64,000 bases of DNA from NCBI GenBank assembly GCA_965140785.1, contig OZ223510.1, positions 224,001-288,000 of the forward strand. The letters run 5' to 3'. The DNA comes from an uncultured Ruficoccus sp. Lineage in GTDB: Bacteria > Verrucomicrobiota > Verrucomicrobiia > Opitutales > Cerasicoccaceae. Positions within the stretch are counted from its first letter, which is position 1. Each line of letters starts with the position of its first letter. Under the pieces are notes generated by a model, which searched no databases, was not told the DNA's origin, and worked only from the letters and a program-made list of their open reading frames with translations. Position numbers and translations under genes: made by a program. Of the stretch, positions 1-64,000 are shown one piece after another.

Positions 1-412
1 TGGCCTGGGAGGAGAGGGCGTCCATCTTCTGCGCCAGGGTGGTGCGCGGGATCATCTCGAGGCTGACCGCGCTGAGCTTGGCCTCGGCCATCCTGGCCAG
101 CAGGTCCTTCTCATTAAAGGGGTCCAGAAAGCTGATGTGGAGCGCGCCGGGCTTGACCTTGGCCAGCTCGGCGGTGTCGGGCTTGCGTACGCGCAGGACG
201 ATGTCGGCGTCAGCCAGTCCGGCGTCTCGTTCGCTGACGACTTCCGCCCCGGCTTCACGGTAGAGCTCGTCGGGCAGGTCGGCCCGCGCACCGAGTCCGG
301 ACTCGACCTTGACGGTCATGCCGAGGCCGGCCAGCTTCTTGGCCACTTCCGGGATGAGGGCGGCGCGCGTTTCACGGGGATCGGTCTCACGGACAGCGAA
401 AATGGTTTTCAT
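1..412 (-). CDS. pntA: NAD(P) transhydrogenase subunit alpha, N-terminal part (runs off the window edge)
   Basis: Manual translation (not in the ORF track): MKTIFAVRETDPRETRAALIPEVAKKL...VKVESGLG...SLEMIPRTTLAQKMDALSSQA, typical of PntA domain I. Confidence 0.9.
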   Translation of the reverse strand, partial: MKTIFAVRETDPRETRAALIPEVAKKLAGLGMTVKVESGLGARADLPDELYREAGAEVVSERDAGLADADIVLRVRKPDTAELAKVKPGALHISFLDPFNEKDLLARMAEAKLSAVSLEMIPRTTLAQKMDALSSQA

Positions 413-861
413 AGCAGAATTCTAATAAGCCATGTGCATGGTAGTAGTATTGGCAATGACTAAATGGCCGAATGGTATTATTCAGGCGAGGGGGATGAAC
501 GGGTTGTTATTGGCTTAACGTTAAGTCCATCAAGGAGATACTCAATGTTGAGTATGTGTCGAGGGTTCTGTCTTCAAAATACAAACATGCCCTCTGGTAA
601 CTGTTTTACCGGTTGTACGCCTTTAGCTGCATGGGGCGGGAGGGCGGTCTTTGGCTTTAGCCGGATCACACAGAATAATAAAAGTAGGGGCTCTGTGGAT
701 TTTTTCAACCACAGACAGCCCGGGAAGGCACAGCGCTGATTCACGGTTGGGCCTTTTCTCTGATCACCTGCACGGTGACACTCGGTAAAAACGCGGGAGA
801 GCTTAGGTTCTTAGTTCCTAGGCTTGCCAGCGGGGTGGGCATCTGAATTAGAGTAGGTGTT

Positions 862-3510
862 GTGTTAGTGCGTTTGAGTGGGAGGGTCTTCCGTTGTCTC
901 CAGCCAGTATTTTGGCTGGGGCTGTTGTTGGCGGGCACAAGCCTGTCCGGGCAGACGGCTGAGCCGCCCGCTGAATCGGTCCCGTTGCTGACGGATAAGA
1001 CACCGCAAGCGGTGAGTCCGGAGACCACTCACCTCATCGCGACCGGAGACGACGCCCTGCGGGCCGGACTGCCGACGCTGGCTGAGCGCTTTTATCTGCG
1101 GGCGCTGTCGGACACGACACTCAACGAGGACTTGCGGCTGGATCTGAACCTGAAGCTTTCGGTCGCCCTGATCAGCCAACGCAAACTGGTGGCCGCTCAG
1201 CGCCTGCTTGACGCACTTCCCGAGGCGAATGATCCGCGCGAACGCCTGAGCCGGGCTCTCCTGGCTTACCACAGCGGTGACCTGGCGGCAGTGAAAAGCT
1301 ACCTCAAGGACGTTTCGCCCCAAAAACTCTCTCCCGAATACCTGCCGTGGTATTACCTGCTGCAAGGACTCTGGGAGCGCTCGGAGGGAACGCTGGCCAA
1401 GGCCGAATCGTATTTCAAACAGGCCCTCAGCAAGGCGGTCACCGCCACCCAGCGGGCGGACTTTGAGGCTGAGATTTTCCGCAGCCAGATCATTGCGGGA
1501 CAAGCCGACGAGGAGACGGCCAAGCTGCTTCAGAAAAAAGTCGAGGAAACGCGGGGCACGCGGGTGGGCTTCGGCTTTGCTCGCCAGTATGCCATCGTGC
1601 TGGATTTGCTCGGGCACAAAACCCAGGCCATCGAAGTCCTGCAGGACCAGCTCAAGCTTTTAACCGACCAGGAAAAGCCCGAGCAGACGGAAATCCTGCT
1701 CCTGATCGCCCTGATCTCGGGTGAGGACACCCAGCGTGGCCAGCTCGCCCTGGAGGAAATCCTCCGCAACGCCGCGGACAAGGATTCCGCTGCGGTGGCG
1801 CTGAACATGCTCAGCCGCTCACGTCTGGCTGAGACCAAGCCGGAAGAGTTCCGTCAACTGCTGGACGAACTGATCGCCCAGCCCAATCACCCGCTCAACG
1901 ACGAGCTATTGCTGCTGCGGGCTCGGTTCATGCTCAACAAGGCCAGCCCCGATCCAGACTTGGCCGTGCGTGACGCCGAGGAGTTAATCGAGCGCTACCC
2001 GGGCTCGCCCTTGCGCATCGACGCCACCCGCTTGCTCGCTTTTCAAGCCTGGAATGCCGATCCGCCACGCTACCGCATGGCGGCGGATTACCTTAACCAG
2101 ATCCGCGAGGCGCTGCCGCCGGGCCGCGAGCACCGCTATTACGGGCGTTTGGTGGCGGACAGCTTTTTCCTCAATGGCGATTACCAGGCGGCGGCAGAAG
2201 TTTATGAGGCGGTGTTGAACGAGGAGCCCTCCCCGGCAGAACGGGGCGACCTGCTGCTTCAACTGGTGGAGTCTCTGGTGCGGGAAAAGCATTACGAGGA
2301 GGCAGGCCGGATGCTGGACGAGTCCTTCACCGTCAGCAGTTCATCGCCGGAACGCCGCTGGCAGGCTGAGTGGAGCCTGGCCACCTCGATGGCCCGCGCC
2401 GGCGAGGCTGAGGCCGCCCTCGAACGCCTGCGGACCATCCTCAGTCTGCCGACCAGCGACACCATGCCCGCCGCCTTGCGCCTTCGCCTCGGCTGGCTGG
2501 AAATCAAGCTGACCAGCGATCTGGGCATGTACGAATTGATCCCGGACATGACGGACGAACTGCTGGCCGAGGTCGGCGCGACGCCGGACAAGGACGTGCC
2601 GACCGACGACCGGGAGCTGATCGCGGCCAACGCGCTCTTTCTACGCGGGCGGGCGCTCCTGCGTCTGGGCCGCAATGAGCAGGCCTTCGCCACCTTCGCC
2701 AGCTTGCGGGAGAAATTTCCTACCAGCGATGCCGCCGTGCTGTCTTATTTGGAAGAAGCCCGCTACTTCGTGGCACAGGGCATTTATAATGAGGCGCAGT
2801 TAAGCTACCGCAAGATCGCCGACGACTACCCGGATACGCCGCAGGCCGCGATTGCGCTCTACGAGGGGGCCATGGCGGCGGAAAGCCAGGGGCAGCCGCG
2901 CAACCTGACCGAGGCGCTCAAGTACCTGGAGGAGCTGGCCACCAAGTACCCCAACCACGAGTTGGTCTTCCCGGCGCGTATCCGGCAGGGCGACATTTTG
3001 CGCAAGCTGGACGAATTCAGCCTGGCCCAGCAGACCTACGAGAACCTGATCCAGCAGTTCAATGGCAAGCGCAGTGACGTTTACCTGGTCGAACTGTACC
3101 GGGCCAACACGCTCATGGCCCAGGCCGGGGGCGATCCCCAGCGACTCGTCGCCGTGGCCGCTGATCTGGAAAACCTTTTCGACCGGCCCGACGCGCCGCT
3201 TGATTTTCGCTTGGAGGCGGGCTTTGCCTGGGCTCACTGCCTGCGCGAGGCGGGCAACCGCGACTCAGCCGAGGAAGCCCTGTGGCAGATGGTTGCACTG
3301 GCCGCTCCGGATGGGCAAGTCGATCCCGATTTGTCGCCGTCGGGACGGGTCTGGCTGGCCAAGGCGTTGCTGCGGCTGGCCGACATGCTGGCCGCCGACG
3401 GCAAGACCCGCGAATCCATCCAGTCACTGGAAATCATCCAGCGCAACCGCCTGCCCGGCTGGCACCTGGCGCAATCGCGCCTGAACAAAGAAGGCCTCAC
3501 CGGTGATTGA
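862..3510 (+). CDS. Secreted tetratricopeptide-repeat protein (BamD/YfiO-like TPR repeats)
   Basis: Signal-peptide-like N-terminus; repeated helical TPR-like motifs (e.g. 'ELIERYPGS', 'LREKFPTS', 'IADDYPDT'); lies upstream of exbB/exbD-like genes. Confidence 0.75.
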   Translation: MLVRLSGRVFRCLQPVFWLGLLLAGTSLSGQTAEPPAESVPLLTDKTPQAVSPETTHLIATGDDALRAGLPTLAERFYLRALSDTTLNEDLRLDLNLKLSVALISQRKLVAAQRLLDALPEANDPRERLSRALLAYHSGDLAAVKSYLKDVSPQKLSPEYLPWYYLLQGLWERSEGTLAKAESYFKQALSKAVTATQRADFEAEIFRSQIIAGQADEETAKLLQKKVEETRGTRVGFGFARQYAIVLDLLGHKTQAIEVLQDQLKLLTDQEKPEQTEILLLIALISGEDTQRGQLALEEILRNAADKDSAAVALNMLSRSRLAETKPEEFRQLLDELIAQPNHPLNDELLLLRARFMLNKASPDPDLAVRDAEELIERYPGSPLRIDATRLLAFQAWNADPPRYRMAADYLNQIREALPPGREHRYYGRLVADSFFLNGDYQAAAEVYEAVLNEEPSPAERGDLLLQLVESLVREKHYEEAGRMLDESFTVSSSSPERRWQAEWSLATSMARAGEAEAALERLRTILSLPTSDTMPAALRLRLGWLEIKLTSDLGMYELIPDMTDELLAEVGATPDKDVPTDDRELIAANALFLRGRALLRLGRNEQAFATFASLREKFPTSDAAVLSYLEEARYFVAQGIYNEAQLSYRKIADDYPDTPQAAIALYEGAMAAESQGQPRNLTEALKYLEELATKYPNHELVFPARIRQGDILRKLDEFSLAQQTYENLIQQFNGKRSDVYLVELYRANTLMAQAGGDPQRLVAVAADLENLFDRPDAPLDFRLEAGFAWAHCLREAGNRDSAEEALWQMVALAAPDGQVDPDLSPSGRVWLAKALLRLADMLAADGKTRESIQSLEIIQRNRLPGWHLAQSRLNKEGLTGD

Positions 3511-3563
3511 GTCTAGGCTTTACCGGCTGCCGGCTCCCCCTTTAACTGCTTGTTTTCAACCTC

Positions 3564-4223
3564 ATGGGCATTTTTGACTTTTCACTGATCGAACGCGGCG
3601 GCCCGCTGATGTGGCCTCTGCTGGTGCTGAGCCTGATCGGGTTTGTTTTCTTCGTCGAGCGCACCCTCTATCTGCACAAGGGGCAGATCCGCACCAACAC
3701 GTTCGTGGACGGGATCAAGAACCTCGTGCGCAAGCGCCGTCTGCTGGAGGCCCTGACTGTATGCGAGGAGACGCCCGGCCCTGTGGCCAGTGTGGTCAAG
3801 GCCGCGCTGCTCAACCACGACAAGTCCGAGGAAAAGATGCGCGGGGCGATCCGCGACGCCGCCCTGGTGGAGATTCCCACGCTTGAGCGCCGGGTCGGGA
3901 CCATCGCCGCCATTGCCAAGGTTTCTCCGATGGTGGGACTGCTGGGGACGATCGTAGCCCTGCTCAACGCCTTTGTCCTGATGCAGGAAAAGGGCCCCTA
4001 CGCCAACGCGGCCACCTTCTCCGGGGATGTGGCGCAGGCTCTCATCACCACGGCGACCGGTCTGGCCATCGCCATCATGGCCTACCTCGCGCACCACTTC
4101 CTGCATGGCCGTGTCCGTGCACTGGTCCACGACATGGAGTGGGTCGGCAACGACATTATCCAGTTTCTCAACCGGGACGTACCGGAGGAAGACGAGGACG
4201 GCGAAATTACTCAGAAGGAGTAA
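3564..4223 (+). CDS. MotA/TolQ/ExbB proton channel family protein
   Basis: Motifs 'SPMVGLLGTI' and 'AQALITTATGLAIAI'. Confidence 0.9.
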   Translation: MGIFDFSLIERGGPLMWPLLVLSLIGFVFFVERTLYLHKGQIRTNTFVDGIKNLVRKRRLLEALTVCEETPGPVASVVKAALLNHDKSEEKMRGAIRDAALVEIPTLERRVGTIAAIAKVSPMVGLLGTIVALLNAFVLMQEKGPYANAATFSGDVAQALITTATGLAIAIMAYLAHHFLHGRVRALVHDMEWVGNDIIQFLNRDVPEEDEDGEITQKE

Positions 4224-4345
4224 TTTGAATGGCTAATCGTTGATTGTAAAATGGTTACGTATAAAATAAATAACCTATATCCACTCGAGCTTCCCATCGA
4301 CACGCAGCCATTTAGCCATTTAACCCTTTAACCATTTCTTCCCCC

Positions 4346-4828
4346 ATGTCCCTGACCCGTCCGCTCGAACTCGAACGCCACCTGACCGCACCGGAGCGCC
4401 GGCTCGACGTGGCGCCGCTGTTCGATGTGCTGCTGATCTGCGTCATGTTCATGCTGCTGGGCTCGCGCTTCGTCTCAGCCCCCGGCGAAACGATTAAACT
4501 CCCGTCCCTGGATACCGCCTCTCCGGCCGGGGTGGCGACGGTCGCTGTTCTCACCTACAAGAGCGACGAGATGATGATCCTGGACGGGCGCGTCATCACG
4601 TTGGAGGGCTGGAAACGCCTGATCCAGCGCGACGGCGGCACCGGCAAGGGTGTCTTGCTGGTCAAGGCCGACGCGGAACTGCCGCTGCAAACTTTGCTCA
4701 AACTGGCCGAACTGGCACGTCAAGGGGGCTACAGCGCCCTGCAAATCGCGGCCAATGGCTCCGGGACGGAAACCCTATGGGAAGAAGGGCAGGGTGTGCC
4801 GGAGCCCTTCGAAGGGCTCAACCCATGA
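4346..4828 (+). CDS. ExbD/TolR biopolymer transport protein
   Basis: 'DVAPLFDVLLICVMFML' transmembrane motif and 'VKAD' motif; follows the exbB-like gene. Confidence 0.85.
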   Translation: MSLTRPLELERHLTAPERRLDVAPLFDVLLICVMFMLLGSRFVSAPGETIKLPSLDTASPAGVATVAVLTYKSDEMMILDGRVITLEGWKRLIQRDGGTGKGVLLVKADAELPLQTLLKLAELARQGGYSALQIAANGSGTETLWEEGQGVPEPFEGLNP

Positions 4829-5583
4829 GCGCGCGCGGCAGTTATCTGCACCGGCTACAGCGCTGGTGGCATTCGCCGCTGGCGCGCGTGGCGCTGGTCC
4901 TGGGGATCGGGGTTCACCTGGCGGGGTTTTTGCTGTTCCGGGTGGTCAGCGATCCGGTCTGCGCGGAGGAGGCGCCACGGCCCTTCATCGTCTGGAGCGG
5001 CCCCGAGGAGGGGAGCGGGAACATCGTCCGACGCGAGCAGTCGCTCTTGCTGGATTCCGAGGCTCTCTTTTTGCCCACCCCTCTGAATGCCCGCGGCGAC
5101 AACAATTCGCAGCGCCTGCTTTCGCCCGGCGCGGCCCTGCTGGAGACCAATACGCCCCTGCCGGTGACGGAAAGCCTCGCCTGGGCCGAGCGCGCCGAAA
5201 ATGAGCGCACCGAGCCACTGAGTTTTAAAGAACTGCTGGTCAGCTATGCCCGCGACAGCGTGACCACCTACGGGCAGGCCGGGCTTCCCGAGCCAGTGGA
5301 AGCCTCGGAGACCGTCCGGGTCGAGGTGCGCGACGCCACCACCGGGCGTTCCCTGGGGGAATACAGCCTGGAAACGGGCGAGGCCGTGCTGCCCGTCCCG
5401 ACGGAACCGGAACCGCTTGAGTACATGCTTTACCGGGCCGGAGCCGGGAATATCGGCTCACTGCTGCCCCTGACGCCCGCCGCCGGCGGGGACGCCGGTA
5501 AGGCCTGGGCCCGCGAGATTGAACGCGCCGGCTGGGAGAGTTCGCTTCCCCAGGGCTATTACCGGATCATTGTCAGCCCGTAG
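4825..5583 (+). CDS. Hypothetical membrane-anchored protein (occupies the TonB-like position)
   Basis: ATG overlaps the exbD stop; single N-terminal TM segment containing 'VHL'. Confidence 0.55.
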   Translation: MSARGSYLHRLQRWWHSPLARVALVLGIGVHLAGFLLFRVVSDPVCAEEAPRPFIVWSGPEEGSGNIVRREQSLLLDSEALFLPTPLNARGDNNSQRLLSPGAALLETNTPLPVTESLAWAERAENERTEPLSFKELLVSYARDSVTTYGQAGLPEPVEASETVRVEVRDATTGRSLGEYSLETGEAVLPVPTEPEPLEYMLYRAGAGNIGSLLPLTPAAGGDAGKAWAREIERAGWESSLPQGYYRIIVSP

Positions 5584-5658
5584 CGGTCTGAATGGCCATG
5601 CATCCGATTCACACCGACCCGGAGTTGACATCCGCGACGGCAAACCTTTCCTGAGCCC

Positions 5659-6880
5659 ATGCCCTGGTATCTGTATCTCGCGCTCAAGCAGCTCTTTCCC
5701 TCCGGGCGGCTGGTGTCGCTGTTCTGCGTCGTTTCCGTCATCGGCGTCATGCTGGGCGTGGCCGTGCTACTGATCGTCCAAAGCGTCATGAACGGCTTCG
5801 GCAAGGAAATCCGCGACAAGCTGGCCGATACCGACGGGCATGTGCGCATCCAGGGGGCCGGCATTATCTACCAGACCTGGCCGCTGATCGACATGGCCGA
5901 GCAAATCGAAGGAGTCGAGGCCATCTCCCCCTACGCCGAGGGCATGGTCATGATGATGCACCGCAATATCCCGGCCTTTCCCTTTGTGCGCGGGGTGGAT
6001 GTCTTCGAGGAGGAGCCGATCATTCCTTTCGACCAGTACCTGCGTTCGGGTAAATTCGAAGATCTCGACGACGAGACGGTCTTTCTCAGCGGCGGACTGG
6101 CCGCCTCCATCGGCGCCTATGTGGGCTCGACCGTGGAAGTGTACTCGCCGCTCATGCTCGAAAAACTCAAGCACGACGAGGTGCTGCTGCCGCGCGAACT
6201 GGAAGTGGCGGGGATCTTCGAAACCGGCTACAACCAGATCGACGCCAACACCATGATCGTGACTCTGCGGCTGATGCAGGAGCTTTACGGCCTCGGCAAC
6301 GGCGCCCACGGCGTCTCCCTGCGCCTGAAGGACCGCAACCAGGCCGGGGCCGTGGCCCAGCAGCTCAACGACCAACTGGAGCCGCCGTACCGGGCGAGCA
6401 CCTGGCTCGACCGCAATAGCGACATGCTCTCCGTCCTCGTTCTGGAAAAGACGGTCATGTCGTTTATCATCCTCTTTATCGTGCTGGTGGCGGCCTTCTC
6501 CATCGCCAGTTCGCTCTACACGGCGGTTGTCCGTAAAACCCGCGAAATCGGCCTGCTCGGGGCCATGGGGGCGCGTTCGCGCCAGACGGCGGCGATTTTC
6601 TGCCTTCAGGGGCTGATCATCGGGGCGGTCGGCTCGCTCCTCGGGGTGGGCTTCGCGTTGTTAGCGCTCCACTACCGGGTGGACATTATCAATGCCATCA
6701 CCTCGGCCACGAACAGCCAGGACATCATGCTGAAGTTCTACAAGTTCCGCGAACCGCCCGTCCACTACGAGACGCTGGACTTTGTGCTGACCGTGGCCTT
6801 TGCCCTTTTGGTTTCCACCCTGGCCGGGCTGATTCCCGCCTGGTTCGCCGCCCGCCTAAAACCCGCCGACGCCCTTCGCA

Positions 6881-6888
<8 letters not shown>
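5659..6888 (+). CDS. lolE: Lipoprotein-releasing ABC permease LolC/E
   Basis: 'GVMLGVAVLLIVQSVMNGF', 'KTREIGLLGAMG', C-terminal 'PADALRNE'. Confidence 0.88.
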
Positions 6889-7561
<673 letters not shown>

Positions 7562-7574
7562 TTTAATCTTATTT

Positions 7575-8022
7575 ATCTCATACAGAGGCACAGGGGCACA
7601 GAGATGAGAGAGAACGAGATTGGAGACAGGGTTATTCATACCGCGATTGAGTTACACCGGGATCTTGGACCTGGGCTGTTTGAGTCCGTCTATGAGTCCA
7701 TCCTTGCCCATCTACTAGAAGAACAAGGACTTTGTGTTCAACGGCAGGTTGCCATCCCGGTCATTTTTCGCGGGTTGCGTTTTGAAGAAGGTTTCGTGCA
7801 GACCTGATTGTCGAAAATAAAGTCATTCTTGAATTAAAATCAGTCGAAGCGATCACACGTGCCCATAATAAACAATTACTGACCTATTTGAAGCTTACCG
7901 GGTTGAAACTTGGTTACATCCTTAATTTCGGAGAAGAATTGATGAAAACCGGTGTCAGCCGAGTTATCAACGGACAGCTTTATTCTTGATCATCTCCGTG
8001 CCTCCGTGCCTCCGTGTGAGAT
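7575..8022. mobile_element. Element made of 32-bp imperfect inverted repeats (8-bp periodic CACRGAGG) exactly enclosing the GxxExxY gene
   Basis: 7575-7606 ATCTCATACAGAGGCACAGGGGCACAGAGATG versus reverse complement of 7991-8022 ATCTCACACGGAGGCACGGAGGCACGGAGATG (27/32 identical). Confidence 0.65.
7604..7989 (+). pseudogene. GxxExxY family (PD-(D/E)xK-like) protein with a 1-bp frameshift near 7791-7796
   Basis: Contains 'GPGLFESVY'. After GAAGAAGGTTTCGTGCAGAC the family-typical continuation 'RADLIVENKVILELKSV...QLLTYLKLTGLKLGYILNFG' lies in another frame, ending at TGA 7987-7989. Confidence 0.85.
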
Positions 8023-8077
8023 CCCTCTTAAAAAAGACATTCCCAAAACGCCTCCGGGCCGCTAAGTTCATTCGCTT

Positions 8078-9022
8078 ATGGCAGACAAGACCCCTTTGCG
8101 TTGCGGGGTGGCCGGGGTCGGGTACCTCGGGCAGCACCACGCGCGAATTTACCATCAGCTCGACGGCTGCGAACTGGCCGGCGTGTACGACGCCGACCCC
8201 AAGCGCGCCCGTGAAATCGCCAAGCAGCACGGCGGGGCGCACGTGTGTGAAACCCTGGAAGAGTTGGGCGAGCGCTGTGAGGCCGTCAGCGTGGCCGTGC
8301 CGACCGACCGCCACACCGAGGTCGCACTGCCGCTGCTGGGGCAGGGCTGCCACCTGCTGATCGAGAAGCCCATCTGCCCCACACTGGAGGAGGCCGAACG
8401 GATCACCGAGGCGGCCACCTCGCGCGGCTTGCTGGTGCAGGTCGGCCACATCGAGCACTACAACCCGGTCATGGCCTTTCTGGAAAAACACGTCAAAGAC
8501 CCGCGCTTCATCACGGCGGACCGGCTAGCGGAGTTCAAGATCCGGGGCGTGGAGGTCAGCGTGGTGCTCGACCTGATGATCCACGACATCGGCGTCATCC
8601 TGCAACTGGTCAAGTCGCCGCTGATGCGGGTGGACTCGGTCGGGGTCAATGTGCTGACCAAGAGCGAGGACATCGCCAACGCCCGCCTGACCTTCGAGAA
8701 CGGCTGCGTGGCCAACATCAACACCAGCCGCGTCAGCCGCAAGCCGGTGCGCGAAATCCGCGTCTTCCAGCCCAACGCCTACCTCTCGCTCAATTTCGCT
8801 GAGCAGAAAGGCCACCTCATCCGCAAAGGCAAGCTCGGCCTGAGCAAGAAGAACATCCCGATCGAAAAGGGCGAACCGCTCCTGCTCGAGCTGGCCTCCT
8901 TCACCGACGCCGTGCGCAAACACACCGCCCCGAAGGTGGACGCCGCTCTCGGCCGCAGCGCTCTGGAGGTCGCCTTGAAAATCACCCAGCAAATCCGCGA
9001 GGCCAACGAACTGCGCGGGTAA
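8078..9022 (+). CDS. Gfo/Idh/MocA oxidoreductase (GnnA-like UDP-GlcNAc 3-dehydrogenase candidate)
   Basis: GVGYLG, 'EKP', 'DLMIHDI'; lies upstream of lpxB. Confidence 0.8.
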   Translation: MADKTPLRCGVAGVGYLGQHHARIYHQLDGCELAGVYDADPKRAREIAKQHGGAHVCETLEELGERCEAVSVAVPTDRHTEVALPLLGQGCHLLIEKPICPTLEEAERITEAATSRGLLVQVGHIEHYNPVMAFLEKHVKDPRFITADRLAEFKIRGVEVSVVLDLMIHDIGVILQLVKSPLMRVDSVGVNVLTKSEDIANARLTFENGCVANINTSRVSRKPVREIRVFQPNAYLSLNFAEQKGHLIRKGKLGLSKKNIPIEKGEPLLLELASFTDAVRKHTAPKVDAALGRSALEVALKITQQIREANELRG

Positions 9023-9036
9023 ACGGAATTCTTTTA

Positions 9037-9127
9037 TAACCGCCAAGGACGCAAAGAGCGCAAAGCCCCTCAGTGGGTTCTTCTCATCTCCGCCTTTTCT
9101 TCGCGTCCTTTGCGCTCTTTGCGGTTA
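9037..9127. repeat. Palindromic intergenic element with 9-bp periodic arms (CGCAAAGAG type)
   Basis: TAACCGCCAAGGACGCAAAGAGCGCAAAG ... CTTCGCGTCCTTTGCGCTCTTTGCGGTTA. Confidence 0.75.
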
Positions 9128-9140
9128 AAATATTGATTCG

Positions 9141-10322
9141 ATGAGTCTGCCAGCCCCCAGTACGCAACCCGACTTGCTCATCCTCGCCGGTGAGCACTCC
9201 GGCGATCAGCATGCGGCCCGCGTGCTGCGCGAGTTGCGGGCGGCGCAGCCGTCACTGAGTGTGTGCGCGATCGGCGGCGAGGAGTTGGAGAAGGCCGGGG
9301 CGCAGCTTTTGTTCGACCTGACACAGCACTCGGTGGTGGGCTTGTTCGAAGTTTTAAAGAACTACGGCTTTTTCAAAAACCTGTTTGAGCAGACGGTGGC
9401 GTGGATCAAAGAGCACCGCCCGCGCGCGGTCTGCTTTGTCGATTATCCGGGGTTCAACCTGCGGCTGGCCGAGCGTCTGCACAAGGAAGGGATCAGCGTC
9501 AAAGGCGGCGGCGATGTATCCATGCTCTACTACATCAGCCCGCAGATCTGGGCCTGGAAAGGGCACCGGCGCTTCAAGATGGCCAAGCTGCTCGACGCTC
9601 TGGCGGTGATTTTTCCGTTCGAGATCGAGTGCTATAAGGACACCGATCTGCCCGTGACCTATGTGGGGCACCCCTTTACCGCGGACGACTATGAGCTGCC
9701 GCTGCGCCATACCCCGGAGGGGCCGATTTTGCTACTGCCCGGCAGCCGCAAGACACCCGTGCGGCGGATATTTCCGCTCATGCTGCGGGCGTTGGAGCGG
9801 CGTTACCGGACGGGCGCACTGGCCGGGGAGGGGATGGGTTCGCCGGACGAGCGAGCCGTGGCGATTTACCCCGGCGAAGCTATCGCTGAGGTACTGGAGG
9901 CGGAACTGGCGGCCCTCCCGTCTTTAAAGAACCGCGTGAGCCTGGAGCCCGGCGGTGCGGTGGCCGAGGCGGCGGCGGTCTTGACCAGTTCGGGCACGAT
10001 GTCGCTCAACTGTGCCCTGGCGGGCATCCCGGGCGCGATTGTTTACCGGGCCAACCCGCTGACGTATTTCATCGGGCGGCGGCTGGTGAGCATCGACCGG
10101 CTGGGCATTGCCAATATTCTGCTCGAGCGCGACGTCTATCCCGAGTACCTGCAAGGAGCGGCTAGCCCGGAGGCGCTCAACCGAGAACTGGAAGTCTGCC
10201 TGCACGACTCGGCCCGCCTGACGATTACCCAGAAAGCCGCCGCCGAGTTGATCCACCTGCTCGGTGAAGAGCGTGAAATGTCTCCGGCGGACTGGCTGCT
10301 GAAGTTCCTTCCGAAAGCCTAG
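9141..10322 (+). CDS. lpxB: Lipid-A-disaccharide synthase
   Basis: 'AGEHSGD', 'VDYPGFN', 'YYISPQIWAW', 'VGHP', 'LPGSR'. Confidence 0.93.
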   Translation: MSLPAPSTQPDLLILAGEHSGDQHAARVLRELRAAQPSLSVCAIGGEELEKAGAQLLFDLTQHSVVGLFEVLKNYGFFKNLFEQTVAWIKEHRPRAVCFVDYPGFNLRLAERLHKEGISVKGGGDVSMLYYISPQIWAWKGHRRFKMAKLLDALAVIFPFEIECYKDTDLPVTYVGHPFTADDYELPLRHTPEGPILLLPGSRKTPVRRIFPLMLRALERRYRTGALAGEGMGSPDERAVAIYPGEAIAEVLEAELAALPSLKNRVSLEPGGAVAEAAAVLTSSGTMSLNCALAGIPGAIVYRANPLTYFIGRRLVSIDRLGIANILLERDVYPEYLQGAASPEALNRELEVCLHDSARLTITQKAAAELIHLLGEEREMSPADWLLKFLPKA

Positions 10323-10365
10323 GATACTTCGCTGCGAATAATTGGGGCTTGTCGGCTTACTCGAC

Positions 10366-11532
10366 TCAGCACGTTCCCAACGGCGTCCAGGCGGCGTTGT
10401 TTTTGGAGCTTTTGAGTACGGCTTCGATGAAAGCCAGACCGCGGATGCCATCCTCGATACCGGGATAATCGGAGGCATACTCCGGGGCAGATTCGCCGGT
10501 TATCCCGGCCCGCAAATCGGCGGCAAAGTTGCGGTAAATATTGGCGAAGGCGTCGTGGTAGCCCTCGGTGTGCCCGGTGGGCAGGCGGCTGTGGGCCTGG
10601 GCGCTGGGGCAGAGGTAGCCATTGCCGGTGCGGTAAATCTGCGTGGGCTGGTCGAGGCGGTGGACGAGGAGGGTGTTGGGCTCCTGCTGGTGCCACTCGA
10701 GTCCGCCTTTTTCGCCGTAGAGCCGGATGCTAAGGGCGTTTTCCTCGCCCACGGAGATTTGGGAGGAGTGCAGAATGCCCTTGGCCCCGCCCTCGAAGCG
10801 CAGAAGGACGTTGCCGTCGTCGTCGAGCACGCGCCCGTCCCCGAAGCAGGTGAGGTCCGCTGCCAGTTCACGGATGCGCAGCCCACTGATGGTCTCGGCT
10901 AAATTCTCGGCGTGGGTGCCGATGTCGCCCATGCAATTGGAGCCGCCGGCCTGTGTCGGGTCGGTGCGCCAGGAGGCCTGCTTCTGTCCGGTAGCTTCGA
11001 CCGGCGTGGCGAGCCAGCCCTGGGGGTACTCCACGATGACCTTGCGGACCTTGCCCAGCTCGCCGCTGCGGACGAGTTCGCGAGCCTGCTTGACCATGGG
11101 GTAGCCGGTGTAGTTATGCGTGAGGCCGTACTTGAGTCCGGTGGTGTCGATCAGTTGCTCCAGTTGGCAGGCCTCGGCCAGGCTGACGGTGGCGGGCTTG
11201 TCCGAGAGCACATGGAAACCCGCCTTGAGCGCGGCCTCCGCGATGGCGAAATGCATCCTATTCGGGGTAACGATAGAGACGAAGTGCATGCGTTGCTCCG
11301 CCGGAAGCTTGGCTTCCTGCTCCATCATGGTCCCGAAGTCCGGATAGCAGCGCTCGGGTTCCAGCAGCAGGCTCTGGCCGAATTCGCGCGAGCGGGCGGC
11401 ATCCGAGCTGAAAGCGCCGCAGACGAGTTCGATCTGGCCGTCCATAGCTGAGGCGGTGCGGTGAACCTGGCCGATGAAGGCGCCGGGCCCGCCGCCCACC
11501 ATGCCCATGCGGATTTTAAAGGGGGGCAACAT
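10366..11532 (-). CDS. Gfo/Idh/MocA oxidoreductase
   Basis: 'GMVGGGPGAFIG', 'DKP', 'GDIGTH'. Confidence 0.85.
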   Translation of the reverse strand: MLPPFKIRMGMVGGGPGAFIGQVHRTASAMDGQIELVCGAFSSDAARSREFGQSLLLEPERCYPDFGTMMEQEAKLPAEQRMHFVSIVTPNRMHFAIAEAALKAGFHVLSDKPATVSLAEACQLEQLIDTTGLKYGLTHNYTGYPMVKQARELVRSGELGKVRKVIVEYPQGWLATPVEATGQKQASWRTDPTQAGGSNCMGDIGTHAENLAETISGLRIRELAADLTCFGDGRVLDDDGNVLLRFEGGAKGILHSSQISVGEENALSIRLYGEKGGLEWHQQEPNTLLVHRLDQPTQIYRTGNGYLCPSAQAHSRLPTGHTEGYHDAFANIYRNFAADLRAGITGESAPEYASDYPGIEDGIRGLAFIEAVLKSSKNNAAWTPLGTC

Positions 11533-11781
11533 AGGAAAGAAGGATAGGGTTAATAAAATTGGAAGCGGAAGCGTTTCGTCGATCGTTACAGCGTGATCGG
11601 GACATCTTCGATGATGGGCCGTGATTCGTCAAAAGATTTTCTGGAGACCGTAACACCCGGATTCACTTATCAAAATTAATGGCCACTGCCTGCCCGGTCG
11701 GGTGGCAGCTGGGCACAACTTGCGTGGCAGGCAACTTCCGCGCTTGCCACGGCGGGCGCGGGCGCTTGCATTGGGACGCTT

Positions 11782-13308
11782 ATGGCAAAAGCGAAGACAG
11801 CCATCACCCCGACGCGGGCCGAGGACTACCCGGAGTGGTACCAGCAGGTCATCAAGGCCGCCGACATGGCGGAAAATTCCCCCGTGCGCGGCTGCATGGT
11901 GATCAAACCCTGGGGTTACACCCTGTGGGAAAACATCCAGCATGTGCTCGACCGGATGTTCAAGGACACCGGGCACGTGAACGCCTATTTCCCGCTTTTC
12001 ATCCCCAAGAGCTACCTGGAAAAGGAAGCCGCCCACGTCGAGGGCTTCGCCAAGGAGTGCGCCGTGGTCACACACTCGCGGCTGGTATCGGACGGGCAGG
12101 GCGGGCTCAAGCCCGACGGTCCGCTGGAGGAACCGCTCATCGTGCGCCCGACCTCTGAGACCATTATCGGCGAAATGTACGCCAAGTGGGTCCAGAGCTA
12201 CCGCGACTTGCCCATCCTGATCAACCAGTGGGCCAATGTCGTGCGCTGGGAGATGCGCACCCGCCTGTTTCTGCGCACTGCGGAATTCCTCTGGCAGGAA
12301 GGGCACACCGTCCACGCCACCGCCGAGGAGGCGATGGAGGAGACACGCAAGATGCTGGCCGTCTACGCCGACTTCGCCGAAAACTTCATGGCCATGCCCG
12401 TCATTTGCGGCGAGAAGACCGCCGGCGAACGCTTCCCAGGGGCGGACCACACCTTTTCCATTGAGGCCATGATGCAGGACCGCAAGGCCCTCCAGGCCGG
12501 AACCAGTCACTTCCTCGGGCAGAATTTCTCAAAGGCCAGCGGGATCAAGTTCCAGAACGAACAGGGTGAGGAAGAGCTTGCCTGGACAACCTCCTGGGGC
12601 GTCTCCACACGCCTGATCGGCGGACTTATCATGACCCACGCCGACGACGACGGCCTCGTGCTGCCGCCGCGTCTGGCCCCCTCGCACATCGTCATCCTGC
12701 CCGTCATGCACAAGCCCGAGACCGCCGCCGCTGTGCTCGAGTACTGCGAGTTCCTGAAAAAGGAATTGCAGGAGCAGACCTTTGCCGGGCGCCGGGTCGA
12801 GGTCGAATTGGACAAGCGCGACCTGCGCGGTGGTGAGAAGCGCTGGGGCTGGATCAAGAAGGGCGTGCCGCTCATTGTCGAGGCAGGCCCACGCGATCTG
12901 GAGAACAACGCCGTCTTTGTCGCCCGCCGTGACACCGGCGAAAAGCAGGGCCTGCCCCGTGACGAGTTTGTCGCCACCGTGGCCGAGCGCCTGCAAGGCA
13001 TTCAGGACGACATGCTCGCCCGCGCCAAGGCCCACCGCGAGGAGAACACCAAGACCCTCGACACGCTGGAAGACTTTAAAGCGTATTTCACCCCGCAGAA
13101 CGCCGAGCGCCCGGAAATCCACGGCGGCTTTGCCATCGCCCACTGGGGCGGCGACGCCGAGGACGAGGACCGCCTGGCCAAGGAGATGAAGGTCACGATC
13201 CGCAACATCCCGCTCGAAGGCCAGTTCGGCTACAACGGGGAGCCCGGCACCTGCATCTACACCGGCAAGCCCAGTGCTCAGCAGGTGATTTTTGCCAAGG
13301 CGTACTAA
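11782..13308 (+). CDS. proS: Proline--tRNA ligase (archaeal/eukaryote-like type)
   Basis: 'RPTSETII', 'FLRTAEFLWQEGHT', 'QAGTSHFLGQNF', C-terminal 'AKAY'. Confidence 0.95.
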   Translation: MAKAKTAITPTRAEDYPEWYQQVIKAADMAENSPVRGCMVIKPWGYTLWENIQHVLDRMFKDTGHVNAYFPLFIPKSYLEKEAAHVEGFAKECAVVTHSRLVSDGQGGLKPDGPLEEPLIVRPTSETIIGEMYAKWVQSYRDLPILINQWANVVRWEMRTRLFLRTAEFLWQEGHTVHATAEEAMEETRKMLAVYADFAENFMAMPVICGEKTAGERFPGADHTFSIEAMMQDRKALQAGTSHFLGQNFSKASGIKFQNEQGEEELAWTTSWGVSTRLIGGLIMTHADDDGLVLPPRLAPSHIVILPVMHKPETAAAVLEYCEFLKKELQEQTFAGRRVEVELDKRDLRGGEKRWGWIKKGVPLIVEAGPRDLENNAVFVARRDTGEKQGLPRDEFVATVAERLQGIQDDMLARAKAHREENTKTLDTLEDFKAYFTPQNAERPEIHGGFAIAHWGGDAEDEDRLAKEMKVTIRNIPLEGQFGYNGEPGTCIYTGKPSAQQVIFAKAY

Positions 13309-13342
13309 ATGACATCCGGTTAGGGTCGATGAGGTCAGGGCG

Positions 13343-15274
13343 ATGAATGCGCTGCTCAAGTATCGGCCGGAGGTGGATGGCCTGCGGACAATTGCGGTCG
13401 GCGGAGTCATCCTGTTTCATTATAATCCGGCCTGGCTGAGCGGCGGCTTTCTCGGAGTGGACGTTTTTTTCGTCATCTCCGGCTACCTGCTCACGGCGAT
13501 CATCCACCGGGAACTTCATGAGGGGCGGTTTTCCTTCCTGCGCTTCTGGCTGCGCCGTCTGCGCCGCCTGTACCCGGCGCTGGTCACGATGGTTCTCGGG
13601 GTGGCGCTGGTGGGAAACTACCTCCAGTTCGGCCAAGCGCGGGAGGCGTTGCCCATGCAGGCGCTGGCGGCGGTCTTCTCCTTTTCCAATATCTTACTGT
13701 GGGCGACGACCAGCGGCTACTGGGCGCAGGATACCGGCAGCATCGCGCTGTTGCACACCTGGTCGCTCTCGCTGGAGGAGCATTTTTATCTCTTTTTACC
13801 GGTTTTCCTGTTTCTCATTTACCACTTTCGCCGCCGATGGCTGACCGCCTCGCTGTGGATCTGCACCGTGCTGAGTCTCGCCCTGTGCATTTACGCCAGC
13901 TACCATCACCGTGAGGCCGCTTTTTTCTGGCTGCCGACACGGGCCTGGGAACTGCTGATCGGTAGTCTGCTGGCGATCAAACTGCCGGACGGACACTGCC
14001 CCGGCGAAAAAAGAGGCTGGGAGCCATGGGCGGCGGGGTTGGGTCTCGTGCTGATCGTGTTGTCCTTTGTTTTCATCGGGGAGGAAGCACACTTCCCCTC
14101 GGCCTGGCCGCTGCCCGCCTGCCTGGGGACGGCGGCGATTCTGGCCTTCGGACGGCACGGCGGCTGGGTGAAAACCCTCCTCGCGCTACCGCCGGTACGG
14201 CTGCTGGGGGTGATCTCGTATTCGCTCTATCTGTGGCACTGGCCGATCCTTGTCTTCACGGGGTATTACCCGGCCTGGAACAACCCTTGGCTGTTCCTCG
14301 GTTTGTTATTGGCGGTGTCGACATTGAGCTATGCGCTGGTCGAGGCGCCTTGCCGTAAGAACAACCGGCGCACGGTGATTTTTCTAGCCGGATCGTTTGT
14401 GCCGTTGGCGTGTGCGATCGGGGCGCTCTTGCTAACTCCCCGCAATCCCTGGCTACCGCCCGAAATGGCCAATCTCGATGCCCCCGACAGCTACGAGGCG
14501 GGCGGGCGCTACGACGCCAAAAACCTCATGCTCGCCGGTGAGTACGGCCTCAAAATCGGGGACGACGACGTTGCACCGCAGGTCATGCTGGTGGGCTCTT
14601 CGCACGCCATGCCCTACGAGCAAGCGCTGATCGATTTCGAAAAAGCCAACGGCGGGGGCGTCCTCCTCTCGGCCACTTCGGGCGTCGAGCTGACCGATGG
14701 TCTGTCACGGGCCCGGGAAGAGCTGCTTATTGGCCAACGCCTTGAGCATGCCTACGACTGGATCAACCTGCTCAAGCTCGATTACGTCGCCCGCTACCAC
14801 CCGCAGGTGGTGATCGTCGCCGGACGCTGGGACCTGTCCCTGGCGAACGAACCGGACTTCGCCGACCGCCTGCGGGAGGAAATCACCTTTTTAGCCGAAA
14901 ACGCCGGGCACGTCCTCGTCCTCGAACAGGTGCCAATGGGGGATCTTCCTGCCGCCTACGGCAAATCCGTCCGCATTTACCTGCTGGCGTTGGCCCGCTC
15001 GGGCAAAGAAGGGGTCTTCCAACCAGCCCCGGAGGTCGTGGCGGCCAACCAACTGGTGCGCGAGGTAATCGCGGAGCTTGACCGGCCCAATGTGGAACTG
15101 CTCGACCCTACGCCGCTGTTGACGAACGACGAAGGCGACATTCTCCCGATCCAGGACGGCAACCTCCTCTACTACGACGCCGACCACCTGAACCTTTATG
15201 GCGCAGCCCGGGTCTTTGACGCACTGCTAGAACCGCGCCTGAAACAGCTGCTGGCGAGCGAGGGCAAAGACTGA
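13343..15274 (+). CDS. Acyltransferase-3 plus SGNH domain O-acetyltransferase (OafA/OatA-like)
   Basis: 'YRPEVDGLR', 'GVDVFFVISGYL', 'HTWSLSLEE'; C-terminal 'GSSHA' and 'DADHL'. Confidence 0.88.
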   Translation: MNALLKYRPEVDGLRTIAVGGVILFHYNPAWLSGGFLGVDVFFVISGYLLTAIIHRELHEGRFSFLRFWLRRLRRLYPALVTMVLGVALVGNYLQFGQAREALPMQALAAVFSFSNILLWATTSGYWAQDTGSIALLHTWSLSLEEHFYLFLPVFLFLIYHFRRRWLTASLWICTVLSLALCIYASYHHREAAFFWLPTRAWELLIGSLLAIKLPDGHCPGEKRGWEPWAAGLGLVLIVLSFVFIGEEAHFPSAWPLPACLGTAAILAFGRHGGWVKTLLALPPVRLLGVISYSLYLWHWPILVFTGYYPAWNNPWLFLGLLLAVSTLSYALVEAPCRKNNRRTVIFLAGSFVPLACAIGALLLTPRNPWLPPEMANLDAPDSYEAGGRYDAKNLMLAGEYGLKIGDDDVAPQVMLVGSSHAMPYEQALIDFEKANGGGVLLSATSGVELTDGLSRAREELLIGQRLEHAYDWINLLKLDYVARYHPQVVIVAGRWDLSLANEPDFADRLREEITFLAENAGHVLVLEQVPMGDLPAAYGKSVRIYLLALARSGKEGVFQPAPEVVAANQLVREVIAELDRPNVELLDPTPLLTNDEGDILPIQDGNLLYYDADHLNLYGAARVFDALLEPRLKQLLASEGKD

Positions 15275-15334
15275 GCCCCGCATCCGGAGGACCAAGAATC
15301 CTTATCCGCGGACAAGCAGGGGTAAACCGCACGC

Positions 15335-15868
15335 CTAGTTTTGTTCTTTGGTCTGCCTTTTCAGCGCGAAATAGGCTTGGAGCAATTCACGGCACTCGTC
15401 CTCGAAGACGCCGCCGCGCGGGTGGACGCGGTGGTTGAGGCCGGGAACCTCGTGCAGGGGAGTGGCTCCGCCGAGGCAGCCCATCTTCGGGTCGGGTACG
15501 GCGAAGACGACATCGCTCAGGCGGGACATGATGCTGGCTCCCGAGCACATGGGGCAAGGCTCCTTGGTCACGTAGAGGGTCGCGCCGTTGAGCCGCCAGT
15601 CGCCGATGGCGTTGGCCGCCTGGGTGATGGCCAGCATCTCGGCGTGGGCGGTCGGGTCGGCGGTGCTTTGGGTTGCGTTGTGGGCGGCGGCGATGACCTC
15701 GCCGTTGAGCACGATGACCGCGCCGATGGGCACCTCGTCCATGCGCCAGGCGTCGATGGCGAGGTTGTAGGCCAGCTTCATGAAAAACGTGTCGTCACGC
15801 TGAAGCTGTGACGGATAAACCTTTTCAAACGGACAGGGCAGGGGAGGACGTTCGCTGTGATCGTGCAT
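15335..15868 (-). CDS. tadA: tRNA adenosine(34) deaminase
   Basis: 'EVPIGA', 'HAE', 'EPCPMC'. Confidence 0.9.
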   Translation of the reverse strand: MHDHSERPPLPCPFEKVYPSQLQRDDTFFMKLAYNLAIDAWRMDEVPIGAVIVLNGEVIAAAHNATQSTADPTAHAEMLAITQAANAIGDWRLNGATLYVTKEPCPMCSGASIMSRLSDVVFAVPDPKMGCLGGATPLHEVPGLNHRVHPRGGVFEDECRELLQAYFALKRQTKEQN

Positions 15869-15891
15869 GGAGGCGGAATCGTTCAAATACA

Positions 15892-16086
15892 GGTCACAAA
15901 GAACACGAAGGAGACACGAAGGGCACGAAGAAAAATCTTCAGAATATGGATGCTGCTGCTATTGCCAGGCTATTTCTTTAGCACACGTTCTGAACAAATA
16001 ATCCATCACCGCCGATAGCCGTATCCGAATTGTTTTAGCTAAAAAATCTTCGTGCTCTTCGTGTCATCTTCGCGGACTTCGTGACC
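15892..16086. repeat. Palindromic intergenic element with CACGAAG-periodic arms and an AT-rich core
   Basis: GGTCACAAAGAACACGAAGGAGACACGAAGGGCACGAAG ... CTTCGTGCTCTTCGTGTCATCTTCGCGGACTTCGTGACC. Confidence 0.75.
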
Positions 16087-16106
16087 CATCCTTTTTTTTC
16101 AAAAAC

Positions 16107-17627
16107 TCAGCCGAAGAGCTGGTTCATTTCGGTCTCGTCGAGGACGCGGCAGCGGCGATAGCCCTTGCCGCTGGCCGGGAGGGTGTCGGCGAAGCCCGCC
16201 CGCGCCTCGGCGGAGTCGAACTCCATCCCGATGAGGGCGCGGCCCACGCGCTCGCCCGAGTAGCGGTAGTTGAAGTAGCAGAAGTTGCCGCGCCCGCGGA
16301 CGGTGCCGTCGAGAAAGGCGTGCATGGCGCCGGGACGCTCGTAGAACTCCAGTTCGAGGAGCAGCGGGTGCGTCAACAGGCGGGCTTCGCAAGCAATAGC
16401 GCGGTAGCGCACTTCGACCGAGTTATCCACCTCGGTGAACGCGTAGCCGTTGGCGTGCAGGCGCTCGACGAGGGCGGCATGCTCAGGCTCGGAGCACGAG
16501 AGCCCGAACACCGGCCAGGCCTGATCCGGATGGCGCTTGCCGTACTGAAAGTCAATGATGTTGAGCGAGCCCAGGCCCGTCTCCAGCAGGGCGAGCATGG
16601 CGCCGGGGCGCTCCGGGATCTCGATACGCAGGTGTCGCCGGTGCCCGCCGCCGATACCGGCGGCGTCGGCGATACGGGCGAGCTGGCCGAAGTCGAGATT
16701 CGCCCCCGTGGCCACGACAAGCGCCCGCTCGAAGGGGTGCTGGGCGCGGTCTTTCAACAGCCCGGCCAGCCCCATCGCGCCGGAGGGTTCCTGCAGGCAG
16801 CGCAGACGCTCCCAGTACAGGCGGATGGCGTCGGAGACTTCCTCGTTCGTCACGGTGATGACCTCGTCGAGCACTTCGCGGCAGACTTGGAAGGTCGTTG
16901 CACCCGCCTTGCGGACCGCCGTGCCGTCGCAAAAGATGTCCAGCGCATCCAGTCCGACCGGCTGGCCCGCCTTGAGCGCGACCTGCATTGATGCCTGACC
17001 GACGCCCTCCACACCGACCACGCGGATGTCCGGGTAAAAAGTTTTCAACCAGTTGGCCACACCTCCGGCCATTCCGCCGCCGCCGATCTGAAGATAAGCC
17101 ACATCGAACGGGCCTTCGCCGGACATGACCGCCTCGTCCGCCAGCGTAGCCTGCCCGGCCATCACCTGGAGGTCGTCGTAAGCGTGGATGTAGATGCCGC
17201 CGGTGGCTTTGGCCTGCTCCATCGCTGCCGAGTAAGCATCGTCATAGCTGTCGCCGTGGAGGACAATCTCAACCGCTTCGCCCCCGTGGCGCTGGACGGC
17301 ATTACGCTTCACGGCCGGGGTCGTCACGGGCATGAAGACCTGTGCCTTTAGCCCCAGCAGCCGCGCCGCCAGCGCCACACCCTGAGCGTGGTTGCCCGCC
17401 GAGGCGGCCAGGACGGGCTTCGCGGCCTCCTCGGGCGTCAGCAACGCCATGCGGTTAAACGCGCCTCGCCACTTGTAGGCCTTGATCGGGCAGAGGTCCT
17501 CGCGTTTGACAAAGACCTGGCCGGGGCCGTCGAGTTCGATTAGCTCCAGCGGCGTGGGCGCACCAGCGCGGTAAACACGCTGGCGGGCGAAGAGCGTTTC
17601 CTGGCGCAGTTGTCTGAGTAAATCCAT
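16107..17627 (-). CDS. ilvA: Threonine ammonia-lyase (biosynthetic, with ACT-like domains)
   Basis: 'KREDL..IKAYKWRGA', 'SAGNHAQG', 'IGGGG', two C-terminal 'ERPGA' repeats. Confidence 0.9.
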   Translation of the reverse strand: MDLLRQLRQETLFARQRVYRAGAPTPLELIELDGPGQVFVKREDLCPIKAYKWRGAFNRMALLTPEEAAKPVLAASAGNHAQGVALAARLLGLKAQVFMPVTTPAVKRNAVQRHGGEAVEIVLHGDSYDDAYSAAMEQAKATGGIYIHAYDDLQVMAGQATLADEAVMSGEGPFDVAYLQIGGGGMAGGVANWLKTFYPDIRVVGVEGVGQASMQVALKAGQPVGLDALDIFCDGTAVRKAGATTFQVCREVLDEVITVTNEEVSDAIRLYWERLRCLQEPSGAMGLAGLLKDRAQHPFERALVVATGANLDFGQLARIADAAGIGGGHRRHLRIEIPERPGAMLALLETGLGSLNIIDFQYGKRHPDQAWPVFGLSCSEPEHAALVERLHANGYAFTEVDNSVEVRYRAIACEARLLTHPLLLELEFYERPGAMHAFLDGTVRGRGNFCYFNYRYSGERVGRALIGMEFDSAEARAGFADTLPASGKGYRRCRVLDETEMNQLFG

Positions 17628-17687
17628 GAGCAGGGAAGCGAAAACAATGACACCGTTCCCGCCTCAAGGCAAAGGCGAAACGTCAGT

Positions 17688-17813
17688 ATTGCGGGCTTCC
17701 GAAGCCCGCACCCGCGGCAGGCATAGCCTGCACTTTCGATGCTTCGCATCGCGTCTGGGATTGCTGCTTGCAGCGTCGCTGCAAGCAGCAATCCCAGAGG
17801 AGCATCCAAACTG
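17688..17813. repeat. Four-hairpin structured repeat, copy 1
   Basis: Shares ATTGCGGGCTT..AGCCCGC.CCCGCGGCAGGCATAGCCTGCACTT.CGATGC with 27402-27534. Confidence 0.75.
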
Positions 17814-17874
17814 AGTCGCAATCCCAAAACTTACCTACGGAACTTAGGTATCGAGACACAAGTATCAGTCACAC

Positions 17875-17906
17875 AAAAAAAGCCGGCCCCCAAAAGGGCC
17901 GACTTT
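17875..17906 (-). terminator. Probable intrinsic terminator downstream of fbaB
   Basis: GGCCC/GGGCC stem with a run of A on the + strand (U-tract on the - strand). Confidence 0.5.
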
Positions 17907-17926
17907 GAAAGAGCAGAGCGTACGCA

Positions 17927-17975
17927 CTCCTCACGGGGCAGCGGCCTTTCTGGCCGCGATGGGGCGCAGCCCCAT
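17927..17975. repeat. REP-like palindromic unit (GCGGCC-TTTCT-GGCCGC + GGGGCGCAGCCCC), second copy at 34700-34746
   Basis: Direct sequence similarity between the two loci; related GGGGC..GCCCC hairpins at ~18054, ~34573 and ~34773. Confidence 0.6.
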
Positions 17976-18091
17976 GAGTGATGCGAAGCATCACAGGTGC
18001 AGGAGTCCGGCTGGACCAGCTTTTTGCGTTGCCGGGGTAGGCACGCAGTGCCGTAGGGGCTTGCCCCCTCATTGCCAGCGGGTGCAACCCG

Positions 18092-19159
18092 TTAGGCGAT
18101 GGTGACGTCTTTGCAGAGGTACACGTCCTGAATGGCGTTGAGGAGCTTGACACCTTCCTTCATCGGGCGCTGGAAGGCCTTGCGGCCAGAGATGAGGCCC
18201 GTACCGCCGGCCCGCTTGTTGACCACAGCAGTCTTGACGGCATCGCCGAAGTCGTTTGCCCCGGAAGCGCCGCCGGAATTGATCAAACCCTGACGGCCCA
18301 TGTAGCAGTTGGCCACCTGGTAGCGGGTCAGATCGATCGGGTGGTCGGTGGTCAGCTCGGTGTAAACGCGCTCGTCGATCTTGCCATAGCTGGAGTTGCC
18401 CATGTTGAGGGCCTTATAGCCGCCGTTGTTTTCGGGAAGCTTTTGCTTGATGATGTCGGCCTGAATAGTGACGCCGAGGTGGTTGGCCTGGCCGGTCAGG
18501 TCGGCGGACACGTGGTAGTCGGTGCCGTCTTTCTTAAAGGCGCTGTTGCGCAGGTAGCACCACAGAACGGTGGCCATGCCCAGCTCGTGAGCGCGGGCGA
18601 AAGCCTCGGAGACCTCGATGATCTGGCGGTTGGACTCCTCGGAGCCGAAGTAGATGGTCGCCCCAACCGCAGCCGCGCCCATGTCGTAGGCCTGCTCGAC
18701 CGAGCCGAACATGATCTGGTCGGCCTGGTTCGGGTAGCTCAGGAGCTGGTTGTGGTTGATTTTGACGAGAAAGGGAATCTTGTGCGCGTACTTGCGGGCG
18801 ACCGAGCCGAGTACGCCGAAGGTCGAGGCGACGGCGTTGCAGCCGCCCTCAAGGGCGAGCTTGACGATGTTTTCGCTGTCGAAGTAGTCGGGGTTCTTGG
18901 CAAAGGAGGCGCCGCCGCTGTGCTCGATGCCCTGGTCCACGGGCAGGATGCTGACGTAGCCGGTGCCGGAGAGGCGCCCGGTGTGGAAGATCCAGTTGAG
19001 ATTGTTGAGAACGCGCTGATTGCGATCGCTCGGGGCAAAGATGCGGTCCACGAAATCGCCGCCGGGCAGGTGGAGGCGGTCCTTGCTGATGGTCTTGCAT
19101 TCGTGTGAGAGGAGGTCCTTGGCGTCGGAGCCGAGGTATTCTTCGATCTTGTTGATCAT
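18092..19159 (-). CDS. fbaB: Class I fructose-bisphosphate aldolase (DhnA/FbaB)
   Basis: '[10 protein letters not shown]', 'ADIIKQK', '[10 protein letters not shown]'. Confidence 0.93.
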
Positions 19160-19427
19160 AGTGGGTCAGGGTGTTGCGGTTCAGATGAAGGGTGAGACGC
19201 GCTAATTAAATGCCGGGTACCGGGCTCGCGCAAGTCGGGAATACAAAAGAGCGGGCAGGGCAGGGGATTTTAGAGGGTGGCATTTTTCCTGCTAATCCGG
19301 TGAATTAAAATAATTGGGTGTCGCGGAGCAGAAATAGCCACGCGAGGCTTAATTAATGTTGATTTTGAGCGGATGCACTATAAGTTGCACTGCTTCACAA
19401 CGCACAATATTCAAAAGTTAAGCACAC

Positions 19428-20459
<1,032 letters not shown>

Positions 20460-20492
20460 GTCCAAAGCTTAGCTCTTCAAAAAACCATTTCC

Positions 20493-20527
20493 AAGCCGGG
20501 CTCCATCGCGGGGTCCGGCTTTTTTTT
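20493..20527 (+). terminator. Intrinsic terminator after fbaA
   Basis: AAGCCGGGCTCC...GGGGTCCGGCTT followed by a T-tract. Confidence 0.75.
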
Positions 20528-20528
20528 G

Positions 20529-20600
20529 TTTAACCACGGATGACACGGATAGCACAGATGAAGAAAAGTATCCGTGTTATCCGTGAAATCCGTGGTTAAA
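20529..20600. repeat. Palindromic element with CACGGAT-periodic arms (a related half-arm at 20653-20680)
   Basis: TTTAACCACGGATGACACGGATAGCACAGAT ... ATCCGTGTTATCCGTGAAATCCGTGGTTAAA. Confidence 0.75.
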
Positions 20601-20747
20601 TATTGGTTATCTAATCAAGCGCGAGAATTGGCATGACTCTCTCCATTTAACCTCTGTGCGCTCTGTGTCCTCTGTGGTTGCATCCCAAAAGCCTTTCCGG
20701 TTTTGGATTGCCCTTTGCGCCTGCCTGTGGCTTAGCTGACGCCTCGC

Positions 20748-21596
20748 ATGTTCAAGTACGTTCACCCGACGATTTTTTCCTTCGACGTGGAGTGGATCCC
20801 GGACCCGAAGGCCGCGCAGATGCTCTTCGGCGTTCCCTACGATCCGCCGTACAACACGCACGATGCTTTTCGGAAAATCTGGGCCGAATCCGGTGCCACG
20901 CCGGAGCAGCCGCGCCCGTGGGTAAAAACTTCCCTGTGCCGGATCGTTTCGATCTGTGGGATTTTCCGCGAGGCCGGACCTTCGGGCGGCGTTTCGCTGA
21001 AACTGGTGTCGATGCCACCCGATGCCGCCGACCCGGAGAAGTGCGCCGAACCGTACATCCTCGAAATGTTCCTCAAGGCTGTGGGCGGTCGCAAGCCGCA
21101 GTTGGTGGGCTTCAACTCGGTCAACGCCGATGTGCCGATCATTGTGCAGCGGGCGATCATCCACGGACTGGACAGCCATGGCTTCGCCAAGCGCCCGGAA
21201 AAGCCGTGGGAAGGGGTGGACTATTTTTCCAACGCGGGGGATTTCCATGTGGACCTCTCGCCGGGGTTGGCCCGCGGCACCAACACCCCGCGCCTGCACG
21301 AGATCGCGACCCTCAGCGGCATCCCGGGTAAAATCGACACGGCAGGCGACCAGGTCTGGGACCTGTACCTGCGCGGACGCACGGACCAGATCGTCAACTA
21401 CAACGAGTGCGACGCCTTCACCACGCACCTGCTCTGGGCACGCATGGCGCACTTCGCCGGACTTTTAGACAAAAAAGCTTACGCCACCGAGCAGCAGGCC
21501 GTCCGCCAACTCTTGGAGGAAGCGGCCTCCCAGGGCAAAGAACACCTGAGCACTTACATCCGCAAGTGGGATGAACTTCAGGAAATGATGCGATAA
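20748..21596 (+). CDS. Stand-alone 3'-5' exonuclease (PolB-like DEDD)
   Basis: ExoI 'FDVEW', ExoII 'VGFNSVNAD', ExoIII 'YNECD'. Confidence 0.8.
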   Translation: MFKYVHPTIFSFDVEWIPDPKAAQMLFGVPYDPPYNTHDAFRKIWAESGATPEQPRPWVKTSLCRIVSICGIFREAGPSGGVSLKLVSMPPDAADPEKCAEPYILEMFLKAVGGRKPQLVGFNSVNADVPIIVQRAIIHGLDSHGFAKRPEKPWEGVDYFSNAGDFHVDLSPGLARGTNTPRLHEIATLSGIPGKIDTAGDQVWDLYLRGRTDQIVNYNECDAFTTHLLWARMAHFAGLLDKKAYATEQQAVRQLLEEAASQGKEHLSTYIRKWDELQEMMR

Positions 21597-21712
21597 CCTT
21601 TAGCAGTGATCAAAACCTTTGGCCGGGCTTGGGTTGCCTAATGGAGACTTGCTTAGACCAGTGAATTAACCGACGATCAAACAGGTTTTACTGATAAAAA
21701 CCGCCATTCGAG

Positions 21713-22465
21713 ATGACTGTAAAAAGAGGCGATATCTTACGTAAATTGCTTTTTAAGGTGCTGCCCTTTGAAGCCTATCTGACCGTACTGAGCCGGGGCT
21801 TTTTCTCTCGTTACGACAGTGGCAGGCTGAAGGCAGATCCGCTTTACAAATACCACTACTATCTGGCCACCCAGATCCGGACGGGGCAAACCGTCGTGGA
21901 TATCGGTGCCAACCTTGGCTACTACACGCGACTGTTTTCCCGCTGGGTTGGCGCGTCAGGGCAGGTACATGCCTTTGAACCCGTTCGACCGATTTTCAAT
22001 GTGCTCAGCCGCAACACCCGGGACTGTGCAAATGTAAAGCTCTATAACTGCGCGCTTGGAAATGAAGACAAGCCGATCAAACTGGGCAACAACTCGCGGC
22101 GGCACCAAAGCTTTATTTCCTCTGGCGAACATTTTGTCATCGACGATCCGAAACAAGACAGTGCCTGTGACGAATTTGAGGCCAGCATGTGCGATGCGCG
22201 TAAGCTATTCGAGGATTTTGAGCGCATAGACTTTATAAAATGTGACGTGGAAGGCTACGAAGTGGTTATTCTTCCGCTTTTGGCACCGGTGATTCAGCGC
22301 CATCGCCCCAAACTTCTGGTAGAGAGCGGCGGAGAAAAGCGGCAGCAAGTCCTGAACTTGATGGAGGGGCTGGAGTACGATGCTTATGTGCTAGTCTCAG
22401 ACGGCCTGAAAAAAGCCACCGAGGTTGAAGCCGAAGACGATATTCTGTTCATTCCCCGAGCTTGA
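21713..22465 (+). CDS. FkbM family methyltransferase
   Basis: 'VDIGANLGYY', 'AFEP', 'IKCDVEGYE'. Confidence 0.88.
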   Translation: MTVKRGDILRKLLFKVLPFEAYLTVLSRGFFSRYDSGRLKADPLYKYHYYLATQIRTGQTVVDIGANLGYYTRLFSRWVGASGQVHAFEPVRPIFNVLSRNTRDCANVKLYNCALGNEDKPIKLGNNSRRHQSFISSGEHFVIDDPKQDSACDEFEASMCDARKLFEDFERIDFIKCDVEGYEVVILPLLAPVIQRHRPKLLVESGGEKRQQVLNLMEGLEYDAYVLVSDGLKKATEVEAEDDILFIPRA

Positions 22466-22613
22466 GAGGGTGAACAGGACGGCTTAACCGCATCGGAACG
22501 CCCGCTAATCCTTTCGCCAAACCAGCAGACTGAGCCCGCCCCGGTTTTTTTAGTTTTGACTGTACGGCAAAAATGCATGGGCTCTATAAGCTTTCATTTA
22601 GACAACCACCGCT

Positions 22614-23360
22614 ATGTATAAGATCGTACTTCTGCGCCACGGCGAGAGCCAATGGAACCTCGAAAACCGCTTCACCGGCTGGACCGATGTGGACCTGACC
22701 GAAAAGGGTGAAGAACAGGCCCGCGAGGCCGGCCGCGTCCTGGCCAAGGAGGGCTTCCGTTTCGACATCGCTTTCACCTCCCTGCAAACCCGCGCCAACC
22801 GCACCCTCAACCTCTGCCTGGAGGAAATGGACCTGACCTTCATTCCGATCCAGAAGAGCTGGCGCCTGAACGAACGCCACTACGGCGCGCTCCAGGGCCT
22901 GGACAAGAGCGAAACCGCCGCCAAGTACGGCGACGAGCAGGTGCTCATCTGGCGTCGCAGCTACGACACGCCGCCGCCCGAGCTTGAGTTGACCGACGAG
23001 CGCTTCCCCGGTAACGATCCGCGCTACGCCGATCTGCCCAAGGACGACCTGCCCCAGACCGAATGCCTGAAGGACTGTGTCGAGCGCTTCCTGCCGTACT
23101 GGGATATGGAAATCAAGCCGCAGGTCTCCGCCGGCAAGTCCGTCATCATCGCCGCCCACGGCAACTCCCTGCGCTCCCTTTACAAGCACCTGGCCAAGGT
23201 CTCCGACGAGGACATCATCGGCGTCAACATCCCCACCGGCATGCCGCTTGTGTTCGAGCTCAACGAAAAGTTTGAGACCGAAAAGTTCTATTATCTGGGT
23301 GACGAAGAGGCCGTAAAAAAGGCCATGGAAGCTGTTGCCAATCAGGGCAAGGCCAAGTAG
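22614..23360 (+). CDS. gpmA: 2,3-bisphosphoglycerate-dependent phosphoglycerate mutase
   Basis: 'LRHGESQWN', 'LNERHYG', 'AHGNSLR'. Confidence 0.95.
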
Positions 23361-23381
23361 CGTTATTCCGTTAACCACGGA

Positions 23382-23939
23382 ATGCCCACGCCCGACCACA
23401 AGCCCGAATCCGACCCCCTCGAACCGGAAAGCCCCACCAGCGACTCCCTTCCCCAAGGGGAAGAAGAGGAGCGTCTGGAGAGCTTTACCGAGGAGTTTGA
23501 GAAGTTTTTCGTCGAAGGCCGCTCCGATCCCAGCAGTTGGATCGGGGTCGGTCTGGACGGCACGCTCGCCCACAGCGAGGGCGCCATCGATCCGGCGATA
23601 ATCGGCGAGCCCGTCGCTGACATGGCGGCTCGCGTGCGGGACTGGGTCAAGCGCGGGCACACGGTGAAAGTCTTCACCCCCCGGGCGACGGAAGCGACCG
23701 GCGTCACACTGGTCGAACAATGGCTGCGCGACCACGACCTGCCCGCGTTGGAGGTCGTCTGCGAGAAGGATCTGCACATGCTCGAGCTGTGGGATTCCCG
23801 CACCGTCCAGGTCATTGCCAACAGTGGCAAACCGGTCGGCCAAAGCCGTGTCGAGCAGCCACGGCAAGTCTTTGACAATGAGACCCTTTCGCAGAAAGAG
23901 GAAGATTCCGACAAGGAATCGGGCACAAACGCACAATAG
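23382..23939 (+). CDS. HAD-like hypothetical protein with a degenerate motif I
   Basis: 'WIGVGLDGTLA', 'VKVFTPR', 'ELWD'; acidic low-complexity termini. Confidence 0.55.
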   Translation: MPTPDHKPESDPLEPESPTSDSLPQGEEEERLESFTEEFEKFFVEGRSDPSSWIGVGLDGTLAHSEGAIDPAIIGEPVADMAARVRDWVKRGHTVKVFTPRATEATGVTLVEQWLRDHDLPALEVVCEKDLHMLELWDSRTVQVIANSGKPVGQSRVEQPRQVFDNETLSQKEEDSDKESGTNAQ

Positions 23940-23980
23940 GCTTTTCTCGTCACCGAAAGGGTGCCTAATGTGAGCCTGTC

Positions 23981-26404
23981 ATGGCTCAAAAGGAGGATTG
24001 TCCCTGCCCGGATTCGCGGGCTTCCTGCCCCGCAGGCGTGAGTAAAACCGTGCGCGAGTCGCCGGGCGTGGAGGGCGTGGACATCGACCACAAGAGCGGG
24101 CGCATCGACATTCTTTATGATCCCAGCCGCGCTTCGCAGGCAGACGTGGAGCGGGCTGCCCGCCGGCTTAGTGGACAGATCGACACCATCCCCGGCAAAT
24201 GCGTGTTCCGTCTGCACGGACGCGGCTGCGAAGAGTGCGCCCGCCGCATCGGGATCGACCTGGAGCACCGGTCGGGCATCCGGCGAGCCAGCGCGTCTTT
24301 CCTCGGTGGGGTGCTCAGTGTCAGCTTTGACCAGGCCGGGCATGACGAAAGTACGATTTTGGAGACCGCCCGTTCCGCCGGAGCCCAGGTGGAACCGCTG
24401 GAAGAGGCCCTGTACAAGGAGGAGGCCGAAAAGCGCGAGGCGCGAACGTCCTTCAGCGCCTTTGTCCGCTATTGGCTGAGCGGCACCCGGCTGGAAATCG
24501 TTTTCACCGCGCTGACGCTGGTCTGCATGGTGGCCGGGCTCGTCGTCGAAAAAATCGGAGCCGCCTCACTGGTTTACAACACCCTGTATGTGCTAGCCTA
24601 CGTTTTCGGCGGGTACTACGGTACGCTGGCGGGGCTGGAGTCGATCCGGCGCCGGGTGGTTGATGTGGACCTGCTCATGATTCTGGCCGCGCTCGGGGCG
24701 GCTTACGTGGGCGCGCCCTTCGAGGGGGCCATGCTGCTGTTCCTGTTTTCCTTTTCCGAGGTTTTGCAGACCTTCGCTATCGGGCGCACCCGCAACGCCA
24801 TCAAGGCCCTCGCGCAGATGCGTCCGCAGTCGGCCCACGTGCTGCGTGGCGACCGCATCGTGGAGACGCCCATCGCCCAGATCGAACTGGGGGCACGTCT
24901 CCTGATCCGCCCCGGCGACCGCATCCCGCTCGACGGCCGGGTGGTCAGCGGGGAGAGCACCTTGGACCAGAGCTCCGTCACCGGCGAGTCCATGCCTGTC
25001 TCTAAGGCAGTGGGAGACAGTGTCTTCGCCGGGACCATGAACCAGAACGGCAGCCTGACCGTGCAAGTCACCCGCCTGGCCAAGGACTCGACCATCTCGA
25101 AGCTGATCAAAATGGTCGAGGAGGCCCAGTCCGAGAAGGCCAGGACTCAGCGCTTCCTCGAAACCGCTGAGCAGTACTACGCGCTCGGAGTGATCATTTT
25201 TACCGTCCTGCTCGGCGTTCTGCTGCCGACTGTTTTCAAGGTCCCACTCGACGAGGCGCTCTACCGGGCGATCACCGTCATGGTCGTGGCCTCGCCCTGC
25301 GCGCTGGTCATCAGCACGCCCGCCTCGATCCTGTCGGCCATCGGCAACGGCGCCCGCCGGGGCATCCTCTTCAAGGGCGGGGCGCACCTCGAGCAGGCCG
25401 CGACGCTGCGCGTGATCACCTTTGACAAAACCGGCACCCTGACCGAGGGCCAGCCGCGGGTCAACGCAGTCATCTCCTTCGGGGACACTCCCAGCGCCGA
25501 ACTCCTCCGTCTTGCCGGGGCGGTCGAGGCCAAGTCCGAGCACCCGCTGGCCCAAGCCATCGTGGAGCACGCCCGTGGCGAGGGGGCGGCTTTCCCCGAG
25601 TGCGAGGGCTTCCGGGCTGTGACGGGGAAGGGCGCATTCGCGCGGGTCGAGGGACGGGCCATCGTCGTCGGCAGCCCCAAGTGGATGCGCGAGTATCACT
25701 TTGAAAACGCCGAGGCCATCGAATCCCGTGTGGCGGAGATTCAGGACTCGGGCCGCACGAATGTGCTGGTGGGAGAAGTACACGAGGAGAGCAACACGGT
25801 AAAAGTGCTGGGCTCGTTCGCCATCGCCGATCATCTGCGCGCGGAAGTACCCGCCATGGTCAAGCACCTGCGCGAGCAGGGCATCCGGCGCGTGGTTATG
25901 CTGACCGGGGACGCCGAGCGCGTGGCCAAGGCCGTGTCAGCCGAGGCGGGACTCGACGAGTATTACGCCGAGCTGTTGCCTGAGGACAAGGTCCGCCTGA
26001 TGAAGGAACTTTCGCGGGGCGAACACGTCGGCATGGTCGGCGACGGCACCAATGACGCGCCCGCCCTGGCCTCGGCCACGGTCGGGATCGCCATGGGCGC
26101 TGCCGGCAGCGACGTAGCCCTGGAGAGCGCAGACATCGTGCTCATGGCCAACGATCTCAAGCGCATCCCGTACCTGATCGCTCTCAGCCACGCCGCCCGC
26201 CGCGTCATGCTCCAGAACCTGATTTTCGCCGCCGGGGTGATTGTCGTCATGGTGTTGGCCACGCTCCTTCTGCCGCTGGTCGGAGTGGACGTTCCGCTGC
26301 CGCTCGGCGTCTTCGCGCACGAGGGTGGAACGGTGCTCGTCTGCCTGAACGGCCTGCGCCTGCTCGCCTTCAAGGACAAGCGGCTCCCCGAAGACGGGCC
26401 CTAG
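23981..26404 (+). CDS. Heavy-metal P1B-type ATPase (P1B-4 signature SPC/HEGGT)
   Basis: TGES, 'ASPCAL', DKTGT, 'SEHP', GDGTND, 'HEGGT'. Confidence 0.9.
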   Translation: MAQKEDCPCPDSRASCPAGVSKTVRESPGVEGVDIDHKSGRIDILYDPSRASQADVERAARRLSGQIDTIPGKCVFRLHGRGCEECARRIGIDLEHRSGIRRASASFLGGVLSVSFDQAGHDESTILETARSAGAQVEPLEEALYKEEAEKREARTSFSAFVRYWLSGTRLEIVFTALTLVCMVAGLVVEKIGAASLVYNTLYVLAYVFGGYYGTLAGLESIRRRVVDVDLLMILAALGAAYVGAPFEGAMLLFLFSFSEVLQTFAIGRTRNAIKALAQMRPQSAHVLRGDRIVETPIAQIELGARLLIRPGDRIPLDGRVVSGESTLDQSSVTGESMPVSKAVGDSVFAGTMNQNGSLTVQVTRLAKDSTISKLIKMVEEAQSEKARTQRFLETAEQYYALGVIIFTVLLGVLLPTVFKVPLDEALYRAITVMVVASPCALVISTPASILSAIGNGARRGILFKGGAHLEQAATLRVITFDKTGTLTEGQPRVNAVISFGDTPSAELLRLAGAVEAKSEHPLAQAIVEHARGEGAAFPECEGFRAVTGKGAFARVEGRAIVVGSPKWMREYHFENAEAIESRVAEIQDSGRTNVLVGEVHEESNTVKVLGSFAIADHLRAEVPAMVKHLREQGIRRVVMLTGDAERVAKAVSAEAGLDEYYAELLPEDKVRLMKELSRGEHVGMVGDGTNDAPALASATVGIAMGAAGSDVALESADIVLMANDLKRIPYLIALSHAARRVMLQNLIFAAGVIVVMVLATLLLPLVGVDVPLPLGVFAHEGGTVLVCLNGLRLLAFKDKRLPEDGP

Positions 26405-26434
26405 GCCGTTTCGCGTTTGAAGTGGGGATTTTTA

Positions 26435-26567
26435 TTAACCACAAAGGCACAAAGGTACAAAGGGCTGGGAAGGGAAGTTTGAGGAGGGGTATCTGCCTAC
26501 CTCTGTTGACGAATTTGGGATTTCGAATCCTCTGAATTTCTTTGCGCCTGCGCGCCTTTGCGGTGAA
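26435..26567. repeat. Palindromic element with CACAAAGG-periodic arms
   Basis: TTAACCACAAAGGCACAAAGGTACAAAG ... CTTTGCGCCTGCGCGCCTTTGCGGTGAA. Confidence 0.6.
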
Positions 26568-26623
26568 GATATTCGCTCGACCGTCCTCTCCAAAAACTTC
26601 AACGCCTATCAGCCCTTTTCACC

Positions 26624-27190
26624 ATGCCCATGCCCAACATAGCCACCCGCCGCGGCGACACCGGGACAACCTCCCTGTGGTCCGGCGAACGTGTACCCAA
26701 GACCGACCCGCGCATCCGCGCCACCGGCGAGATCGACTGCGTCCTGGCCATGCTGGGCCGCGGCCACCATTACCTCCGTGCCGGGGATGATTTCGCGCAG
26801 CAGTTGAGCAAGGACTTCCTGCACGTGCAGCGGCGCTTCACCTACCTGATGGGCGAGGTCTCCACCAGCGAGGAGCGCAAGCAGGACTATGTCGCGAAAA
26901 AGGAAGCGATCAGCGACGAGGACGTAGCGTTTGTCGAGGCGCTTTACGAGCGCTTGCGCACACACCTGAACGAAACCGGCCGTACCTTCGACTTTAAATC
27001 CTGGAAAGTGGCGGGCGAAGCCGGCGCGGCCTCGGCGGAGTTTCACGTCGTCCGGTCCGCCTTCCGCCGGGTGGAGCTGATGCTGTGGGGCTTGCACGAG
27101 CGGGGCTTCACCATCCGTGAACCGCTGCTCAAGTGCTTTAACCGCTTTTCAGATGTGCTCTTTTTCACCGCCATCCTGATGGAAGAGTAG
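26624..27190 (+). CDS. PduO-type ATP:cob(I)alamin adenosyltransferase
   Basis: 'TRRGDTGTT', 'RVPKTDPRI', 'RRVE', 'NRFSD'. Confidence 0.8.
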   Translation: MPMPNIATRRGDTGTTSLWSGERVPKTDPRIRATGEIDCVLAMLGRGHHYLRAGDDFAQQLSKDFLHVQRRFTYLMGEVSTSEERKQDYVAKKEAISDEDVAFVEALYERLRTHLNETGRTFDFKSWKVAGEAGAASAEFHVVRSAFRRVELMLWGLHERGFTIREPLLKCFNRFSDVLFFTAILMEE

Positions 27191-27218
27191 GGCGCCCGTT
27201 GCCTGTTGTCGTGAATGC

Positions 27219-27385
27219 TAGAGCACTTTCGCTTTAATCAGTCGCACTCGGCTGAGCTGATTTTAAGTCTGGCGGCGTTGGCTGGGGGGACTTACGGGCT
27301 TCCAGCCCGCTACGCCCCCAGCCGCCTGGCGAGCCTTCAAGACATTTCCCCACCGAGTGCGACTGATTAAAGCGAAAGTGCTCTA
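27219..27385. mobile_element. MITE with 31-bp perfect terminal inverted repeats and a flanking TA duplication
   Basis: TA|GAGCACTTTCGCTTTAATCAGTCGCACTCGG (27221-27251) ... CCGAGTGCGACTGATTAAAGCGAAAGTGCTC (27353-27383)|TA. Confidence 0.8.
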
Positions 27386-27401
27386 AGTTCGCGGCCTATT
27401 G

Positions 27402-27534
27402 ATTGCGGGCTTACGCAGCCCGCGCCCGCGGCAGGCATAGCCTGCACTTCCGATGCTTACAGCATCGTCTCTGCGATTGGCGAGGGTAGCGATAAGCTGC
27501 CCTCGCCAATCGCAGAACCAAAGCATCAAAACTG
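27402..27534. repeat. Four-hairpin structured repeat, copy 2
   Basis: See 17688-17813; the long stem shows compensatory changes. Confidence 0.75.
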
Positions 27535-27576
27535 GACCCCCCAATTTTGCCGAAAACTTACCACTCGCGACACAGC

Positions 27577-29367
27577 CTAGCTCTTTTCAGTTTTCTCGGC
27601 GGTGTAGATGGTGATATCGGCCGACTCCACGCCGGTGATTTCGCGGGCACGCTTGAGGGCATCGCGGGTGGAGATGGTCGGGTTTTCCGGCGAGTAGCGA
27701 AAGAAGTTCTCCTCGCCGATCAGCTTCATCAGCCCGGAGTCGCGCATGACCTTTTCCAGTTCGGGGTGCACGCCGGAGACAATCAGGTCGCTGCCCTTGC
27801 TGCGGGCGAACCGCGTGAGCTCCATCATGGTGCTGGCGGCGGTGGCGTCGAGGTGGTGGGCATTACGCAGGCGCAGGACAATGATGCGCAGGTCCGGGTG
27901 CTCGGCCATGTGACGCATCTGGTCCAGGAACACATCGCTGGAGGCAAAGAACAGGTCGCCCTCGACGTGCACGATGGCGATTTCCGGGCGGCGGTGTTTC
28001 TGCACTTCCGGGGCCCGCTCGAGGAGGTTGCCCTGCTCGTCAAAGGAGATTTCCCGCAACTCGGGCTTGGCCGCCTGACGGACGAACAGACCGATGGAGA
28101 TGGCCGCGCCCACGTAGATGGCGGTGTCCAGTGGCAGCACGAGGCCACCCACAAAAGTGACGAGGAAGACCGTGGCGTCGTTGCGTGTGGTGTTCAGCAT
28201 GAGCCGGATCTGCTCGCGATTGATAAGGGAGAGGCCGACCAGGATAACCAGCGTGGCCAGCGCGGCACGGGGGATGTAGCCGATCAACCCGCCAAAAAGG
28301 AAAAGCGCGACAATCAGGAACGTCCCGCTATAGACACTGGACATGCGCGTGGCGGGCTTGCTGCGGAAATTCAGCATCGAGCGCGTGAGCGACCCGCTCA
28401 CGGCCATGCCGCCCCCGAGCGAACTGGCGCAGGTGGCCACCCCCATGGAGAGCATCTGTTGGTTCAGGTCGATGCGGTCGCCAGCCTGAGCGGCCAGGGT
28501 CTTGGCGATGGACGAGCTCTCCAGCATGGCCAGGAACGCCACCGCCAGCGCGCCGCCGGCGATTTGCGAGAATTCCTTCCAGTGGAACAGCGGCAGCGTC
28601 AGCGGCCAGGAGCTGGCCTTGACCCCGGAGAGCATCTCAGGCTCCAGCCCCAGGGGACGCACCAGCCAGACGATGAAGCTCGTCAATACCAGCGCGATGG
28701 CGATATTTGGCAGGCCCTTGGCCCAGCGCTTGAGCGGCAGGTAGCAGGCCAGGGTGATACCCGAGACCACGAGCGCGTTCCAGTCGGTCTGGCTGAGTCC
28801 GCCGGTGAAATTTCCCAGCGCCTCGGCAAACGTCCCCGCCCGCGGCACATGCAGCCCGCAAACGGTTTTCAACTGGTTGATGATGATCAGGAACGCCGCC
28901 GCGGTGATATAGCCGCAGATGACGGCCTTGGAAATGTACTGGGTGATCCCGGCCACCTTGCAAAAGGCGCCCACAACCATAAAGACGGCGACCAGCATCA
29001 GCAGCAGGGGCAGCGCCAGCAGCGACTCGACCGGCGAGTAGCCCAGGGAGAGAAAGACGGACAGCAGCATGACCGCCGTGGCGTTGCTGGGGCCGAGCAT
29101 GATAAAGCGCGAGCTGGCCAGGATCGGCCCAGTGATCGTCGAAAGCGAGGCACAGAAAATCCCCGCCTGCACCGGCAGTCCCGCGATCAGCGCATAGGCC
29201 ATGCTCTGCGGAAAGTCCAGCAGCGCCACATTCATGGCCGCTCCCAGGTCTTGCTTCGCTTTTTTTAAACTGTAGTTGCGCAAGACTTTCCCGATCGGGA
29301 AGAGGTCCAGTCCGTTCCAGCTTAAGCCGCGCTTCTCTTTTTTCTCAGTCCCTACACCTTCATTCAT
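27577..29367 (-). CDS. SulP family anion transporter with STAS domain
   Basis: 'PQSMAYALIAGLP', multiple TM segments, 'GDLFFAS', 'LDAT'. Confidence 0.9.
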   Translation of the reverse strand: MNEGVGTEKKEKRGLSWNGLDLFPIGKVLRNYSLKKAKQDLGAAMNVALLDFPQSMAYALIAGLPVQAGIFCASLSTITGPILASSRFIMLGPSNATAVMLLSVFLSLGYSPVESLLALPLLLMLVAVFMVVGAFCKVAGITQYISKAVICGYITAAAFLIIINQLKTVCGLHVPRAGTFAEALGNFTGGLSQTDWNALVVSGITLACYLPLKRWAKGLPNIAIALVLTSFIVWLVRPLGLEPEMLSGVKASSWPLTLPLFHWKEFSQIAGGALAVAFLAMLESSSIAKTLAAQAGDRIDLNQQMLSMGVATCASSLGGGMAVSGSLTRSMLNFRSKPATRMSSVYSGTFLIVALFLFGGLIGYIPRAALATLVILVGLSLINREQIRLMLNTTRNDATVFLVTFVGGLVLPLDTAIYVGAAISIGLFVRQAAKPELREISFDEQGNLLERAPEVQKHRRPEIAIVHVEGDLFFASSDVFLDQMRHMAEHPDLRIIVLRLRNAHHLDATAASTMMELTRFARSKGSDLIVSGVHPELEKVMRDSGLMKLIGEENFFRYSPENPTISTRDALKRAREITGVESADITIYTAEKTEKS

Positions 29368-29583
29368 TTCTCAAGCACTCACTTGAAAGCAGAAATTAGC
29401 GGAGCGAGCAAGACTTGGTACACACGATTAGTGAAAACGATTCAGTACGTAAAAAATCATTAACACAGCCGTCGTCGTCTGAACGCTACAAAAAGTGGGG
29501 CAAGCTCCGCCCCTCTCCTTATTCGGGAAAACTTAGGCTTAAAAAAAATATATATTGGCATCTGGGTTGCTCGTATCTCAGCC

Positions 29584-30390
29584 ATGAATAAGCTTTTACC
29601 GCTGCTAGCTGCTCTCGCCATTGTCGGCTACGGATGTGGTAAAAAAAATGAGACAAGACAAGGAGCTGCTTCCGATACGCCGACGCTGACGATTTACGTC
29701 GCGGCCAGCCTGACGGACGTCGTCCAGGCCATTGGCAAGGATTTCGAGAACGAGCATCAAGTCGAGCTGGTGTACAATTTCGCCAGTGCGGGTGCGCTGG
29801 CGCAGCAGATCATGGCCGCGCCGCGGGCAGACGTGTACCTCAGCGCGAACGAACGCTGGATGAACGAGGTGGAGCAGGCCGGGGAGGTGGCTGCGGGCAC
29901 CCGCAAGCAGCTTCTGCAAAACGCCCTCGTCGTCATCGCCAACCCGTCCGGGCGCTTTTCCATGAGCGGGCCGGAAGACCTGCCGGGGATGAATTTCAAG
30001 TTTCTTTGTATCGGCGATCCGGCGCATGTGCCGGCGGGCAGTTATACCAAAAAATGGCTCGAAAGCGTCAAGAGCTCCGACGGTGAAACCATCTGGAGCC
30101 AGGTGGAGAGCCGCGTCTCCCCGGCCCCGGATGTGCGGGCGGCGTTGGCTCAGGTCGAGGGGACATCAGACGTCATCGGCGTCGTGTACCGCACCGACTA
30201 CATGGCCGATAAGGACAAGGTGAAGCTTCTCTATCAAGTGCCGCCGAGCGAGGGGGTGAACATTTCCTACTCGGTGGCTGCGCTCACGGCCAGCAAGCAT
30301 CCGGTCCTGGCGAAAGAGTTCGTCGATTATCTGTTCAGCCCGAAAGCCCGGAAGCTTTTCAGCGAGGCGGGCTTTATCGTTAAAGAATAA
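29584..30390 (+). CDS. modA: Molybdate ABC transporter substrate-binding lipoprotein
   Basis: Lipobox GYGC, 'AASL', 'VPAG', 'VYRTD'. Confidence 0.9.
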
Positions 30391-30398
30391 AAGCCGTC

Positions 30399-31088
30399 AT
30401 GGGTTCCTCGATCACCGCTGTCATTCTCTCGACCTTACTGTGGGCGCTGTTGTCCACGCTCGTCGTCCTGCTCATCGGCGTACCGCTGGCCTACCTGCTG
30501 GCGCGGCGCGAGTTCCACGGCAAGCGGGCGATCTCCGCCCTCGTCAGCCTGCCCATGGTGCTGCCGCCGACCGCCGTGGGCTACCTGCTGCTGAGCCTGC
30601 TGGCCGATAACGGCCCCCTGGGCCGCAACACGCTCGGGATCGATCTGGACATTCTCCTCAACTGGAAGGGCGTCGTCGTCGCCTACAGCGTGATGTCTTT
30701 TCCGCTTTTCGTCCGAACAGCGCGCGTGAGCTTCGAGGCGGTCAGCCCCCGACTCGAAGCTATGTCGCTGACCCTCGGGCGGGGGCGGGTCCACACTTTC
30801 TGGGTGGTAACGCTGCCGCTGGCCACCCGCGGACTGATCGCGGGGCTGATCCTGGCCTTTACCCGGGCGATGGGGGAATTTGGCGCCACGGTGATTCTGG
30901 CCGGAAACATTCCCGGGCGCACGCAGACGCTCGCCTCGGCCATCTACAGCGCCCAGCAGTCCGGCAACGACCACCGCGCCAACATCCTGCTCCTGACCGC
31001 GCTCGCCCTCGGCTTCGCCCTCGTTTATGTCACCGAACGACTCACCACGCTGCCGGCCTTCAAAGACAGCCGCCTGCTGGGACGCTGA
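30399..31088 (+). CDS. modB: Molybdate ABC permease
   Basis: '[14 protein letters not shown]', 'GEFGAT', 'GNIPGRTQT'. Confidence 0.92.
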
Positions 31089-31207
31089 ACAAAACGTTAA
31101 TCAACGCTATTCATCTCAAGCGCCCTCGATGGTTTCAGAAACATACAGCTATCCTGAAGCTCTTTGCGCCCTTCGCGGTTAATAATTATTCAGCTCAATA
31201 AACATCG

Positions 31208-32335
31208 GTGACAGCAGAAGAACATAGTCACGGCCAGTTGGACATACGTTTAAAAGTGCCGCTGGACCAGTTTGTCCTGGATATTGAATACAGCTCGGCC
31301 AGCCCGGTTATCGGCGTCTTCGGTCCCTCCGGCTGCGGCAAGACGACCCTACTGGAGACCGTGGCCGGGATCAGCAAGGTCGCGGGGATCGAAGGCAGCA
31401 TCCGCTTCGACGGCGTGACCTGGCTGGACTCGAACCATAAGGTCAACCTGCCGCCGCAGCGGCGCGACATCGGCTACGTGCCGCAGGACCACCTGCTTTT
31501 CCCGCACCTGAGCGTGAAGAAAAACCTTCTTGCCGGGCAGGCGAGGGCGGAGCGCGGCCACCATGACCCGGACGCGACCTTCCGCGAGGTGGTGCGGACG
31601 CTCCACCTTGAGCCGCTGCTCGGACGCACCGTGGCCACACTCTCGGGCGGCGAACGCCAGCGCGTTGCTCTCGGGCGGGCGCTCTGCTCGGGGCCACGCC
31701 TGCTTCTGCTCGACGAGCCGCTGGCCGCGCTCGACATCACGCTGCGCCGCCGGGTGCTGCCGTTTTTATTAAAAGTACGCGACCGCTTCCGCATCCCGAT
31801 GTTCATCGTCTCGCACGATCCCTTCGAACTTCAGGCCCTGTGCAGCGAAGTCATCGCCCTGCGAAAGGGAAAAATCATAGCCTGCGAACCGCCCGCCCAG
31901 CTGTTTACACGCACGGACATTTACCCGATGGCCGCCTCGCACGGCTTCGAGAATGTCCTGCCCGCCGTCGTGGCGGCGCACGGCGACCACAAGACCACCG
32001 TCCGCCTCGGTGAAACCGGAGACGGCCCCGTGGTCAATGTCCTGCCGGTCGAGATCGAGCCGGGCGAACGCCTCATGCTCGGCTTCCCCGCCAGCGACAT
32101 CCTCGTCGCCACTGACCGCTTCGAGGGTCTCTCGGCCCGCAACATTCTCGCGGCCACCATCACTGATGTGCGCCCCATCGACAGCCATTTTATCGCCCTG
32201 GCCCAATTGGAGGGCAGCGCCCTGGACCCACTCGCGGTCGAGGTCACCCCCGACGCGGTGGAGGAACTCGGCCTGCACGCGGGCCGCCGCATCCACCTCC
32301 TGATGAAGTCCAGCGCCATCCGTGCGTATTCGTAG
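31208..32335 (+). CDS. modC: Molybdate ABC ATPase with TOBE domains
   Basis: GPSGCGKT, LSGGE, 'SARNIL'. Confidence 0.9.
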   Translation: MTAEEHSHGQLDIRLKVPLDQFVLDIEYSSASPVIGVFGPSGCGKTTLLETVAGISKVAGIEGSIRFDGVTWLDSNHKVNLPPQRRDIGYVPQDHLLFPHLSVKKNLLAGQARAERGHHDPDATFREVVRTLHLEPLLGRTVATLSGGERQRVALGRALCSGPRLLLLDEPLAALDITLRRRVLPFLLKVRDRFRIPMFIVSHDPFELQALCSEVIALRKGKIIACEPPAQLFTRTDIYPMAASHGFENVLPAVVAAHGDHKTTVRLGETGDGPVVNVLPVEIEPGERLMLGFPASDILVATDRFEGLSARNILAATITDVRPIDSHFIALAQLEGSALDPLAVEVTPDAVEELGLHAGRRIHLLMKSSAIRAYS

Positions 32336-32342
32336 AACAGTG

Positions 32343-32564
32343 AAATCGGCCACGAAGTTCACAAAGGAGACACGAAGAACACGAAGTTTTGAGAAAAGCC
32401 CGTTAGAGGTCTAATGGGCTTAAGCAAGTATTGTATGTTTCTCTCTACCTTGCGTTCGCTTTAGTTGGCTGACGGTTGGAGCGACTCCAGATGAGCAGAT
32501 GGCATATTCCATCAAATGCTCTTCGAGACCTTCGTGTCTCCTTTGTGAACTTCGTGGCCGATTT
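32343..32564. repeat. Palindromic element with 35-bp perfect arms (CACGAAG-periodic) and an AT-rich core
   Basis: AAATCGGCCACGAAGTTCACAAAGGAGACACGAAG and its exact reverse complement ending at 32564. Confidence 0.8.
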
Positions 32565-32570
32565 CCCCCT

Positions 32571-33866
32571 CTACAGCAGGTCCGTGATCGAGCCGAACTC
32601 CGGGTCGAACAGATGCCGGTAGAGCCGGATCGCCTCGTGGTCGGTCAATTGCGTGAGGTAGTCGCAGAGCAGGCGGGCGCGGATAGACGGTTCCGTTTCG
32701 CGTTCGACCCAGGTGAGGGCGGGCTCGGGCAGGAGTTTCAGGCCCTTGGTGCCGGGCTGGAGGTGGCAGTCGAAAAAGGCGTTAAAAAGCCGCTCAATCA
32801 GAAAACCGCTCTTGAACTCGACCTGCTGGATGCGCGGCGAGCGGAAGACCAGGTCGAAAGCGATCTGCTTATACAGGGCACATTCGGCCTGGATTTCCGC
32901 CGGGACGCACAGGCGCCAGCGGTAGCGGGCACTCTTCTGGGCCAGCACGCCTTCGAAGGGCTCCAGCGTGGTTGAGCGGACGAACTCACCCAGCTTGCGT
33001 GCGAAAATCGCCTCCAGGTAATCCTCCGTCAGCAGCTCCAGCAGCGAGGCCAGGGCAGGGGAGTCGGCTTGTTCGCTGCCCGGCCCTTCGGCCCAGCGCT
33101 CGACGGCGGGGCGGGTCAGATAGCCGGCCTTGACGCTGTCCACGATGTCGTGGAGCGAGTAGGCGGTGTCATCGGCCCAATCCATGACCTGGCACTCCAG
33201 GCTCTTGGCGGCATTGGCCGCAGCCGGATCGGTAAAATCGGCGGGCCACTCGCCCCCGGCCACAAAGTCCCGCAACCCGGCCTGATTGTCGTAAAGAAAA
33301 TGGTTCTCCGGAGGCGTGGCGTCTGTCGTCGGCGTCTGGTGGCTCCAGCAGTCCATCCAGAGCGCCTTGTACTTGAGGACTCCGTCGAGAAAGGCTCGGC
33401 TGGGGGACATGCCGTGGGGGGTGTCCTTGCGCTGCCAAAAGGTTTCGGTCAGGATGCGGGCGGTCTGGGCGTTGCCCTCGAAGCCTCCCCACGGGGCCAT
33501 CAGCTCGTTGAGCTTGCGCTCGCCAATGTGCCCGAAAGGCGGGTGCCCCAGGTCGTGGGAGAGACCGACCGCCTCCAGCAGATCGACATCCATATCCACG
33601 TCGGGTAAATAACGGGGTATGAAGTGCTCGCCGATGGAGCGGGCGATCCGGGCCACCTCCAGCGAGTGGGTCAGCCGGGTGCGGTAAAAATCGTACTCGC
33701 CGGACTGGAAGACCTGCGTCTTCGATTGCAAACGCCGGAAGGCGTAAGAAAAAATCACCCGGTCCCGGTCGAGCTGGAAGGGGCGACGCTTGTCGGAGTC
33801 GCCGCCGGGGCGGGGCGAACCAAAGCGTTCATTGTCAAAATCGCTGTAAAATTCGGGATGGGTCAT
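32571..33866 (-). CDS. dgt: dGTP triphosphohydrolase (HD domain)
   Basis: 'RRLQSKTQVF', 'RTRLTHSLEV', 'HDLGHPPFGH', 'FEGNAQ', 'ADDTAY'. Confidence 0.92.
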   Translation of the reverse strand: MTHPEFYSDFDNERFGSPRPGGDSDKRRPFQLDRDRVIFSYAFRRLQSKTQVFQSGEYDFYRTRLTHSLEVARIARSIGEHFIPRYLPDVDMDVDLLEAVGLSHDLGHPPFGHIGERKLNELMAPWGGFEGNAQTARILTETFWQRKDTPHGMSPSRAFLDGVLKYKALWMDCWSHQTPTTDATPPENHFLYDNQAGLRDFVAGGEWPADFTDPAAANAAKSLECQVMDWADDTAYSLHDIVDSVKAGYLTRPAVERWAEGPGSEQADSPALASLLELLTEDYLEAIFARKLGEFVRSTTLEPFEGVLAQKSARYRWRLCVPAEIQAECALYKQIAFDLVFRSPRIQQVEFKSGFLIERLFNAFFDCHLQPGTKGLKLLPEPALTWVERETEPSIRARLLCDYLTQLTDHEAIRLYRHLFDPEFGSITDLL

Positions 33867-33911
33867 AGATTTGGCTTTGCGGATTTCGCCGGGAGCGATA
33901 GAACCCATTTT

Positions 33912-34553
33912 GTGAACTTAGCCCCAAAGTCCAACCTAAAGCGTGCCTTACCCCTCATCACGGCCGCCCTGATCCTGATAACCAGCGCCCATGCCCGGAT
34001 CGGAGAGAGTAAAAGCTCACTTGAGAACCGTTTGCTCAAGGATCGTACCGCCGTAAAAGTCCCCTCACGCGACCGGGACGCCCTGCTGGAGCACCGCTCG
34101 GTCCTCTACAAAAACCTTTACGAGTTTCTCCCCGAGGACATCGAGCAGGAGATCTATTACAAACTGGCCGAGGACGGCCAGGCCACCACGGCAGATCTGG
34201 AGGAACTGTTCCCGGACGGCTGGATGGTGCACGTCATTTACTATAAGGGGCAGTCGGTCTTCGAGGCCTACCGCCGCAACGGTGCGGGAATCAACCGCTA
34301 CGAGGAGGAGGGCATCCTCATGCTCAACAAGGGCGGCTCCCACTGGCAGTACGTCAAGGACGCCAGCGAGACAGCCATCGGGTACAATATGGAGCGGGCC
34401 GACGGAGAGGTCCGCGCCCTCAAAAAAGGAAACTACCTCATCCTCTACCGCACGGAATTTGACCAGGGCATCAAGACGCTCAAGGACGAGGCCGCCGCCG
34501 AAGGCGACGCCCTCTCCAAAGAAGCCGCCCCCGACAGCATCCAGGGCTTCTAG
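33912..34553 (+). CDS. Hypothetical secreted protein
   Basis: Signal-peptide-like 'KRALPLITAALILITSAHA'; host-like codon usage; start uncertain. Confidence 0.6.
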   Translation: MNLAPKSNLKRALPLITAALILITSAHARIGESKSSLENRLLKDRTAVKVPSRDRDALLEHRSVLYKNLYEFLPEDIEQEIYYKLAEDGQATTADLEELFPDGWMVHVIYYKGQSVFEAYRRNGAGINRYEEEGILMLNKGGSHWQYVKDASETAIGYNMERADGEVRALKKGNYLILYRTEFDQGIKTLKDEAAAEGDALSKEAAPDSIQGF

Positions 34554-34868
34554 CTCCGGCTGGAGCAGCAATGATGGGGCTGCGCCCCATGAGTAAAATA
34601 GCACACGGGAGGACCATGGGGCTTGATTGCTTCCTCTTACGGGCAGCCCACGCTTCACAACTCTTGCACGTTCAAACCCGAAACTTTCAAACCATCCTGC
34701 TCCCGGGGTAGCGGCCTTTCTGGCCGCGTAGGGGCGCAGCCCCTGGTTGTCCTGTGCGACCACGCACCCGCGCAGGGGCGAAGCCCCTGGTTGTCCAGTG
34801 CGGTCACGCACCCGCGGAGTTTGGGGTTGCCCATAAGGGCAAGTGGCTTACGTTTTCCCTTTTTACTT

Positions 34869-36362
34869 ATGGCGAAAGACTGGCTAGAAGGTGTCAACGG
34901 CTCCTACGACGCGGTGGTGATCGGCAGCGGACTGGGCGGCCTGACCGGCGCGAATATTTTGGGCAAAATGGGCCACCGCGTGCTCGTGCTGGAGCACCAT
35001 TATCAATTCGGCGGCCTGGCCACGTGGTTCAAACGCCCGCGGCGGCACATTTTTGACATCTCGCTGCACGGCTTCCCGGTGGGCATGATCAAGTCCTGCC
35101 GCAAGTACTGGACGAAGGAAATCGCCGACTCGATCGTGCAGATCCAGTCCATCCGCTTCGTCAACCCGCAATTCAACATCGACACGACTTTCGACCGGGG
35201 GGATTTCACCCGCATCCTGCAGGAAACGTTCAAGGTGCCCCGCGAGCGCGTGGAGGGCTTTTTCGAGCACCTGCGGCAGATGAACTACTACGACCGGGAC
35301 ACCCGCACGACCAAGGAGATGTTCGAGGAGTTCTTTCCGGGCCGTAACGACGTGCACCGCCTGCTGATGGAGCCCATCGCCTACGCCAACGGCTCCACCT
35401 GGGACGACCCGGCTATCACCTACGGGATCGTCTTCTCGAACTTCATGAGCAAGGGCGTGTACATCTACCAGGGCGGGACCGACCAGCTCATTTCCCGCAT
35501 GACCGCCGAACTGGAGAAAAACGGCGTCGAGATCCGCAAAAACTGCCTGGTGGAAAAAGTGTACACCGAGGACGACCCCGCCACCGGCCGCAAGCGCGTG
35601 GTCGGCATCCGGGCCAACGGACGGGGCGGCCCCTCCCGCGACATTGCCTGCAAGGCCGTCCTCTCCAACGCCAATATCAAGAACACCGTGCTCCAGCTCG
35701 CGGGCAGGGAAAGCTTTCAGCCCGACTATGTGGCCGAGACCGAAAAAGTCCGCGTCAACACCAGCTCCTGCCAGGTGTACCTCGGCATCCGCGAGGGCGA
35801 GTCGATCCCGAACATCGGCGACCTCGTTTTCACCTCCGAGGCGCCGGAATTTTCCAGTGATGAGTTGACGGACTTCAACACCACGAGCCGGACTTTTTCC
35901 GTTTATTACCCGGAGACCCGCCCGCAGAATCCGGTCGAGCGCTACGCCATCGTGGCCTCGCTCAACGCTCGCTTCAAGGACTGGGAAAAGCTCAACGAGG
36001 CCGAGTACGAGCTGGCCAAGGAGCGCATCGTCACCCAGGCCCTGGACGGGCTGGAGAAATTCATCCCCGACATCCGCCAGAAGGTGGACTGGCAGGAGGC
36101 GGCCACGCCGCGCACCGTCCAGCACTACACACGGCACTTCGGCGGCACCTCCTTCGGCACGAAGTTCGAGGGCCTGAAAGTTTCCATGGAATTGCCCGAA
36201 CAGGTTTCCGGGCTTTACCACGCCGGTTCGGTCGGCATTATTATGTCCGGCTGGCTCGGCACCATCAACTATGGGGTGATCGTCGCCAGCAAGGCAGATT
36301 CCTTCCTCGCAGCCGCCAAGCGCGGCGAACCCGCGCCGGCATCCCTCGGCACCCGACACTGA
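34869..36362 (+). CDS. FAD-dependent oxidoreductase of the phytoene desaturase-like family
   Basis: Rossmann 'VIGSGLGG', 'EHHYQFGG', 'ATPRT', 'GLYHAG'. Confidence 0.8.
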
Positions 36363-36385
36363 TTTTTTTAACCACCACACATGCC

Positions 36386-36826
36386 ATGGACGATCTCGTT
36401 AAAACCATTCCCCACCGCCCGCCGTTCCTCTTCATCGATGAGGTGACCGAACTGCGCGAGGACGGCATCAGCGCCCGCCGCACCCTGCGCGCGGACGAGT
36501 TTTACTTCGCGGGTCATTACCCCGGTAACCCGATCATGCCCGGCGTGCTTCTGTGCGAGTCGGCCTTTCAGACCGCCGCCGTCTATCTGGTTAAGAAGAT
36601 GGAGTCCGAAGGCGTGGACATGGGCACGCGCACGCCGATCCTCTCGCGCATCGGCGACGCCAAGTTCAAGAACATCGTCCGCCCCGGCGAGACCTTCACC
36701 ATCGACGTCACCTACGACAAGACCCTGGCCGACTTCCACTTTCTTAAGGCGGTGGTCAAGCGCGGCGACGGCAAGACCGCCGTCATGCTCGACTTCGTCC
36801 TGGCCATGGTTGAGGAAAAGTCATGA
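36386..36826 (+). CDS. 3-hydroxyacyl-ACP dehydratase, FabZ family
   Basis: '[11 protein letters not shown]', '[16 protein letters not shown]'. Confidence 0.88.
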
Positions 36827-37629
36827 GCGGCTTTCTCGAACTGACGGGCAAGACCTTTCTGGTCACCGGCGTGGCCAACCGCAAGAGCGTCGCCTGGCAC
36901 ATCGCCCAAATTCTCGAAGGGGAGGGCGCCAAGGTCGTCTTCAGTGTGCGCTCCGACGAGCGTCGCGCCACCACCGCCAAGCTGCTCGACGGCCGCCCCG
37001 TCTATGTCTGCGATGTGGAGGACGAGGCGCAAATCACCGCGCTGGCTGAGCAGGCCGGCGCCGAGCATGGCCCCTTTCACGGTCTCGTGCACTCGATCGC
37101 ATTCGCCAACTTCAGCGCCGGGCCGCAGCCCTTTCACGGCACGCGCCGTGAGGATTTCTTGCAGGCGACGACGATCAGTTGCTTCTCATTGGTCGAGTTG
37201 GCCCGCGCCTTCAAGCCGTACCTCGACCCACAAGCCTCGGTCGTTGCCATCGGCATCTCCTCGCAGGTCACCGCGGAAAACTACGGCTACCTCTCGCCGA
37301 TCAAGGCCGCCCTCGACTCCGCCACCCGCTTTCTCGCCAAGTCCTTCAGCGCCGACACCGAAGTGCGCTTCAACACCGTCAACCCCGGCCCGCTCAAGAC
37401 CAGCGCCTCCGCCGGCATCCCCGGCTATTTAGAGAACTACCTCTACGCCGAAAAGCTCACGCTGCGAAAAAAAGCCGTCACCACCCAGGAGGTCGCCAAC
37501 ACCGCCGCCTTTTTGTTGAGCCCGCGCTCCAGCGGCATCAACGGCCAGTCGCTCGTGGTCAATGCCGGGATGGACATGAACTACTTCGACCGCGAAGTCA
37601 TCGATGCCGCCATGCGGCCCAAGGTTTGA
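36823..37629 (+). CDS. Enoyl-ACP reductase, FabI-like
   Basis: '[10 protein letters not shown]', 'HSIAFA', Y-x6-K ('YGYLSPIK'), 'GPLKT'. Confidence 0.85.
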
Positions 37630-37636
37630 ACCTGCC

Positions 37637-38674
37637 ATGCGTTTTAACAATGTCGCCATCGCAGCGATCGCTCACGTCGAGCCCCCGGAGGTCGTCACCT
37701 CCGCCCAGATAGAGGAGCGCCTGCAGCCGCTTTACGAACGCGTCAAGCTGCCTGCCGGGCGCCTGGAGCTGATGACCGGCATCCGCGAGCGCCGCTTCTG
37801 GCCCGCGGACACCCGGCCCTCCGCCATTTCCGCCGAAGCCGGACAGAAGGCACTGGCCCAGTTGCCTGAGGAAGAACGCAAGTGTATTGACTTATTGATA
37901 CACTGCGGTGTATGCCGCGACCGCCTGGAGCCCTCGACCGCCTCCTATGTTCACGGCGCGCTCGGCCTGCCCGCCTCGACGCAGATATTCGACCTTTCCA
38001 ACGCCTGCCTGGGCTTCATGAACGCCCTCGTCGTCGCCGCCGGGATGATCGAGTCCGGCCAGATCGAGCGCGCCCTGCTCGTCTCTGGCGAAAACGGCAA
38101 GCCCCTGCTGGAGCGCACCCTGGCCCAGCTGCTCGACCCCGGCCTGACCCGTAAGCAGGTGAAACCCTTTTTCGCCAACCTCACCATCGGCGCCGGTGGC
38201 GTGGCCGCCGTGCTCACGCGCAAGGACCTCGCCCCCGCAGGAGCGCCACGCTTGAGCGTGGCCGTGGCCCAGACCGACTCCGCTTCGAACCGCCTGTGCG
38301 AGGGCGACGCCTCGGGCACCGGCGCCCTGGAGATGCAGACCGACGCGGTTGCGCTGCTGGAGGCAGGCGTCTCGCTCGCCCGAGACACCTGGACCGCATT
38401 TAAGGACGCCTCCGGCTGGAACGAACAGACACCCAGCCGCATCATTTGCCACCAGGTCGGTCGCCAGCACCAGCGCCGCCTGCTGGAGGAGATCGGTGTC
38501 GCCCCGGAAAAGGACTACAGCACTTTCGAAACGCTCGGCAATGCCGGTTCAGTCTCGTGCCCGCTGACCTTCTCCAAGGGCCTACAAACCGGCGCCATCC
38601 GCCCCGGTGACAAGGCCGCTCTGCTCGGCATCGGCAGCGGGCTGTGCTGCCTCATGCTCGCCATCGAGTGCTAG
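37637..38674 (+). CDS. oleA: OleA-like thiolase/KAS III (head-to-head acyl condensation)
   Basis: 'LEPSTA', 'DLSNACLGF', 'LTIGAG', 'CHQVG', 'GIGSGL'. Confidence 0.75.
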   Translation: MRFNNVAIAAIAHVEPPEVVTSAQIEERLQPLYERVKLPAGRLELMTGIRERRFWPADTRPSAISAEAGQKALAQLPEEERKCIDLLIHCGVCRDRLEPSTASYVHGALGLPASTQIFDLSNACLGFMNALVVAAGMIESGQIERALLVSGENGKPLLERTLAQLLDPGLTRKQVKPFFANLTIGAGGVAAVLTRKDLAPAGAPRLSVAVAQTDSASNRLCEGDASGTGALEMQTDAVALLEAGVSLARDTWTAFKDASGWNEQTPSRIICHQVGRQHQRRLLEEIGVAPEKDYSTFETLGNAGSVSCPLTFSKGLQTGAIRPGDKAALLGIGSGLCCLMLAIEC

Positions 38675-38690
38675 GGGAGGGGATTTTACT

Positions 38691-39575
38691 ATGACCGCGA
38701 TGAACGCTTCCTCCGACTGGCGCCCGCTTTACCCTTTCGAGTCGCACTGGCTTCAGACCGAGTCCGGGCGCGTGCACTATGTGGACGAGGGGGCAGGGGA
38801 GGAGGCCGTCGTCTTCGTCCATGGCAACCCGACCTGGTCCTTCTTTTACCGCAACCTCATCCTCGGACTGCGTGACAAGTTCCGCTGCGTCGCCATCGAC
38901 CACCTCGGCATGGGCCTCTCCGACAAACCGCAGGACACCACCTATCAACTGGCCGACCGTATCGAACATTTGGATACGCTCATCCGCACGCTCGGCTTGA
39001 AGCGTTTTCACCTCGTTGTACACGACTGGGGCGGTGCCATCGGTATCGGCGCTGCGCTGCGCCACCTGGACAAGCTCGACCGTATCCAGATAATGAATAC
39101 GGCGGCCTTTCGCTCGCCACTCATGCCGTGGCAAATCGCCGGGTGCCGCCTGCCGCTGATCGGTGAGTTTTTCGTGCGCGGCTTCAACGGCTTCGCCGGA
39201 TGCGCGACCCACATGGCGGTGGCGAAAAAGCTCCCGCCCGCCGTCAAAGCCGGCTACCTGCATCCGCACCGAAACTGGCACGACCGGGTCGCCGTGGCAC
39301 GCTTCGTGCAGGACATCCCGACCAAGCCTGCCGACCCGAGCTATCCGGCCTTGCTGGAGATCGAAAATAATCTCCCCAGGCTGGCCGCCCATCCCATGCA
39401 GATTCTCTGGGGCATGCAGGACTTTTGCTTCAACGCAAAATTCCTCGACGAATGGGAACGACGTTTTCCACAGGTGCCGGTTCACCGACTTGAAGCAGCC
39501 GGCCACTATCTGCTCGAGGACGAGCCCGAGCGCACGCTGAAGCTGACGCAGGGGTTCCTGACAAACAACAAGTGA
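38691..39575 (+). CDS. oleB: OleB-like alpha/beta hydrolase (haloalkane dehalogenase family; beta-lactone decarboxylase candidate)
   Basis: 'HGNPTWSF', 'VHDWGG', 'AGHYLLED'; adjacent to the oleA-like gene. Confidence 0.7.
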   Translation: MTAMNASSDWRPLYPFESHWLQTESGRVHYVDEGAGEEAVVFVHGNPTWSFFYRNLILGLRDKFRCVAIDHLGMGLSDKPQDTTYQLADRIEHLDTLIRTLGLKRFHLVVHDWGGAIGIGAALRHLDKLDRIQIMNTAAFRSPLMPWQIAGCRLPLIGEFFVRGFNGFAGCATHMAVAKKLPPAVKAGYLHPHRNWHDRVAVARFVQDIPTKPADPSYPALLEIENNLPRLAAHPMQILWGMQDFCFNAKFLDEWERRFPQVPVHRLEAAGHYLLEDEPERTLKLTQGFLTNNK

Positions 39576-39613
39576 GCACCTTGTAAGAGACGAGCCCCGA
39601 CTTTATAAAAAGT

Positions 39614-41161
39614 TTACTCGGAGTCCGCCGGAGGCTCTCCCTGCCGGTAGAAAAGCTCGCCCAGGCTGCGCAGGTACGTGGCACTCTCACGCCAGAGCGT
39701 GTCGAGCTGCTCGGGATGATAGCGCCACTGCCAGTTGCCCGCGGCCTCGCCAGGTCTATTCATACGGGCCTCGGAACCGAGATTCATCAGGTCCTGCATG
39801 GGGATGATGGCCAGGCGTGAGACCGAGCGATAGGCGGCGCGGATGCAGTCCCACTGCGGTACCGATCCGTCCACGCTGAAATAACGACGGAAATGATCCG
39901 CAGTTTTGCCGTCAGCTGAGCGGTACCAGCCCAGTGTGGTGTCGTTGTCATGCACCCCGGGATAGACGACACTGTTAGGAATCAGGTTGTGCGGGAGGTA
40001 GAGATTGTCGCTGCCGGAGCCGAAGGCAAATTGCAGGATCGCCATGCCCGGCAGGCCGGTGGCCCGGTGCATCGCGCGTACCTCGGGTGTGATTTCGCCT
40101 AAATCCTCGGCGATGAGCTTCGCGCCGGGCATTTCTTTCTGCACGGCCTTGAAAAAGTCGAGCCCCGGCCCGGGCTTCCATTTTCCACCGCGGGCGTCCT
40201 TGGCACCGGCCGGGACGGACCAGTACGACTCGAACCCCCGGAAGTGGTCCAATCGGATGATGTCGTAGAGCTTGAAATTCGCTTCCAGCCGTTTCAGCCA
40301 CCACGCGTAGCCCTCCTCTTTGAGCTTGTCCCAGTTGAAGAGGGGATTGCCCCAAAGCTGGCCCAACGGGGAGAAATAGTCTGGCGGGACACCGGCCATT
40401 GCGGTCGGCTGGGCGTTCTTGTCGAGTTGAAACAGCTCAGGCCGCGCCCAGACATCGGCGCTGTCGAGCGCGACAAAGATCGGCACGTCGCCGATGATTT
40501 CCACGTTTTTGCCCGCCGCATAGGCGCGTACCTCCCGCCACTGATTAAAAAACAGGTACTGAGTGAACTTGACCGCCTCCATAGGTGCGCTGAGTTCTTT
40601 CTGAAGATCGCTTTGGCAAAAATCGGCGTAGGTGCGGTATTTTTTCGGCCACTCGAACCACGGCTTGCCACCAAAGTGCGCCTTGCAGGCCATAAAAGCG
40701 GCGTAGGGCGTCAGCCAGTCGGATTCCTCTTGGGAAAATTCGACATAAGAACCGTAGCCGGGCAAACCATTCGGATCACCACCGAAGCGCTCACAGGCCA
40801 TCCCCAGGATGGGCCAGAACCGCTGGTAAAGCTCGCCGTAGTCCACATGATCCTGCGGCAAGTGGCGTAGCGGCTTCAATTCCTCGTCCTTGAGCAGGCC
40901 CAAGCCGACCAGCGCATGCAAATCGATCAGATACGGATTCCCGGCAAAAGCCGAAAAGCACTGGTAGGGCGAGTCGCCATACCCAGTCGGCCCCATTGGG
41001 CACAGTTGCCAGTGCCGCATGCCCGCCGCCTCCAGAAAATCAATCAGCCGCCGGGCCTCGCGTCCCAGCTTACCGATCCCCAGTTCACCGGGCAGGGAGG
41101 TTGGGTGCAGAAGCACACCCGCGTGACGGTATTCGAGCCAGGGAAAGAGTGGTGACGCCAT
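39614..41161 (-). CDS. malQ: 4-alpha-glucanotransferase (amylomaltase)
   Basis: 'GVLLHPTSLP', 'GVPPDYFS', 'RLDHFRGF', 'AEDLG', 'HDNDT'. Confidence 0.95.
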   Translation of the reverse strand: MASPLFPWLEYRHAGVLLHPTSLPGELGIGKLGREARRLIDFLEAAGMRHWQLCPMGPTGYGDSPYQCFSAFAGNPYLIDLHALVGLGLLKDEELKPLRHLPQDHVDYGELYQRFWPILGMACERFGGDPNGLPGYGSYVEFSQEESDWLTPYAAFMACKAHFGGKPWFEWPKKYRTYADFCQSDLQKELSAPMEAVKFTQYLFFNQWREVRAYAAGKNVEIIGDVPIFVALDSADVWARPELFQLDKNAQPTAMAGVPPDYFSPLGQLWGNPLFNWDKLKEEGYAWWLKRLEANFKLYDIIRLDHFRGFESYWSVPAGAKDARGGKWKPGPGLDFFKAVQKEMPGAKLIAEDLGEITPEVRAMHRATGLPGMAILQFAFGSGSDNLYLPHNLIPNSVVYPGVHDNDTTLGWYRSADGKTADHFRRYFSVDGSVPQWDCIRAAYRSVSRLAIIPMQDLMNLGSEARMNRPGEAAGNWQWRYHPEQLDTLWRESATYLRSLGELFYRQGEPPADSE

Positions 41162-41263
41162 AGAATATGCCTAAAGTACCCAGACAGCCATCGGGCCGTC
41201 AAAACGAAAGGAGCAGGGACGCTGCCAGTCAGTGAATAAATCCGAAAATGGCCGTCGCAATAA

Positions 41264-41291
41264 ATTAGACATAATGTTTATTGTGCGAAAT
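41264..41291 (-). other. dif-like XerC/XerD recombination site (left attachment site of the prophage)
   Basis: Minus strand ATTTCGCACAA-TAAACA-TTATGTCTAAT: 11-6-11 layout resembling E. coli dif GGTGCGCATAA-TGTATA-TTATGTTAAAT; intergenic, at the host/phage boundary. Confidence 0.8.
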
Positions 41292-41336
41292 TCGCTAGGT
41301 GGAGAAAAAACCGCAAGCTATCTAAGCTGTTGCGGT

Positions 41337-41501
41337 TCAACCTTTAGCACCGTGCTGTTCAAGCAGTCTGGAAATGTGGAAGCGGACCCAATTGGATTCG
41401 GTCCGGCCTTCCTTGGCAGCGACTTCCTTTAAGCGAGCTTTCATTTCCTTGGTTACGACAGCTTGAATGACGGCGGAGTCCTTACCTCGTTCGCCCTTCA
41501 T
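41337..41501 (-). CDS. Ribbon-helix-helix (Arc/CopG-like) repressor
   Basis: 'IQAVVTKEMKARLKEVAAKEGRTESNWVR'; AAGGAG RBS upstream of the ATG at 41501. Confidence 0.7.
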   Translation of the reverse strand: MKGERGKDSAVIQAVVTKEMKARLKEVAAKEGRTESNWVRFHISRLLEQHGAKG

Positions 41502-41554
41502 TGATTCAGAACTCCTTATATAGTTCGTCGGGTTTGTCAATTGTATTGCAGCGG

Positions 41555-41602
41555 GAGTAATACTCTAACATATATGTCGATGTAATCGGGAGTATGACTC
41601 CC
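41555..41602. promoter_or_regulatory. Two palindromic operator-like boxes upstream of the RHH gene
   Basis: GAGTA-A-TACTC (41555-41565) and GGGAGT-ATG-ACTCCC (41588-41602). Confidence 0.45.
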
Positions 41603-41647
41603 AAATACCTCCCCCACGTAGATTGATATGCAACAGGCAGAGCAAAC

Positions 41648-42148
41648 TTACAGCTTCGGCGGAATCAGGGGCAGTTTAGCCCTAATTTCCTCCGGCGTCA
41701 TCCTGCCAGCGTCACCCACTATATGGACAAGCGGTATCCCGGCTGCACTGAATACGGCATCAACGAATTCGTCACGTTGTTTCCGGTCTTCTCTCTGGTG
41801 CGATGCGTCATCCAGTTCGACCGCAAAGGCAATTTCGCTCGGCCCCCGGGTGATGACGAAATCGACGTGTTTCCTGTCAGTTCGAGCACGCATGGAACCA
41901 TACGCTCTACGGTCTTGCGTACCCTTTATGCGGATCACGTCCGCCACTCGCACCTTGCTGTGTATGTGCATGTCTTCGGGCAGGCAGCGTTTGAGCAGGT
42001 GGAAAAGCACGCATTCGTGCCTCGTCAGAAGCCATTTCCGCGCCTCGGCCAGTGTCGTGTCTGCCGCGTTGCCTTCTGGTTTTCGCAAGGCTTTGAGCAT
42101 GGTCGCAATGACCAATAATACCGCAAATCCAATAATGATATAGGTCAT
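41648..42148 (-). CDS. DUF2726 family membrane-anchored protein (nuclease-like fold)
   Basis: N-terminal TM; 'KVRVADVI', 'KHVDFVI', 'VELDDASH', 'RDEFVD..F..AGIPLVH'. Confidence 0.8.
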   Translation of the reverse strand: MTYIIIGFAVLLVIATMLKALRKPEGNAADTTLAEARKWLLTRHECVLFHLLKRCLPEDMHIHSKVRVADVIRIKGTQDRRAYGSMRARTDRKHVDFVITRGPSEIAFAVELDDASHQREDRKQRDEFVDAVFSAAGIPLVHIVGDAGRMTPEEIRAKLPLIPPKL

Positions 42149-42214
42149 GTGCTCAGACTATCCGGTATTTACCAAGCAGTAAAATCCAAAACCACTCAAA
42201 CCGAAGGAACCGAA

Positions 42215-42502
42215 ATGACATCAGAAGAAACGATCCGCCTTACTGAGGCTGCACAATCAATCGGGCTGACAAAATTCCCCGATTTGCAAATGGAAGTCTG
42301 CGACTGGGAAACTCGCGTTTCCTACAGTGAACGCAACGGCGTTGAATACGACCACCGCGGGCAAATTTGCGTTATGCTGTTTGAGCGTCTTGATGAGGCT
42401 AAAGCCCGTCGTCTTTACTTCTCGAATCGGTATCCAGATTGGCGGGTATATCGTCGTGGCAATCGGGTTGTTATCACCCTCAAGGAAAAGGCCGTGGCAT
42501 GA
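42215..42502 (+). CDS. Phage hypothetical protein
   Basis: AAGGA RBS; stop overlaps the next ATG (ATGA). Confidence 0.55.
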   Translation: MTSEETIRLTEAAQSIGLTKFPDLQMEVCDWETRVSYSERNGVEYDHRGQICVMLFERLDEAKARRLYFSNRYPDWRVYRRGNRVVITLKEKAVA

Positions 42503-42900
42503 GTACCCCAAGCGCCCTATCCGCTCTGCGGTCTGCCCGTGCTCAAGTGGATCTGATCCACTGCGGATTACATCATTCTTTCGGTTGCATGGGCGAAGTT
42601 GCCCTGGACGCTATGCGGGATGAATTGCTCTCTTACTTAGAGGCTGAAATTTTGCTCCTCCCCGTGGAGGCGCAAGCGTCGGAACCTTCGGCGGGGGGGC
42701 GGGCAATGAGTGGTATCGAGCCCGCTCCCACACGAGGTTTACCGCGCATGTTCATGCGTTCGGAACCCCGCGACAAGACCGTCTGCTTTGTCCTGACGGA
42801 ACGCGAACGCAAGCGGCTTAGATCTATGGCTAAATCCCAGGGCATCACGGTTTCCGCGCTGTGTGCCGAATGGATCACAGAAAGGCTTTCTGATGCGTGA
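42499..42900 (+). CDS. Phage protein with a C-terminal RHH-like DNA-binding domain
   Basis: 'VCFVLTERERKRLRSMAKSQGITVSALCAEWI'. Confidence 0.5.
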   Translation: MSTPSALSALRSARAQVDLIHCGLHHSFGCMGEVALDAMRDELLSYLEAEILLLPVEAQASEPSAGGRAMSGIEPAPTRGLPRMFMRSEPRDKTVCFVLTERERKRLRSMAKSQGITVSALCAEWITERLSDA

Positions 42901-42992
42901 CAATCGTCACCATCAAGGCGGGAGCGGGAGGTTGGCGAGCACGCCGTCAGCCTCCCGTATTCGTTTTTCACTACACACACCCACGTTGCCCC

Positions 42993-43130
42993 ATGCTTCC
43001 GTATGACGCTCAAGAATTCTTTGTAGGCGTAGGCGCTTGGCTCGCTTTTTTCGGGGCTGCGTGGTGGTCGCAAGTCGCGATCCGTTTTTTCAAACGGATG
43101 TTCGATGCAGCATCGGACATTCCTTCGTAA
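42993..43130 (+). CDS. Small hydrophobic minor coat protein (pVII/pIX-like)
   Basis: 45 aa with a single TM segment, immediately upstream of the major coat gene. Confidence 0.55.
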   Translation: MLPYDAQEFFVGVGAWLAFFGAAWWSQVAIRFFKRMFDAASDIPS

Positions 43131-43158
43131 CCCAACCCAAACCGAAAGGTATCGTATC

Positions 43159-43392
43159 ATGAACAACTGGAAAAACAAGCTCCTCGCTGGCGGTGTCGTT
43201 CTCGCCTCCGGCGTTAGCGCTCACGCTCAGACCACCGGCGTCGATTACTCGGCCTTGCAGAGTGCAGTCACCGGGGAAATCCCTGGCGTTCTGACTGCCG
43301 GTCTGGCCATCGGTGCCGCCGCCGTCGGCCTGCTCGCCGCTCCCAAGGGCGTACGCTTCATCAAGAAGATGTGGTCCGCCATCGCTGGCTAA
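43159..43392 (+). CDS. Major coat protein (pVIII-like)
   Basis: Signal peptide ending AHA, amphipathic segment, TM helix and basic C-terminus 'KGVRFIKKMW'; followed by a terminator. Confidence 0.85.
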   Translation: MNNWKNKLLAGGVVLASGVSAHAQTTGVDYSALQSAVTGEIPGVLTAGLAIGAAAVGLLAAPKGVRFIKKMWSAIAG

Positions 43393-43395
43393 ACC

Positions 43396-43437
43396 GGGGA
43401 GGGGGGCGAATCCCGCCTGCCCCCTACCCTTTTTTTT
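43396..43437 (+). terminator. Intrinsic terminator after the major coat gene
   Basis: G-rich/C-rich stem followed by T8; same position as the central terminator of Ff-like phages. Confidence 0.7.
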
Positions 43438-43440
43438 GCC

Positions 43441-43578
43441 ATGACTGACACGCAATTACTGCAAGAAATTCTGACTCAGGCTGAGTTTGCGAACGCTCAG
43501 CTTCGGGTGATGTTTCAGGCCGAAATTGCAGCGGTCATCATCCTTATTTGGTCAATCTTTTGGGCTCAACTTCGATGA
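43441..43578 (+). CDS. Small TM protein (45 aa), probable virion component; not in the ORF track
   Basis: MTDTQLLQEILTQAEFANAQLRVMFQAEIAAVIILIWSIFWAQLR*; ATGA overlap with the next gene. Confidence 0.6.
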   Translation: MTDTQLLQEILTQAEFANAQLRVMFQAEIAAVIILIWSIFWAQLR

Positions 43579-44762
43579 ACAGGCATCTGTATATACTGTT
43601 CATGCTTTACGCGGCTTATGTTCAAGCCGCTGAGCCGGTAGCTTCATGGTCTGGTGTGGTCACTTCAACCACCAGTTATGGAACATACACCATGAATTGC
43701 AGCTTTGATCTTTTCGGTACAGAGGGCGCTTATTACATCGAACCGAATAGCTTCGATGCAGTAAGAGACGACGGTTATGTCGTTCCCGGTGCCCAATTAT
43801 TCTATGAGCAGATTGAGGGCGGCATTAAGTTTTACCGTGGGGGTTCTATATCTTACTCGGTTCACGAATTATTCGCGTCACAAGACCCCGACCCCGATCC
43901 GGACCCTGACCCTGACCCCGGCGAAGAAACGGACGACGGGCTATATATGCATAATGCGGAGTCGGACGAAATCCATAACGGGACCGATGAGCCTCAGACG
44001 TACATTTACAGCATCGTGCATGAGGATGGCACGGTAGAGACCGGGGAAATCACGCTGCAGCCGGGAGAGTCCGCCACGATCAAGGGCGGTAGCCGATTAG
44101 ACCCCTATTCCATGAGCGTATGGAAGAAAAACCCGGACGGAACGCTTACCAAGGTTGGGGACTATGCGTCCTCAAGTGCTGAGCACACCTCCGACACGCA
44201 ACCGGGCTCAAGCACTCCCAGTGTGACGCATTCGGACGGCTCGACCACATCGGCCCTTGAACCTAATAGCAGAGGCCGCACGGATTCATCAGGGGGCAGT
44301 GCGGACACGGCAATTATCGATGATAACTCAGAGGCCCGGCACCAAGAGCAACTAGAGCAGGACCGCAAAATAGCCGAGGCCGAAAAAGCCGAGTTGCAAC
44401 GCATTCGAAAAGCCATCGGTAAAGACGGGGACGGCTCCGGCGTATCTGCCGACGATGACGAATACCCCGAAGGCCCGGACTGGAGCACGTCCAACATTGA
44501 AGCCCTCGATAACGTTGAGGGCATGATTGATAGTGTGATTGGCAAACTGCCCTCCATCGAAGCCCTGCCGGTCGTCAGCGGTCGTAACTATACCTATGAC
44601 ATCAACGGCGGCGATTTCATGGATATGACGTTCAACTTTACGATCGATCTGACGCAGTACATTTCCGCCATCGAGCTAATCAGGACCTTAGAGGAAGCCC
44701 TGATCATCATCATGTTTATCATCGCTGCCATTCGCATGGTGCGGGGAGGTTTTGCCGGATGA
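43575..44762 (+). CDS. Adsorption/minor coat protein (pIII-like)
   Basis: Signal peptide, beta-rich domains, (DP)n and S/T/G linkers, C-terminal TM anchor. Confidence 0.75.
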   Translation: MNRHLYILFMLYAAYVQAAEPVASWSGVVTSTTSYGTYTMNCSFDLFGTEGAYYIEPNSFDAVRDDGYVVPGAQLFYEQIEGGIKFYRGGSISYSVHELFASQDPDPDPDPDPDPGEETDDGLYMHNAESDEIHNGTDEPQTYIYSIVHEDGTVETGEITLQPGESATIKGGSRLDPYSMSVWKKNPDGTLTKVGDYASSSAEHTSDTQPGSSTPSVTHSDGSTTSALEPNSRGRTDSSGGSADTAIIDDNSEARHQEQLEQDRKIAEAEKAELQRIRKAIGKDGDGSGVSADDDEYPEGPDWSTSNIEALDNVEGMIDSVIGKLPSIEALPVVSGRNYTYDINGGDFMDMTFNFTIDLTQYISAIELIRTLEEALIIIMFIIAAIRMVRGGFAG

Positions 44763-45115
44763 GCATTTTGGGCAAGATGGAAGATAGCATCGGCTGGATG
44801 CAGAAGCTTTCCAAGCCGCTCAAGCTGCTGTTTGCCCCTGTCATCGGTTTTCTGACCGTGGCCTATGCCGTGGTAGCCTATGGGATGACGATGCTTTCAC
44901 GCCTGCTTCTTTGGATCGATAGCCGGGTGGCCGATCTGGACCTTTCCGTGGGAGGGCATCACCTCGATTCGGTCGCAACGGATTTTTGGGTAACGATCAA
45001 TACCTTTATCCCGGTGGACCTCGTCTTTGCCCTCGGAACAACACTGCTTGCTCTCCGGGGCGTCATGGCCGTGGTCCGCATTGTCAAGTCGTGGATTCCA
45101 ACCATGTCCGGCTAG
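44759..45115 (+). CDS. Minor coat protein (pVI-like)
   Basis: 118-aa hydrophobic protein ending 'VRIVKSWIP', located between pIII and Zot. Confidence 0.7.
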   Translation: MSILGKMEDSIGWMQKLSKPLKLLFAPVIGFLTVAYAVVAYGMTMLSRLLLWIDSRVADLDLSVGGHHLDSVATDFWVTINTFIPVDLVFALGTTLLALRGVMAVVRIVKSWIPTMSG

Positions 45116-45117
45116 TT

Positions 45118-46305
45118 ATGAAAGACGCCATCTTCAGAGTCTTTGCCGGTACGCTCGGCAGCTACAAGTCTTATCACGGTGTTGTCGAAGCTCTCGAAAC
45201 CTTGGAGCGCGGCGGTATCGTCATGACGAATATCGAGCTTCGTTGGGACCGCATAAAATACTGGTTCGAAGACGAAAAGGATTTGCTCCTGGACGATAAG
45301 CAATACGTCCACATCGACCCGGAGCAGGCTTCATCGTTCGTGAATCTGTTGGTGAAGGGCGAACGCGATAAGCCGAACAAGCTCATTATCGATGAAGCGG
45401 GCCTTCATCACAACACGATGGACAAGCGACAGATGGACCGCGTCGTGTTGGAAATGATCGTCCACGCCCGTAAGCTTTTCATCGATACGGTTTTCATCGC
45501 TCACCACTTTACCGAGATCCTCGCGCAGATCCGCAACAAGGCTCAAAGCGTCATCTGGTTTCGGGATCTGCAAAAGATTAAATGGCTGGGGATCTCTGTG
45601 CCGGTTCCGGCCTACATCTTTTCGGAAGTCGATGCCCGCAACCCGAAGCTGAAGTATGATTCGGCGTTCCGCTGGAAAAAGAAATTCGTCTATAAGCTCT
45701 ATGTCTCCCATGACATTCAGTCGAAGGCGCTTGAGGTCATCCAGACCAAGCCTTTGATCGAGGTTAAGCGCGTCCAGCATGCTGTAACGAAGTCGGATAT
45801 CCTCCGCCGCTCGGCCAAGCGCTGGGTGCGCCGTCTGGTCTTTGGCGGGGCCATGGTCTGGGCCGGGATGCTCTTTGCCGGCCAAGCCGCGCCCGAGCCG
45901 GCCAGCGTGCCGGCGACTGATTCCAGCCAGGTTAAAACGCCTGAGCCGGTCGCCGCGGCAAAACCTGCGCAGACCGTCGAAGATCCCGCGCCCGCGCCTA
46001 AACCGGATCGCTCGATCAAGTCCGTGTCGTTCATGGGCCGCGCTCGGATGCTGGAGCCGACACGCGGGGATCAGGTCGGTTACTGCACCTTTGATTTCGT
46101 CAGCCTGCGCCTGGGCGACGGTCGCGTCATCCGTGAGACGCATCCCGACTTTGGCGGCTTTCGTCGCTCGGACAATACCGCGCTTATCGCGGGCGAGGTG
46201 TACACCTACAAGCAAGAAGATTTCCCGGCTGATCAGCTGGGCCAAACCAACCACAAAAACACAATCCAACTACTCAAAGATAATGAAACAATTAGTAATC
46301 CGTGA
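45118..46305 (+). CDS. Zot/pI morphogenesis ATPase
   Basis: Walker A 'GTLGSYKS', 'TNI', Walker B 'LIIDEA', 'HARK', a TM segment and a periplasmic tail. Confidence 0.88.
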   Translation: MKDAIFRVFAGTLGSYKSYHGVVEALETLERGGIVMTNIELRWDRIKYWFEDEKDLLLDDKQYVHIDPEQASSFVNLLVKGERDKPNKLIIDEAGLHHNTMDKRQMDRVVLEMIVHARKLFIDTVFIAHHFTEILAQIRNKAQSVIWFRDLQKIKWLGISVPVPAYIFSEVDARNPKLKYDSAFRWKKKFVYKLYVSHDIQSKALEVIQTKPLIEVKRVQHAVTKSDILRRSAKRWVRRLVFGGAMVWAGMLFAGQAAPEPASVPATDSSQVKTPEPVAAAKPAQTVEDPAPAPKPDRSIKSVSFMGRARMLEPTRGDQVGYCTFDFVSLRLGDGRVIRETHPDFGGFRRSDNTALIAGEVYTYKQEDFPADQLGQTNHKNTIQLLKDNETISNP

Positions 46306-46615
46306 CGAAAATATCGAGGTCCAGCATACTGAAGAATCCGTTAAGGATGGTAAGCGTTATCCGTCCTCGATCATGATCACCATCGCCGCCAGCGGCTTTG
46401 ATTCGCAGATGTCGTTCTTCTTGGATATGTCGCCGGAAGCTCTCAAGCTGCTTAATATTGAGGAAGTCGGCACCAGGAAGCGCCACAAGGTAAAGGAAGC
46501 TATATTCGTCATCGCTCCGGGCTTCGGCAAAAGCAACTTCTCGAAGATCCGCGCCGAGCACCTTCAGAAGTTCGACGCCAAGCCCTACGTTGAAAATCCA
46601 CTGGCTGCTGCGTAA
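46283..46615 (+). CDS. Phage protein, possible ssDNA-binding (pV-like)
   Basis: 110-aa beta-rich protein near rep; function inferred from size and context only. Confidence 0.45.
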   Translation: MKQLVIRDENIEVQHTEESVKDGKRYPSSIMITIAASGFDSQMSFFLDMSPEALKLLNIEEVGTRKRHKVKEAIFVIAPGFGKSNFSKIRAEHLQKFDAKPYVENPLAAA

Positions 46616-46951
46616 TGCACCTGTACGACGGTAGCGCACTTGGGGAGGTCGGGCCTATGGGTCCGGCCTCTCTGTCTTTCGGTGCCGACGTTGCCCCTTC
46701 CAATAGAGGCCACCAGCCGCAGGCGGGTCTCCCGTCATCCCGGCTTGACCAAGCTTTAGCTTGGTCCCCTGGCCAACTGTTTTATCCCCCACTGAAAAAG
46801 CTGTATCCAGCTTTTGCTCACCCGTGGCGGTCACGCCACGTCAAACCCCTGAAAACGCGCCAGAGGGGCCACAGAACGCCCCATTTGGCCCTTCTCGTAT
46901 CCCACATCAAAGAAAAAGCCCGCCCTGCGGTAACAGGTCGGGCCTTCACAA

Positions 46952-47896
46952 ATGGAAAATCTAGGAGAATTTTCGATGCACAGCCCTGTACATTCATCAC
47001 AGAATGTCAAGTCTCGAACGAAAGAGGGGCGCAACGAATCGCTCGCCAGCGCGGCCCCGCCGCGCGGCAGCGATTCGGCCGCGCCCCTTCCTTGTCTAGA
47101 AACAAACAACTCAACCGAAAGCTACAGGCCGACCGCCCAAAAAGCCTCTAAATTCATCGTCAATGAGGCGGCCTTAGAGCTCATTCAATCCGAAGGTATA
47201 GAGACAATCCTGTTTACGACGTTGACCTTCCCCCGCCCTGTCACCCTCAAGGAGGCACAGAAGGCATGGAATAGTGCTGCTACCCATGCTTTACGCCCTG
47301 CCATCCCTAAAGCTCTGCGCATCCTGGAGCCTCACAAGACAAAGCAACCGCATTACCACCTCTTGGAGGCCACCGGGAAGGATGTACGCCGGGGGTTCGA
47401 CTTCGAGGCTTACCAGCGGGCAAGGTCCGTTCATTGGGCCAGCGCTGAGGGGCGCAAGGCTACCCGCGAGTATGGGGCCAGTGCCAACGATGACTTGCGC
47501 GAGTCCTGGGCATTTCACCGGCGTTTGGTGCGGTTCGGCTTTGGCCGGTCGGAGGCCGTCCCTATCTACAAAGTCGGGGAAGCCGCTGCCGACTATGCCT
47601 CTAAGTACGTGGCCAAGGAAGATCGACCCGTCGAATACAAGGGCGCTCGGCTGTTCTCGGCTATGAACTGGAAGCCGTCCACCCGGAGAGGCTTTGGGTT
47701 CGTGGACTCGGGCCGGGCTTGGCGGCTGGCGGTCGCACGGATCGCGGAGGACATGGGCTTTACCTCTGAGGCCGACTTTCGCCGGGAGTTCGGCCCCAAC
47801 TGGGCTTGGGGCCTGCGCGGAACCATCTTCAGCATTGCCGAAGAAATCAAAGCCCAATATCGCAAACGGCCCTTAGATGATGCAAAAGGAGTTTGA
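46952..47896 (+). CDS. Rolling-circle replication initiator (HUH endonuclease)
   Basis: Motif 1 'FTTLTF', motif 2 'PHYHLL', motif 3 'YASKY'; start may be 46976. Confidence 0.88.
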   Translation: MENLGEFSMHSPVHSSQNVKSRTKEGRNESLASAAPPRGSDSAAPLPCLETNNSTESYRPTAQKASKFIVNEAALELIQSEGIETILFTTLTFPRPVTLKEAQKAWNSAATHALRPAIPKALRILEPHKTKQPHYHLLEATGKDVRRGFDFEAYQRARSVHWASAEGRKATREYGASANDDLRESWAFHRRLVRFGFGRSEAVPIYKVGEAAADYASKYVAKEDRPVEYKGARLFSAMNWKPSTRRGFGFVDSGRAWRLAVARIAEDMGFTSEADFRREFGPNWAWGLRGTIFSIAEEIKAQYRKRPLDDAKGV

Positions 47897-48149
47897 TTTT
47901 GCCCGCGAATACACCCACGGCCTGCGCCCGGTCGTGTGGGGAGTTCGAAAGCGCCTAAAGGTCGATGAGGTTTACAAGATCGTCCCGGATCACTTGGCCG
48001 ATCTCCCGGCGATCTACGTTGCCTCCCGTGTCCAGGCACGATCAATGGCCCGGTTTTACTCGGCCCTACCGGGAAAGGGGTTCGTGCTTGTCTTTAAGGG
48101 ACGGAAAGTAATTCGAGAACGCAGGCCCAAGGCTATTCCATGGGACTAA
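47877..48149 (+). CDS. Phage hypothetical protein
   Basis: Overlaps the rep stop; basic, 90 aa. Confidence 0.5.
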   Translation: MMQKEFDFAREYTHGLRPVVWGVRKRLKVDEVYKIVPDHLADLPAIYVASRVQARSMARFYSALPGKGFVLVFKGRKVIRERRPKAIPWD

Positions 48150-48249
48150 GTATTGCTTGCTTGCATGTGCACATTCTACGCAATGATGCATAAGTCGTTT
48201 TGTTACTGCGTTTCCTTATTTACATGGTGAATAATAGCCTTAGACTGGC

Positions 48250-48762
48250 ATGAATAACATGAATCGTGTAGCAAAACATCTAGAAATGCACTCGATAGGA
48301 TTGAAGGATGCCGTTGATATTGATTTATTTGGGAGGAGTGCATTCAATAGGTTTTATTATTCTGCTTACTGGACTGTTCGGGATAGCTTGTCGCCGATAC
48401 GACCAAGCATCTCTAAGCAGCCACATAAAAACATGCCCATTTATTTAAAAAACTCCTTCAAGAATTATCTTTTAAAGAAATGTACAGTACTAGAATCTAA
48501 AAAAATAATAAAACCATCTGAATCTAAAAGAATTCAGTCGATAATTCGAAGTCAATTAATGTCGATATCTAGTTCACTTGAAAACGCCTATTACGTTAGA
48601 TGTATTGCAGATTATTACCTTGAAGAAAAAGCCATACTTATTGGAAATAAAATCAGGCTAGGAGGCATGTCCTCTTCAGACGTGTCATCTATTGACACCA
48701 AAGTTAAGTCAGCAACTGATACTTTAGTAAAAACATGTCATGAAAATGGACTTTATCAATAA
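48250..48762 (+). CDS. HEPN-domain protein (retron effector candidate)
   Basis: 'RSAFNRFYYSAY' and 'R..ADY' motifs of HEPN (UPF0332-like) proteins; AT-rich cargo. Confidence 0.75.
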   Translation: MNNMNRVAKHLEMHSIGLKDAVDIDLFGRSAFNRFYYSAYWTVRDSLSPIRPSISKQPHKNMPIYLKNSFKNYLLKKCTVLESKKIIKPSESKRIQSIIRSQLMSISSSLENAYYVRCIADYYLEEKAILIGNKIRLGGMSSSDVSSIDTKVKSATDTLVKTCHENGLYQ

Positions 48763-49477
48763 ACTAGATGATTTCCTTAAGGACTATGCGAATGGGTCAT
48801 ATGATCTAATTGACGTAATAGACTCTCCCGATGGATACATAATTACTATTTCTACGAAACTAAAAGGGAGATCGGATCGATCAAAAAGACTTGTAGTAAC
48901 AAGGCTTTTGGACGAATTTAAAGATGCGTCTAAGGTTATAGTAAGGGAATCTGAAGTTGAATCTAATTTAGAAAAATTACTATTCATACCCATAAAATCT
49001 AGCATTGGGGTCGACCCAATTGGGTTAAACTTTGAAATTGAGAAAAATAAAGCCAAGATTGAATTAACAGTAAAAAATACAGGCTCAGGAAATAATGAAG
49101 ACATTGAGATTAAAATTAAAGATTTAATCCATGGCGTGCTATCGCCAATAGGAATAAGCATTTCAAGCCTGTCAGTTATAGTCAAAAGCGGATCTAAAAT
49201 CCCGAATCCATTGATAATCAAAAGTATTATTGTTTTGGCTCCCGTTGACTTTGAGTCTCTCTATGACTGCATAAATGAGAGATATGGAAGCGAGTATGAG
49301 TTCAACCATAAGGTGCTTAGGCGTATAATAGACGACCTAAGAAAGGAAAAGCTTGTGGTATGGTCGCCAAATGGATATCTTGCCTCTCCTAGGGCCATAG
49401 ACGCGTTGTCTGGCAGTAAGAGTCGTAATTCTCTGGACATTCAAAGAGCGTTAAATATGAAATTTCAGCAATGGTAA
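48740..49477 (+). CDS. Retron-associated protein with a C-terminal winged-HTH
   Basis: 'LRRIIDDLRKEKLVVW..NGY' wHTH-like segment; overlaps the HEPN gene and precedes the ncRNA and RT. Confidence 0.65.
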   Translation: MKMDFINKLDDFLKDYANGSYDLIDVIDSPDGYIITISTKLKGRSDRSKRLVVTRLLDEFKDASKVIVRESEVESNLEKLLFIPIKSSIGVDPIGLNFEIEKNKAKIELTVKNTGSGNNEDIEIKIKDLIHGVLSPIGISISSLSVIVKSGSKIPNPLIIKSIIVLAPVDFESLYDCINERYGSEYEFNHKVLRRIIDDLRKEKLVVWSPNGYLASPRAIDALSGSKSRNSLDIQRALNMKFQQW

Positions 49478-49483
49478 ATTTCA

Positions 49484-49671
49484 CCAGGATAGGTGGTGTC
49501 GATGTCACTGCGAAAGGGTGCATCACCCTTGTTTGCAGAGGTCTGGCACAGAAGGTCCGGCATCTTACTGGATGCCGCCTCCTTCGTAGCCGGCATCCAG
49601 TAAGATGCCGACGCTCAACGGAAGTATCATATAGCTTCGCTAAATGACAATGCATGCACCACCTATCCTGG
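49484..49671 (+). ncRNA. Retron msr-msd RNA
   Basis: 15-bp perfect a1/a2 inverted repeat (CCAGGATAGGTGGTG 49484-49498 / CACCACCTATCCTGG 49657-49671); msr stem-loops (AAGGGTG-CAT-CACCCTT); msd 20-bp perfect hairpin 49558-49610. Confidence 0.85.
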
Positions 49672-50639
49672 GTATTTTTGGAAATGACCTAAAACGACTC
49701 GAAGCAAATTTCGAGTTTATTAGGACAAACGAGTTTGATCAATTAAAGCGACTATATGGAAAGGGACTTCCTCCAGTTGTCTCTGCGCATTCTGTAGCCT
49801 TAATTTTCGGATATTCGCCTCAATTCGTTGGGTTAATGATGAAGCGTCCAAATCGCTTTTATAGAACATTTCAGATTCCAAAAGGTAAAAACAAAGTTAG
49901 AAAAATAGAAGCTCCGCGTGTATCTTTAAAAATAATTCAAAAATGGATCGGACATCATATTGCTCGCCAAATTAAACTTCCAAGCCATGTGTGCGGTTTC
50001 GTACCAGGAAAAAGCATAATAGATGGCGCAATGGCTCATTGTGGATGTGAGTGGTTATTTCAAACGGATATAAGCAATTTCTTCCAGAGTACACGGTTCT
50101 ATGCTGTTACTAATGCTCTCAGAACAATAGGTTATTGCGAGCGTGGTTCAGTGACATTAGCTAGGCTCTGCTGCTTAAATGACAACTTAGCGCAAGGAGC
50201 TCCAAGCAGTCCTGCCCTATCTAATCTTGTTTTCAGAAAAATAGACAGCGAGTTAATCCAATTTTGCTCAATGCACAATTATACATACACAAGGTATGCG
50301 GATGATATCGCGGTCTCAGGAAGTGGAAAATATCCATCTGAGGTTAAAAGATCGATCGAGAATATTATTGATTCCCATGACTACAAAATCGCTACTCTGA
50401 AAAGTAAGGTCTCTATCGCACCAGCGAGAAGGAAAGTATATGGCTTACTTGTAAATGGTAAGGTACCACGCCTTACAAAAGGATACCGTAACAGAATCCG
50501 GGCCTTGAAACATTTATCAGAGCATGGACGCATCAAAGAGGACGATTATTCAACAATTATGGGGCATATATCGTATGCAGAGAGTGTCGAAGCTAGGATT
50601 GCCGACATCTTATCGAAGCAAAATGAGTCGGATCGGTAA
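49644..50639 (+). CDS. Retron reverse transcriptase
   Basis: 'YRTFQIPK', 'R.IEAP..LKIIQ', 'GFVPG', region X 'GAMAH', 'DISNFF', 'QGAPSSP', 'YADD', region Y 'VYGL'. Confidence 0.93.
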   Translation: MTMHAPPILGIFGNDLKRLEANFEFIRTNEFDQLKRLYGKGLPPVVSAHSVALIFGYSPQFVGLMMKRPNRFYRTFQIPKGKNKVRKIEAPRVSLKIIQKWIGHHIARQIKLPSHVCGFVPGKSIIDGAMAHCGCEWLFQTDISNFFQSTRFYAVTNALRTIGYCERGSVTLARLCCLNDNLAQGAPSSPALSNLVFRKIDSELIQFCSMHNYTYTRYADDIAVSGSGKYPSEVKRSIENIIDSHDYKIATLKSKVSIAPARRKVYGLLVNGKVPRLTKGYRNRIRALKHLSEHGRIKEDDYSTIMGHISYAESVEARIADILSKQNESDR

Positions 50640-50700
50640 AACGATTGACGCATTTTCGATTTATCTCGACATTTAATGATAAGAAATTCTAATAATTCAA

Positions 50701-50798
50701 GCCGTGGACATTTGTAAATCTTGCGGGTAGAATATAGGGCTTCGCACGTGCTGCGTATCCATTTCTGGATATTGGAAAAGCTGTTTATTGTGCGTATT
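50701..50798 (+). repeat. dif-half-site repeat, copy 1 (right end of the prophage)
   Basis: CGTGGACATT..TAGAATATAGGG..TCGCACGTGCTG-hairpin-TGTTTA-TTGTGCG. Confidence 0.8.
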
Positions 50799-50834
50799 CG
50801 TATGTCTTTATGTTGACATAGCTAACGCCAATCA

Positions 50835-51308
50835 GTGACTTGGGCCTACCATCTCATGAAGCCTAATATCCCTACTCTAGCAAAGGTTATACTCTGGTTG
50901 TCATTGTTAGCTGGTGGCTGGAACGCGATCATTGGCGGTGTTTTTTTATCTTCCCCACCTCAGCAGAATTCATTGCTGGATGTCGATGGGATGAAAAACG
51001 TTTTGATCCTCTCCAGCCTCCTTGGGCTATACTTCCTGATCGTATCTATTTCAGCACTCCAGAGAAAGGAAGCAGGACGAAAGGGCTACCTCGTCGGACT
51101 GGTCCTGATGATTTTAGGCACCCTTGCTTGGTATGGCTATAATGTGGCAAGTGCACCTAAGCCGCTTATTATTATTATTGTAGGTGCGGTTGGAATGGTC
51201 ATCCCGATTGGATTGCTGGTGATCCTCTACAGGTATTTCAGCTCACAAACTGTCCGCGAAGCTTACCAGGCAGAGCCAACTACCTGCACACAGGATTACA
51301 AAAACTAA
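50835..51308 (+). CDS. Four-TM membrane protein (cassette A); start may be the ATG at 50856
   Basis: Four hydrophobic segments; the stop codon lies within repeat copy 2. Confidence 0.7.
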   Translation: MTWAYHLMKPNIPTLAKVILWLSLLAGGWNAIIGGVFLSSPPQQNSLLDVDGMKNVLILSSLLGLYFLIVSISALQRKEAGRKGYLVGLVLMILGTLAWYGYNVASAPKPLIIIIVGAVGMVIPIGLLVILYRYFSSQTVREAYQAEPTTCTQDYKN

Positions 51309-51414
51309 TGCCGTGAGGCGTGGACATTCGTGGGACTGGCGAGTAGAATATAGGGTCTCGTACGTGCTGGATCGGGATTTTTGAATCTTAGCGATCCTGT
51401 TTATTGTGCGGTTG
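51291..51414 (+). repeat. dif-half-site repeat, copy 2
   Basis: CAGGATTACAAAAACTAATGCCGTGAGGCGTGGACATT..TAGAATATAGGGTCTCGTACGTGCTG..GCGATCC-TGTTTA-TTGTGCG. Confidence 0.85.
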
Positions 51415-51478
51415 TTGGGTTTGTATAATTAAGCAACCTTGACGATTCGTACATTTCTGAGCATTCCCAATATACCTT

Positions 51479-51814
51479 ATGGCCATCAATAAATCGGATA
51501 TCCATCAGCAGGCAAAACTCGCATTGGCTGCAATCAAAGCAGCGTATAACGCTGAAGATGATGATTCCGATGTGACATTATACGTCGCGCATCATCTGGC
51601 AGAGGTCGATGCTTCCTACTGGAATAATAGATTCCAAACCAATCAGCCAGCCCCCTCGCAGATACTTGACGCGCTGATTCTTTGTTCAGACATTGAAGAG
51701 ATAGACAACCTTGATAGCCTGGACTTTACTCTGCCGGGCCGTGTGACCGACTATCTGCTTTGCGTTACGTTCAATGAAGACGGAGAAGTCGAGGACATCG
51801 CCATGGAAAGCTGA
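51479..51814 (+). CDS. Acidic DUF2004-like protein (cassette B)
   Basis: 'YVAHH', 'DFTL...TDYLLCVTFNEDGEVEDIAMES'; the terminal 'MES' is recalled as typical of DUF2004. Confidence 0.65.
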   Translation: MAINKSDIHQQAKLALAAIKAAYNAEDDDSDVTLYVAHHLAEVDASYWNNRFQTNQPAPSQILDALILCSDIEEIDNLDSLDFTLPGRVTDYLLCVTFNEDGEVEDIAMES

Positions 51815-51849
51815 TTTTGGCCTCGAAACGATCCGCAACTATCACTACG

Positions 51850-51973
51850 CAGGATTACAAAATCTAATGCCGTGAGGCGTGGACATTCCCACTGCTACGT
51901 ACTAAAATATAGGGTCTCGCACGTGCTGAATCAGGATTTCTGAATCCTAGCGATCCTGCTTATTGTGCGAGTT
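51850..51973 (+). repeat. dif-half-site repeat, copy 3
   Basis: CAGGATTACAAAATCTAATGCCGTGAGGCGTGGACATT..AAATATAGGGTCTCGCACGTGCTG..GCGATCC-TGCTTA-TTGTGCGA. Confidence 0.85.
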
Positions 51974-52012
51974 GTCCATTCGGGAAGCTTGCAATCTTGA
52001 CGATCAAATACA

Positions 52013-53381
52013 GGACCACGTAAAGATATCCATAAAATTAGGAAGCAAATAAGGATGTTCATGATAATTAAATTATTAAATATTCAAAGTATTTTACTAA
52101 AAAAAATAGTTTTCAATAACAAAAAGAATAACTTCAAATTTAATAATAGCTCCTTTATTATTATACACATCACAATAATTTGGTGCAGAAAAAATAGTAA
52201 TAACTGCTGGAAATTCATTAGACCCATTCCATTTATACATCTTATACCCATCAATCTAAGCTTCATGTGCCCTAATTACCGAAAGCAATCCACATGCCTT
52301 TAAAAACTTATTAACAGCTTCCATTCTAATAATTAATTCATTATTTAATTAATTAACCCATAAATAAATGAACACCCTCTAACTTCATTTGCCTTAAAGT
52401 CTTAAGGTAAATGTCCATCTTCTGATTCAATTGGATCCGACCATATTAAATCACTAAAAGCAAAAATAAATTGAATTTATAAACTAAAAAACCAAAGTAA
52501 TCCAGATTTTGGTGGTTCAGTGTATCTATCGATTTTTTATAAATCTGCTAACGATCTTAAAGCTGGAGAGATCCCACCATGAATACCTATAAACTTCCCA
52601 TTAATAATAGAACATAAAGGAATCATCTCAAATGATTCCATCATTATCTCATAAATTTCTTAATCGTATTTATAGATACCTTTTTTTAAATTAAATTTTA
52701 AATGGGGTAAAAACATTCATCACGGAAGTTAAAATATGTTGTCATTTAACGACATTCATGGTTACCACGAATAAATTGTATTGTTGTTGGATAGTTTAAC
52801 TTTAATTTAACTATTATTATTAAATCAGATTACCTTAAGAGAATAAAGAAGCACTATCACTTCAATTGAAAAAGAACCTCTATCCACAAAATCTCCAAGA
52901 AATAAATACCTTTAATAAAAATATATCATGCGATTATTTTTACTTTGTATTTTCTGGTTTTCCACCAATATCCAAAATTTTAACTAAATCATAATATTAT
53001 CTTCAATTGAAATTAATAAAATTAAAAGGAATAACCCATGAATATCCCCAACTACTGTTACAGGGTCATCAATTTTCAATATATTACTTTCACTCTCTAT
53101 ATAAAATTAAAATTCAATAAAAATTATCAATTTACTAAAAATATTATTCGTTGCTGAGACTAATTTAATCAAATCTTCCTTTTTAATTCTTCCTTCCTGA
53201 CTTAAATGATCCTTAAGTAATCTCCAGTCAGGTTTTCCTTTAAAAAGCTCAGAAAATATATTAGTAATATCCTACCTTGCAATGAAATAGGAAACATTAA
53301 TGAGGATTCTAATGGCCTATGCGGTGGAGCTCTTACTTTCTTTACTTGGCGATCATTAAAAGGATCTTTTAAAGGCTACAT
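52013..53381 (-). CDS. Calcineurin A (PP2B) catalytic subunit; multi-exon, 3' truncated at the junction
   Basis: With TAR=Gln: '[15 protein letters not shown]', 'GDIHGQYYDL', 'FLGDFVDRG', 'RGNHECRQ', 'HGGISP', 'AHEAQ', 'FSAPNYC', '[15 protein letters not shown]'. Confidence 0.9.
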
Positions 53382-53830
53382 TATTTTTATTGTAATTATT
53401 TTACTTTTATTTTTTTATCAGTTTTCTAATTTAAATTACAAGTTTATTTTATTTAATTTTGCTCAAAAAAAAGTTTTTCTTAGAATAATAATTCTTTAGC
53501 TTTGTTAATAAAAAAACAAAAATTTATTTTTATTATTATTTATAATACTTATTTTTCCAAATTGAATTTATTTATTTCTAACAGAATAATTTATTATATA
53601 AATTCATTAAATTTTTAACAGAATAAAGTAAAATTAAATAAATTTTTTCTATGCAACACCCCTCAGTAATCATAACTTTCTTTAATTATTCATATAGATA
53701 ATTTATCCTCTCTACCAAACAGACCCTACCTAAATAATGCCACCTTAGGTTTTTTTAATTATCTAAATTTTTTGAATTTATTTACAATTATTTCTTTAAG
53801 ATTTCGCCATAAATATAGCCTCCATCAATA

Positions 53831-53898
53831 TAGCCTGAATATCCTCTCTAGCCTGAATATCCTCTCTAGCCTGAATATCCTCTATAGCCTGAATATCC
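53831..53898. repeat. Tandem repeat, about 4 x 18 bp (TAGCCTGAATATCCTCTC)
   Basis: Directly visible; reads (GYSGQR)n on the minus strand with TAG=Gln. Confidence 0.8.
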
Positions 53899-54082
53899 TA
53901 TATATTATGACTAAAAACCTTAATTTTCAGCTCCACCAATCTAATCATACCCTCCATAAGTTTTCCGAAGGCCAGTCATTGAAGAACCATTAAGGCCAAT
54001 AACACATATTTAAAATCTTCCACCTCCTGATAATTAATTTCCTCTGGATAAGGAAGCCAATTATAATTTTTAGATCTCTAAA

Positions 54083-56190
54083 ATGAATGAAAAGATTATA
54101 GTAATAATTAATTTATAATTGAGTTAAACTTTTTTTTTTGTAAGGAATAAAAAAGAAGTTTAGCTGAATAAGAACGTTTATTACAGGATGCTTAAAATTA
54201 GGTGAGAATGGAATTTATAATTGTTTATTTTTAGATTGATTATTTGTAGCATTAAATTGAATAATAAACTTCAGAAAATTCTAATTATAAAGAAACACTT
54301 AAGAAAATGTATATGATTTATGTATAGCAATAAAAATAGCTAGAAGTTTCCTTAATTTTTTATTTTAAATTTAACTAAGAAATCAAAATCAACTGAAATT
54401 GATCTTTAATAATAAAATTCTTCAATGAATGAAAAGAATTGTGAATTTAATGTAAAAAGCTTCTTAAATTTATTGCTAAATTTTCTAGATGAATATTAAA
54501 AATATGATAAATGATCAAGAGCATATGGTTAATTAATATAATTAACAAAACATGATGCATTAAGTTAAAATAATTATAATTAAAAATTAATTTTTAGAAT
54601 GAAATAAAAAATATGACAACTCAATTATAAGATAAACAAATTGTATAAAAACTATTTTATTTAATTATAAACTAGGAAACTCAAGAATTAAAAAGAAAAA
54701 TAAACGATCTTTTAGATTTAAAAAGAAGATTAGAAGACGAAAACTCATCATTGTAAATTTATAATTTTAATAATAATATCAAAGACGCTTTACACTGGAT
54801 AACCAACGTGCTGCCTTTGAAATAGATTGCAAGGAAAGGTAACTCTAAATTTTATTCTTAATTTTACCCAAAAAAGATAAGTAAAATTTGATTAAATAAC
54901 AGCCTGCACAAGAGATGAAATGAATATCCTTAGAATGGAACGCGATGACGCATTTCATAGGCTTGCAGGATTAGCTGATGATGTAATATATATTTAATAT
55001 ATTTCTTTAAAAATTAATAAACAAGAATAAATAATAATTCGAGCAAATTAAATTCTTAGAAGTTGAATTAGCAAGAGCTCGTGGACATGCAGGACCGTAA
55101 CAATAATAATACTCAAATTATGCTCCTCCTCAAGTTGAAATGCCACGTTCTGCGACTCAATCTTCAAACTAAGTAATTTTCTTTCAGTAAATAATAAATC
55201 AATAGGATTGGCTTTAATAAGAAAATTAATAGCTTAAAATGGAAAATGAAAAGCTCAAAAGACAATTAGAAGAAATGCATAAAAGTGAGCTCCTAAAGGA
55301 TGATTAAATAAGATCTTTTTCTTAAAACCCCGAGAGAGCCAAAATGGTTAACTTTACTCCTTAAGAAACAGCACTCAGTACCAATATTCCAGGAAAATTG
55401 GATGATGAATTTATGATTAATATTACGAGTAATTATTTTATAAATAATTTATATGATTTTAGGGGGATTATTAGAGTTAGTTACATTTAAGAGAGAGGCA
55501 ATAACTAATATTATATTTGAAATTTATGTTCGGTCTATTAATCATGCAAATATTAAAAAATAGTTTAATTGTTTTGTAATTATATTAATTTTGTCTTTAG
55601 AAATTCCTTAATATTGTTTATTCTTAATCTGAAAGAATTAAAAGAAAAATATTGGAAAGGGCTAGTTCTTACACTTGAAGCTTATGAAAGGCAAATTTTT
55701 TATTAGTTTTAGAGCTTTTTTATAGATTAAGAAAATTAGCTCGATAATTAACTGCAATTCAAGGAATTCAATAAAGATATCCAAACTTTTATAATAAACT
55801 CAGTTTAGCTGTAGGGTTATTTATTAATTTATCCAGTTATTATTTAATTTAGAAAAATATTAAATGAAAATGTTGATTTCCGAGATAATATAAATAAGTG
55901 GATTGAAGGTACTTTGGCAAATACTATTGGGAAAAAAATTCATGAAAAGCATGAAAAAAATAGAGTAAATTTAATTTTAGAGACTAAATAATTTTTTAAA
56001 GGAATTTTTATTTTTATTCAGATTACTTACAATTAAGTACAGAATTCGTTATCCTTTATAGGGAAAGTCGTTTAATATAGATTTGGATTTAGATAATTTC
56101 CTAGAAAATAAAATTTGTGCTTCTTTAAGAAAGTAAGGCTTTATTTTTAATAATAATAATTTAGAGTGTTAAAAATGGATTTATGAGGAT
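54083..56190 (+). CDS. Putative multi-exon coiled-coil protein (boundaries approximate)
   Basis: Purine-rich exon-like blocks (e.g. 'RDEMNILRMERDDAFHRLAGLADD') separated by GT..AG AT-rich introns. Confidence 0.35.
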
Positions 56191-56280
56191 GAAACTTTTT
56201 TTATAATATAAAATTTATTTATTCCTTTTTTTTTAAACTCTAAATTATTTAAAAAATTTTTATTTTAATTGTTTGAATAC

Positions 56281-57901
56281 TCAACACTTTTTTTTTTCCT
56301 CCTCTTAAATATGTGGATGTGCAACAGTAAATGTTTCATTCACTACTGTGGAAGGACTAAATGTATCAACAATTTTTTAAGAATCAGCCCATAAGCTCTA
56401 AATTTCAAAAATCTGAATACATTTATAACTTAGTTCCTAAAAATCCAATAATAAATTTTTCTAATTTTATAAATTAAACTTATTAGGATTCATCATTTGA
56501 TTTAAATTTTATTTCTTTTATTAAAGGATCAGCAACATAAATTTCAGTCTAAAATCCAATTCTTTCATAAATAGAAACATTAGTATTATAAATTGAAAGA
56601 GCACCAAAATCACTCTTATAATCAACAACCACAAATATACTAGTGATTAATGTTAAAATTAAATAATTTTTTTACGCTGGGACATCATTCATTTTCGTAA
56701 TAATATTTGTGACTTTGCAAGAAGCTATTTTATTTTTATTTCTTCCCTCAACTAATTCTGATAGACTCGCAATTTAATAATCTTTATATTATTCACTTTA
56801 TCCTGGAGTCTTGATTGAAGGGATATTTTTTATCATCATTGTCAATTATTTTTATTTAATTTTTCCCTTAAAAAAACAGCTAAATTATTAAGCAAAAATA
56901 AATTAATAACTTTATTTGCAATTAAATTTTGCATACTAGATACTTTTTAATAAATCGATTTCACAATTTAATCAATTTAAAACTCTTTATCCATTTCTCC
57001 TGCTTTCTAATATTCCTTCATTGCTAATTAATAATCCTCTAGATAATTATAAATCTAACATTAAAAAAAATAAAAATTTAATAAACAAAAATCTTACAGT
57101 TGCACGATTATAATGCATATCAGGATTCTTTTCATCCTTTAAACGGTTTTCAGCTTAATTATAAGCTTTTAACGCTAACTAAAGTTCATTTATTGTTTTC
57201 ATATTCACAAAGAAATTGCTCATATAAGCATTACCTAAAACATACCAGCTCTCCCCATCATTAAGATCTAAATTAAGAGCCTCCTTTGCGATATCAATTG
57301 ATTTTTAGACATTTTATTATCTTACTGAATCTATATCAACAATTTTTTATATATATACTAATTAATTAATTAACCTTAGCCAAGTTATCTCAAAATTATT
57401 GAAATACTTCTCAGTGCAACTTTATTTCGGCCACACTATTCATTTGAACCTTCAAAACATTTATACGCGCCTTCATAATCTTTCTTTTTCCATAGAATAT
57501 GTCCTATTTTATTAATTTAGATTTAGATTTTTTACCCAATGTATTCCAGCAATCAGAATTTAAGGGATTTAATTTTAACTTTAATTTATTTAAGTAGAAA
57601 TAGTAAAATTACTGATTTAGAAAGAGATTCTTCAGCTTATTTTGTATATTATGGGAGGATGTCCATTAATTTTCCTTTTAAATACATTGCTTTTCCCTTT
57701 TCATTTTTACTGATTTCTAAATAATGTTAAATTAAATTTAAAAAATGCACATTAATCGAGAAGTTAATCTAATTGCTTATTTATTTCATTTATTTTTGGT
57801 TTAATTTTTTCATTTGATTCTAATGAAAACTCTTTTTTTTAAGCTTCAATAAGTTCTGTGATTTCCTTTTCAAATTAATCAATTGTTTTCGTTTCTTCCA
57901 T
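56281..57901 (-). CDS. TPR protein, TTC5-like (multi-exon)
   Basis: 'DGESWYVLGNAY...ALKAYNQAE...NPDMHYNRAT' resembles the TTC5 TPR segment. Confidence 0.7.
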
Positions 57902-58020
57902 TTAAGTAAAATAAATTTGTTTTTTGATTTAAATTTCAAATTTTTTAAATAAAAATTTAACAAAATATTTATTTTGGGGCAATTAGTTTTTGTTTTTAAT
58001 TATTTAATTTAAAAAAAACA

Positions 58021-58866
58021 TCATTAATCTTATTTCTAATTGGACCCCTGCATTTTTTCCTCAAATCCCTCATCAATCTAAAGCTTTTACAGCGCAACTT
58101 TTTACTACTCTTCAAAATCTTTCATTTCCTCTAAATATTTCTACTTCTATTTTTCAAACTCTTCTAATTAATCCTTATTTTTATCAGCCAATTCAGTCAC
58201 TTTTTTCGTATAATCCTAAATAGATGAATTTAATTCCGTAATCATATCTTATTACTGTTTCATACTTTAAGCTAATTCATCCATTTGGCCTTAATTAATA
58301 ATTATAATATAAAATTTAATTAATTAACGTGCTTGTTCTTCATTTTTATCTTTCAATTCTTTAATTAATTATTCACTTTTTTCTTTTGTTTCGTTGAATG
58401 CTATTTCTTATTCTTCAATTATTTTATCTAATTAAGTTTTAGTAATTTAAAAGAAATAATAATACCCCAATCTATTTCATTTTCAACATGCTCAAAGCCA
58501 AATGTCCATTGTAAATCCATTTAATTTTCAGTTAATTCAATTTTATGTTTTTAATCCTTTTCTAATTCTTATTCAATAATTTCTTCTGCATTATTTAATA
58601 CTTCTACAGTGTATTCGAGCTTATGATCTTAATTAGAAATTAAAATTATTAATTAATTATTACTTAAGGGGAATATTAAAGTTTCTTAAACAATCCATTT
58701 ATCTCCGCCTTCAACTTAGAGATAATTTTATTTAATTAAATAAATTTTTACTTGGATGCATTTAAATTCCGTTTGATATGTTTTCATAATTTCCTTTTAA
58801 TCTTAATTTTTCCAATTTCTTTCCAGGACTTATCATTGTAAATTTTACTTGGCAATTTTCAACCAT
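58021..58866 (-). CDS. Putative coiled-coil protein (approximate, multi-exon)
   Basis: Open E/K/Q-rich frame under TAR=Gln. Confidence 0.3.
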
Positions 58867-59056
58867 TTTTCCTTTATTTAAAGAAATTATTTTTATTTTT
58901 GAATTTATTTAAATTTAAATTAAATTGTTTGATAATATTTAGCTTATTAAGAAAATTTTAATTTAAAATCTAAAATAAAATAAGAGATAAAATTTAATTT
59001 AGAAACCTCAATTCAAAATAAATTCAAAATCAAAATAAATTATAAAATTAATTTTA

Positions 59057-59851
59057 ATGTCACATTTAACAATAAATTATAATAATAAATTGTATACCCT
59101 TTCTTTTATAATTGAAGAGGATATGCTGACATTATAGCTTTAAAATAAAAATAAAGCTTGGATTAATTTTAAATTATGAGATGAATTTACTAAAAATTGT
59201 TAAAAACTCTCTACTCTCCTCGGAATTTCATCTTATCTTTAACATCAAATTACTGAAAATAAATTTAATTTTGAAAAGCTTAACAAGGATATGTTTAAAC
59301 TAACAATTTTTTAAACTGAAATTATTGAAGAATTATATTTTTTGTTTGTTAGAAATTTTACAAACAAGCAAAAAACTTAAAGCAAGGTTAATTATTATAA
59401 AAATTAGTTTTTTTAGGAAATAATAATATATGGGAATAATATTAGTTATTAAGAAATGATTGAAAATTTAAAAAAAATTGAAAAAGAATAAACAGTTTTA
59501 AGATTTGAATTTTAGAATATTTATGATTAATTTGGGGAAAAGTTTTCTAGGTTTAATGAAATGGCAGAAGATGTTATATTAAAAATTCCATAACAAAATT
59601 AAGAAATTTTAGAATTAGATAAAGTTTAAATCTTTTAATATATTAGCAAATTTTAGAATTAGTCTGAAATATAAAATAATAATATTTCATCTTTATTATA
59701 AGCATCGGAATAATAAAAATAAACATGCATCATTAATTCCTTAGAATCGGCTAAAGAAAAATTAAATTAATTTGAATAATAATTAGATGACTTCTTAAAT
59801 TCTAAATAGAAAAGATAATATGAAGATTTCCCATTTAAAAATTATGAATGA
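59057..59851 (+). CDS. Putative hypothetical protein (approximate)
   Basis: Open under TAR=Gln, probably one intron, ends in TGA. Confidence 0.3.
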
Positions 59852-59919
59852 TAAAATAATTGTAATGAAAATCATCTACAAAAATAAATTAATAATAGTT
59901 TTTATAAATTAAATGATCT

Positions 59920-60794
59920 TCATTATTTTTTAACATAATTTCTCTTAAGAGTTTCACAGTGCATACATTTTGCATGCTTTTTAAAGTCACTAATAAATGT
60001 CATTTTATTATGGCAAGTTGGACAAATAAATTTTGATTCATTTGAATTATCATAAAGAGCCTTATTAATCTTTTTCTTCTCTTTATCTTTTTCCACAGGA
60101 TTTTCATATTACTAGTTAAGAAACTATTAAAATTACCGAAATTTATCTTTATCTTATTTCAATGTAGATCAAATTTTTATCAGTAATTAAATTCTATTAT
60201 TTTTACAAACTTCTCTGAATTGCTTTTAATTTCATCTGAAAATTTTTTATTAAACTTATATTTCATTGCAGGAATTATCTCATTATTTTCGAGCATTGTT
60301 ATTACTTTGTTAATTTACTTTAGTTAATTATCAAGATTACTTTGGATTTCTAATAATTTTTCATTTCTAGGTACTATAAATTCCTTAGCTTTTTAATTTA
60401 AATATTCTTATTTAAAACTTGTAAAAATATTCGTAATTTCATTTATAATAGATGTTTGAGCCAAATTTATTTATTAAATAATAATATCTTCACTAGAATC
60501 TTCTTATTTATTTTTAATTATTTCAGAAATATTATTCATTTTATCATTAATAGCTTCAATAAAACTTTTTAAAATTTAAGTCTCTTCGTTTTTAATCTAT
60601 CCAAATTCACGAATTAATGGAATAGTTTTATTTTAATAATGAGAATTTGTATGTTCAGGCAAACATTTACTACAAAGGGGTTCACAATGCCAAGCTGACG
60701 TAGTACAAAGAAAAATTATTGCCTCATTATGCTTTGAGCATAATTGAGGAGCTTCTTCTATTTTTTATTACAAATTTTATTCAGTTGATTGCAT
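59920..60794 (-). CDS. B-box-like zinc-finger/coiled-coil protein
   Basis: 'CSKHNEAIIFLC...CEPLCSKCLPEH'; C-terminal 'CPTC...CMHC'. Confidence 0.5.
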
Positions 60795-60875
60795 TTTTGA
60801 AAATTAAATTATGTTATTTAAATATTTTAATATTTATATATTTTATTTGATTTTTTATTTAAGATATAAAAAAAA

Positions 60876-61835
60876 ATGATACATTATGCTTCCTCTCTTC
60901 TGAAAAATTAGCGTTTTAAAAATTTGTATTCAGGTTTTATCTCTGGACTTATTTCCTGTGCAATAGTTTAACCACTTGAGGTTAGTACATGTTTTTATTA
61001 ATTTGGTTTTAGGTAATAAAAACTTAAATTATTGTAAATCCTAATAAAATACCAGAAATAGATAATGGAAATTAATTTACTTAAGTTTATTATGCAGCAA
61101 AAAGTATTTATCAACACAAAAATGGAGGACTTAAAAACTTTACAAGAGGAAGTCTGATTTCAAGCATCAGATAAGGAATAGGATTTGGAATTTATTCCAT
61201 TCTCCTTGAAAATCTAAATTCAATAACGCCTGCTTCAGTTCCAAACTATATCAAATACACAGTAAATGCATTTGTTGGCAAAAGCTTAGCACTAATAATC
61301 TGCAATCCCTTGGTAATTTTGAAAACAAGAAAAGAATTAATAACAAACCAAACTCCTTCTTAAACAAAATTTCTAACAGGAATTCAAACAATAATCAAGG
61401 AGGATGGAATGATTGGATTATTCAAAGGTGCGAATTCAATGATTTCAAGAGAAGCTACATTTTCTATTATTCATTATAATCTTTATTAATACTTGAAAAT
61501 AAAAATGCCTTAAAATAAATTTCTTCCTTCTTTTATTGCAGCGATGGGAGCAATGTGTATTAGTTAGCCCTTTGAAGTGGTAATAAAACCTTTTTATTTA
61601 CTTTTTTAAATTGTTTTAGATCAGAAATAGAATTTAGGTTCCGAAGAAATTTTAAGGAGGATAAGAAAGATAATATAAAGGAATTGTTGATGGATTTAAT
61701 AAAATTATAAAGCATGAAGGAGCTTCTGGATTATTTAAGGGATTTTTTATCATGTTTTTAAAAAAACCATTAAATACAACTATTACATGGGCTTTATTTG
61801 AAAGTATGAAAGAATATTCAAAGAAATAAAAATGA
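60876..61835 (+). CDS. Mitochondrial carrier (SLC25) family protein, multi-exon
   Basis: Three carrier repeats: 'QPLEV', 'NPLVILKTR', 'QPFEV'; 'YKGIVDGFNKIIKHEGASGLFKG'. Confidence 0.8.
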
Positions 61836-64000
61836 ATAATTTTAAATACAATAAAAATTAAATGCAAATACATATTTAAAGTTATTATTTATTCATTATA
61901 AGAGGAAACTTTTCTCTTCTTTGGATGCTTTTCTTTTAATTTTTAATTTTCTCAAAAAAAGCAGCAACACCAAATTTTCAATTTATTTTTCTTTATTTTA
62001 TTTAAATATGGCTCAAGTAAATTTTAAATTTATTTATTCGAACTTTACTTATAAGCTTTCATTAAACTTTAATTTCCTCATTTAATTTTAAAAATTAAAA
62101 ATTTTACAACTTCAATATGTCCCCATCTAAAAAACGATTATTTATTAAAATTAAACAAATAAATACCTTGCTGCTACTGTTAAAATATCTTCTTCCTATT
62201 CATTTTTTTAAATTCTGCAAGAAAGTTATGGAATTGCCTAGAGTTCTAGCAATTGCTGAACAAGTTTTAAATAGCCATTCTAGCAAGCTATATATAAAAT
62301 TGTTCTCCCATATTTATCTTTTTAATTTATTAATCTGTTTGGATCATCATTTGAAAAAAAATTCCTTTAATTAAAATATTTATAGTTAAATTCATACTAT
62401 TTTGGATCATTTTTTAATAATTATTTTATCAATTCAATATCTTCTGCGCTACCTCTATTTGCTGCCTTAAACAACATATTTTTTCTTTTAATTTATGTAA
62501 GCTCAGCTTAGCAACTCCATTATTCTGATTCTTAATTATCTTTCATAAAATTTTGTTTTTGAGGATAATATTAATAAGATGATCTCATCATATGATAATC
62601 ATATTCATTCTTCAAAATACTATTATTTAAGTACAATATACTTCATTATTTATGTATTCGGTTTCCGTTTTTTAAAGTTTGCAAATTACAGAAATAGCAC
62701 TAAATATCTTATGAAATTTTTTTTTTGAAAGGGATGAAAATGATGATTACTGAGAAATATCACTGTTGTTTCTTACATAACAATCCGTTTAATTGTAGTT
62801 ACTTTTTTTCTTTTGGCTTTATTCTTCTTTGTTTATTTTACTATCATAGTTCAAGCTTGAATGTATTGCAATTTAAATGTTATTTGAATGATTTTATTTG
62901 CTTATAAATAATGGGGGCTTTCCTTAGCGACATTTTTATTTCATTTTTAAATATAATAATAATTTATTTCTTAATATAATAATTAAACAAAATTAAATTA
63001 AATTATAATATTGAAAAAATAAAATCTTTGAATACTTATTTTCATCAATAATGCTTAATTGATTCATAATTCCACCTTTAAGCATCTTTCTTTATTAAAC
63101 AGCACCCCTTATTATTAAACATTTTCAAAAAATACAAAAATACTTCTGAATTTCTATTCTAATTCATACAGCAACTCCAAGCTTCATAATTTTTTTTTTC
63201 TTCCTAACTATTACTAAGATCTTTAATCCCTCTTTATGAAATAGAAAGTGGTGATAGCTTATTAGGTTTAGCATAAAAAATCTACCAGACTCCACTGTGG
63301 TAATATTTTTTTGTCACTTTAGGTTTTAAGGTCTTTGATAGGTTTGGATAGAATGGTTTTTTTGTTCCAAATTCCTTTAGTAAATTTGTTGTTTTATTTT
63401 TTGTATTTTTCTTACTATATCATCATCCACTTATTTTAAATTTTTTCGTTCGTAAGCGATTCTGAATACAACTGCATCAATTTTTTAATCAGAAGCTGAG
63501 GGGTTTTAAAATTAATAACTAAATAAAAATATTTGTATTCTATTATTATTAGTTTACTCTTTTCTAATTTACTCTCTCATATCCCTTTCATTTTATTTAT
63601 CCTCTCTAAGCTGATAAGTTAATTAATTTTATCTATCAATTCCAGATTTATAATCTTTAATAATAATAATAATTAAATTGCTTGAAAAAGGAAATAAAAC
63701 TTTAAATCAATTCAGCTTATTTTCTTTTCGTCATCTACCACGCTTTTTTAGTTCTATTGTAAAAATAATAAAAAATATTAAACGAAACCTATCCTCCAAA
63801 TTCTTTGCTTACTCAAAATAATTCATCTAGGTATGGACATTTCAATCTATTAATTTATAATTTTCCCCATAAAAAATAAATAACCATAAATTCCACTATA
63901 ATAATTTCTTGTATCACATCCTTCATAAATCTTAGGTTCTGTGTAAGTCGGACTCGAATGATCAAACATCCCAAGCTTTATCTATTCTTTTTATTCACAA

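Follow-up and report, generated by a model that had tools for sequence, protein, structure and literature searches.

Which genetic system is encoded by the AT-rich operon at positions 48250-50639 of the window, the stretch of 64,000 nucleotides analysed in the present study, and what kind of element carries it? The evidence set out below makes it very likely that this segment is an intact, canonical retron of type IX located in the variable cargo slot of an inovirus prophage of about 9.5 kb.

The type IX retron

The original prediction, made from the letters of the sequence, described an AT-rich operon of a HEPN-like gene, a wHTH gene, a structured ncRNA and a retron RT. This description was borne out: the coordinates are exact and the GC content of the segment is 0.387. 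The operon includes the following features.

48250..48762, + strand: predicted HEPN RNase effector of type IX, 170 aa (PADLOC HEPN_IX and Retron-Kva2 HEPN matches)
48740..49477, + strand: type IX WH (KH-HTH) subunit, 245 aa (PADLOC HTH_IX match, AF2 model)
49484..49671, + strand: predicted msr-msd ncRNA (inverted repeats, fold energy, covariation)
49484-49498 and 49657-49671, + strand: a1 and a2, a perfect 15-nt inverted repeat, with a2 lying within the first RT codons
49514-49530, + strand: msr stem-loop
49558-49580 and 49588-49610, + strand: 23-nt arms of the msd hairpin, with a CCTTCG tip
49621-49638, + strand: small ncRNA hairpin
49644..50639, + strand: type IX retron RT, 331 aa (PADLOC RT_IX, Retron-Kva2 RT and RVT_1 matches)

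All components lie on the forward strand in the order HEPN gene, KH-KH-wHTH gene, msr-msd and RT. The first two ORFs overlap by 23 nt, and a gap of 166 nt separates the second of them from the RT. Counted from the RT start, position -1394 is the first of the HEPN gene and position -167 the last of the WH gene. Related loci have a comparable layout, with a HEPN match in 65 of the 73 that have enough upstream DNA (median start at -1389 from the RT) and a 225-290-aa ORF ending 129-175 nt upstream of the RT in 63 of 83. Promoter-like sites were at chance level in a promoter/terminator scan (eight found, 8.6 expected).

The mechanism of type IX retrons is set out in three preprints of July 2026 (bioRxiv 10.64898/2026.07.14.738597, 10.64898/2026.07.11.737809 and 10.64898/2026.07.14.737667). 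According to these sources, Retron-Kva2 of Klebsiella variicola (PDB entry 36ht), Sen3 and Yin1 are the experimentally characterised representatives. The RT of the window was placed among retron types by HMM and by the ranking of PDB matches. The PADLOC model RT_IX covered it almost completely (389.9 bits, E-value 1.9e-117, model positions 3-314 of 317), the next-best model being RT_III-A with 248.5 bits. Its best PDB match was the Retron-Kva2 RT (36ht_A, 5.2e-71, 242.7 bits), while Ec86 scored 111 bits; Pfam RVT_1 matched with 69.9 bits. The RT motifs named earlier as YADD, GAxxH and VYG were all found, as YADD at residues 218-221, as GAMAH ending at H132 and as K-V-Y-G at residues 264-267. 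Across 31 aligned RTs, no change occurs at R217 to D221, H132, K264, V265 or G267, and A129 is almost unchanged; the YADD motif aligns with that of Kva2 (Kva2 residues 221-224). Among 885 homologues, the nearest RT relative is 50% identical.

The putative effector matched HEPN_IX with an E-value of 1.7e-29 (PADLOC) and the Retron-Kva2 HEPN chain (36ht_I) with 2.9e-12. Effectors of type IX lack the Rx4-6H motif and have a conserved histidine and arginine in a dimeric active site. The window protein fits this description, as its H59 and R117 are aligned with H64 and R122, which constitute the active site of the Kva2 HEPN according to the Retron-Kva2 preprint.

The WH subunit is more diverged. 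HTH_IX matched residues 31-240 with an E-value of 1e-18 (PADLOC), identity with positional homologues is 14-22%, and a phmmer search against PDB sequences matched no chain at E <= 1. The AF2 model (pLDDT 89.8, pTM 0.54) contains two alpha-beta-beta-alpha-beta domains followed by a five-helix wHTH with a beta-hairpin, the same domain order as that described for the WH of Kva2, a protein of equal length (245 aa). Foldseek matches of this model include NusA KH domains, the MamM CTD and the Retron-Eco1 effector; the Kva2 entry 36ht was absent from the matches in the structure library, which extended up to 2026-04-08.

As for the predicted ncRNA, its folding energy is -101.1 kcal/mol, compared with -58.3 +/- 4.0 kcal/mol in 200 shuffled sequences (z = -10.8), none of which folded as well. 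The ncRNA could be aligned with 37 relatives, and compensatory changes were present at 22 of the 25 predicted pairs; in most relatives the a1/a2 repeats occupy the same place and differ in sequence. An Rfam scan of positions 40000-53000 at E <= 1 gave no retron family, the only matches being sub-threshold ones to sar and ctRNA at 46904-46979 on the minus strand.

The family models, the matches to Retron-Kva2 chains, the gene order and spacing, and the covarying conserved ncRNA agree with each other and support the assignment of the locus as a probable type IX retron, the class originally proposed. The check with PADLOC that had been suggested points the same way, with type IX models matching all three proteins, RT, HEPN and HTH.

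The filamentous prophage and its cargo slot

The retron was also predicted to be the cargo of a filamentous prophage. This view is supported, and the element extends over about 9.5 kb (41.29-50.78 kb). The same phage, devoid of the retron, is carried by two genomes of the same genus, designated here G013 and G012. The backbone consists of the following genes.

41337..41540, - strand: RHH (CopG/Arc-like) repressor-like gene, adjoining the XerC-arm side of the left site (PF07878, PHROGs)
41648..42148, - strand: DUF2726 protein, kept in the G013 prophage (PF10881, 92.6 bits)
43105..43392, + strand: inovirus major coat protein, pVIII-like (PF05356 Phage_Coat_B, phrog_2186)
43548..44762, + strand: candidate pIII-like minor coat/adsorption protein (position, size, an Asp-Pro linker and hydrophobic stretches at both termini only)
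44759..45115, + strand: candidate pVI-like small membrane protein (position)
45118..46305, + strand: pI/Zot-like morphogenesis ATPase, an inovirus hallmark (PF05707, phrog_197, phrog_1675)
46283..46615, + strand: 110-aa ORF, which could be the pV-like gene of the first reading
46952..47896, + strand: putative HUH rolling-circle Rep (PF23343, motifs by eye)
47877..48149, + strand: ORF90, the final backbone gene ahead of the cargo (G013 has a homologous ORF after Rep)

The pI and major coat proteins exceed their Pfam cut-offs. The pI protein scored 46.3 bits with PF05707 (cut-off 20.3 bits) and matched phrog_197 with 3.4e-14 as well as phrog_1675, 'protein I of M13'; the coat protein scored 25.9 bits with PF05356 (cut-off 23.5 bits) and matched the virion structural protein phrog_2186 with 2.8e-10. 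The Rep assignment is putative, PF23343 (REP_ORF2-G2P) scoring 22.8 bits, under the 27.8-bit cut-off, and 26.4 bits for the homologue in G013; inspection of the translation by eye found FTTLTF, PHYHLL and YASKYVAKE, which resemble RCR motifs. The match of PF07878 to the RHH gene is also under the cut-off (E-value 6.8e-4, 19.8 bits against 26 bits) and is accompanied by PHROGs matches to CopG-like and Arc-like repressors; in G013 a homologue of this gene lies just past the right site. The pIII-like and pVI-like ORFs had no family match in Pfam and PHROGs, and the 110-aa ORF had none in PHROGs and PADLOC. Neither an ssDNA-binding protein nor a secretin was identified in the element with Pfam and PHROGs, and the same databases gave no integrase among the scanned ORFs of the element. 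All backbone ORFs are open.

The host had been thought to be probably verrucomicrobial, which fits the flanking gene malQ, whose product is 81-85% identical to proteins of Ruficoccus and other Verrucomicrobiota. The pI homologues of the two same-genus genomes are 79% and 76% identical to that of the window. Such homologues were found in 6 of 15 other genomes of the family, and none of the 15 contained an RT_IX match at E <= 1e-60. A tblastn search with pI among 50,697 phage records gave no match at 1e-5.

Comparison with the sister prophages delimits the cargo. The prophage of G013 is collinear with that of the window up to position 48007 and then again from the 117-nt repeat near the right end, so that the retron is bounded by the conserved ORF90 on one side and by the conserved att-proximal repeat on the other. 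In G013 the same slot contains ORFs of 112, 66 and 181 aa, the last of them HepT-like. In G012 the site follows Rep directly, with no cargo; the arrangement there is inverted relative to malQ, which a simple Xer model leaves unexplained. Since the slot of the sisters is either filled by another cargo of HEPN type or empty, they make a ready comparative set for studying the swapping of defence cargo in inoviruses. The GC content is 0.616 in the host part, 0.552 in the phage backbone and 0.387 in the retron segment, and the abrupt fall from 0.55 to 0.39 at about 48150 indicates that the retron segment was acquired recently.

Dif-like sites, integration and the end of the contig

The borders of the element and the region to its right contain the following features.

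41263..41291, + strand: left dif-like site (attL), between host malQ and the prophage (13-mer, 27-nt pattern)
50678..50798, + strand: att-proximal 117-nt repeat and dif-like site R1 (50771-50798) with a degenerate XerD arm; right element end
50835..51969, + strand: two extra one-ORF units right of the prophage (repeats, sites R2 and R3)
50835-51308, + strand: ORF157, hydrophobic, with repeat/site R2 at 51294-51414
51479-51814, + strand: ORF111, with repeat/site R3 at 51853-51973
52014..64000, no strand assigned: chimeric ciliate-like eukaryotic DNA tail outside the element, GC 0.231

In the left site, an XerD arm of canonical appearance is followed by a TGTTTA centre and an XerC arm beginning with TTGTGCG, a layout reminiscent of E. 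coli dif. The 27-nt pattern had one match (none expected), and over 34 nt the site shares 94% identity with the left end of the G013 prophage. Its 13-mer core, TGTTTATTGTGCG, has only three occurrences in the assembly of 4.36 Mb; they lie within the same 10 kb, at 41275, 50782 and 51398. The flanking sites are in direct orientation, and the XerD arm is good in one of them and degenerate in the others. The right end of the G013 prophage matches the att-proximal 117-nt repeat with 74.6% identity over 118 nt; the repeat also bears a promoter-like element. The products of ORF157 and ORF111 had no family match in PADLOC, Pfam and PHROGs. The retron had been located between rep and the right att site; the order Rep (46952-47896), retron, R1 was confirmed, and the single right site had to be replaced by three att-like ones.

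Over 400 kb of G013, the cumulative GC skew reaches its maximum at 2.885-2.925 Mb, which is the position of the prophage. In the contig of the window itself the skew stays positive over some 250 kb before it weakens, so that only the approach to the terminus is visible. The assembled genome encodes XerD (364 bits, cut-off 329.6 bits) and a second Xer-like recombinase (271 bits). Because dif-like sites border the prophage at the replication terminus of its Ruficoccus-like host, and an integrase gene appears to be missing from it, it is most likely an Xer-dependent integrative element. No circular attP joint was present among the assembled sequencing-run contigs examined.

IMEX are Xer-dependent filamentous phages integrated at dif, such as those of the CTX/TLC/VGJ arrays of Vibrio cholerae. 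The element of the window is similar to them in the lack of an integrase match, the directly repeated dif-like flanks, the tandem units and the location of the sister locus at the skew peak. The conserved 117-nt repeat with its promoter-like element and the one-ORF units of the present element are not known to have counterparts there. An interpretation of the 117-nt repeats as integron attC sites was rejected, since the core of the left dif-like site recurs at their ends and the G013 locus lies at the skew peak.

The same borders bear on the question of whether the retron belongs to the phage. It could instead be a passenger in an integrated, possibly defective prophage, that is, chromosomal defence DNA caught in a decaying array of dif sites and never packaged or moved. 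The GC step at about 48150, the two remnant-like one-ORF units on the right side, the secretin and ssDNA-binding protein not identified with Pfam and PHROGs and the attP joint not seen in the contigs are all compatible with this. So are searches around 83 other type IX loci, where tblastn with 11 window proteins (a narrow query) found no inovirus genes and a likewise narrow pI HMM, built from seven homologues of the family, had no match at E <= 1 among 6,770 ORFs. Yet no backbone ORF is interrupted, the prophages of G013 and G012 are collinear with the element, the retron sits exactly at the cargo position of G013, between ORF90 and the att-proximal repeat, no additional dif-like site intervenes between Rep and the retron, and filamentous prophages are described as containing defence systems in variable accessory loci. 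Such a passenger status is therefore unlikely, and the retron is regarded here as cargo of the phage.

A right chromosome flank had been expected in the window and is not there: three att-like repeats are followed by unrelated ciliate-like DNA. The contig is demonstrably chimeric at 52013/52014, where it was misjoined to this DNA. The practical consequence is that the 'right flank' of the assembly is not bacterial. It might be asked whether the retron segment, whose GC content is unlike that of both its neighbours, was joined to the prophage by a misassembly of the same kind. This is exceedingly improbable, given that a Logan contig (run X1) covers 42694-51391 with no differences, although it possibly derives from the same reads as the assembly of the window, that homologues of ORF90 and the 117-nt repeat stand in the same order in G013, and that the 13-mer att core ties 41275 to 50782 and 51398.

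Possible function and relation to known systems

By homology to Retron-Kva2, Sen3 and Yin1, a four-step mechanism may be proposed. The RT would copy the msd hairpin into msDNA. Together with the RT and the WH subunit, this msDNA would then form a complex that encloses HEPN dimers and keeps their H59/R117 active site blocked. On infection, a phage protein able to cut or bind the msDNA would free the HEPN, which would cleave tRNAs or rRNAs and arrest the infected cell. Since the release of HEPN would arrest infected cells, the lysogen would thus gain an abortive-infection defence against other phages, and the resident filamentous phage would be protected too.

Retrons reportedly act as tripartite toxin-antitoxin systems (Bobonis et al.), and the role of the retron might be mainly that of an addiction module, which would kill or arrest cells losing the element or its episome and stabilise the phage at dif against Xer excision. 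The directly repeated recombination sites flanking the element and the HepT-like member of the HEPN toxins that occupies this slot in the sister phage would suit such a role, as would the sequestration of HEPN as a toxin described in the preprints. In the type IX systems published so far, abortive infection was demonstrated to protect against phages; the two roles are compatible, and a primarily addictive function seems highly improbable. Defence by abortive infection is the preferred reading.

The same three preprints name a phage exonuclease, a nuclease of the PD-(D/E)XK type and the DNA-binding protein D5 of phage T5 as the known triggers of type IX retrons. It is conceivable, if rather unlikely, that here the retron is adapted to the filamentous way of life, so that the msDNA hairpin serves as a decoy for the HUH Rep or the ssDNA-binding protein of competing inoviruses, or is silenced by the resident phage, resulting in inovirus exclusion, addiction or both. 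If so, type IX retrons would have a further, hitherto undescribed class of trigger, and the HepT-like cargo of the sister would make the slot a general exchange point for HEPN toxins of verrucomicrobial inoviruses. It may be speculated that the resident phage must avoid triggering its own retron. The locus poses the question of how a rolling-circle ssDNA phage coexists with a sensor of proteins acting on hairpin ssDNA.

The present locus shares with Retron-Kva2, Sen3 and Yin1 the order HEPN, overlapping WH, msr-msd and RT, and the long msd hairpin; with Kva2 it also shares the H/R active-site pair, the YADD motif and a three-domain WH of 245 aa. It differs in several respects. Its host is a verrucomicrobium and not a member of the Pseudomonadota, and its carrier is an inovirus at dif. 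The overlap of the HEPN and WH genes is 23 nt, versus about 8 nt in the type IX retrons described, and its WH is too diverged from that of Kva2 for a sequence match.

In the literature on Pf filamentous prophages, a '5' retron element' is mentioned for Pf4, a retron is reported in 2 of 12 Pf phages, and PAO1 is listed with Retron I-B; filamentous prophages of Vibrio are described as containing defence systems within variable loci. The element of the window resembles both in being a chronic filamentous prophage whose accessory locus, at one genome end, holds a retron or some other system of abortive infection. The retron is of type IX here and not the I-B listed for PAO1, and, while Pf phages are described as integrating at tRNA genes, the dif-like flanks and the lack of an integrase match suggest the use of host Xer recombinases. 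Because the type IX mechanism is published and retrons on filamentous phages have already been described, this is not a new kind of system. The locus is a new example of known things and leaves the knowledge of retrons and inoviruses unchanged; what it adds is a well-delimited natural type IX retron outside the Pseudomonadota, on a small Xer-type filamentous prophage.

In literature searches no filamentous phage with a type IX retron was found, although the Carabias supplement (taxonomy in Table S1, mobile-element carriers in Fig. S1A) might list carriers among Verrucomicrobiota or inoviruses. The tblastn search with the RT among the 50,697 phage records yielded other retron types only, with a best identity of 33%. 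In IMG/VR, no relatives were found when the RT or pI served as a single query; an alignment-based scan of the same database returned five viral contigs of 23-48 kb.

Retron operon and its type

The original prediction placed a complete type IX retron at 48250-50639, and three ORFs lie on one strand exactly there. The operon is AT-rich as noted, with a GC content of 0.387 in the retron segment versus 0.552 in the phage backbone (41292-48149) and 0.616 in the host part. The spacing between the second and third ORFs is 166 nt.

Coding features of the retron
48250-48762, same strand as the other two: HEPN-like ORF, 170 aa
48740-49477, same strand: KH-KH-wHTH subunit (WH) ORF, 245 aa, overlapping the HEPN-like ORF by 23 nt
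49644-50639, same strand: RT ORF, 331 aa

The type IX assignment was borne out by PADLOC, whose models for this type match all three proteins: RT_IX (1.9e-117, 389.9 bits; runner-up RT_III-A, 248.5 bits), HEPN_IX (1.7e-29) and HTH_IX (1e-18, the 245-aa protein). The Pfam scan found RVT_1 in the RT only and no family match in the HEPN-like and 245-aa proteins. Among PDB sequences, the top match of the RT is the RT of Retron-Kva2 (36ht_A, 5.2e-71), a characterised type IX retron of Klebsiella variicola, followed by Ec86 (5e-31). An ungapped match over residues 12-134 links the HEPN-like protein to the HEPN of Retron-Kva2 (2.9e-12) and pairs H59 and R117 of the window protein with Kva2 H64 and R122, the active-site residues according to the Kva2 preprint. 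The expected RT motifs YADD (residues 218-221), GAxxH and VYG were all located; R217 to D221, H132 ('GAMAH') and K264, V265 and G267 ('KVYG') are invariant in 31 aligned RTs.

No PDB sequence matches the 245-aa protein. An AlphaFold model based on an alignment of 40 positional homologues (pLDDT 89.8, pTM 0.54) predicts two alpha-beta-beta-alpha-beta domains (~1-70 and 72-149) followed by five helices and a beta-hairpin (150-245), and this predicted layout is the same as that given for the Retron-Kva2 WH, also of 245 aa, in the Kva2 preprint. The Foldseek matches of the model include NusA KH domains (E 1.7e-4), MamM cation-transporter C-terminal domains (target-normalised TM-score at most 0.78) and, at rank 24, the Retron-Eco1 effector 8qbl_E; the same preprint likens WH to the same folds. 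The Kva2 entry was not among the matches from the Foldseek library, which extended to April 2026.

Mestre et al. 2020 describe type IX as a HEPN gene followed by an HTH gene with an overlap of ~8 bp, the two genes preceding the retron module. At E <= 1e-30 a protein search yielded 885 homologues of the RT, the top match other than the RT itself being 50% identical, and an alignment-based scan for type IX loci gave 78 in named genomes and 5 in IMG/VR. Upstream sequence extends 1450 nt or more from the RT in 73 loci, and a HEPN tblastn match is present in 65 of these, the exceptions being L016, L032, L040, L060, L067, L076, L081 and L085. The predicted HEPN start lies at a median of -1389 nt relative to the RT in the relatives and at -1394 in the window. 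An ORF of 225-290 aa ends 129-175 nt upstream of the RT in 63/83 loci; that of the window ends at -167.

The structured ncRNA of the original prediction was also recovered. A perfect 15-nt inverted repeat (49484-49498 / 49657-49671) has its second arm in the first RT codons, and a hairpin with 23-nt arms occupies 49558-49580 / 49588-49610. The fold of 49480-49676 has an energy of -101.1 kcal/mol versus -58.3 +/- 4.0 for 200 shuffles (z = -10.8). Window positions 49479-49684 were aligned with the equivalent region of 37 of the 83 relatives, selected for an RT match that begins no later than residue 5. The blocks in common are, in order, an msr stem-loop, TGCGAAGG, CACAGAAGG, a long msd hairpin with a CCTTCG tip and a small hairpin directly 5' of the RT start, and RNAalifold found compensatory changes in 22 of 25 predicted pairs. 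Its consensus did not recover the helix of the flanking inverted repeats a1/a2, because the alignment is poor at the 5' end; a direct search found inverted repeats of at least 9 nt, differing in sequence, at the equivalent place in most relatives and none in some loci. Rfam contains no family matching the retron ncRNA.

Relation to known systems

According to three type IX preprints of July 2026 (bioRxiv 10.64898/2026.07.14.738597, 10.64898/2026.07.11.737809 and 10.64898/2026.07.14.737667), a higher-order assembly of RT, msDNA and WH/KH-HTH occludes the HEPN dimer. HEPN is freed by a phage exonuclease, the PD-(D/E)XK nuclease B14T or the T5 D5 protein, and then cuts tRNAs (and rRNAs), leading to cell arrest. 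Judged by its sequence, the window retron keeps every checkable feature that the preprints name as essential: YADD, the H/R pair, the RT N-terminal region, the WH C-terminus and the msd stem-loop. By homology, its RT, msDNA and WH would assemble and occlude the HEPN dimer, a phage protein would free HEPN, and HEPN would cleave tRNAs (and rRNAs), arresting the cell.

Retrons on filamentous phages are already documented, and the window retron is a further example of a known system. A '5' retron element' is described in the filamentous phage Pf4, retrons are reported in 2/12 Pf phages, Vibrio filamentous prophages have variable loci with defence systems including retrons, and Carabias et al. find type IX loci often on (pro)phages and plasmids, in 68 genera. 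In the literature searched, no type IX retron is reported from an inovirus or from Verrucomicrobiota, and the deposited phage records contain neither a close RT nor a close pI. The question of whether the inovirus triggers its own retron is legitimate.

Filamentous prophage and its cargo slot

The prophage genes lie to the left of the retron, and no integrase was found in the element.

Prophage genes left of the retron
inovirus coat protein (PF05356, 25.9 bits, above cut-off)
small hydrophobic ORF
pIII-like protein, 404 aa
pVI-like membrane protein
pI/Zot (PF05707, 46.3 bits; phrog 'protein I of M13')
110-aa ORF
Rep, with FTTLTF, HYH and YxxKY motifs; family match below cut-off
ORF90, after Rep

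The left arm also encodes a DUF2726 protein (41648-42148, minus strand; 92.6 bits) with a weak REase_MTES_1575 match, conserved in the prophage of the same-genus genome G013. A GC-rich hairpin with a U-tail at 46904-46979 (minus strand), which lies immediately upstream of the Rep start and overlaps it, has sub-threshold Rfam matches to the antisense RNAs sar (29 bits versus a gathering score of 43) and ctRNA_pGA1; it may act in antisense regulation or as a terminator.

The host had been thought probably verrucomicrobial, and the flanking 4-alpha-glucanotransferase agrees with this, being 85% identical to a protein of a Verrucomicrobiota MAG and 82% and 81% to Ruficoccus proteins. Of 15 other genomes of the same family, six encode a pI homologue, two of them of the same genus (79% and 76% identity), and RT_IX is absent from all 15 at E <= 1e-60. 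The prophages of G013 and the window are collinear through the left site (94% identity, 34 nt), DUF2726, the structural genes, Rep and ORF90, and the 117-nt repeat with its site. Homology across Rep and ORF90 extends to window position 48007. Between ORF90 and the repeat, G013 has ~1.35 kb versus the 2.5-kb retron; this cargo (locus L093, 7234-8362, minus strand) comprises ORFs of 112, 66 and 181 aa, the last being HepT-like (PF01934, 25.2 bits versus a 23.5-bit cut-off) with an N-terminal hydrophobic helix and an RNAAVH (Rx4H) motif. In the second same-genus genome, G012, a site directly follows Rep and there is no cargo. The interval from Rep to the retron contains no extra dif-like site (up to 2 mismatches). 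It follows that the retron fills a variable cargo slot by the att region, as predicted, with Rep and ORF90 on its left and the repeat and the 50771-50798 site on its right.

The G012 prophage (locus L094, 6150-14813) is inverted relative to the malQ / dif-RHH unit and lies between two oppositely oriented sites, an arrangement not accounted for by a model of simple Xer integration.

Attachment sites and contiguity of the contig

Dif-like sites
41263-41291: left site, reading ...TTAGACATAA-TGTTTA-TTGTGCG...
50771-50798, 51387-51414 and 51946-51973: three right sites, sharing the centre and the TTGTGCG arm, the other arm degenerate

The arms look similar to those for XerD and XerC in E. coli dif. 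The entire 4.36-Mb assembly contains three copies of the 13-mer core, all at the prophage locus. Each right site terminates a 117-nt repeat (50678-51973 region; copies 66-70% identical to the first), and the repeats, spaced by 616 and 559 nt, have one small ORF between each pair. These ORFs, a hydrophobic one of 157 aa (ORF157) and one of 111 aa, gave no family matches. The repeats hold a conserved promoter-like TGGACA-17-TAGAAT (50705-50733) directed across the site into the next ORF. Together they have the appearance of remnants or mini-elements from a tandem array of Xer sites.

XerD (364 bits, above cut-off) is encoded in the genome, as is a second Xer-like recombinase. In G013 the cumulative GC skew, computed over 400 kb, has its maximum at 2.885-2.925 Mb, the prophage position, and in the window's contig the skew is positive for ~250 kb, fading towards the site. 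The skews and the encoded recombinases are evidence that the prophage site is dif at the terminus.

One Logan contig from sequencing run X1, which may share reads with the window's assembly, spans 42694-51391 with zero differences and supports the contiguity of phage, retron, the 50771-50798 site and ORF157. In run X2 of the same study, the phage pieces (43409-47700) have ~20 base differences, the pieces with the retron and the 50771-50798 site (49801-51162) are identical, and one contig of depth 9.7 links 44081 on one strand to 49413 on the other.

From 52014 to the contig end the GC content is 0.231, and PPP-phosphatase, mitochondrial-carrier, ankyrin and B-box-like frames are open only if TAA/TAG are read as Gln (ciliate code). 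Logan contigs end at 52013 and begin anew at 52014, run X3 (another study, another organism label) contains 52014-53416 without the bacterial part, and the right flank in G013 has its counterpart at the very start of C19, another contig of the assembly. On these grounds, 52014-64000 (the end of the contig, from ~276 kb onwards) is a chimeric tail made of nuclear DNA that is ciliate-like and unrelated to the bacterium, and the right chromosomal junction of the prophage is therefore absent from the window. Since its first sequence is homologous to the right flank in G013, C19 likely continues the dif locus; the second Xer-like recombinase, at 5088-5963 of C19 (~5 kb in; 271 bits to the XerD model, below cut-off), is possibly XerC. 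Further low-GC contigs of the assembly are C28 (0.284), C41 (0.382), C9 (0.392) and C44 (0.404).

Follow-up and report, generated by a model that had tools for sequence, protein, structure and literature searches.

The 64,000-nt stretch of DNA analysed here (the window) contains a locus of a known kind, a stack of elements built by Xer recombination, with unusually small members, and it is not an integron. We estimate at roughly 85% the probability that this locus is an IMEX array, in which the host recombinases XerC and XerD stacked elements at the dif site of the chromosome. Next to the intact dif lies a complete inovirus prophage (unit A), followed by a run of at least three much smaller units (B, C and D), the last of which is truncated in the assembly (Table 1). 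The arguments counted for this explanation are the identity of the unit ends with dif, the occurrence of the same end module in related genomes, the presence of host Xer genes and the variability of a cargo slot in the phage. Counting against it, the promoter signals predicted in the end module are part of a set that shows no overall enrichment across the region, with 14 promoter-like matches versus 10.2 ± 2.9 expected.

Table 1. Features of the dif locus and its surroundings, in window coordinates.
Feature	Position	Strand	Evidence and remarks
Chromosomal dif	41264-41291	+	XerD arm ATTAGACATAA, central region TGTTTA, XerC arm TTGTGCGAAAT
Unit A, complete inovirus prophage, 9.5 kb	41292-50794	+	Pfam matches; homology to G001/G003 inserts
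RHH gene (unit A)	41337-41540	-	Pfam
DUF2726 gene (unit A)	41648-42148	-	Pfam
Coat B (unit A)	43105-43392		Phage_Coat_B, E=1e-5
Zot/pI (unit A)	44986-46305		Zot, E=4.5e-12
Intergenic hairpin region (unit A)	~46600-47090		Strong hairpins
Rep (unit A)	46952-47896		REP_ORF2-G2P, E=1.2e-4, below curated cut-off
ORF90 (unit A)	47877-48149		
Type IX retron, cargo of unit A	48250-50639	+	PADLOC
HEPN_IX	48250-48762	+	PADLOC, E=1.7e-29
HTH_IX	48740-49477	+	PADLOC, E=1e-18
23-nt inverted repeat, candidate msd stem	49558-49610		Just upstream of RT
RT_IX	49644-50639	+	PADLOC, E=1.9e-117
Module copy 1 (att end of unit A)	50678-50794	+	TGGACA-N17-TAGAAT promoter-like pair 50705-50733; hairpin ~50755-50772
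Unit B, 616 bp	50795-51410	+	~60-nt leader; one ORF, 50835 or 50856 to 51308
Module copy 2	51294-51410	+	Promoter-like pair 51321-51349
Unit C, 559 bp	51411-51969	+	~68-nt leader; ORF 51479-51814 (111 aa); module copy 3
Module copy 3	51853-51969	+	Promoter-like pair 51880-51908; central region TGCTTA
Unit D, first 44 nt	51970-52013	+	Leader shares CTTGACGAT with unit C leader; remainder absent from assembly
AT-rich DNA, GC 0.23	52014-64000		Other, more abundant organism; mis-joined, outside the feature

The 28-mer at the left end of the stack is the genuine chromosomal dif site. Allowing up to three mismatches, exactly one copy of it was found in 14 of 41 related genomes, and the reversed control gave none. 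It is flanked by malQ and lepB/lepA, as are its counterparts in genomes G002, where the site is near-empty, and G004, where the stretch from dif to lepB is only 0.8 kb long and holds a single ORF. A 24-nt repeat family ties positions 41264-41287 to the ends of all three ~120-nt repeats in the window. The underlying 13-mer, TG(T/C)TTATTGTGCG, which covers the central region and the XerC core, had eight matches with up to two mismatches, compared to 2.87 ± 1.67 expected, a number reached in none of 100 shuffles. Its exact matches in the window were limited to dif and the three repeat ends (n = 4), all on the plus strand, and the same four places hold the only copies of the XerC core TTGTGCG between 41000 and 52013. 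Among these four same-strand sites, only dif has an intact XerD arm; where it carries ATTAGACATAA, the repeats carry ATTGGAAAAGC, CTTAGCGATCC and CCTAGCGATCC. In module copy 1, the degenerate XerD arm, the central region and the XerC core occupy positions 50771-50794.

These observations bear out what a sequence-only reading of the window had claimed about the repeat ends, namely that they share the central region and XerC core of dif in the same orientation, with the XerD arm replaced. The stack also has the proposed IMEX geometry: the intact dif is on the XerD-arm side, and the further junctions are in direct orientation with a degenerate XerD arm. Each integration would leave the chromosomal XerD arm in the sole working dif and displace older elements towards the XerC side, and at the older junctions the central region of the host would remain, between a degenerate XerD arm and the XerC-arm core. 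We infer Xer catalysis from this sequence arrangement, and the order of arrival would be read from the geometry of the stack. The host genome encodes a XerC-like protein on contig C19 and XerD on contig C48. None of the 14 tyrosine-recombinase (PF00589) matches in the genome is on contig C39, and a Pfam scan found no recombinase domain in 41292-52013.

Judged by its sequence, the ~120-nt repeat is the distal att-end module of a dif-integrating inovirus family and carries a candidate sigma-70-like promoter that points outward (TGGACA, N17, TA(G/A)AAT), as well as a small hairpin. The three copies claimed earlier were recovered as one family in a repeat search of the window, in direct orientation, each 117 nt long, with spacings of 616 and 559 and a mean column identity of 80%. 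The repeat goes beyond the "dif half-site" named earlier, as it is a phage att-end module with a promoter-like element. Within this genome, the module was found at no other place. Across the five module copies compared, the -35 hexamer was identical in all (100%) and the -10 hexamer with the following 6 nt was 93% identical, while the 17-nt spacer was constant in length with an identity of only 46%. The last 13 nt of the module were 94% identical, and identity fell to 40% past the module end. Modules 2 and 3 were 80-85% identical to each other and to the module of the congener G001, but only 65-69% to module 1, and an inferred fourth copy resembled a mosaic of copies 3 and 2. On a circular phage, the predicted promoter would read across attP; in the array, it would read into the next unit, and all ORFs of the small units face in that direction. 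As the predicted promoter points across the attachment site, the transcribed sequence would change upon integration.

Unit A bears the marks of an inovirus, a coat protein, a Zot/pI ATPase and a rolling-circle Rep, all of which are absent from units B and C. It showed 70-79% nucleotide homology to inserts adjoining dif in the two congeners G001 and G003. The strong hairpins in its intergenic region likely serve replication and packaging. A search with the Rep protein in a viral contig collection returned no relative. The slot following ORF90 holds variable cargo: the retron in unit A and three small ORFs in G001, whereas it is empty in G003, where ORF90 abuts the module. The retron has a GC content of 0.387, compared to 0.552 for the phage core, and the inverted repeat upstream of its reverse transcriptase matched no Rfam family. 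The only Rfam matches were two sub-threshold ones at 46904-46979 on the minus strand (sar and ctRNA), which we took to be generic hairpins.

In both congeners, a single copy of the module closes the insert on the XerC side of dif (8.3 kb in G001, 7.2 kb in G003) and carries the central region of its own host, TATTTA or TGTTTA. Single relatives of the module were also found at the distal half-site in G012 and at a copy of the dif-core 13-mer in G013. Among six further loci in the order, five had a full dif and, 6.6-13 kb downstream of it, a half-site whose XerD arm is degenerate. Five genomes of the order gave BLAST matches to the module, of which the partial ones in G025 (26 nt) and G321 (19 nt) were set aside as chance.

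The small units differ from unit A in content and share a plan of their own. As previously claimed, units B and C each hold one gene unrelated to the other's, and no rep or recombinase was found in the units. The unit B protein, described earlier as a 4-TM protein, has four hydrophobic stretches, judged by eye; its ORF runs into module copy 2, which contains the final codons and the stop. Among 5.8 billion proteins, its sole match was the window's own gene. The unit C protein belongs to a widespread family, with the closest named homologues from Verrucomicrobiota and Akkermansiaceae. Neither protein matched Pfam at E ≤ 0.01, so the label "DUF2004-like" for the latter goes back to the source name of a single homologue. 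The 111-aa protein also had no NCBIfam match, and its AF2 model (pLDDT 84) matched no PDB fold at E ≤ 0.001. Neither the leaders nor the cargo of B, C and D showed homology to phages or to the dif regions of relatives. The mini-units have no counterpart of the hairpin-rich intergenic region of unit A and therefore no evident origin or packaging signal. A miniphage with both of these inside the units is not supported, as the strong hairpins sit outside them; a cis site for replication or packaging within the module itself is conceivable.

How the small units arose is less certain than the IMEX stack itself. We see a nearly even chance that they were larger, phage-type elements on entry and underwent reduction later. 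Decay at this locus is seen in relatives, with 215 nt left of the RHH gene in G001 and a hairpin remnant of ~60 nt in G002. Units B, C and at least D would then be cut-down members of the family of unit A, with only "cargo slot plus module" left, and the deletions behind this, site-specific or favoured by selection, would have had their endpoint at the XerC core. They may have been retained because the upstream module promoter, as we propose, drives the cargo gene. Remnants consisting of att plus cargo had been mentioned as the alternative in the sequence-only reading; they are at least as likely, and degraded Vibrio elements provide a published precedent (PMC12715192).

The plan of the units argues against reduction in place. 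Three consecutive units have the same compact layout, and the homology between them stops straight after TTGTGCG in all three. No trace of the phage left end (hairpin and RHH gene) was found in the mini-units, yet it is precisely this end that the proven remnants in G001 and G002 keep. Deletion at random would not be expected to give such a pattern. No pseudo-Xer site was seen at the border of ORF90 and the cargo in full-length phages, and the grouping of modules 2 and 3 and the mosaic copy 4 would fit a separate lineage of small elements equally well.

Such a lineage could consist of autonomous ~0.6-kb circles of one gene, the module and its own XerC arm that integrate at dif via XerCD, perhaps travelling between cells within a phage genome, or relying on the inovirus for replication and packaging in trans. 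The array would then serve as a cassette platform based on dif. We regard this version of the sequence-only reading as a tentative possibility. Consistent with it, at least three units in a row are built identically and have the XerC core as their exact end, free of scraps of phage backbone, and the 7-nt core is intact in every one of them. On a circle, the predicted module promoter would read across attP into the single ORF of the unit. Modules 2 to 4 form a similarity group of their own, and the gene family of unit C is cassette-borne elsewhere, flanked by attC-like repeats at loci L111 and L116.

Several searches speak against self-moving units. This genome is the sole one in which several modules were seen: no second case was found among 401 genomes of the order, 16 of the family and three public collections, and the other carriers among the 16 family genomes had one copy each. 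No other genome among the 401 had three or more same-strand dif-core matches on one contig. A degenerate module pattern gave no matches in genome, metagenome and viral contig collections, in scans that may omit near relatives and that also did not return the fitting G001 and G003. Joints indicative of circles or of unit-sized deletions were absent from the contigs of two public runs, a form of data that drops rare forms. A dif site beside the gene was found at none of 123 loci encoding homologues of the unit C protein; the sole exact dif-core match among them, at L147, is ~1 kb upstream of the gene and compatible with chance. Besides lacking the hairpin region, the units have outer XerC-arm nucleotides (TATT, GTTG and AGTT) that match the dif of the genus more poorly than those of the full phages. 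Of the "integron analogue" proposed earlier, the Xer-built stack is supported, whereas self-moving units are not supported so far, given the lack of a second multi-module genome in these searches, the absence of circle joints from the contigs and the result for the 123 loci.

Compared with known Xer-dependent systems, the locus is closest to the IMEX arrays of Vibrio (CTXphi, RS1, TLCphi and VGJphi; CTX-I, CTX-II and dif-type DJR prophages). Like these, it is integrase-less and in direct orientation at dif, has a single functional dif besides hybrid sites whose XerD arm is poor, and combines an inovirus backbone with variable cargo beside the lysogeny/att end. IMEX fall into the mechanistic classes CTX, VGJ and TLC. 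In the CTX type, attP folds as a single strand, and pairing of its two dif-like sites, which are inverted, yields a dif-like duplex. The single-strand pairings seen in the module, between the XerC core and an upstream CGCAC, are only 5-7 bp long and not conserved in all five copies. In the TLC type, attP has no XerD arm, its central region is that of dif, and the activator XafT (DUF3653) is involved. The features of the sites fit this definition here; a Pfam scan of 15 ORFs at E ≤ 0.01 found no match to XafT/DUF3653 or to an RstR-type protein. The satellites RS1 and TLCphi are small, share att/regulatory ends with a helper filamentous phage and stack beside it at dif; they are several kb long and encode replication and regulatory proteins of their own, whereas no origin can be recognised in units B and C, and the one small protein that each of them encodes is unrelated.

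The host phylum also differs from that of the Vibrio arrays, and a conserved promoter-like module marks the att end here. For Vibrio, PMC12715192 reports arrays that comprise up to six units, cargo regions that are hypervariable, and degraded elements in which the cargo persists; PMC11630473 lists retrons among the cargo of filamentous prophages. The sizes stated in the former, 6.7-9.5 kb for phages and 1.9 kb for cargo regions, are far above the 0.56-0.62 kb of the single-gene units described here.

Two other systems share features with the locus. Within the portions of the literature covered, the nearest published idea of a "Xer cassette" is that of the Acinetobacter pdif (dif) modules on Rep_3 plasmids, discrete Xer-bounded gene modules that are shuffled between replicons; for a chromosomal dif/Xer "integron-like cassette" system, only these and the IMEX reports were found. 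The pdif modules have complete XerC-XerD sites in alternating inverted orientation and reside on plasmids. The sites of the present locus, by contrast, are direct and have a poor XerD arm; they originate from the end of a phage and are located at the dif of the chromosome. Integron cassettes resemble the small units in their single small same-strand ORFs, repeats of ~120 nt and transcription from upstream, but here there is no IntI and no attC palindrome, and the junction is the host dif core.

IMEX stacks, cargo hot-spots of filamentous prophages and cargo-retaining relics are already established in Vibrio, and this locus extends their range to a distant phylum. It adds the att end as a discrete ~120-nt module, with conserved promoter-like hexamers around a drifting spacer, and a series of three or more single-gene units, each below 1 kb and composed of "cargo plus module" only. 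If the units are relics, they represent an unusually precise trimming of prophages to a host-useful gene and its driver. If they move, the dimer-resolution system would offer a general way to capture and express single genes with no dedicated integrase, and a concrete mechanism for refilling phage cargo slots. It seems doubtful, albeit conceivable, that they are the smallest Xer-integrating elements yet, one-gene circles with no cis equipment beyond the ~120-nt promoter-plus-attP module taken from a filamentous phage, which are expressed from the module of their neighbour, exchange with the phage cargo slot and make dif and the inovirus a platform for capture and expression; this would be a XerCD-run parallel to the integron.

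It is very improbable that the repeats and units are an artefact of mis-assembly or local tandem duplication with no link to Xer, even though the contig is chimeric at 52013/52014 and the end of the array is unassembled. In public run X1, a separate contig of higher depth begins exactly at 52014, and run X3 has only short stretches matching the AT-rich part. The "eukaryotic junction" of the sequence-only reading is an assembly chimera, because contigs from a public run indicate a fourth module beyond 52013: a contig of X1 extends 625 letters past this point and includes a module-like stretch. A further unit is thus indeed cut in the assembly, near 52012, but the junction is not biological; contig C19 is the true right flank of the dif locus. 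The array itself is spanned by Logan contigs of X1, an independent assembly, in which one contig covers A, B and module 2, and another covers module 2, C, module 3 and D. In another sample, X2, 77% of the sampled words were present. The units are not duplicates, since the genes they carry are unrelated, and other genomes keep the module at the same place beside dif.

An integron array, in which the repeats would be attC sites recombined by an integron integrase, is close to refuted: one small same-strand ORF between ~120-nt repeats at a spacing of 0.56-0.62 kb would suit it, and homologues of the unit C protein do lie between attC-like palindromes in other Verrucomicrobia, but the module is not an imperfect palindrome (weak single-strand folds, z -0.8 to -2.7, ends unpaired), its final 13 nt are those of the host dif, and contig C39 is free of recombinase matches. 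The C19 recombinase near the locus scored best as XerC (308 bits) and reached 116 bits with the integron-integrase model, for which the cut-off is 265. The repeats of L111 and L116 are clear palindromes, unlike the module, and G000 contains no counterpart of them; no homology to the cassettes of these loci was seen in the flanks of unit C, nor any attC remnant around it. The attC reading was rejected on these grounds, and neither an IntI in the assembled genome nor an attC fold in the repeats, which the sequence-only reading had named as refuting its Xer-based proposal, was seen. Among the other genomes, two copies of the 13-mer 3.9 kb apart on contig C73 of G302 are part of a longer direct repeat that lacks any XerD arm resembling that of dif.

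The locus shows the geometry of an IMEX stack, in which successive elements (units A to D) adjoin dif and have a phage-derived att module in common, with host Xer genes and no other recombinase. The 28-mer at 41264-41291 is the chromosomal dif. With up to three mismatches allowed, 14 of 41 related genomes from across the order have it as a single copy, the reversed control has no match, and in the congeners G002 and G004 its flanking genes are those of this genome. The 13-nt dif core occurs in 204 of the 401 order genomes, mostly singly. The host XerC-like protein scored 308 bits against TIGR02224, slightly below the cut-off, and XerD scored 364 bits against TIGR02225, above it. As the + strand reads XerD arm, central region, XerC arm, the inserted DNA lies on the XerC side.

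Features of the stack beside dif and of its flanks
Feature	Position	Strand	Description
Left flank of dif			4-alpha-glucanotransferase gene, by homology
Unit A	41292-50794		Whole prophage
ORF90	47877-48149		Last conserved gene of unit A
23-nt inverted repeat	49558-49610		Within the retron cargo region
Repeat copy 1	50678-50794	+	Direct repeat, length ~117-124 nt
Unit B	50795-51410		~60-nt leader; a single ORF encoding four hydrophobic stretches
Repeat copy 2	51294-51410	+	Direct repeat, length ~117-124 nt
Unit C	51411-51969		~68-nt leader and 111-aa ORF of a widespread family
Repeat copy 3	51853-51969	+	Direct repeat, length ~117-124 nt
Right flank of dif			lepB, lepA, fabD and XerC-like gene, at the start of contig C19 in this assembly

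In G004 (L030, 7177-7980), 0.8 kb with a single ORF separates dif from lepB, and the first 10 nt past dif match the left end of the window's prophage; this stretch may likewise be left over from an old insertion. A contig of the sequencing run X2 connects 41202 with 41663, skipping dif and the RHH gene, with a short side of 28 nt. The phage region in X2 differs from that of the window at about 20 single bases, so the strain there is related but not identical.

The three-copy repeat ending in the dif core, claimed from sequence inspection, is confirmed by alignment, motif counts and genome-wide uniqueness. The copies, spaced 616 bp and then 559 bp apart, align with a mean column identity of 80%, and each ends in the 13-nt TG(T/C)TTATTGTGCG that also lies within the 28-mer. 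Exact matches to these 13 nt number four in the window (the 28-mer and the three repeat ends), all on the + strand; with up to two mismatches there are eight, against 2.87 ± 1.67 expected, a count reached by 0 of 100 shuffles. Between 41000 and 52013, the 7-nt XerC core TTGTGCG is confined to the same four sites. Across the whole 4.36-Mb genome (G000), the repeat was found at this locus only (three matches with E-values ≤5 × 10−10, the other five ≥3).

The 41.3-48.0 kb segment of unit A is an inovirus, with coat B, Zot/pI, Rep and, at the left end, an RHH regulator. Between ORF90 and module 1, GC drops to 0.387 from 0.552 in the phage, and the low-GC block (48250-50639) is a complete type IX retron comprising HEPN_IX, HTH_IX and RT_IX (RT_IX E-value of 1.9 × 10−117). 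Retrons are among the reported contents of filamentous prophage cargo (PMC11630473). Because the same slot is empty in the congener G003 and holds three small ORFs in the congener G001, its behaviour resembles that of the hypervariable cargo region known from Vibrio inoviruses (PMC12715192). Strong hairpins cluster between zot and rep (46600-47090; best 47025-47088, −35.5 kcal/mol), in what is probably the phage origin and packaging region. This region and the annotated Rep ORF start overlap, and Rfam gave weak sub-threshold matches (sar, ctRNA) at 46904-46979(−).

A BLAST search of copy 2 against the 401 order genomes gave full-length matches in G001 and G003 only; two more matches, of 19-26 nt, were discounted as chance. 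Measured downstream from each genome's own dif, the distance to the repeat is 8.3 kb in G001 and 7.2 kb in G003; the repeat is oriented as in the window and terminates in the central region of the genome concerned (TATTTA or TGTTTA) followed by the XerC arm. The G001 DNA from dif to the repeat shares 72-81% identity with the segment at 41.3-48.0 kb of the window. A sequence-only covariance model built on five module copies and scanned over 16 family genomes (E ≤ 0.1) found the module in six: three times in G000, once each in G001, G003, G012 and G013, and marginally in G007. The match in G012 falls on the distal half-site of a dif-adjacent insert, and that in G013 overlaps a 13-mer dif core copy. 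Given the covariance matches and the position of the repeat at the far end of inovirus-like inserts in G001 and G003, the repeat is, judged from sequence, the module that forms the distal, att-side end of one family of filamentous phages integrating at dif, and not a free-standing half-site.

All five full module copies contain TGGACA, exactly 17 nt and TAGAAT (TAAAAT in copy 3). Mean pairwise identity is 100% in the −35 hexamer, 93% in the −10 with the next six bases and 46% in the spacer; such conservation of hexamers around a drifting spacer of constant length characterises a promoter or another bipartite protein site. The window's three pairs are the best promoter-like matches in the region (10/12), where such matches overall are not enriched (14 versus 10.2 ± 2.9 expected). 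A short hairpin follows, kept in two registers (ATCCA/TGGAT or GGATT/AATCC), then the XerD arm in degenerate form and the central region. Over the last 13 nt identity reaches 94%, and directly past TTGTGCG it is 40%. The predicted promoter faces outward: transcription from it would cross attP in the circular phage, running antisense to the RHH gene, and in the integrated state would enter whatever adjoins the module.

Nothing of the phage backbone was found in units B and C. The unit-B ORF has its last codons and stop inside module 2, and a protein search returned no homologue besides the window's own gene. The unit-C protein had six homologues by protein search, and a locus search added 108 metagenome and 43 genome loci from Verrucomicrobiota, Planctomycetota and Proteobacteria; its ORF had no Pfam, NCBIfam or PDB fold match. 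Independent Logan contigs of run X1 cover the array, one spanning 42694-51391 and a second (1263 nt) spanning 51376-52013. The latter continues for 625 letters that depart from the window at 52014 and include a match to 51854-51887, seven other letters and a match from 51336 on; joined, these stretches read TGGACA, a new 17-nt spacer and TAGAAT. This indicates a fourth module beyond 52013, and unit D is thus also well under 1 kb. From 52014 on, the window is AT-rich (GC 0.23) and comes from another organism of the same sequencing study, one that is more abundant: a separate X1 contig of higher depth begins exactly there, and X3, from that study, has only short stretches matching the AT-rich part. 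Together with the true right flank on C19, the contigs turn what had been taken for a eukaryotic junction into an assembly chimera at 52013/52014, with the far end of the array unassembled. In X2, a second sample, 77% of sampled words of 50600-52012 were present. No circle or unit-sized deletion joint was found among the run contigs, which drop rare forms.

Each unit's XerC arm would have come in with that unit, the prophage next to dif would be the newest arrival, and each module's predicted promoter would drive the ORF to its right. With a probability of roughly 45%, the mini-units were reduced in place from larger elements. This reading draws on four points: degraded IMEXs retaining cargo are documented in Vibrio (PMC12715192); IMEX scraps occur at the same dif site (a 215-nt RHH fragment in G001, a ~60-nt hairpin in G002); neither an origin nor a packaging signal is evident in the mini-units, the strong hairpins being at 46600-47090; and no arrays of modules were seen outside G000 (401 order genomes for core sites, 16 family genomes for the module). 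That the mini-units arrived as ~0.6-kb Xer cassettes is somewhat less likely. Three units in a row follow one compact plan with homology stopping exactly past the XerC core, and modules 2-4 form their own similarity group. The mini-units also lack the phage left end, the part that the proven scraps in G001 and G002 keep, and full-length phages have no pseudo-site at the cargo border to account for such precise trimming.

Of the proposal as a whole, a Xer-type stack at dif with a phage att module stands. We rejected an integron with attC sites, as the module shows no attC fold (single-strand fold z-scores −0.8 to −2.7, ends unpaired) and the locus has no integron integrase: none of the genome's 14 tyrosine recombinase matches is on the window's contig, and that near the locus is XerC-like, far below the integron-integrase cut-off. 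The closest unit-C homologues do sit in arrays that look like attC cassettes, in an Akkermansiaceae MAG (L111, 7785-14030) and Persicirhabdus sediminis (L116, 1-2370), where small same-strand ORFs alternate with ~124-nt imperfect palindromes (GAGAACAAG...GACGTTCTC). No integron integrase was found among four long ORFs scanned upstream of the L111 array, the L111/L116 repeats have no counterpart in G000, and the unit-C flanks have no homology to those cassettes. A dif-like site beside the gene was found in 0 of 123 loci encoding the unit-C family; one exact-core match ~1 kb upstream of a homologue (L147) is compatible with chance.

By its sequence features and in its working, the locus belongs with the Vibrio IMEX arrays, from which it differs in host phylum, a predicted promoter-bearing att module and three sub-kb members. 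The likeness to Acinetobacter dif modules is in idea only, as the sites here are direct, without XerD arms and at chromosomal dif. In the literature searched, no account of single-gene units below 1 kb at a chromosomal dif came up; the supplements of PMC12715192 lie outside that scope and might contain small relics.

The single-insert geometry is more general. Five of six further loci (G302:C11, G012, G373, G319, G170) have a full dif and, 6.6-13 kb downstream, a site with the same central region and XerC core and a degenerate XerD arm. Among the 401 order genomes, sub-kb spacing and the presence of at least three same-strand sites on one contig each occurred in G000 only. In G012 (L174, 10120-10255), the distal end of the prophage-sized insert beside dif has a module-like CAGGATTAGAAAAACTAAT and two half-sites, separated by just 35 nt and differing in central region (TGTTTA, TATATA), which could be a dual-specificity att end or an older unit almost fully deleted. 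G302:C73 (L172, 1-4100) has the dif core 13-mer twice, at a distance of 3.9 kb and as part of a longer direct repeat (>150 nt, both flanks); the XerD-side sequence is not dif-like, and the pair may be a tandem element of another kind. G001 (L027, 18215-18229, − strand) and G003 (L029, ~16795-16809, − strand) each have a further element on the XerD side of dif, with a far end of XerD arm and central region, then a degenerate XerC arm (GTCT...). The G003 element contains the window's inovirus backbone as an inverted homologue (67-75% nt), so this backbone also occurs with another att type.
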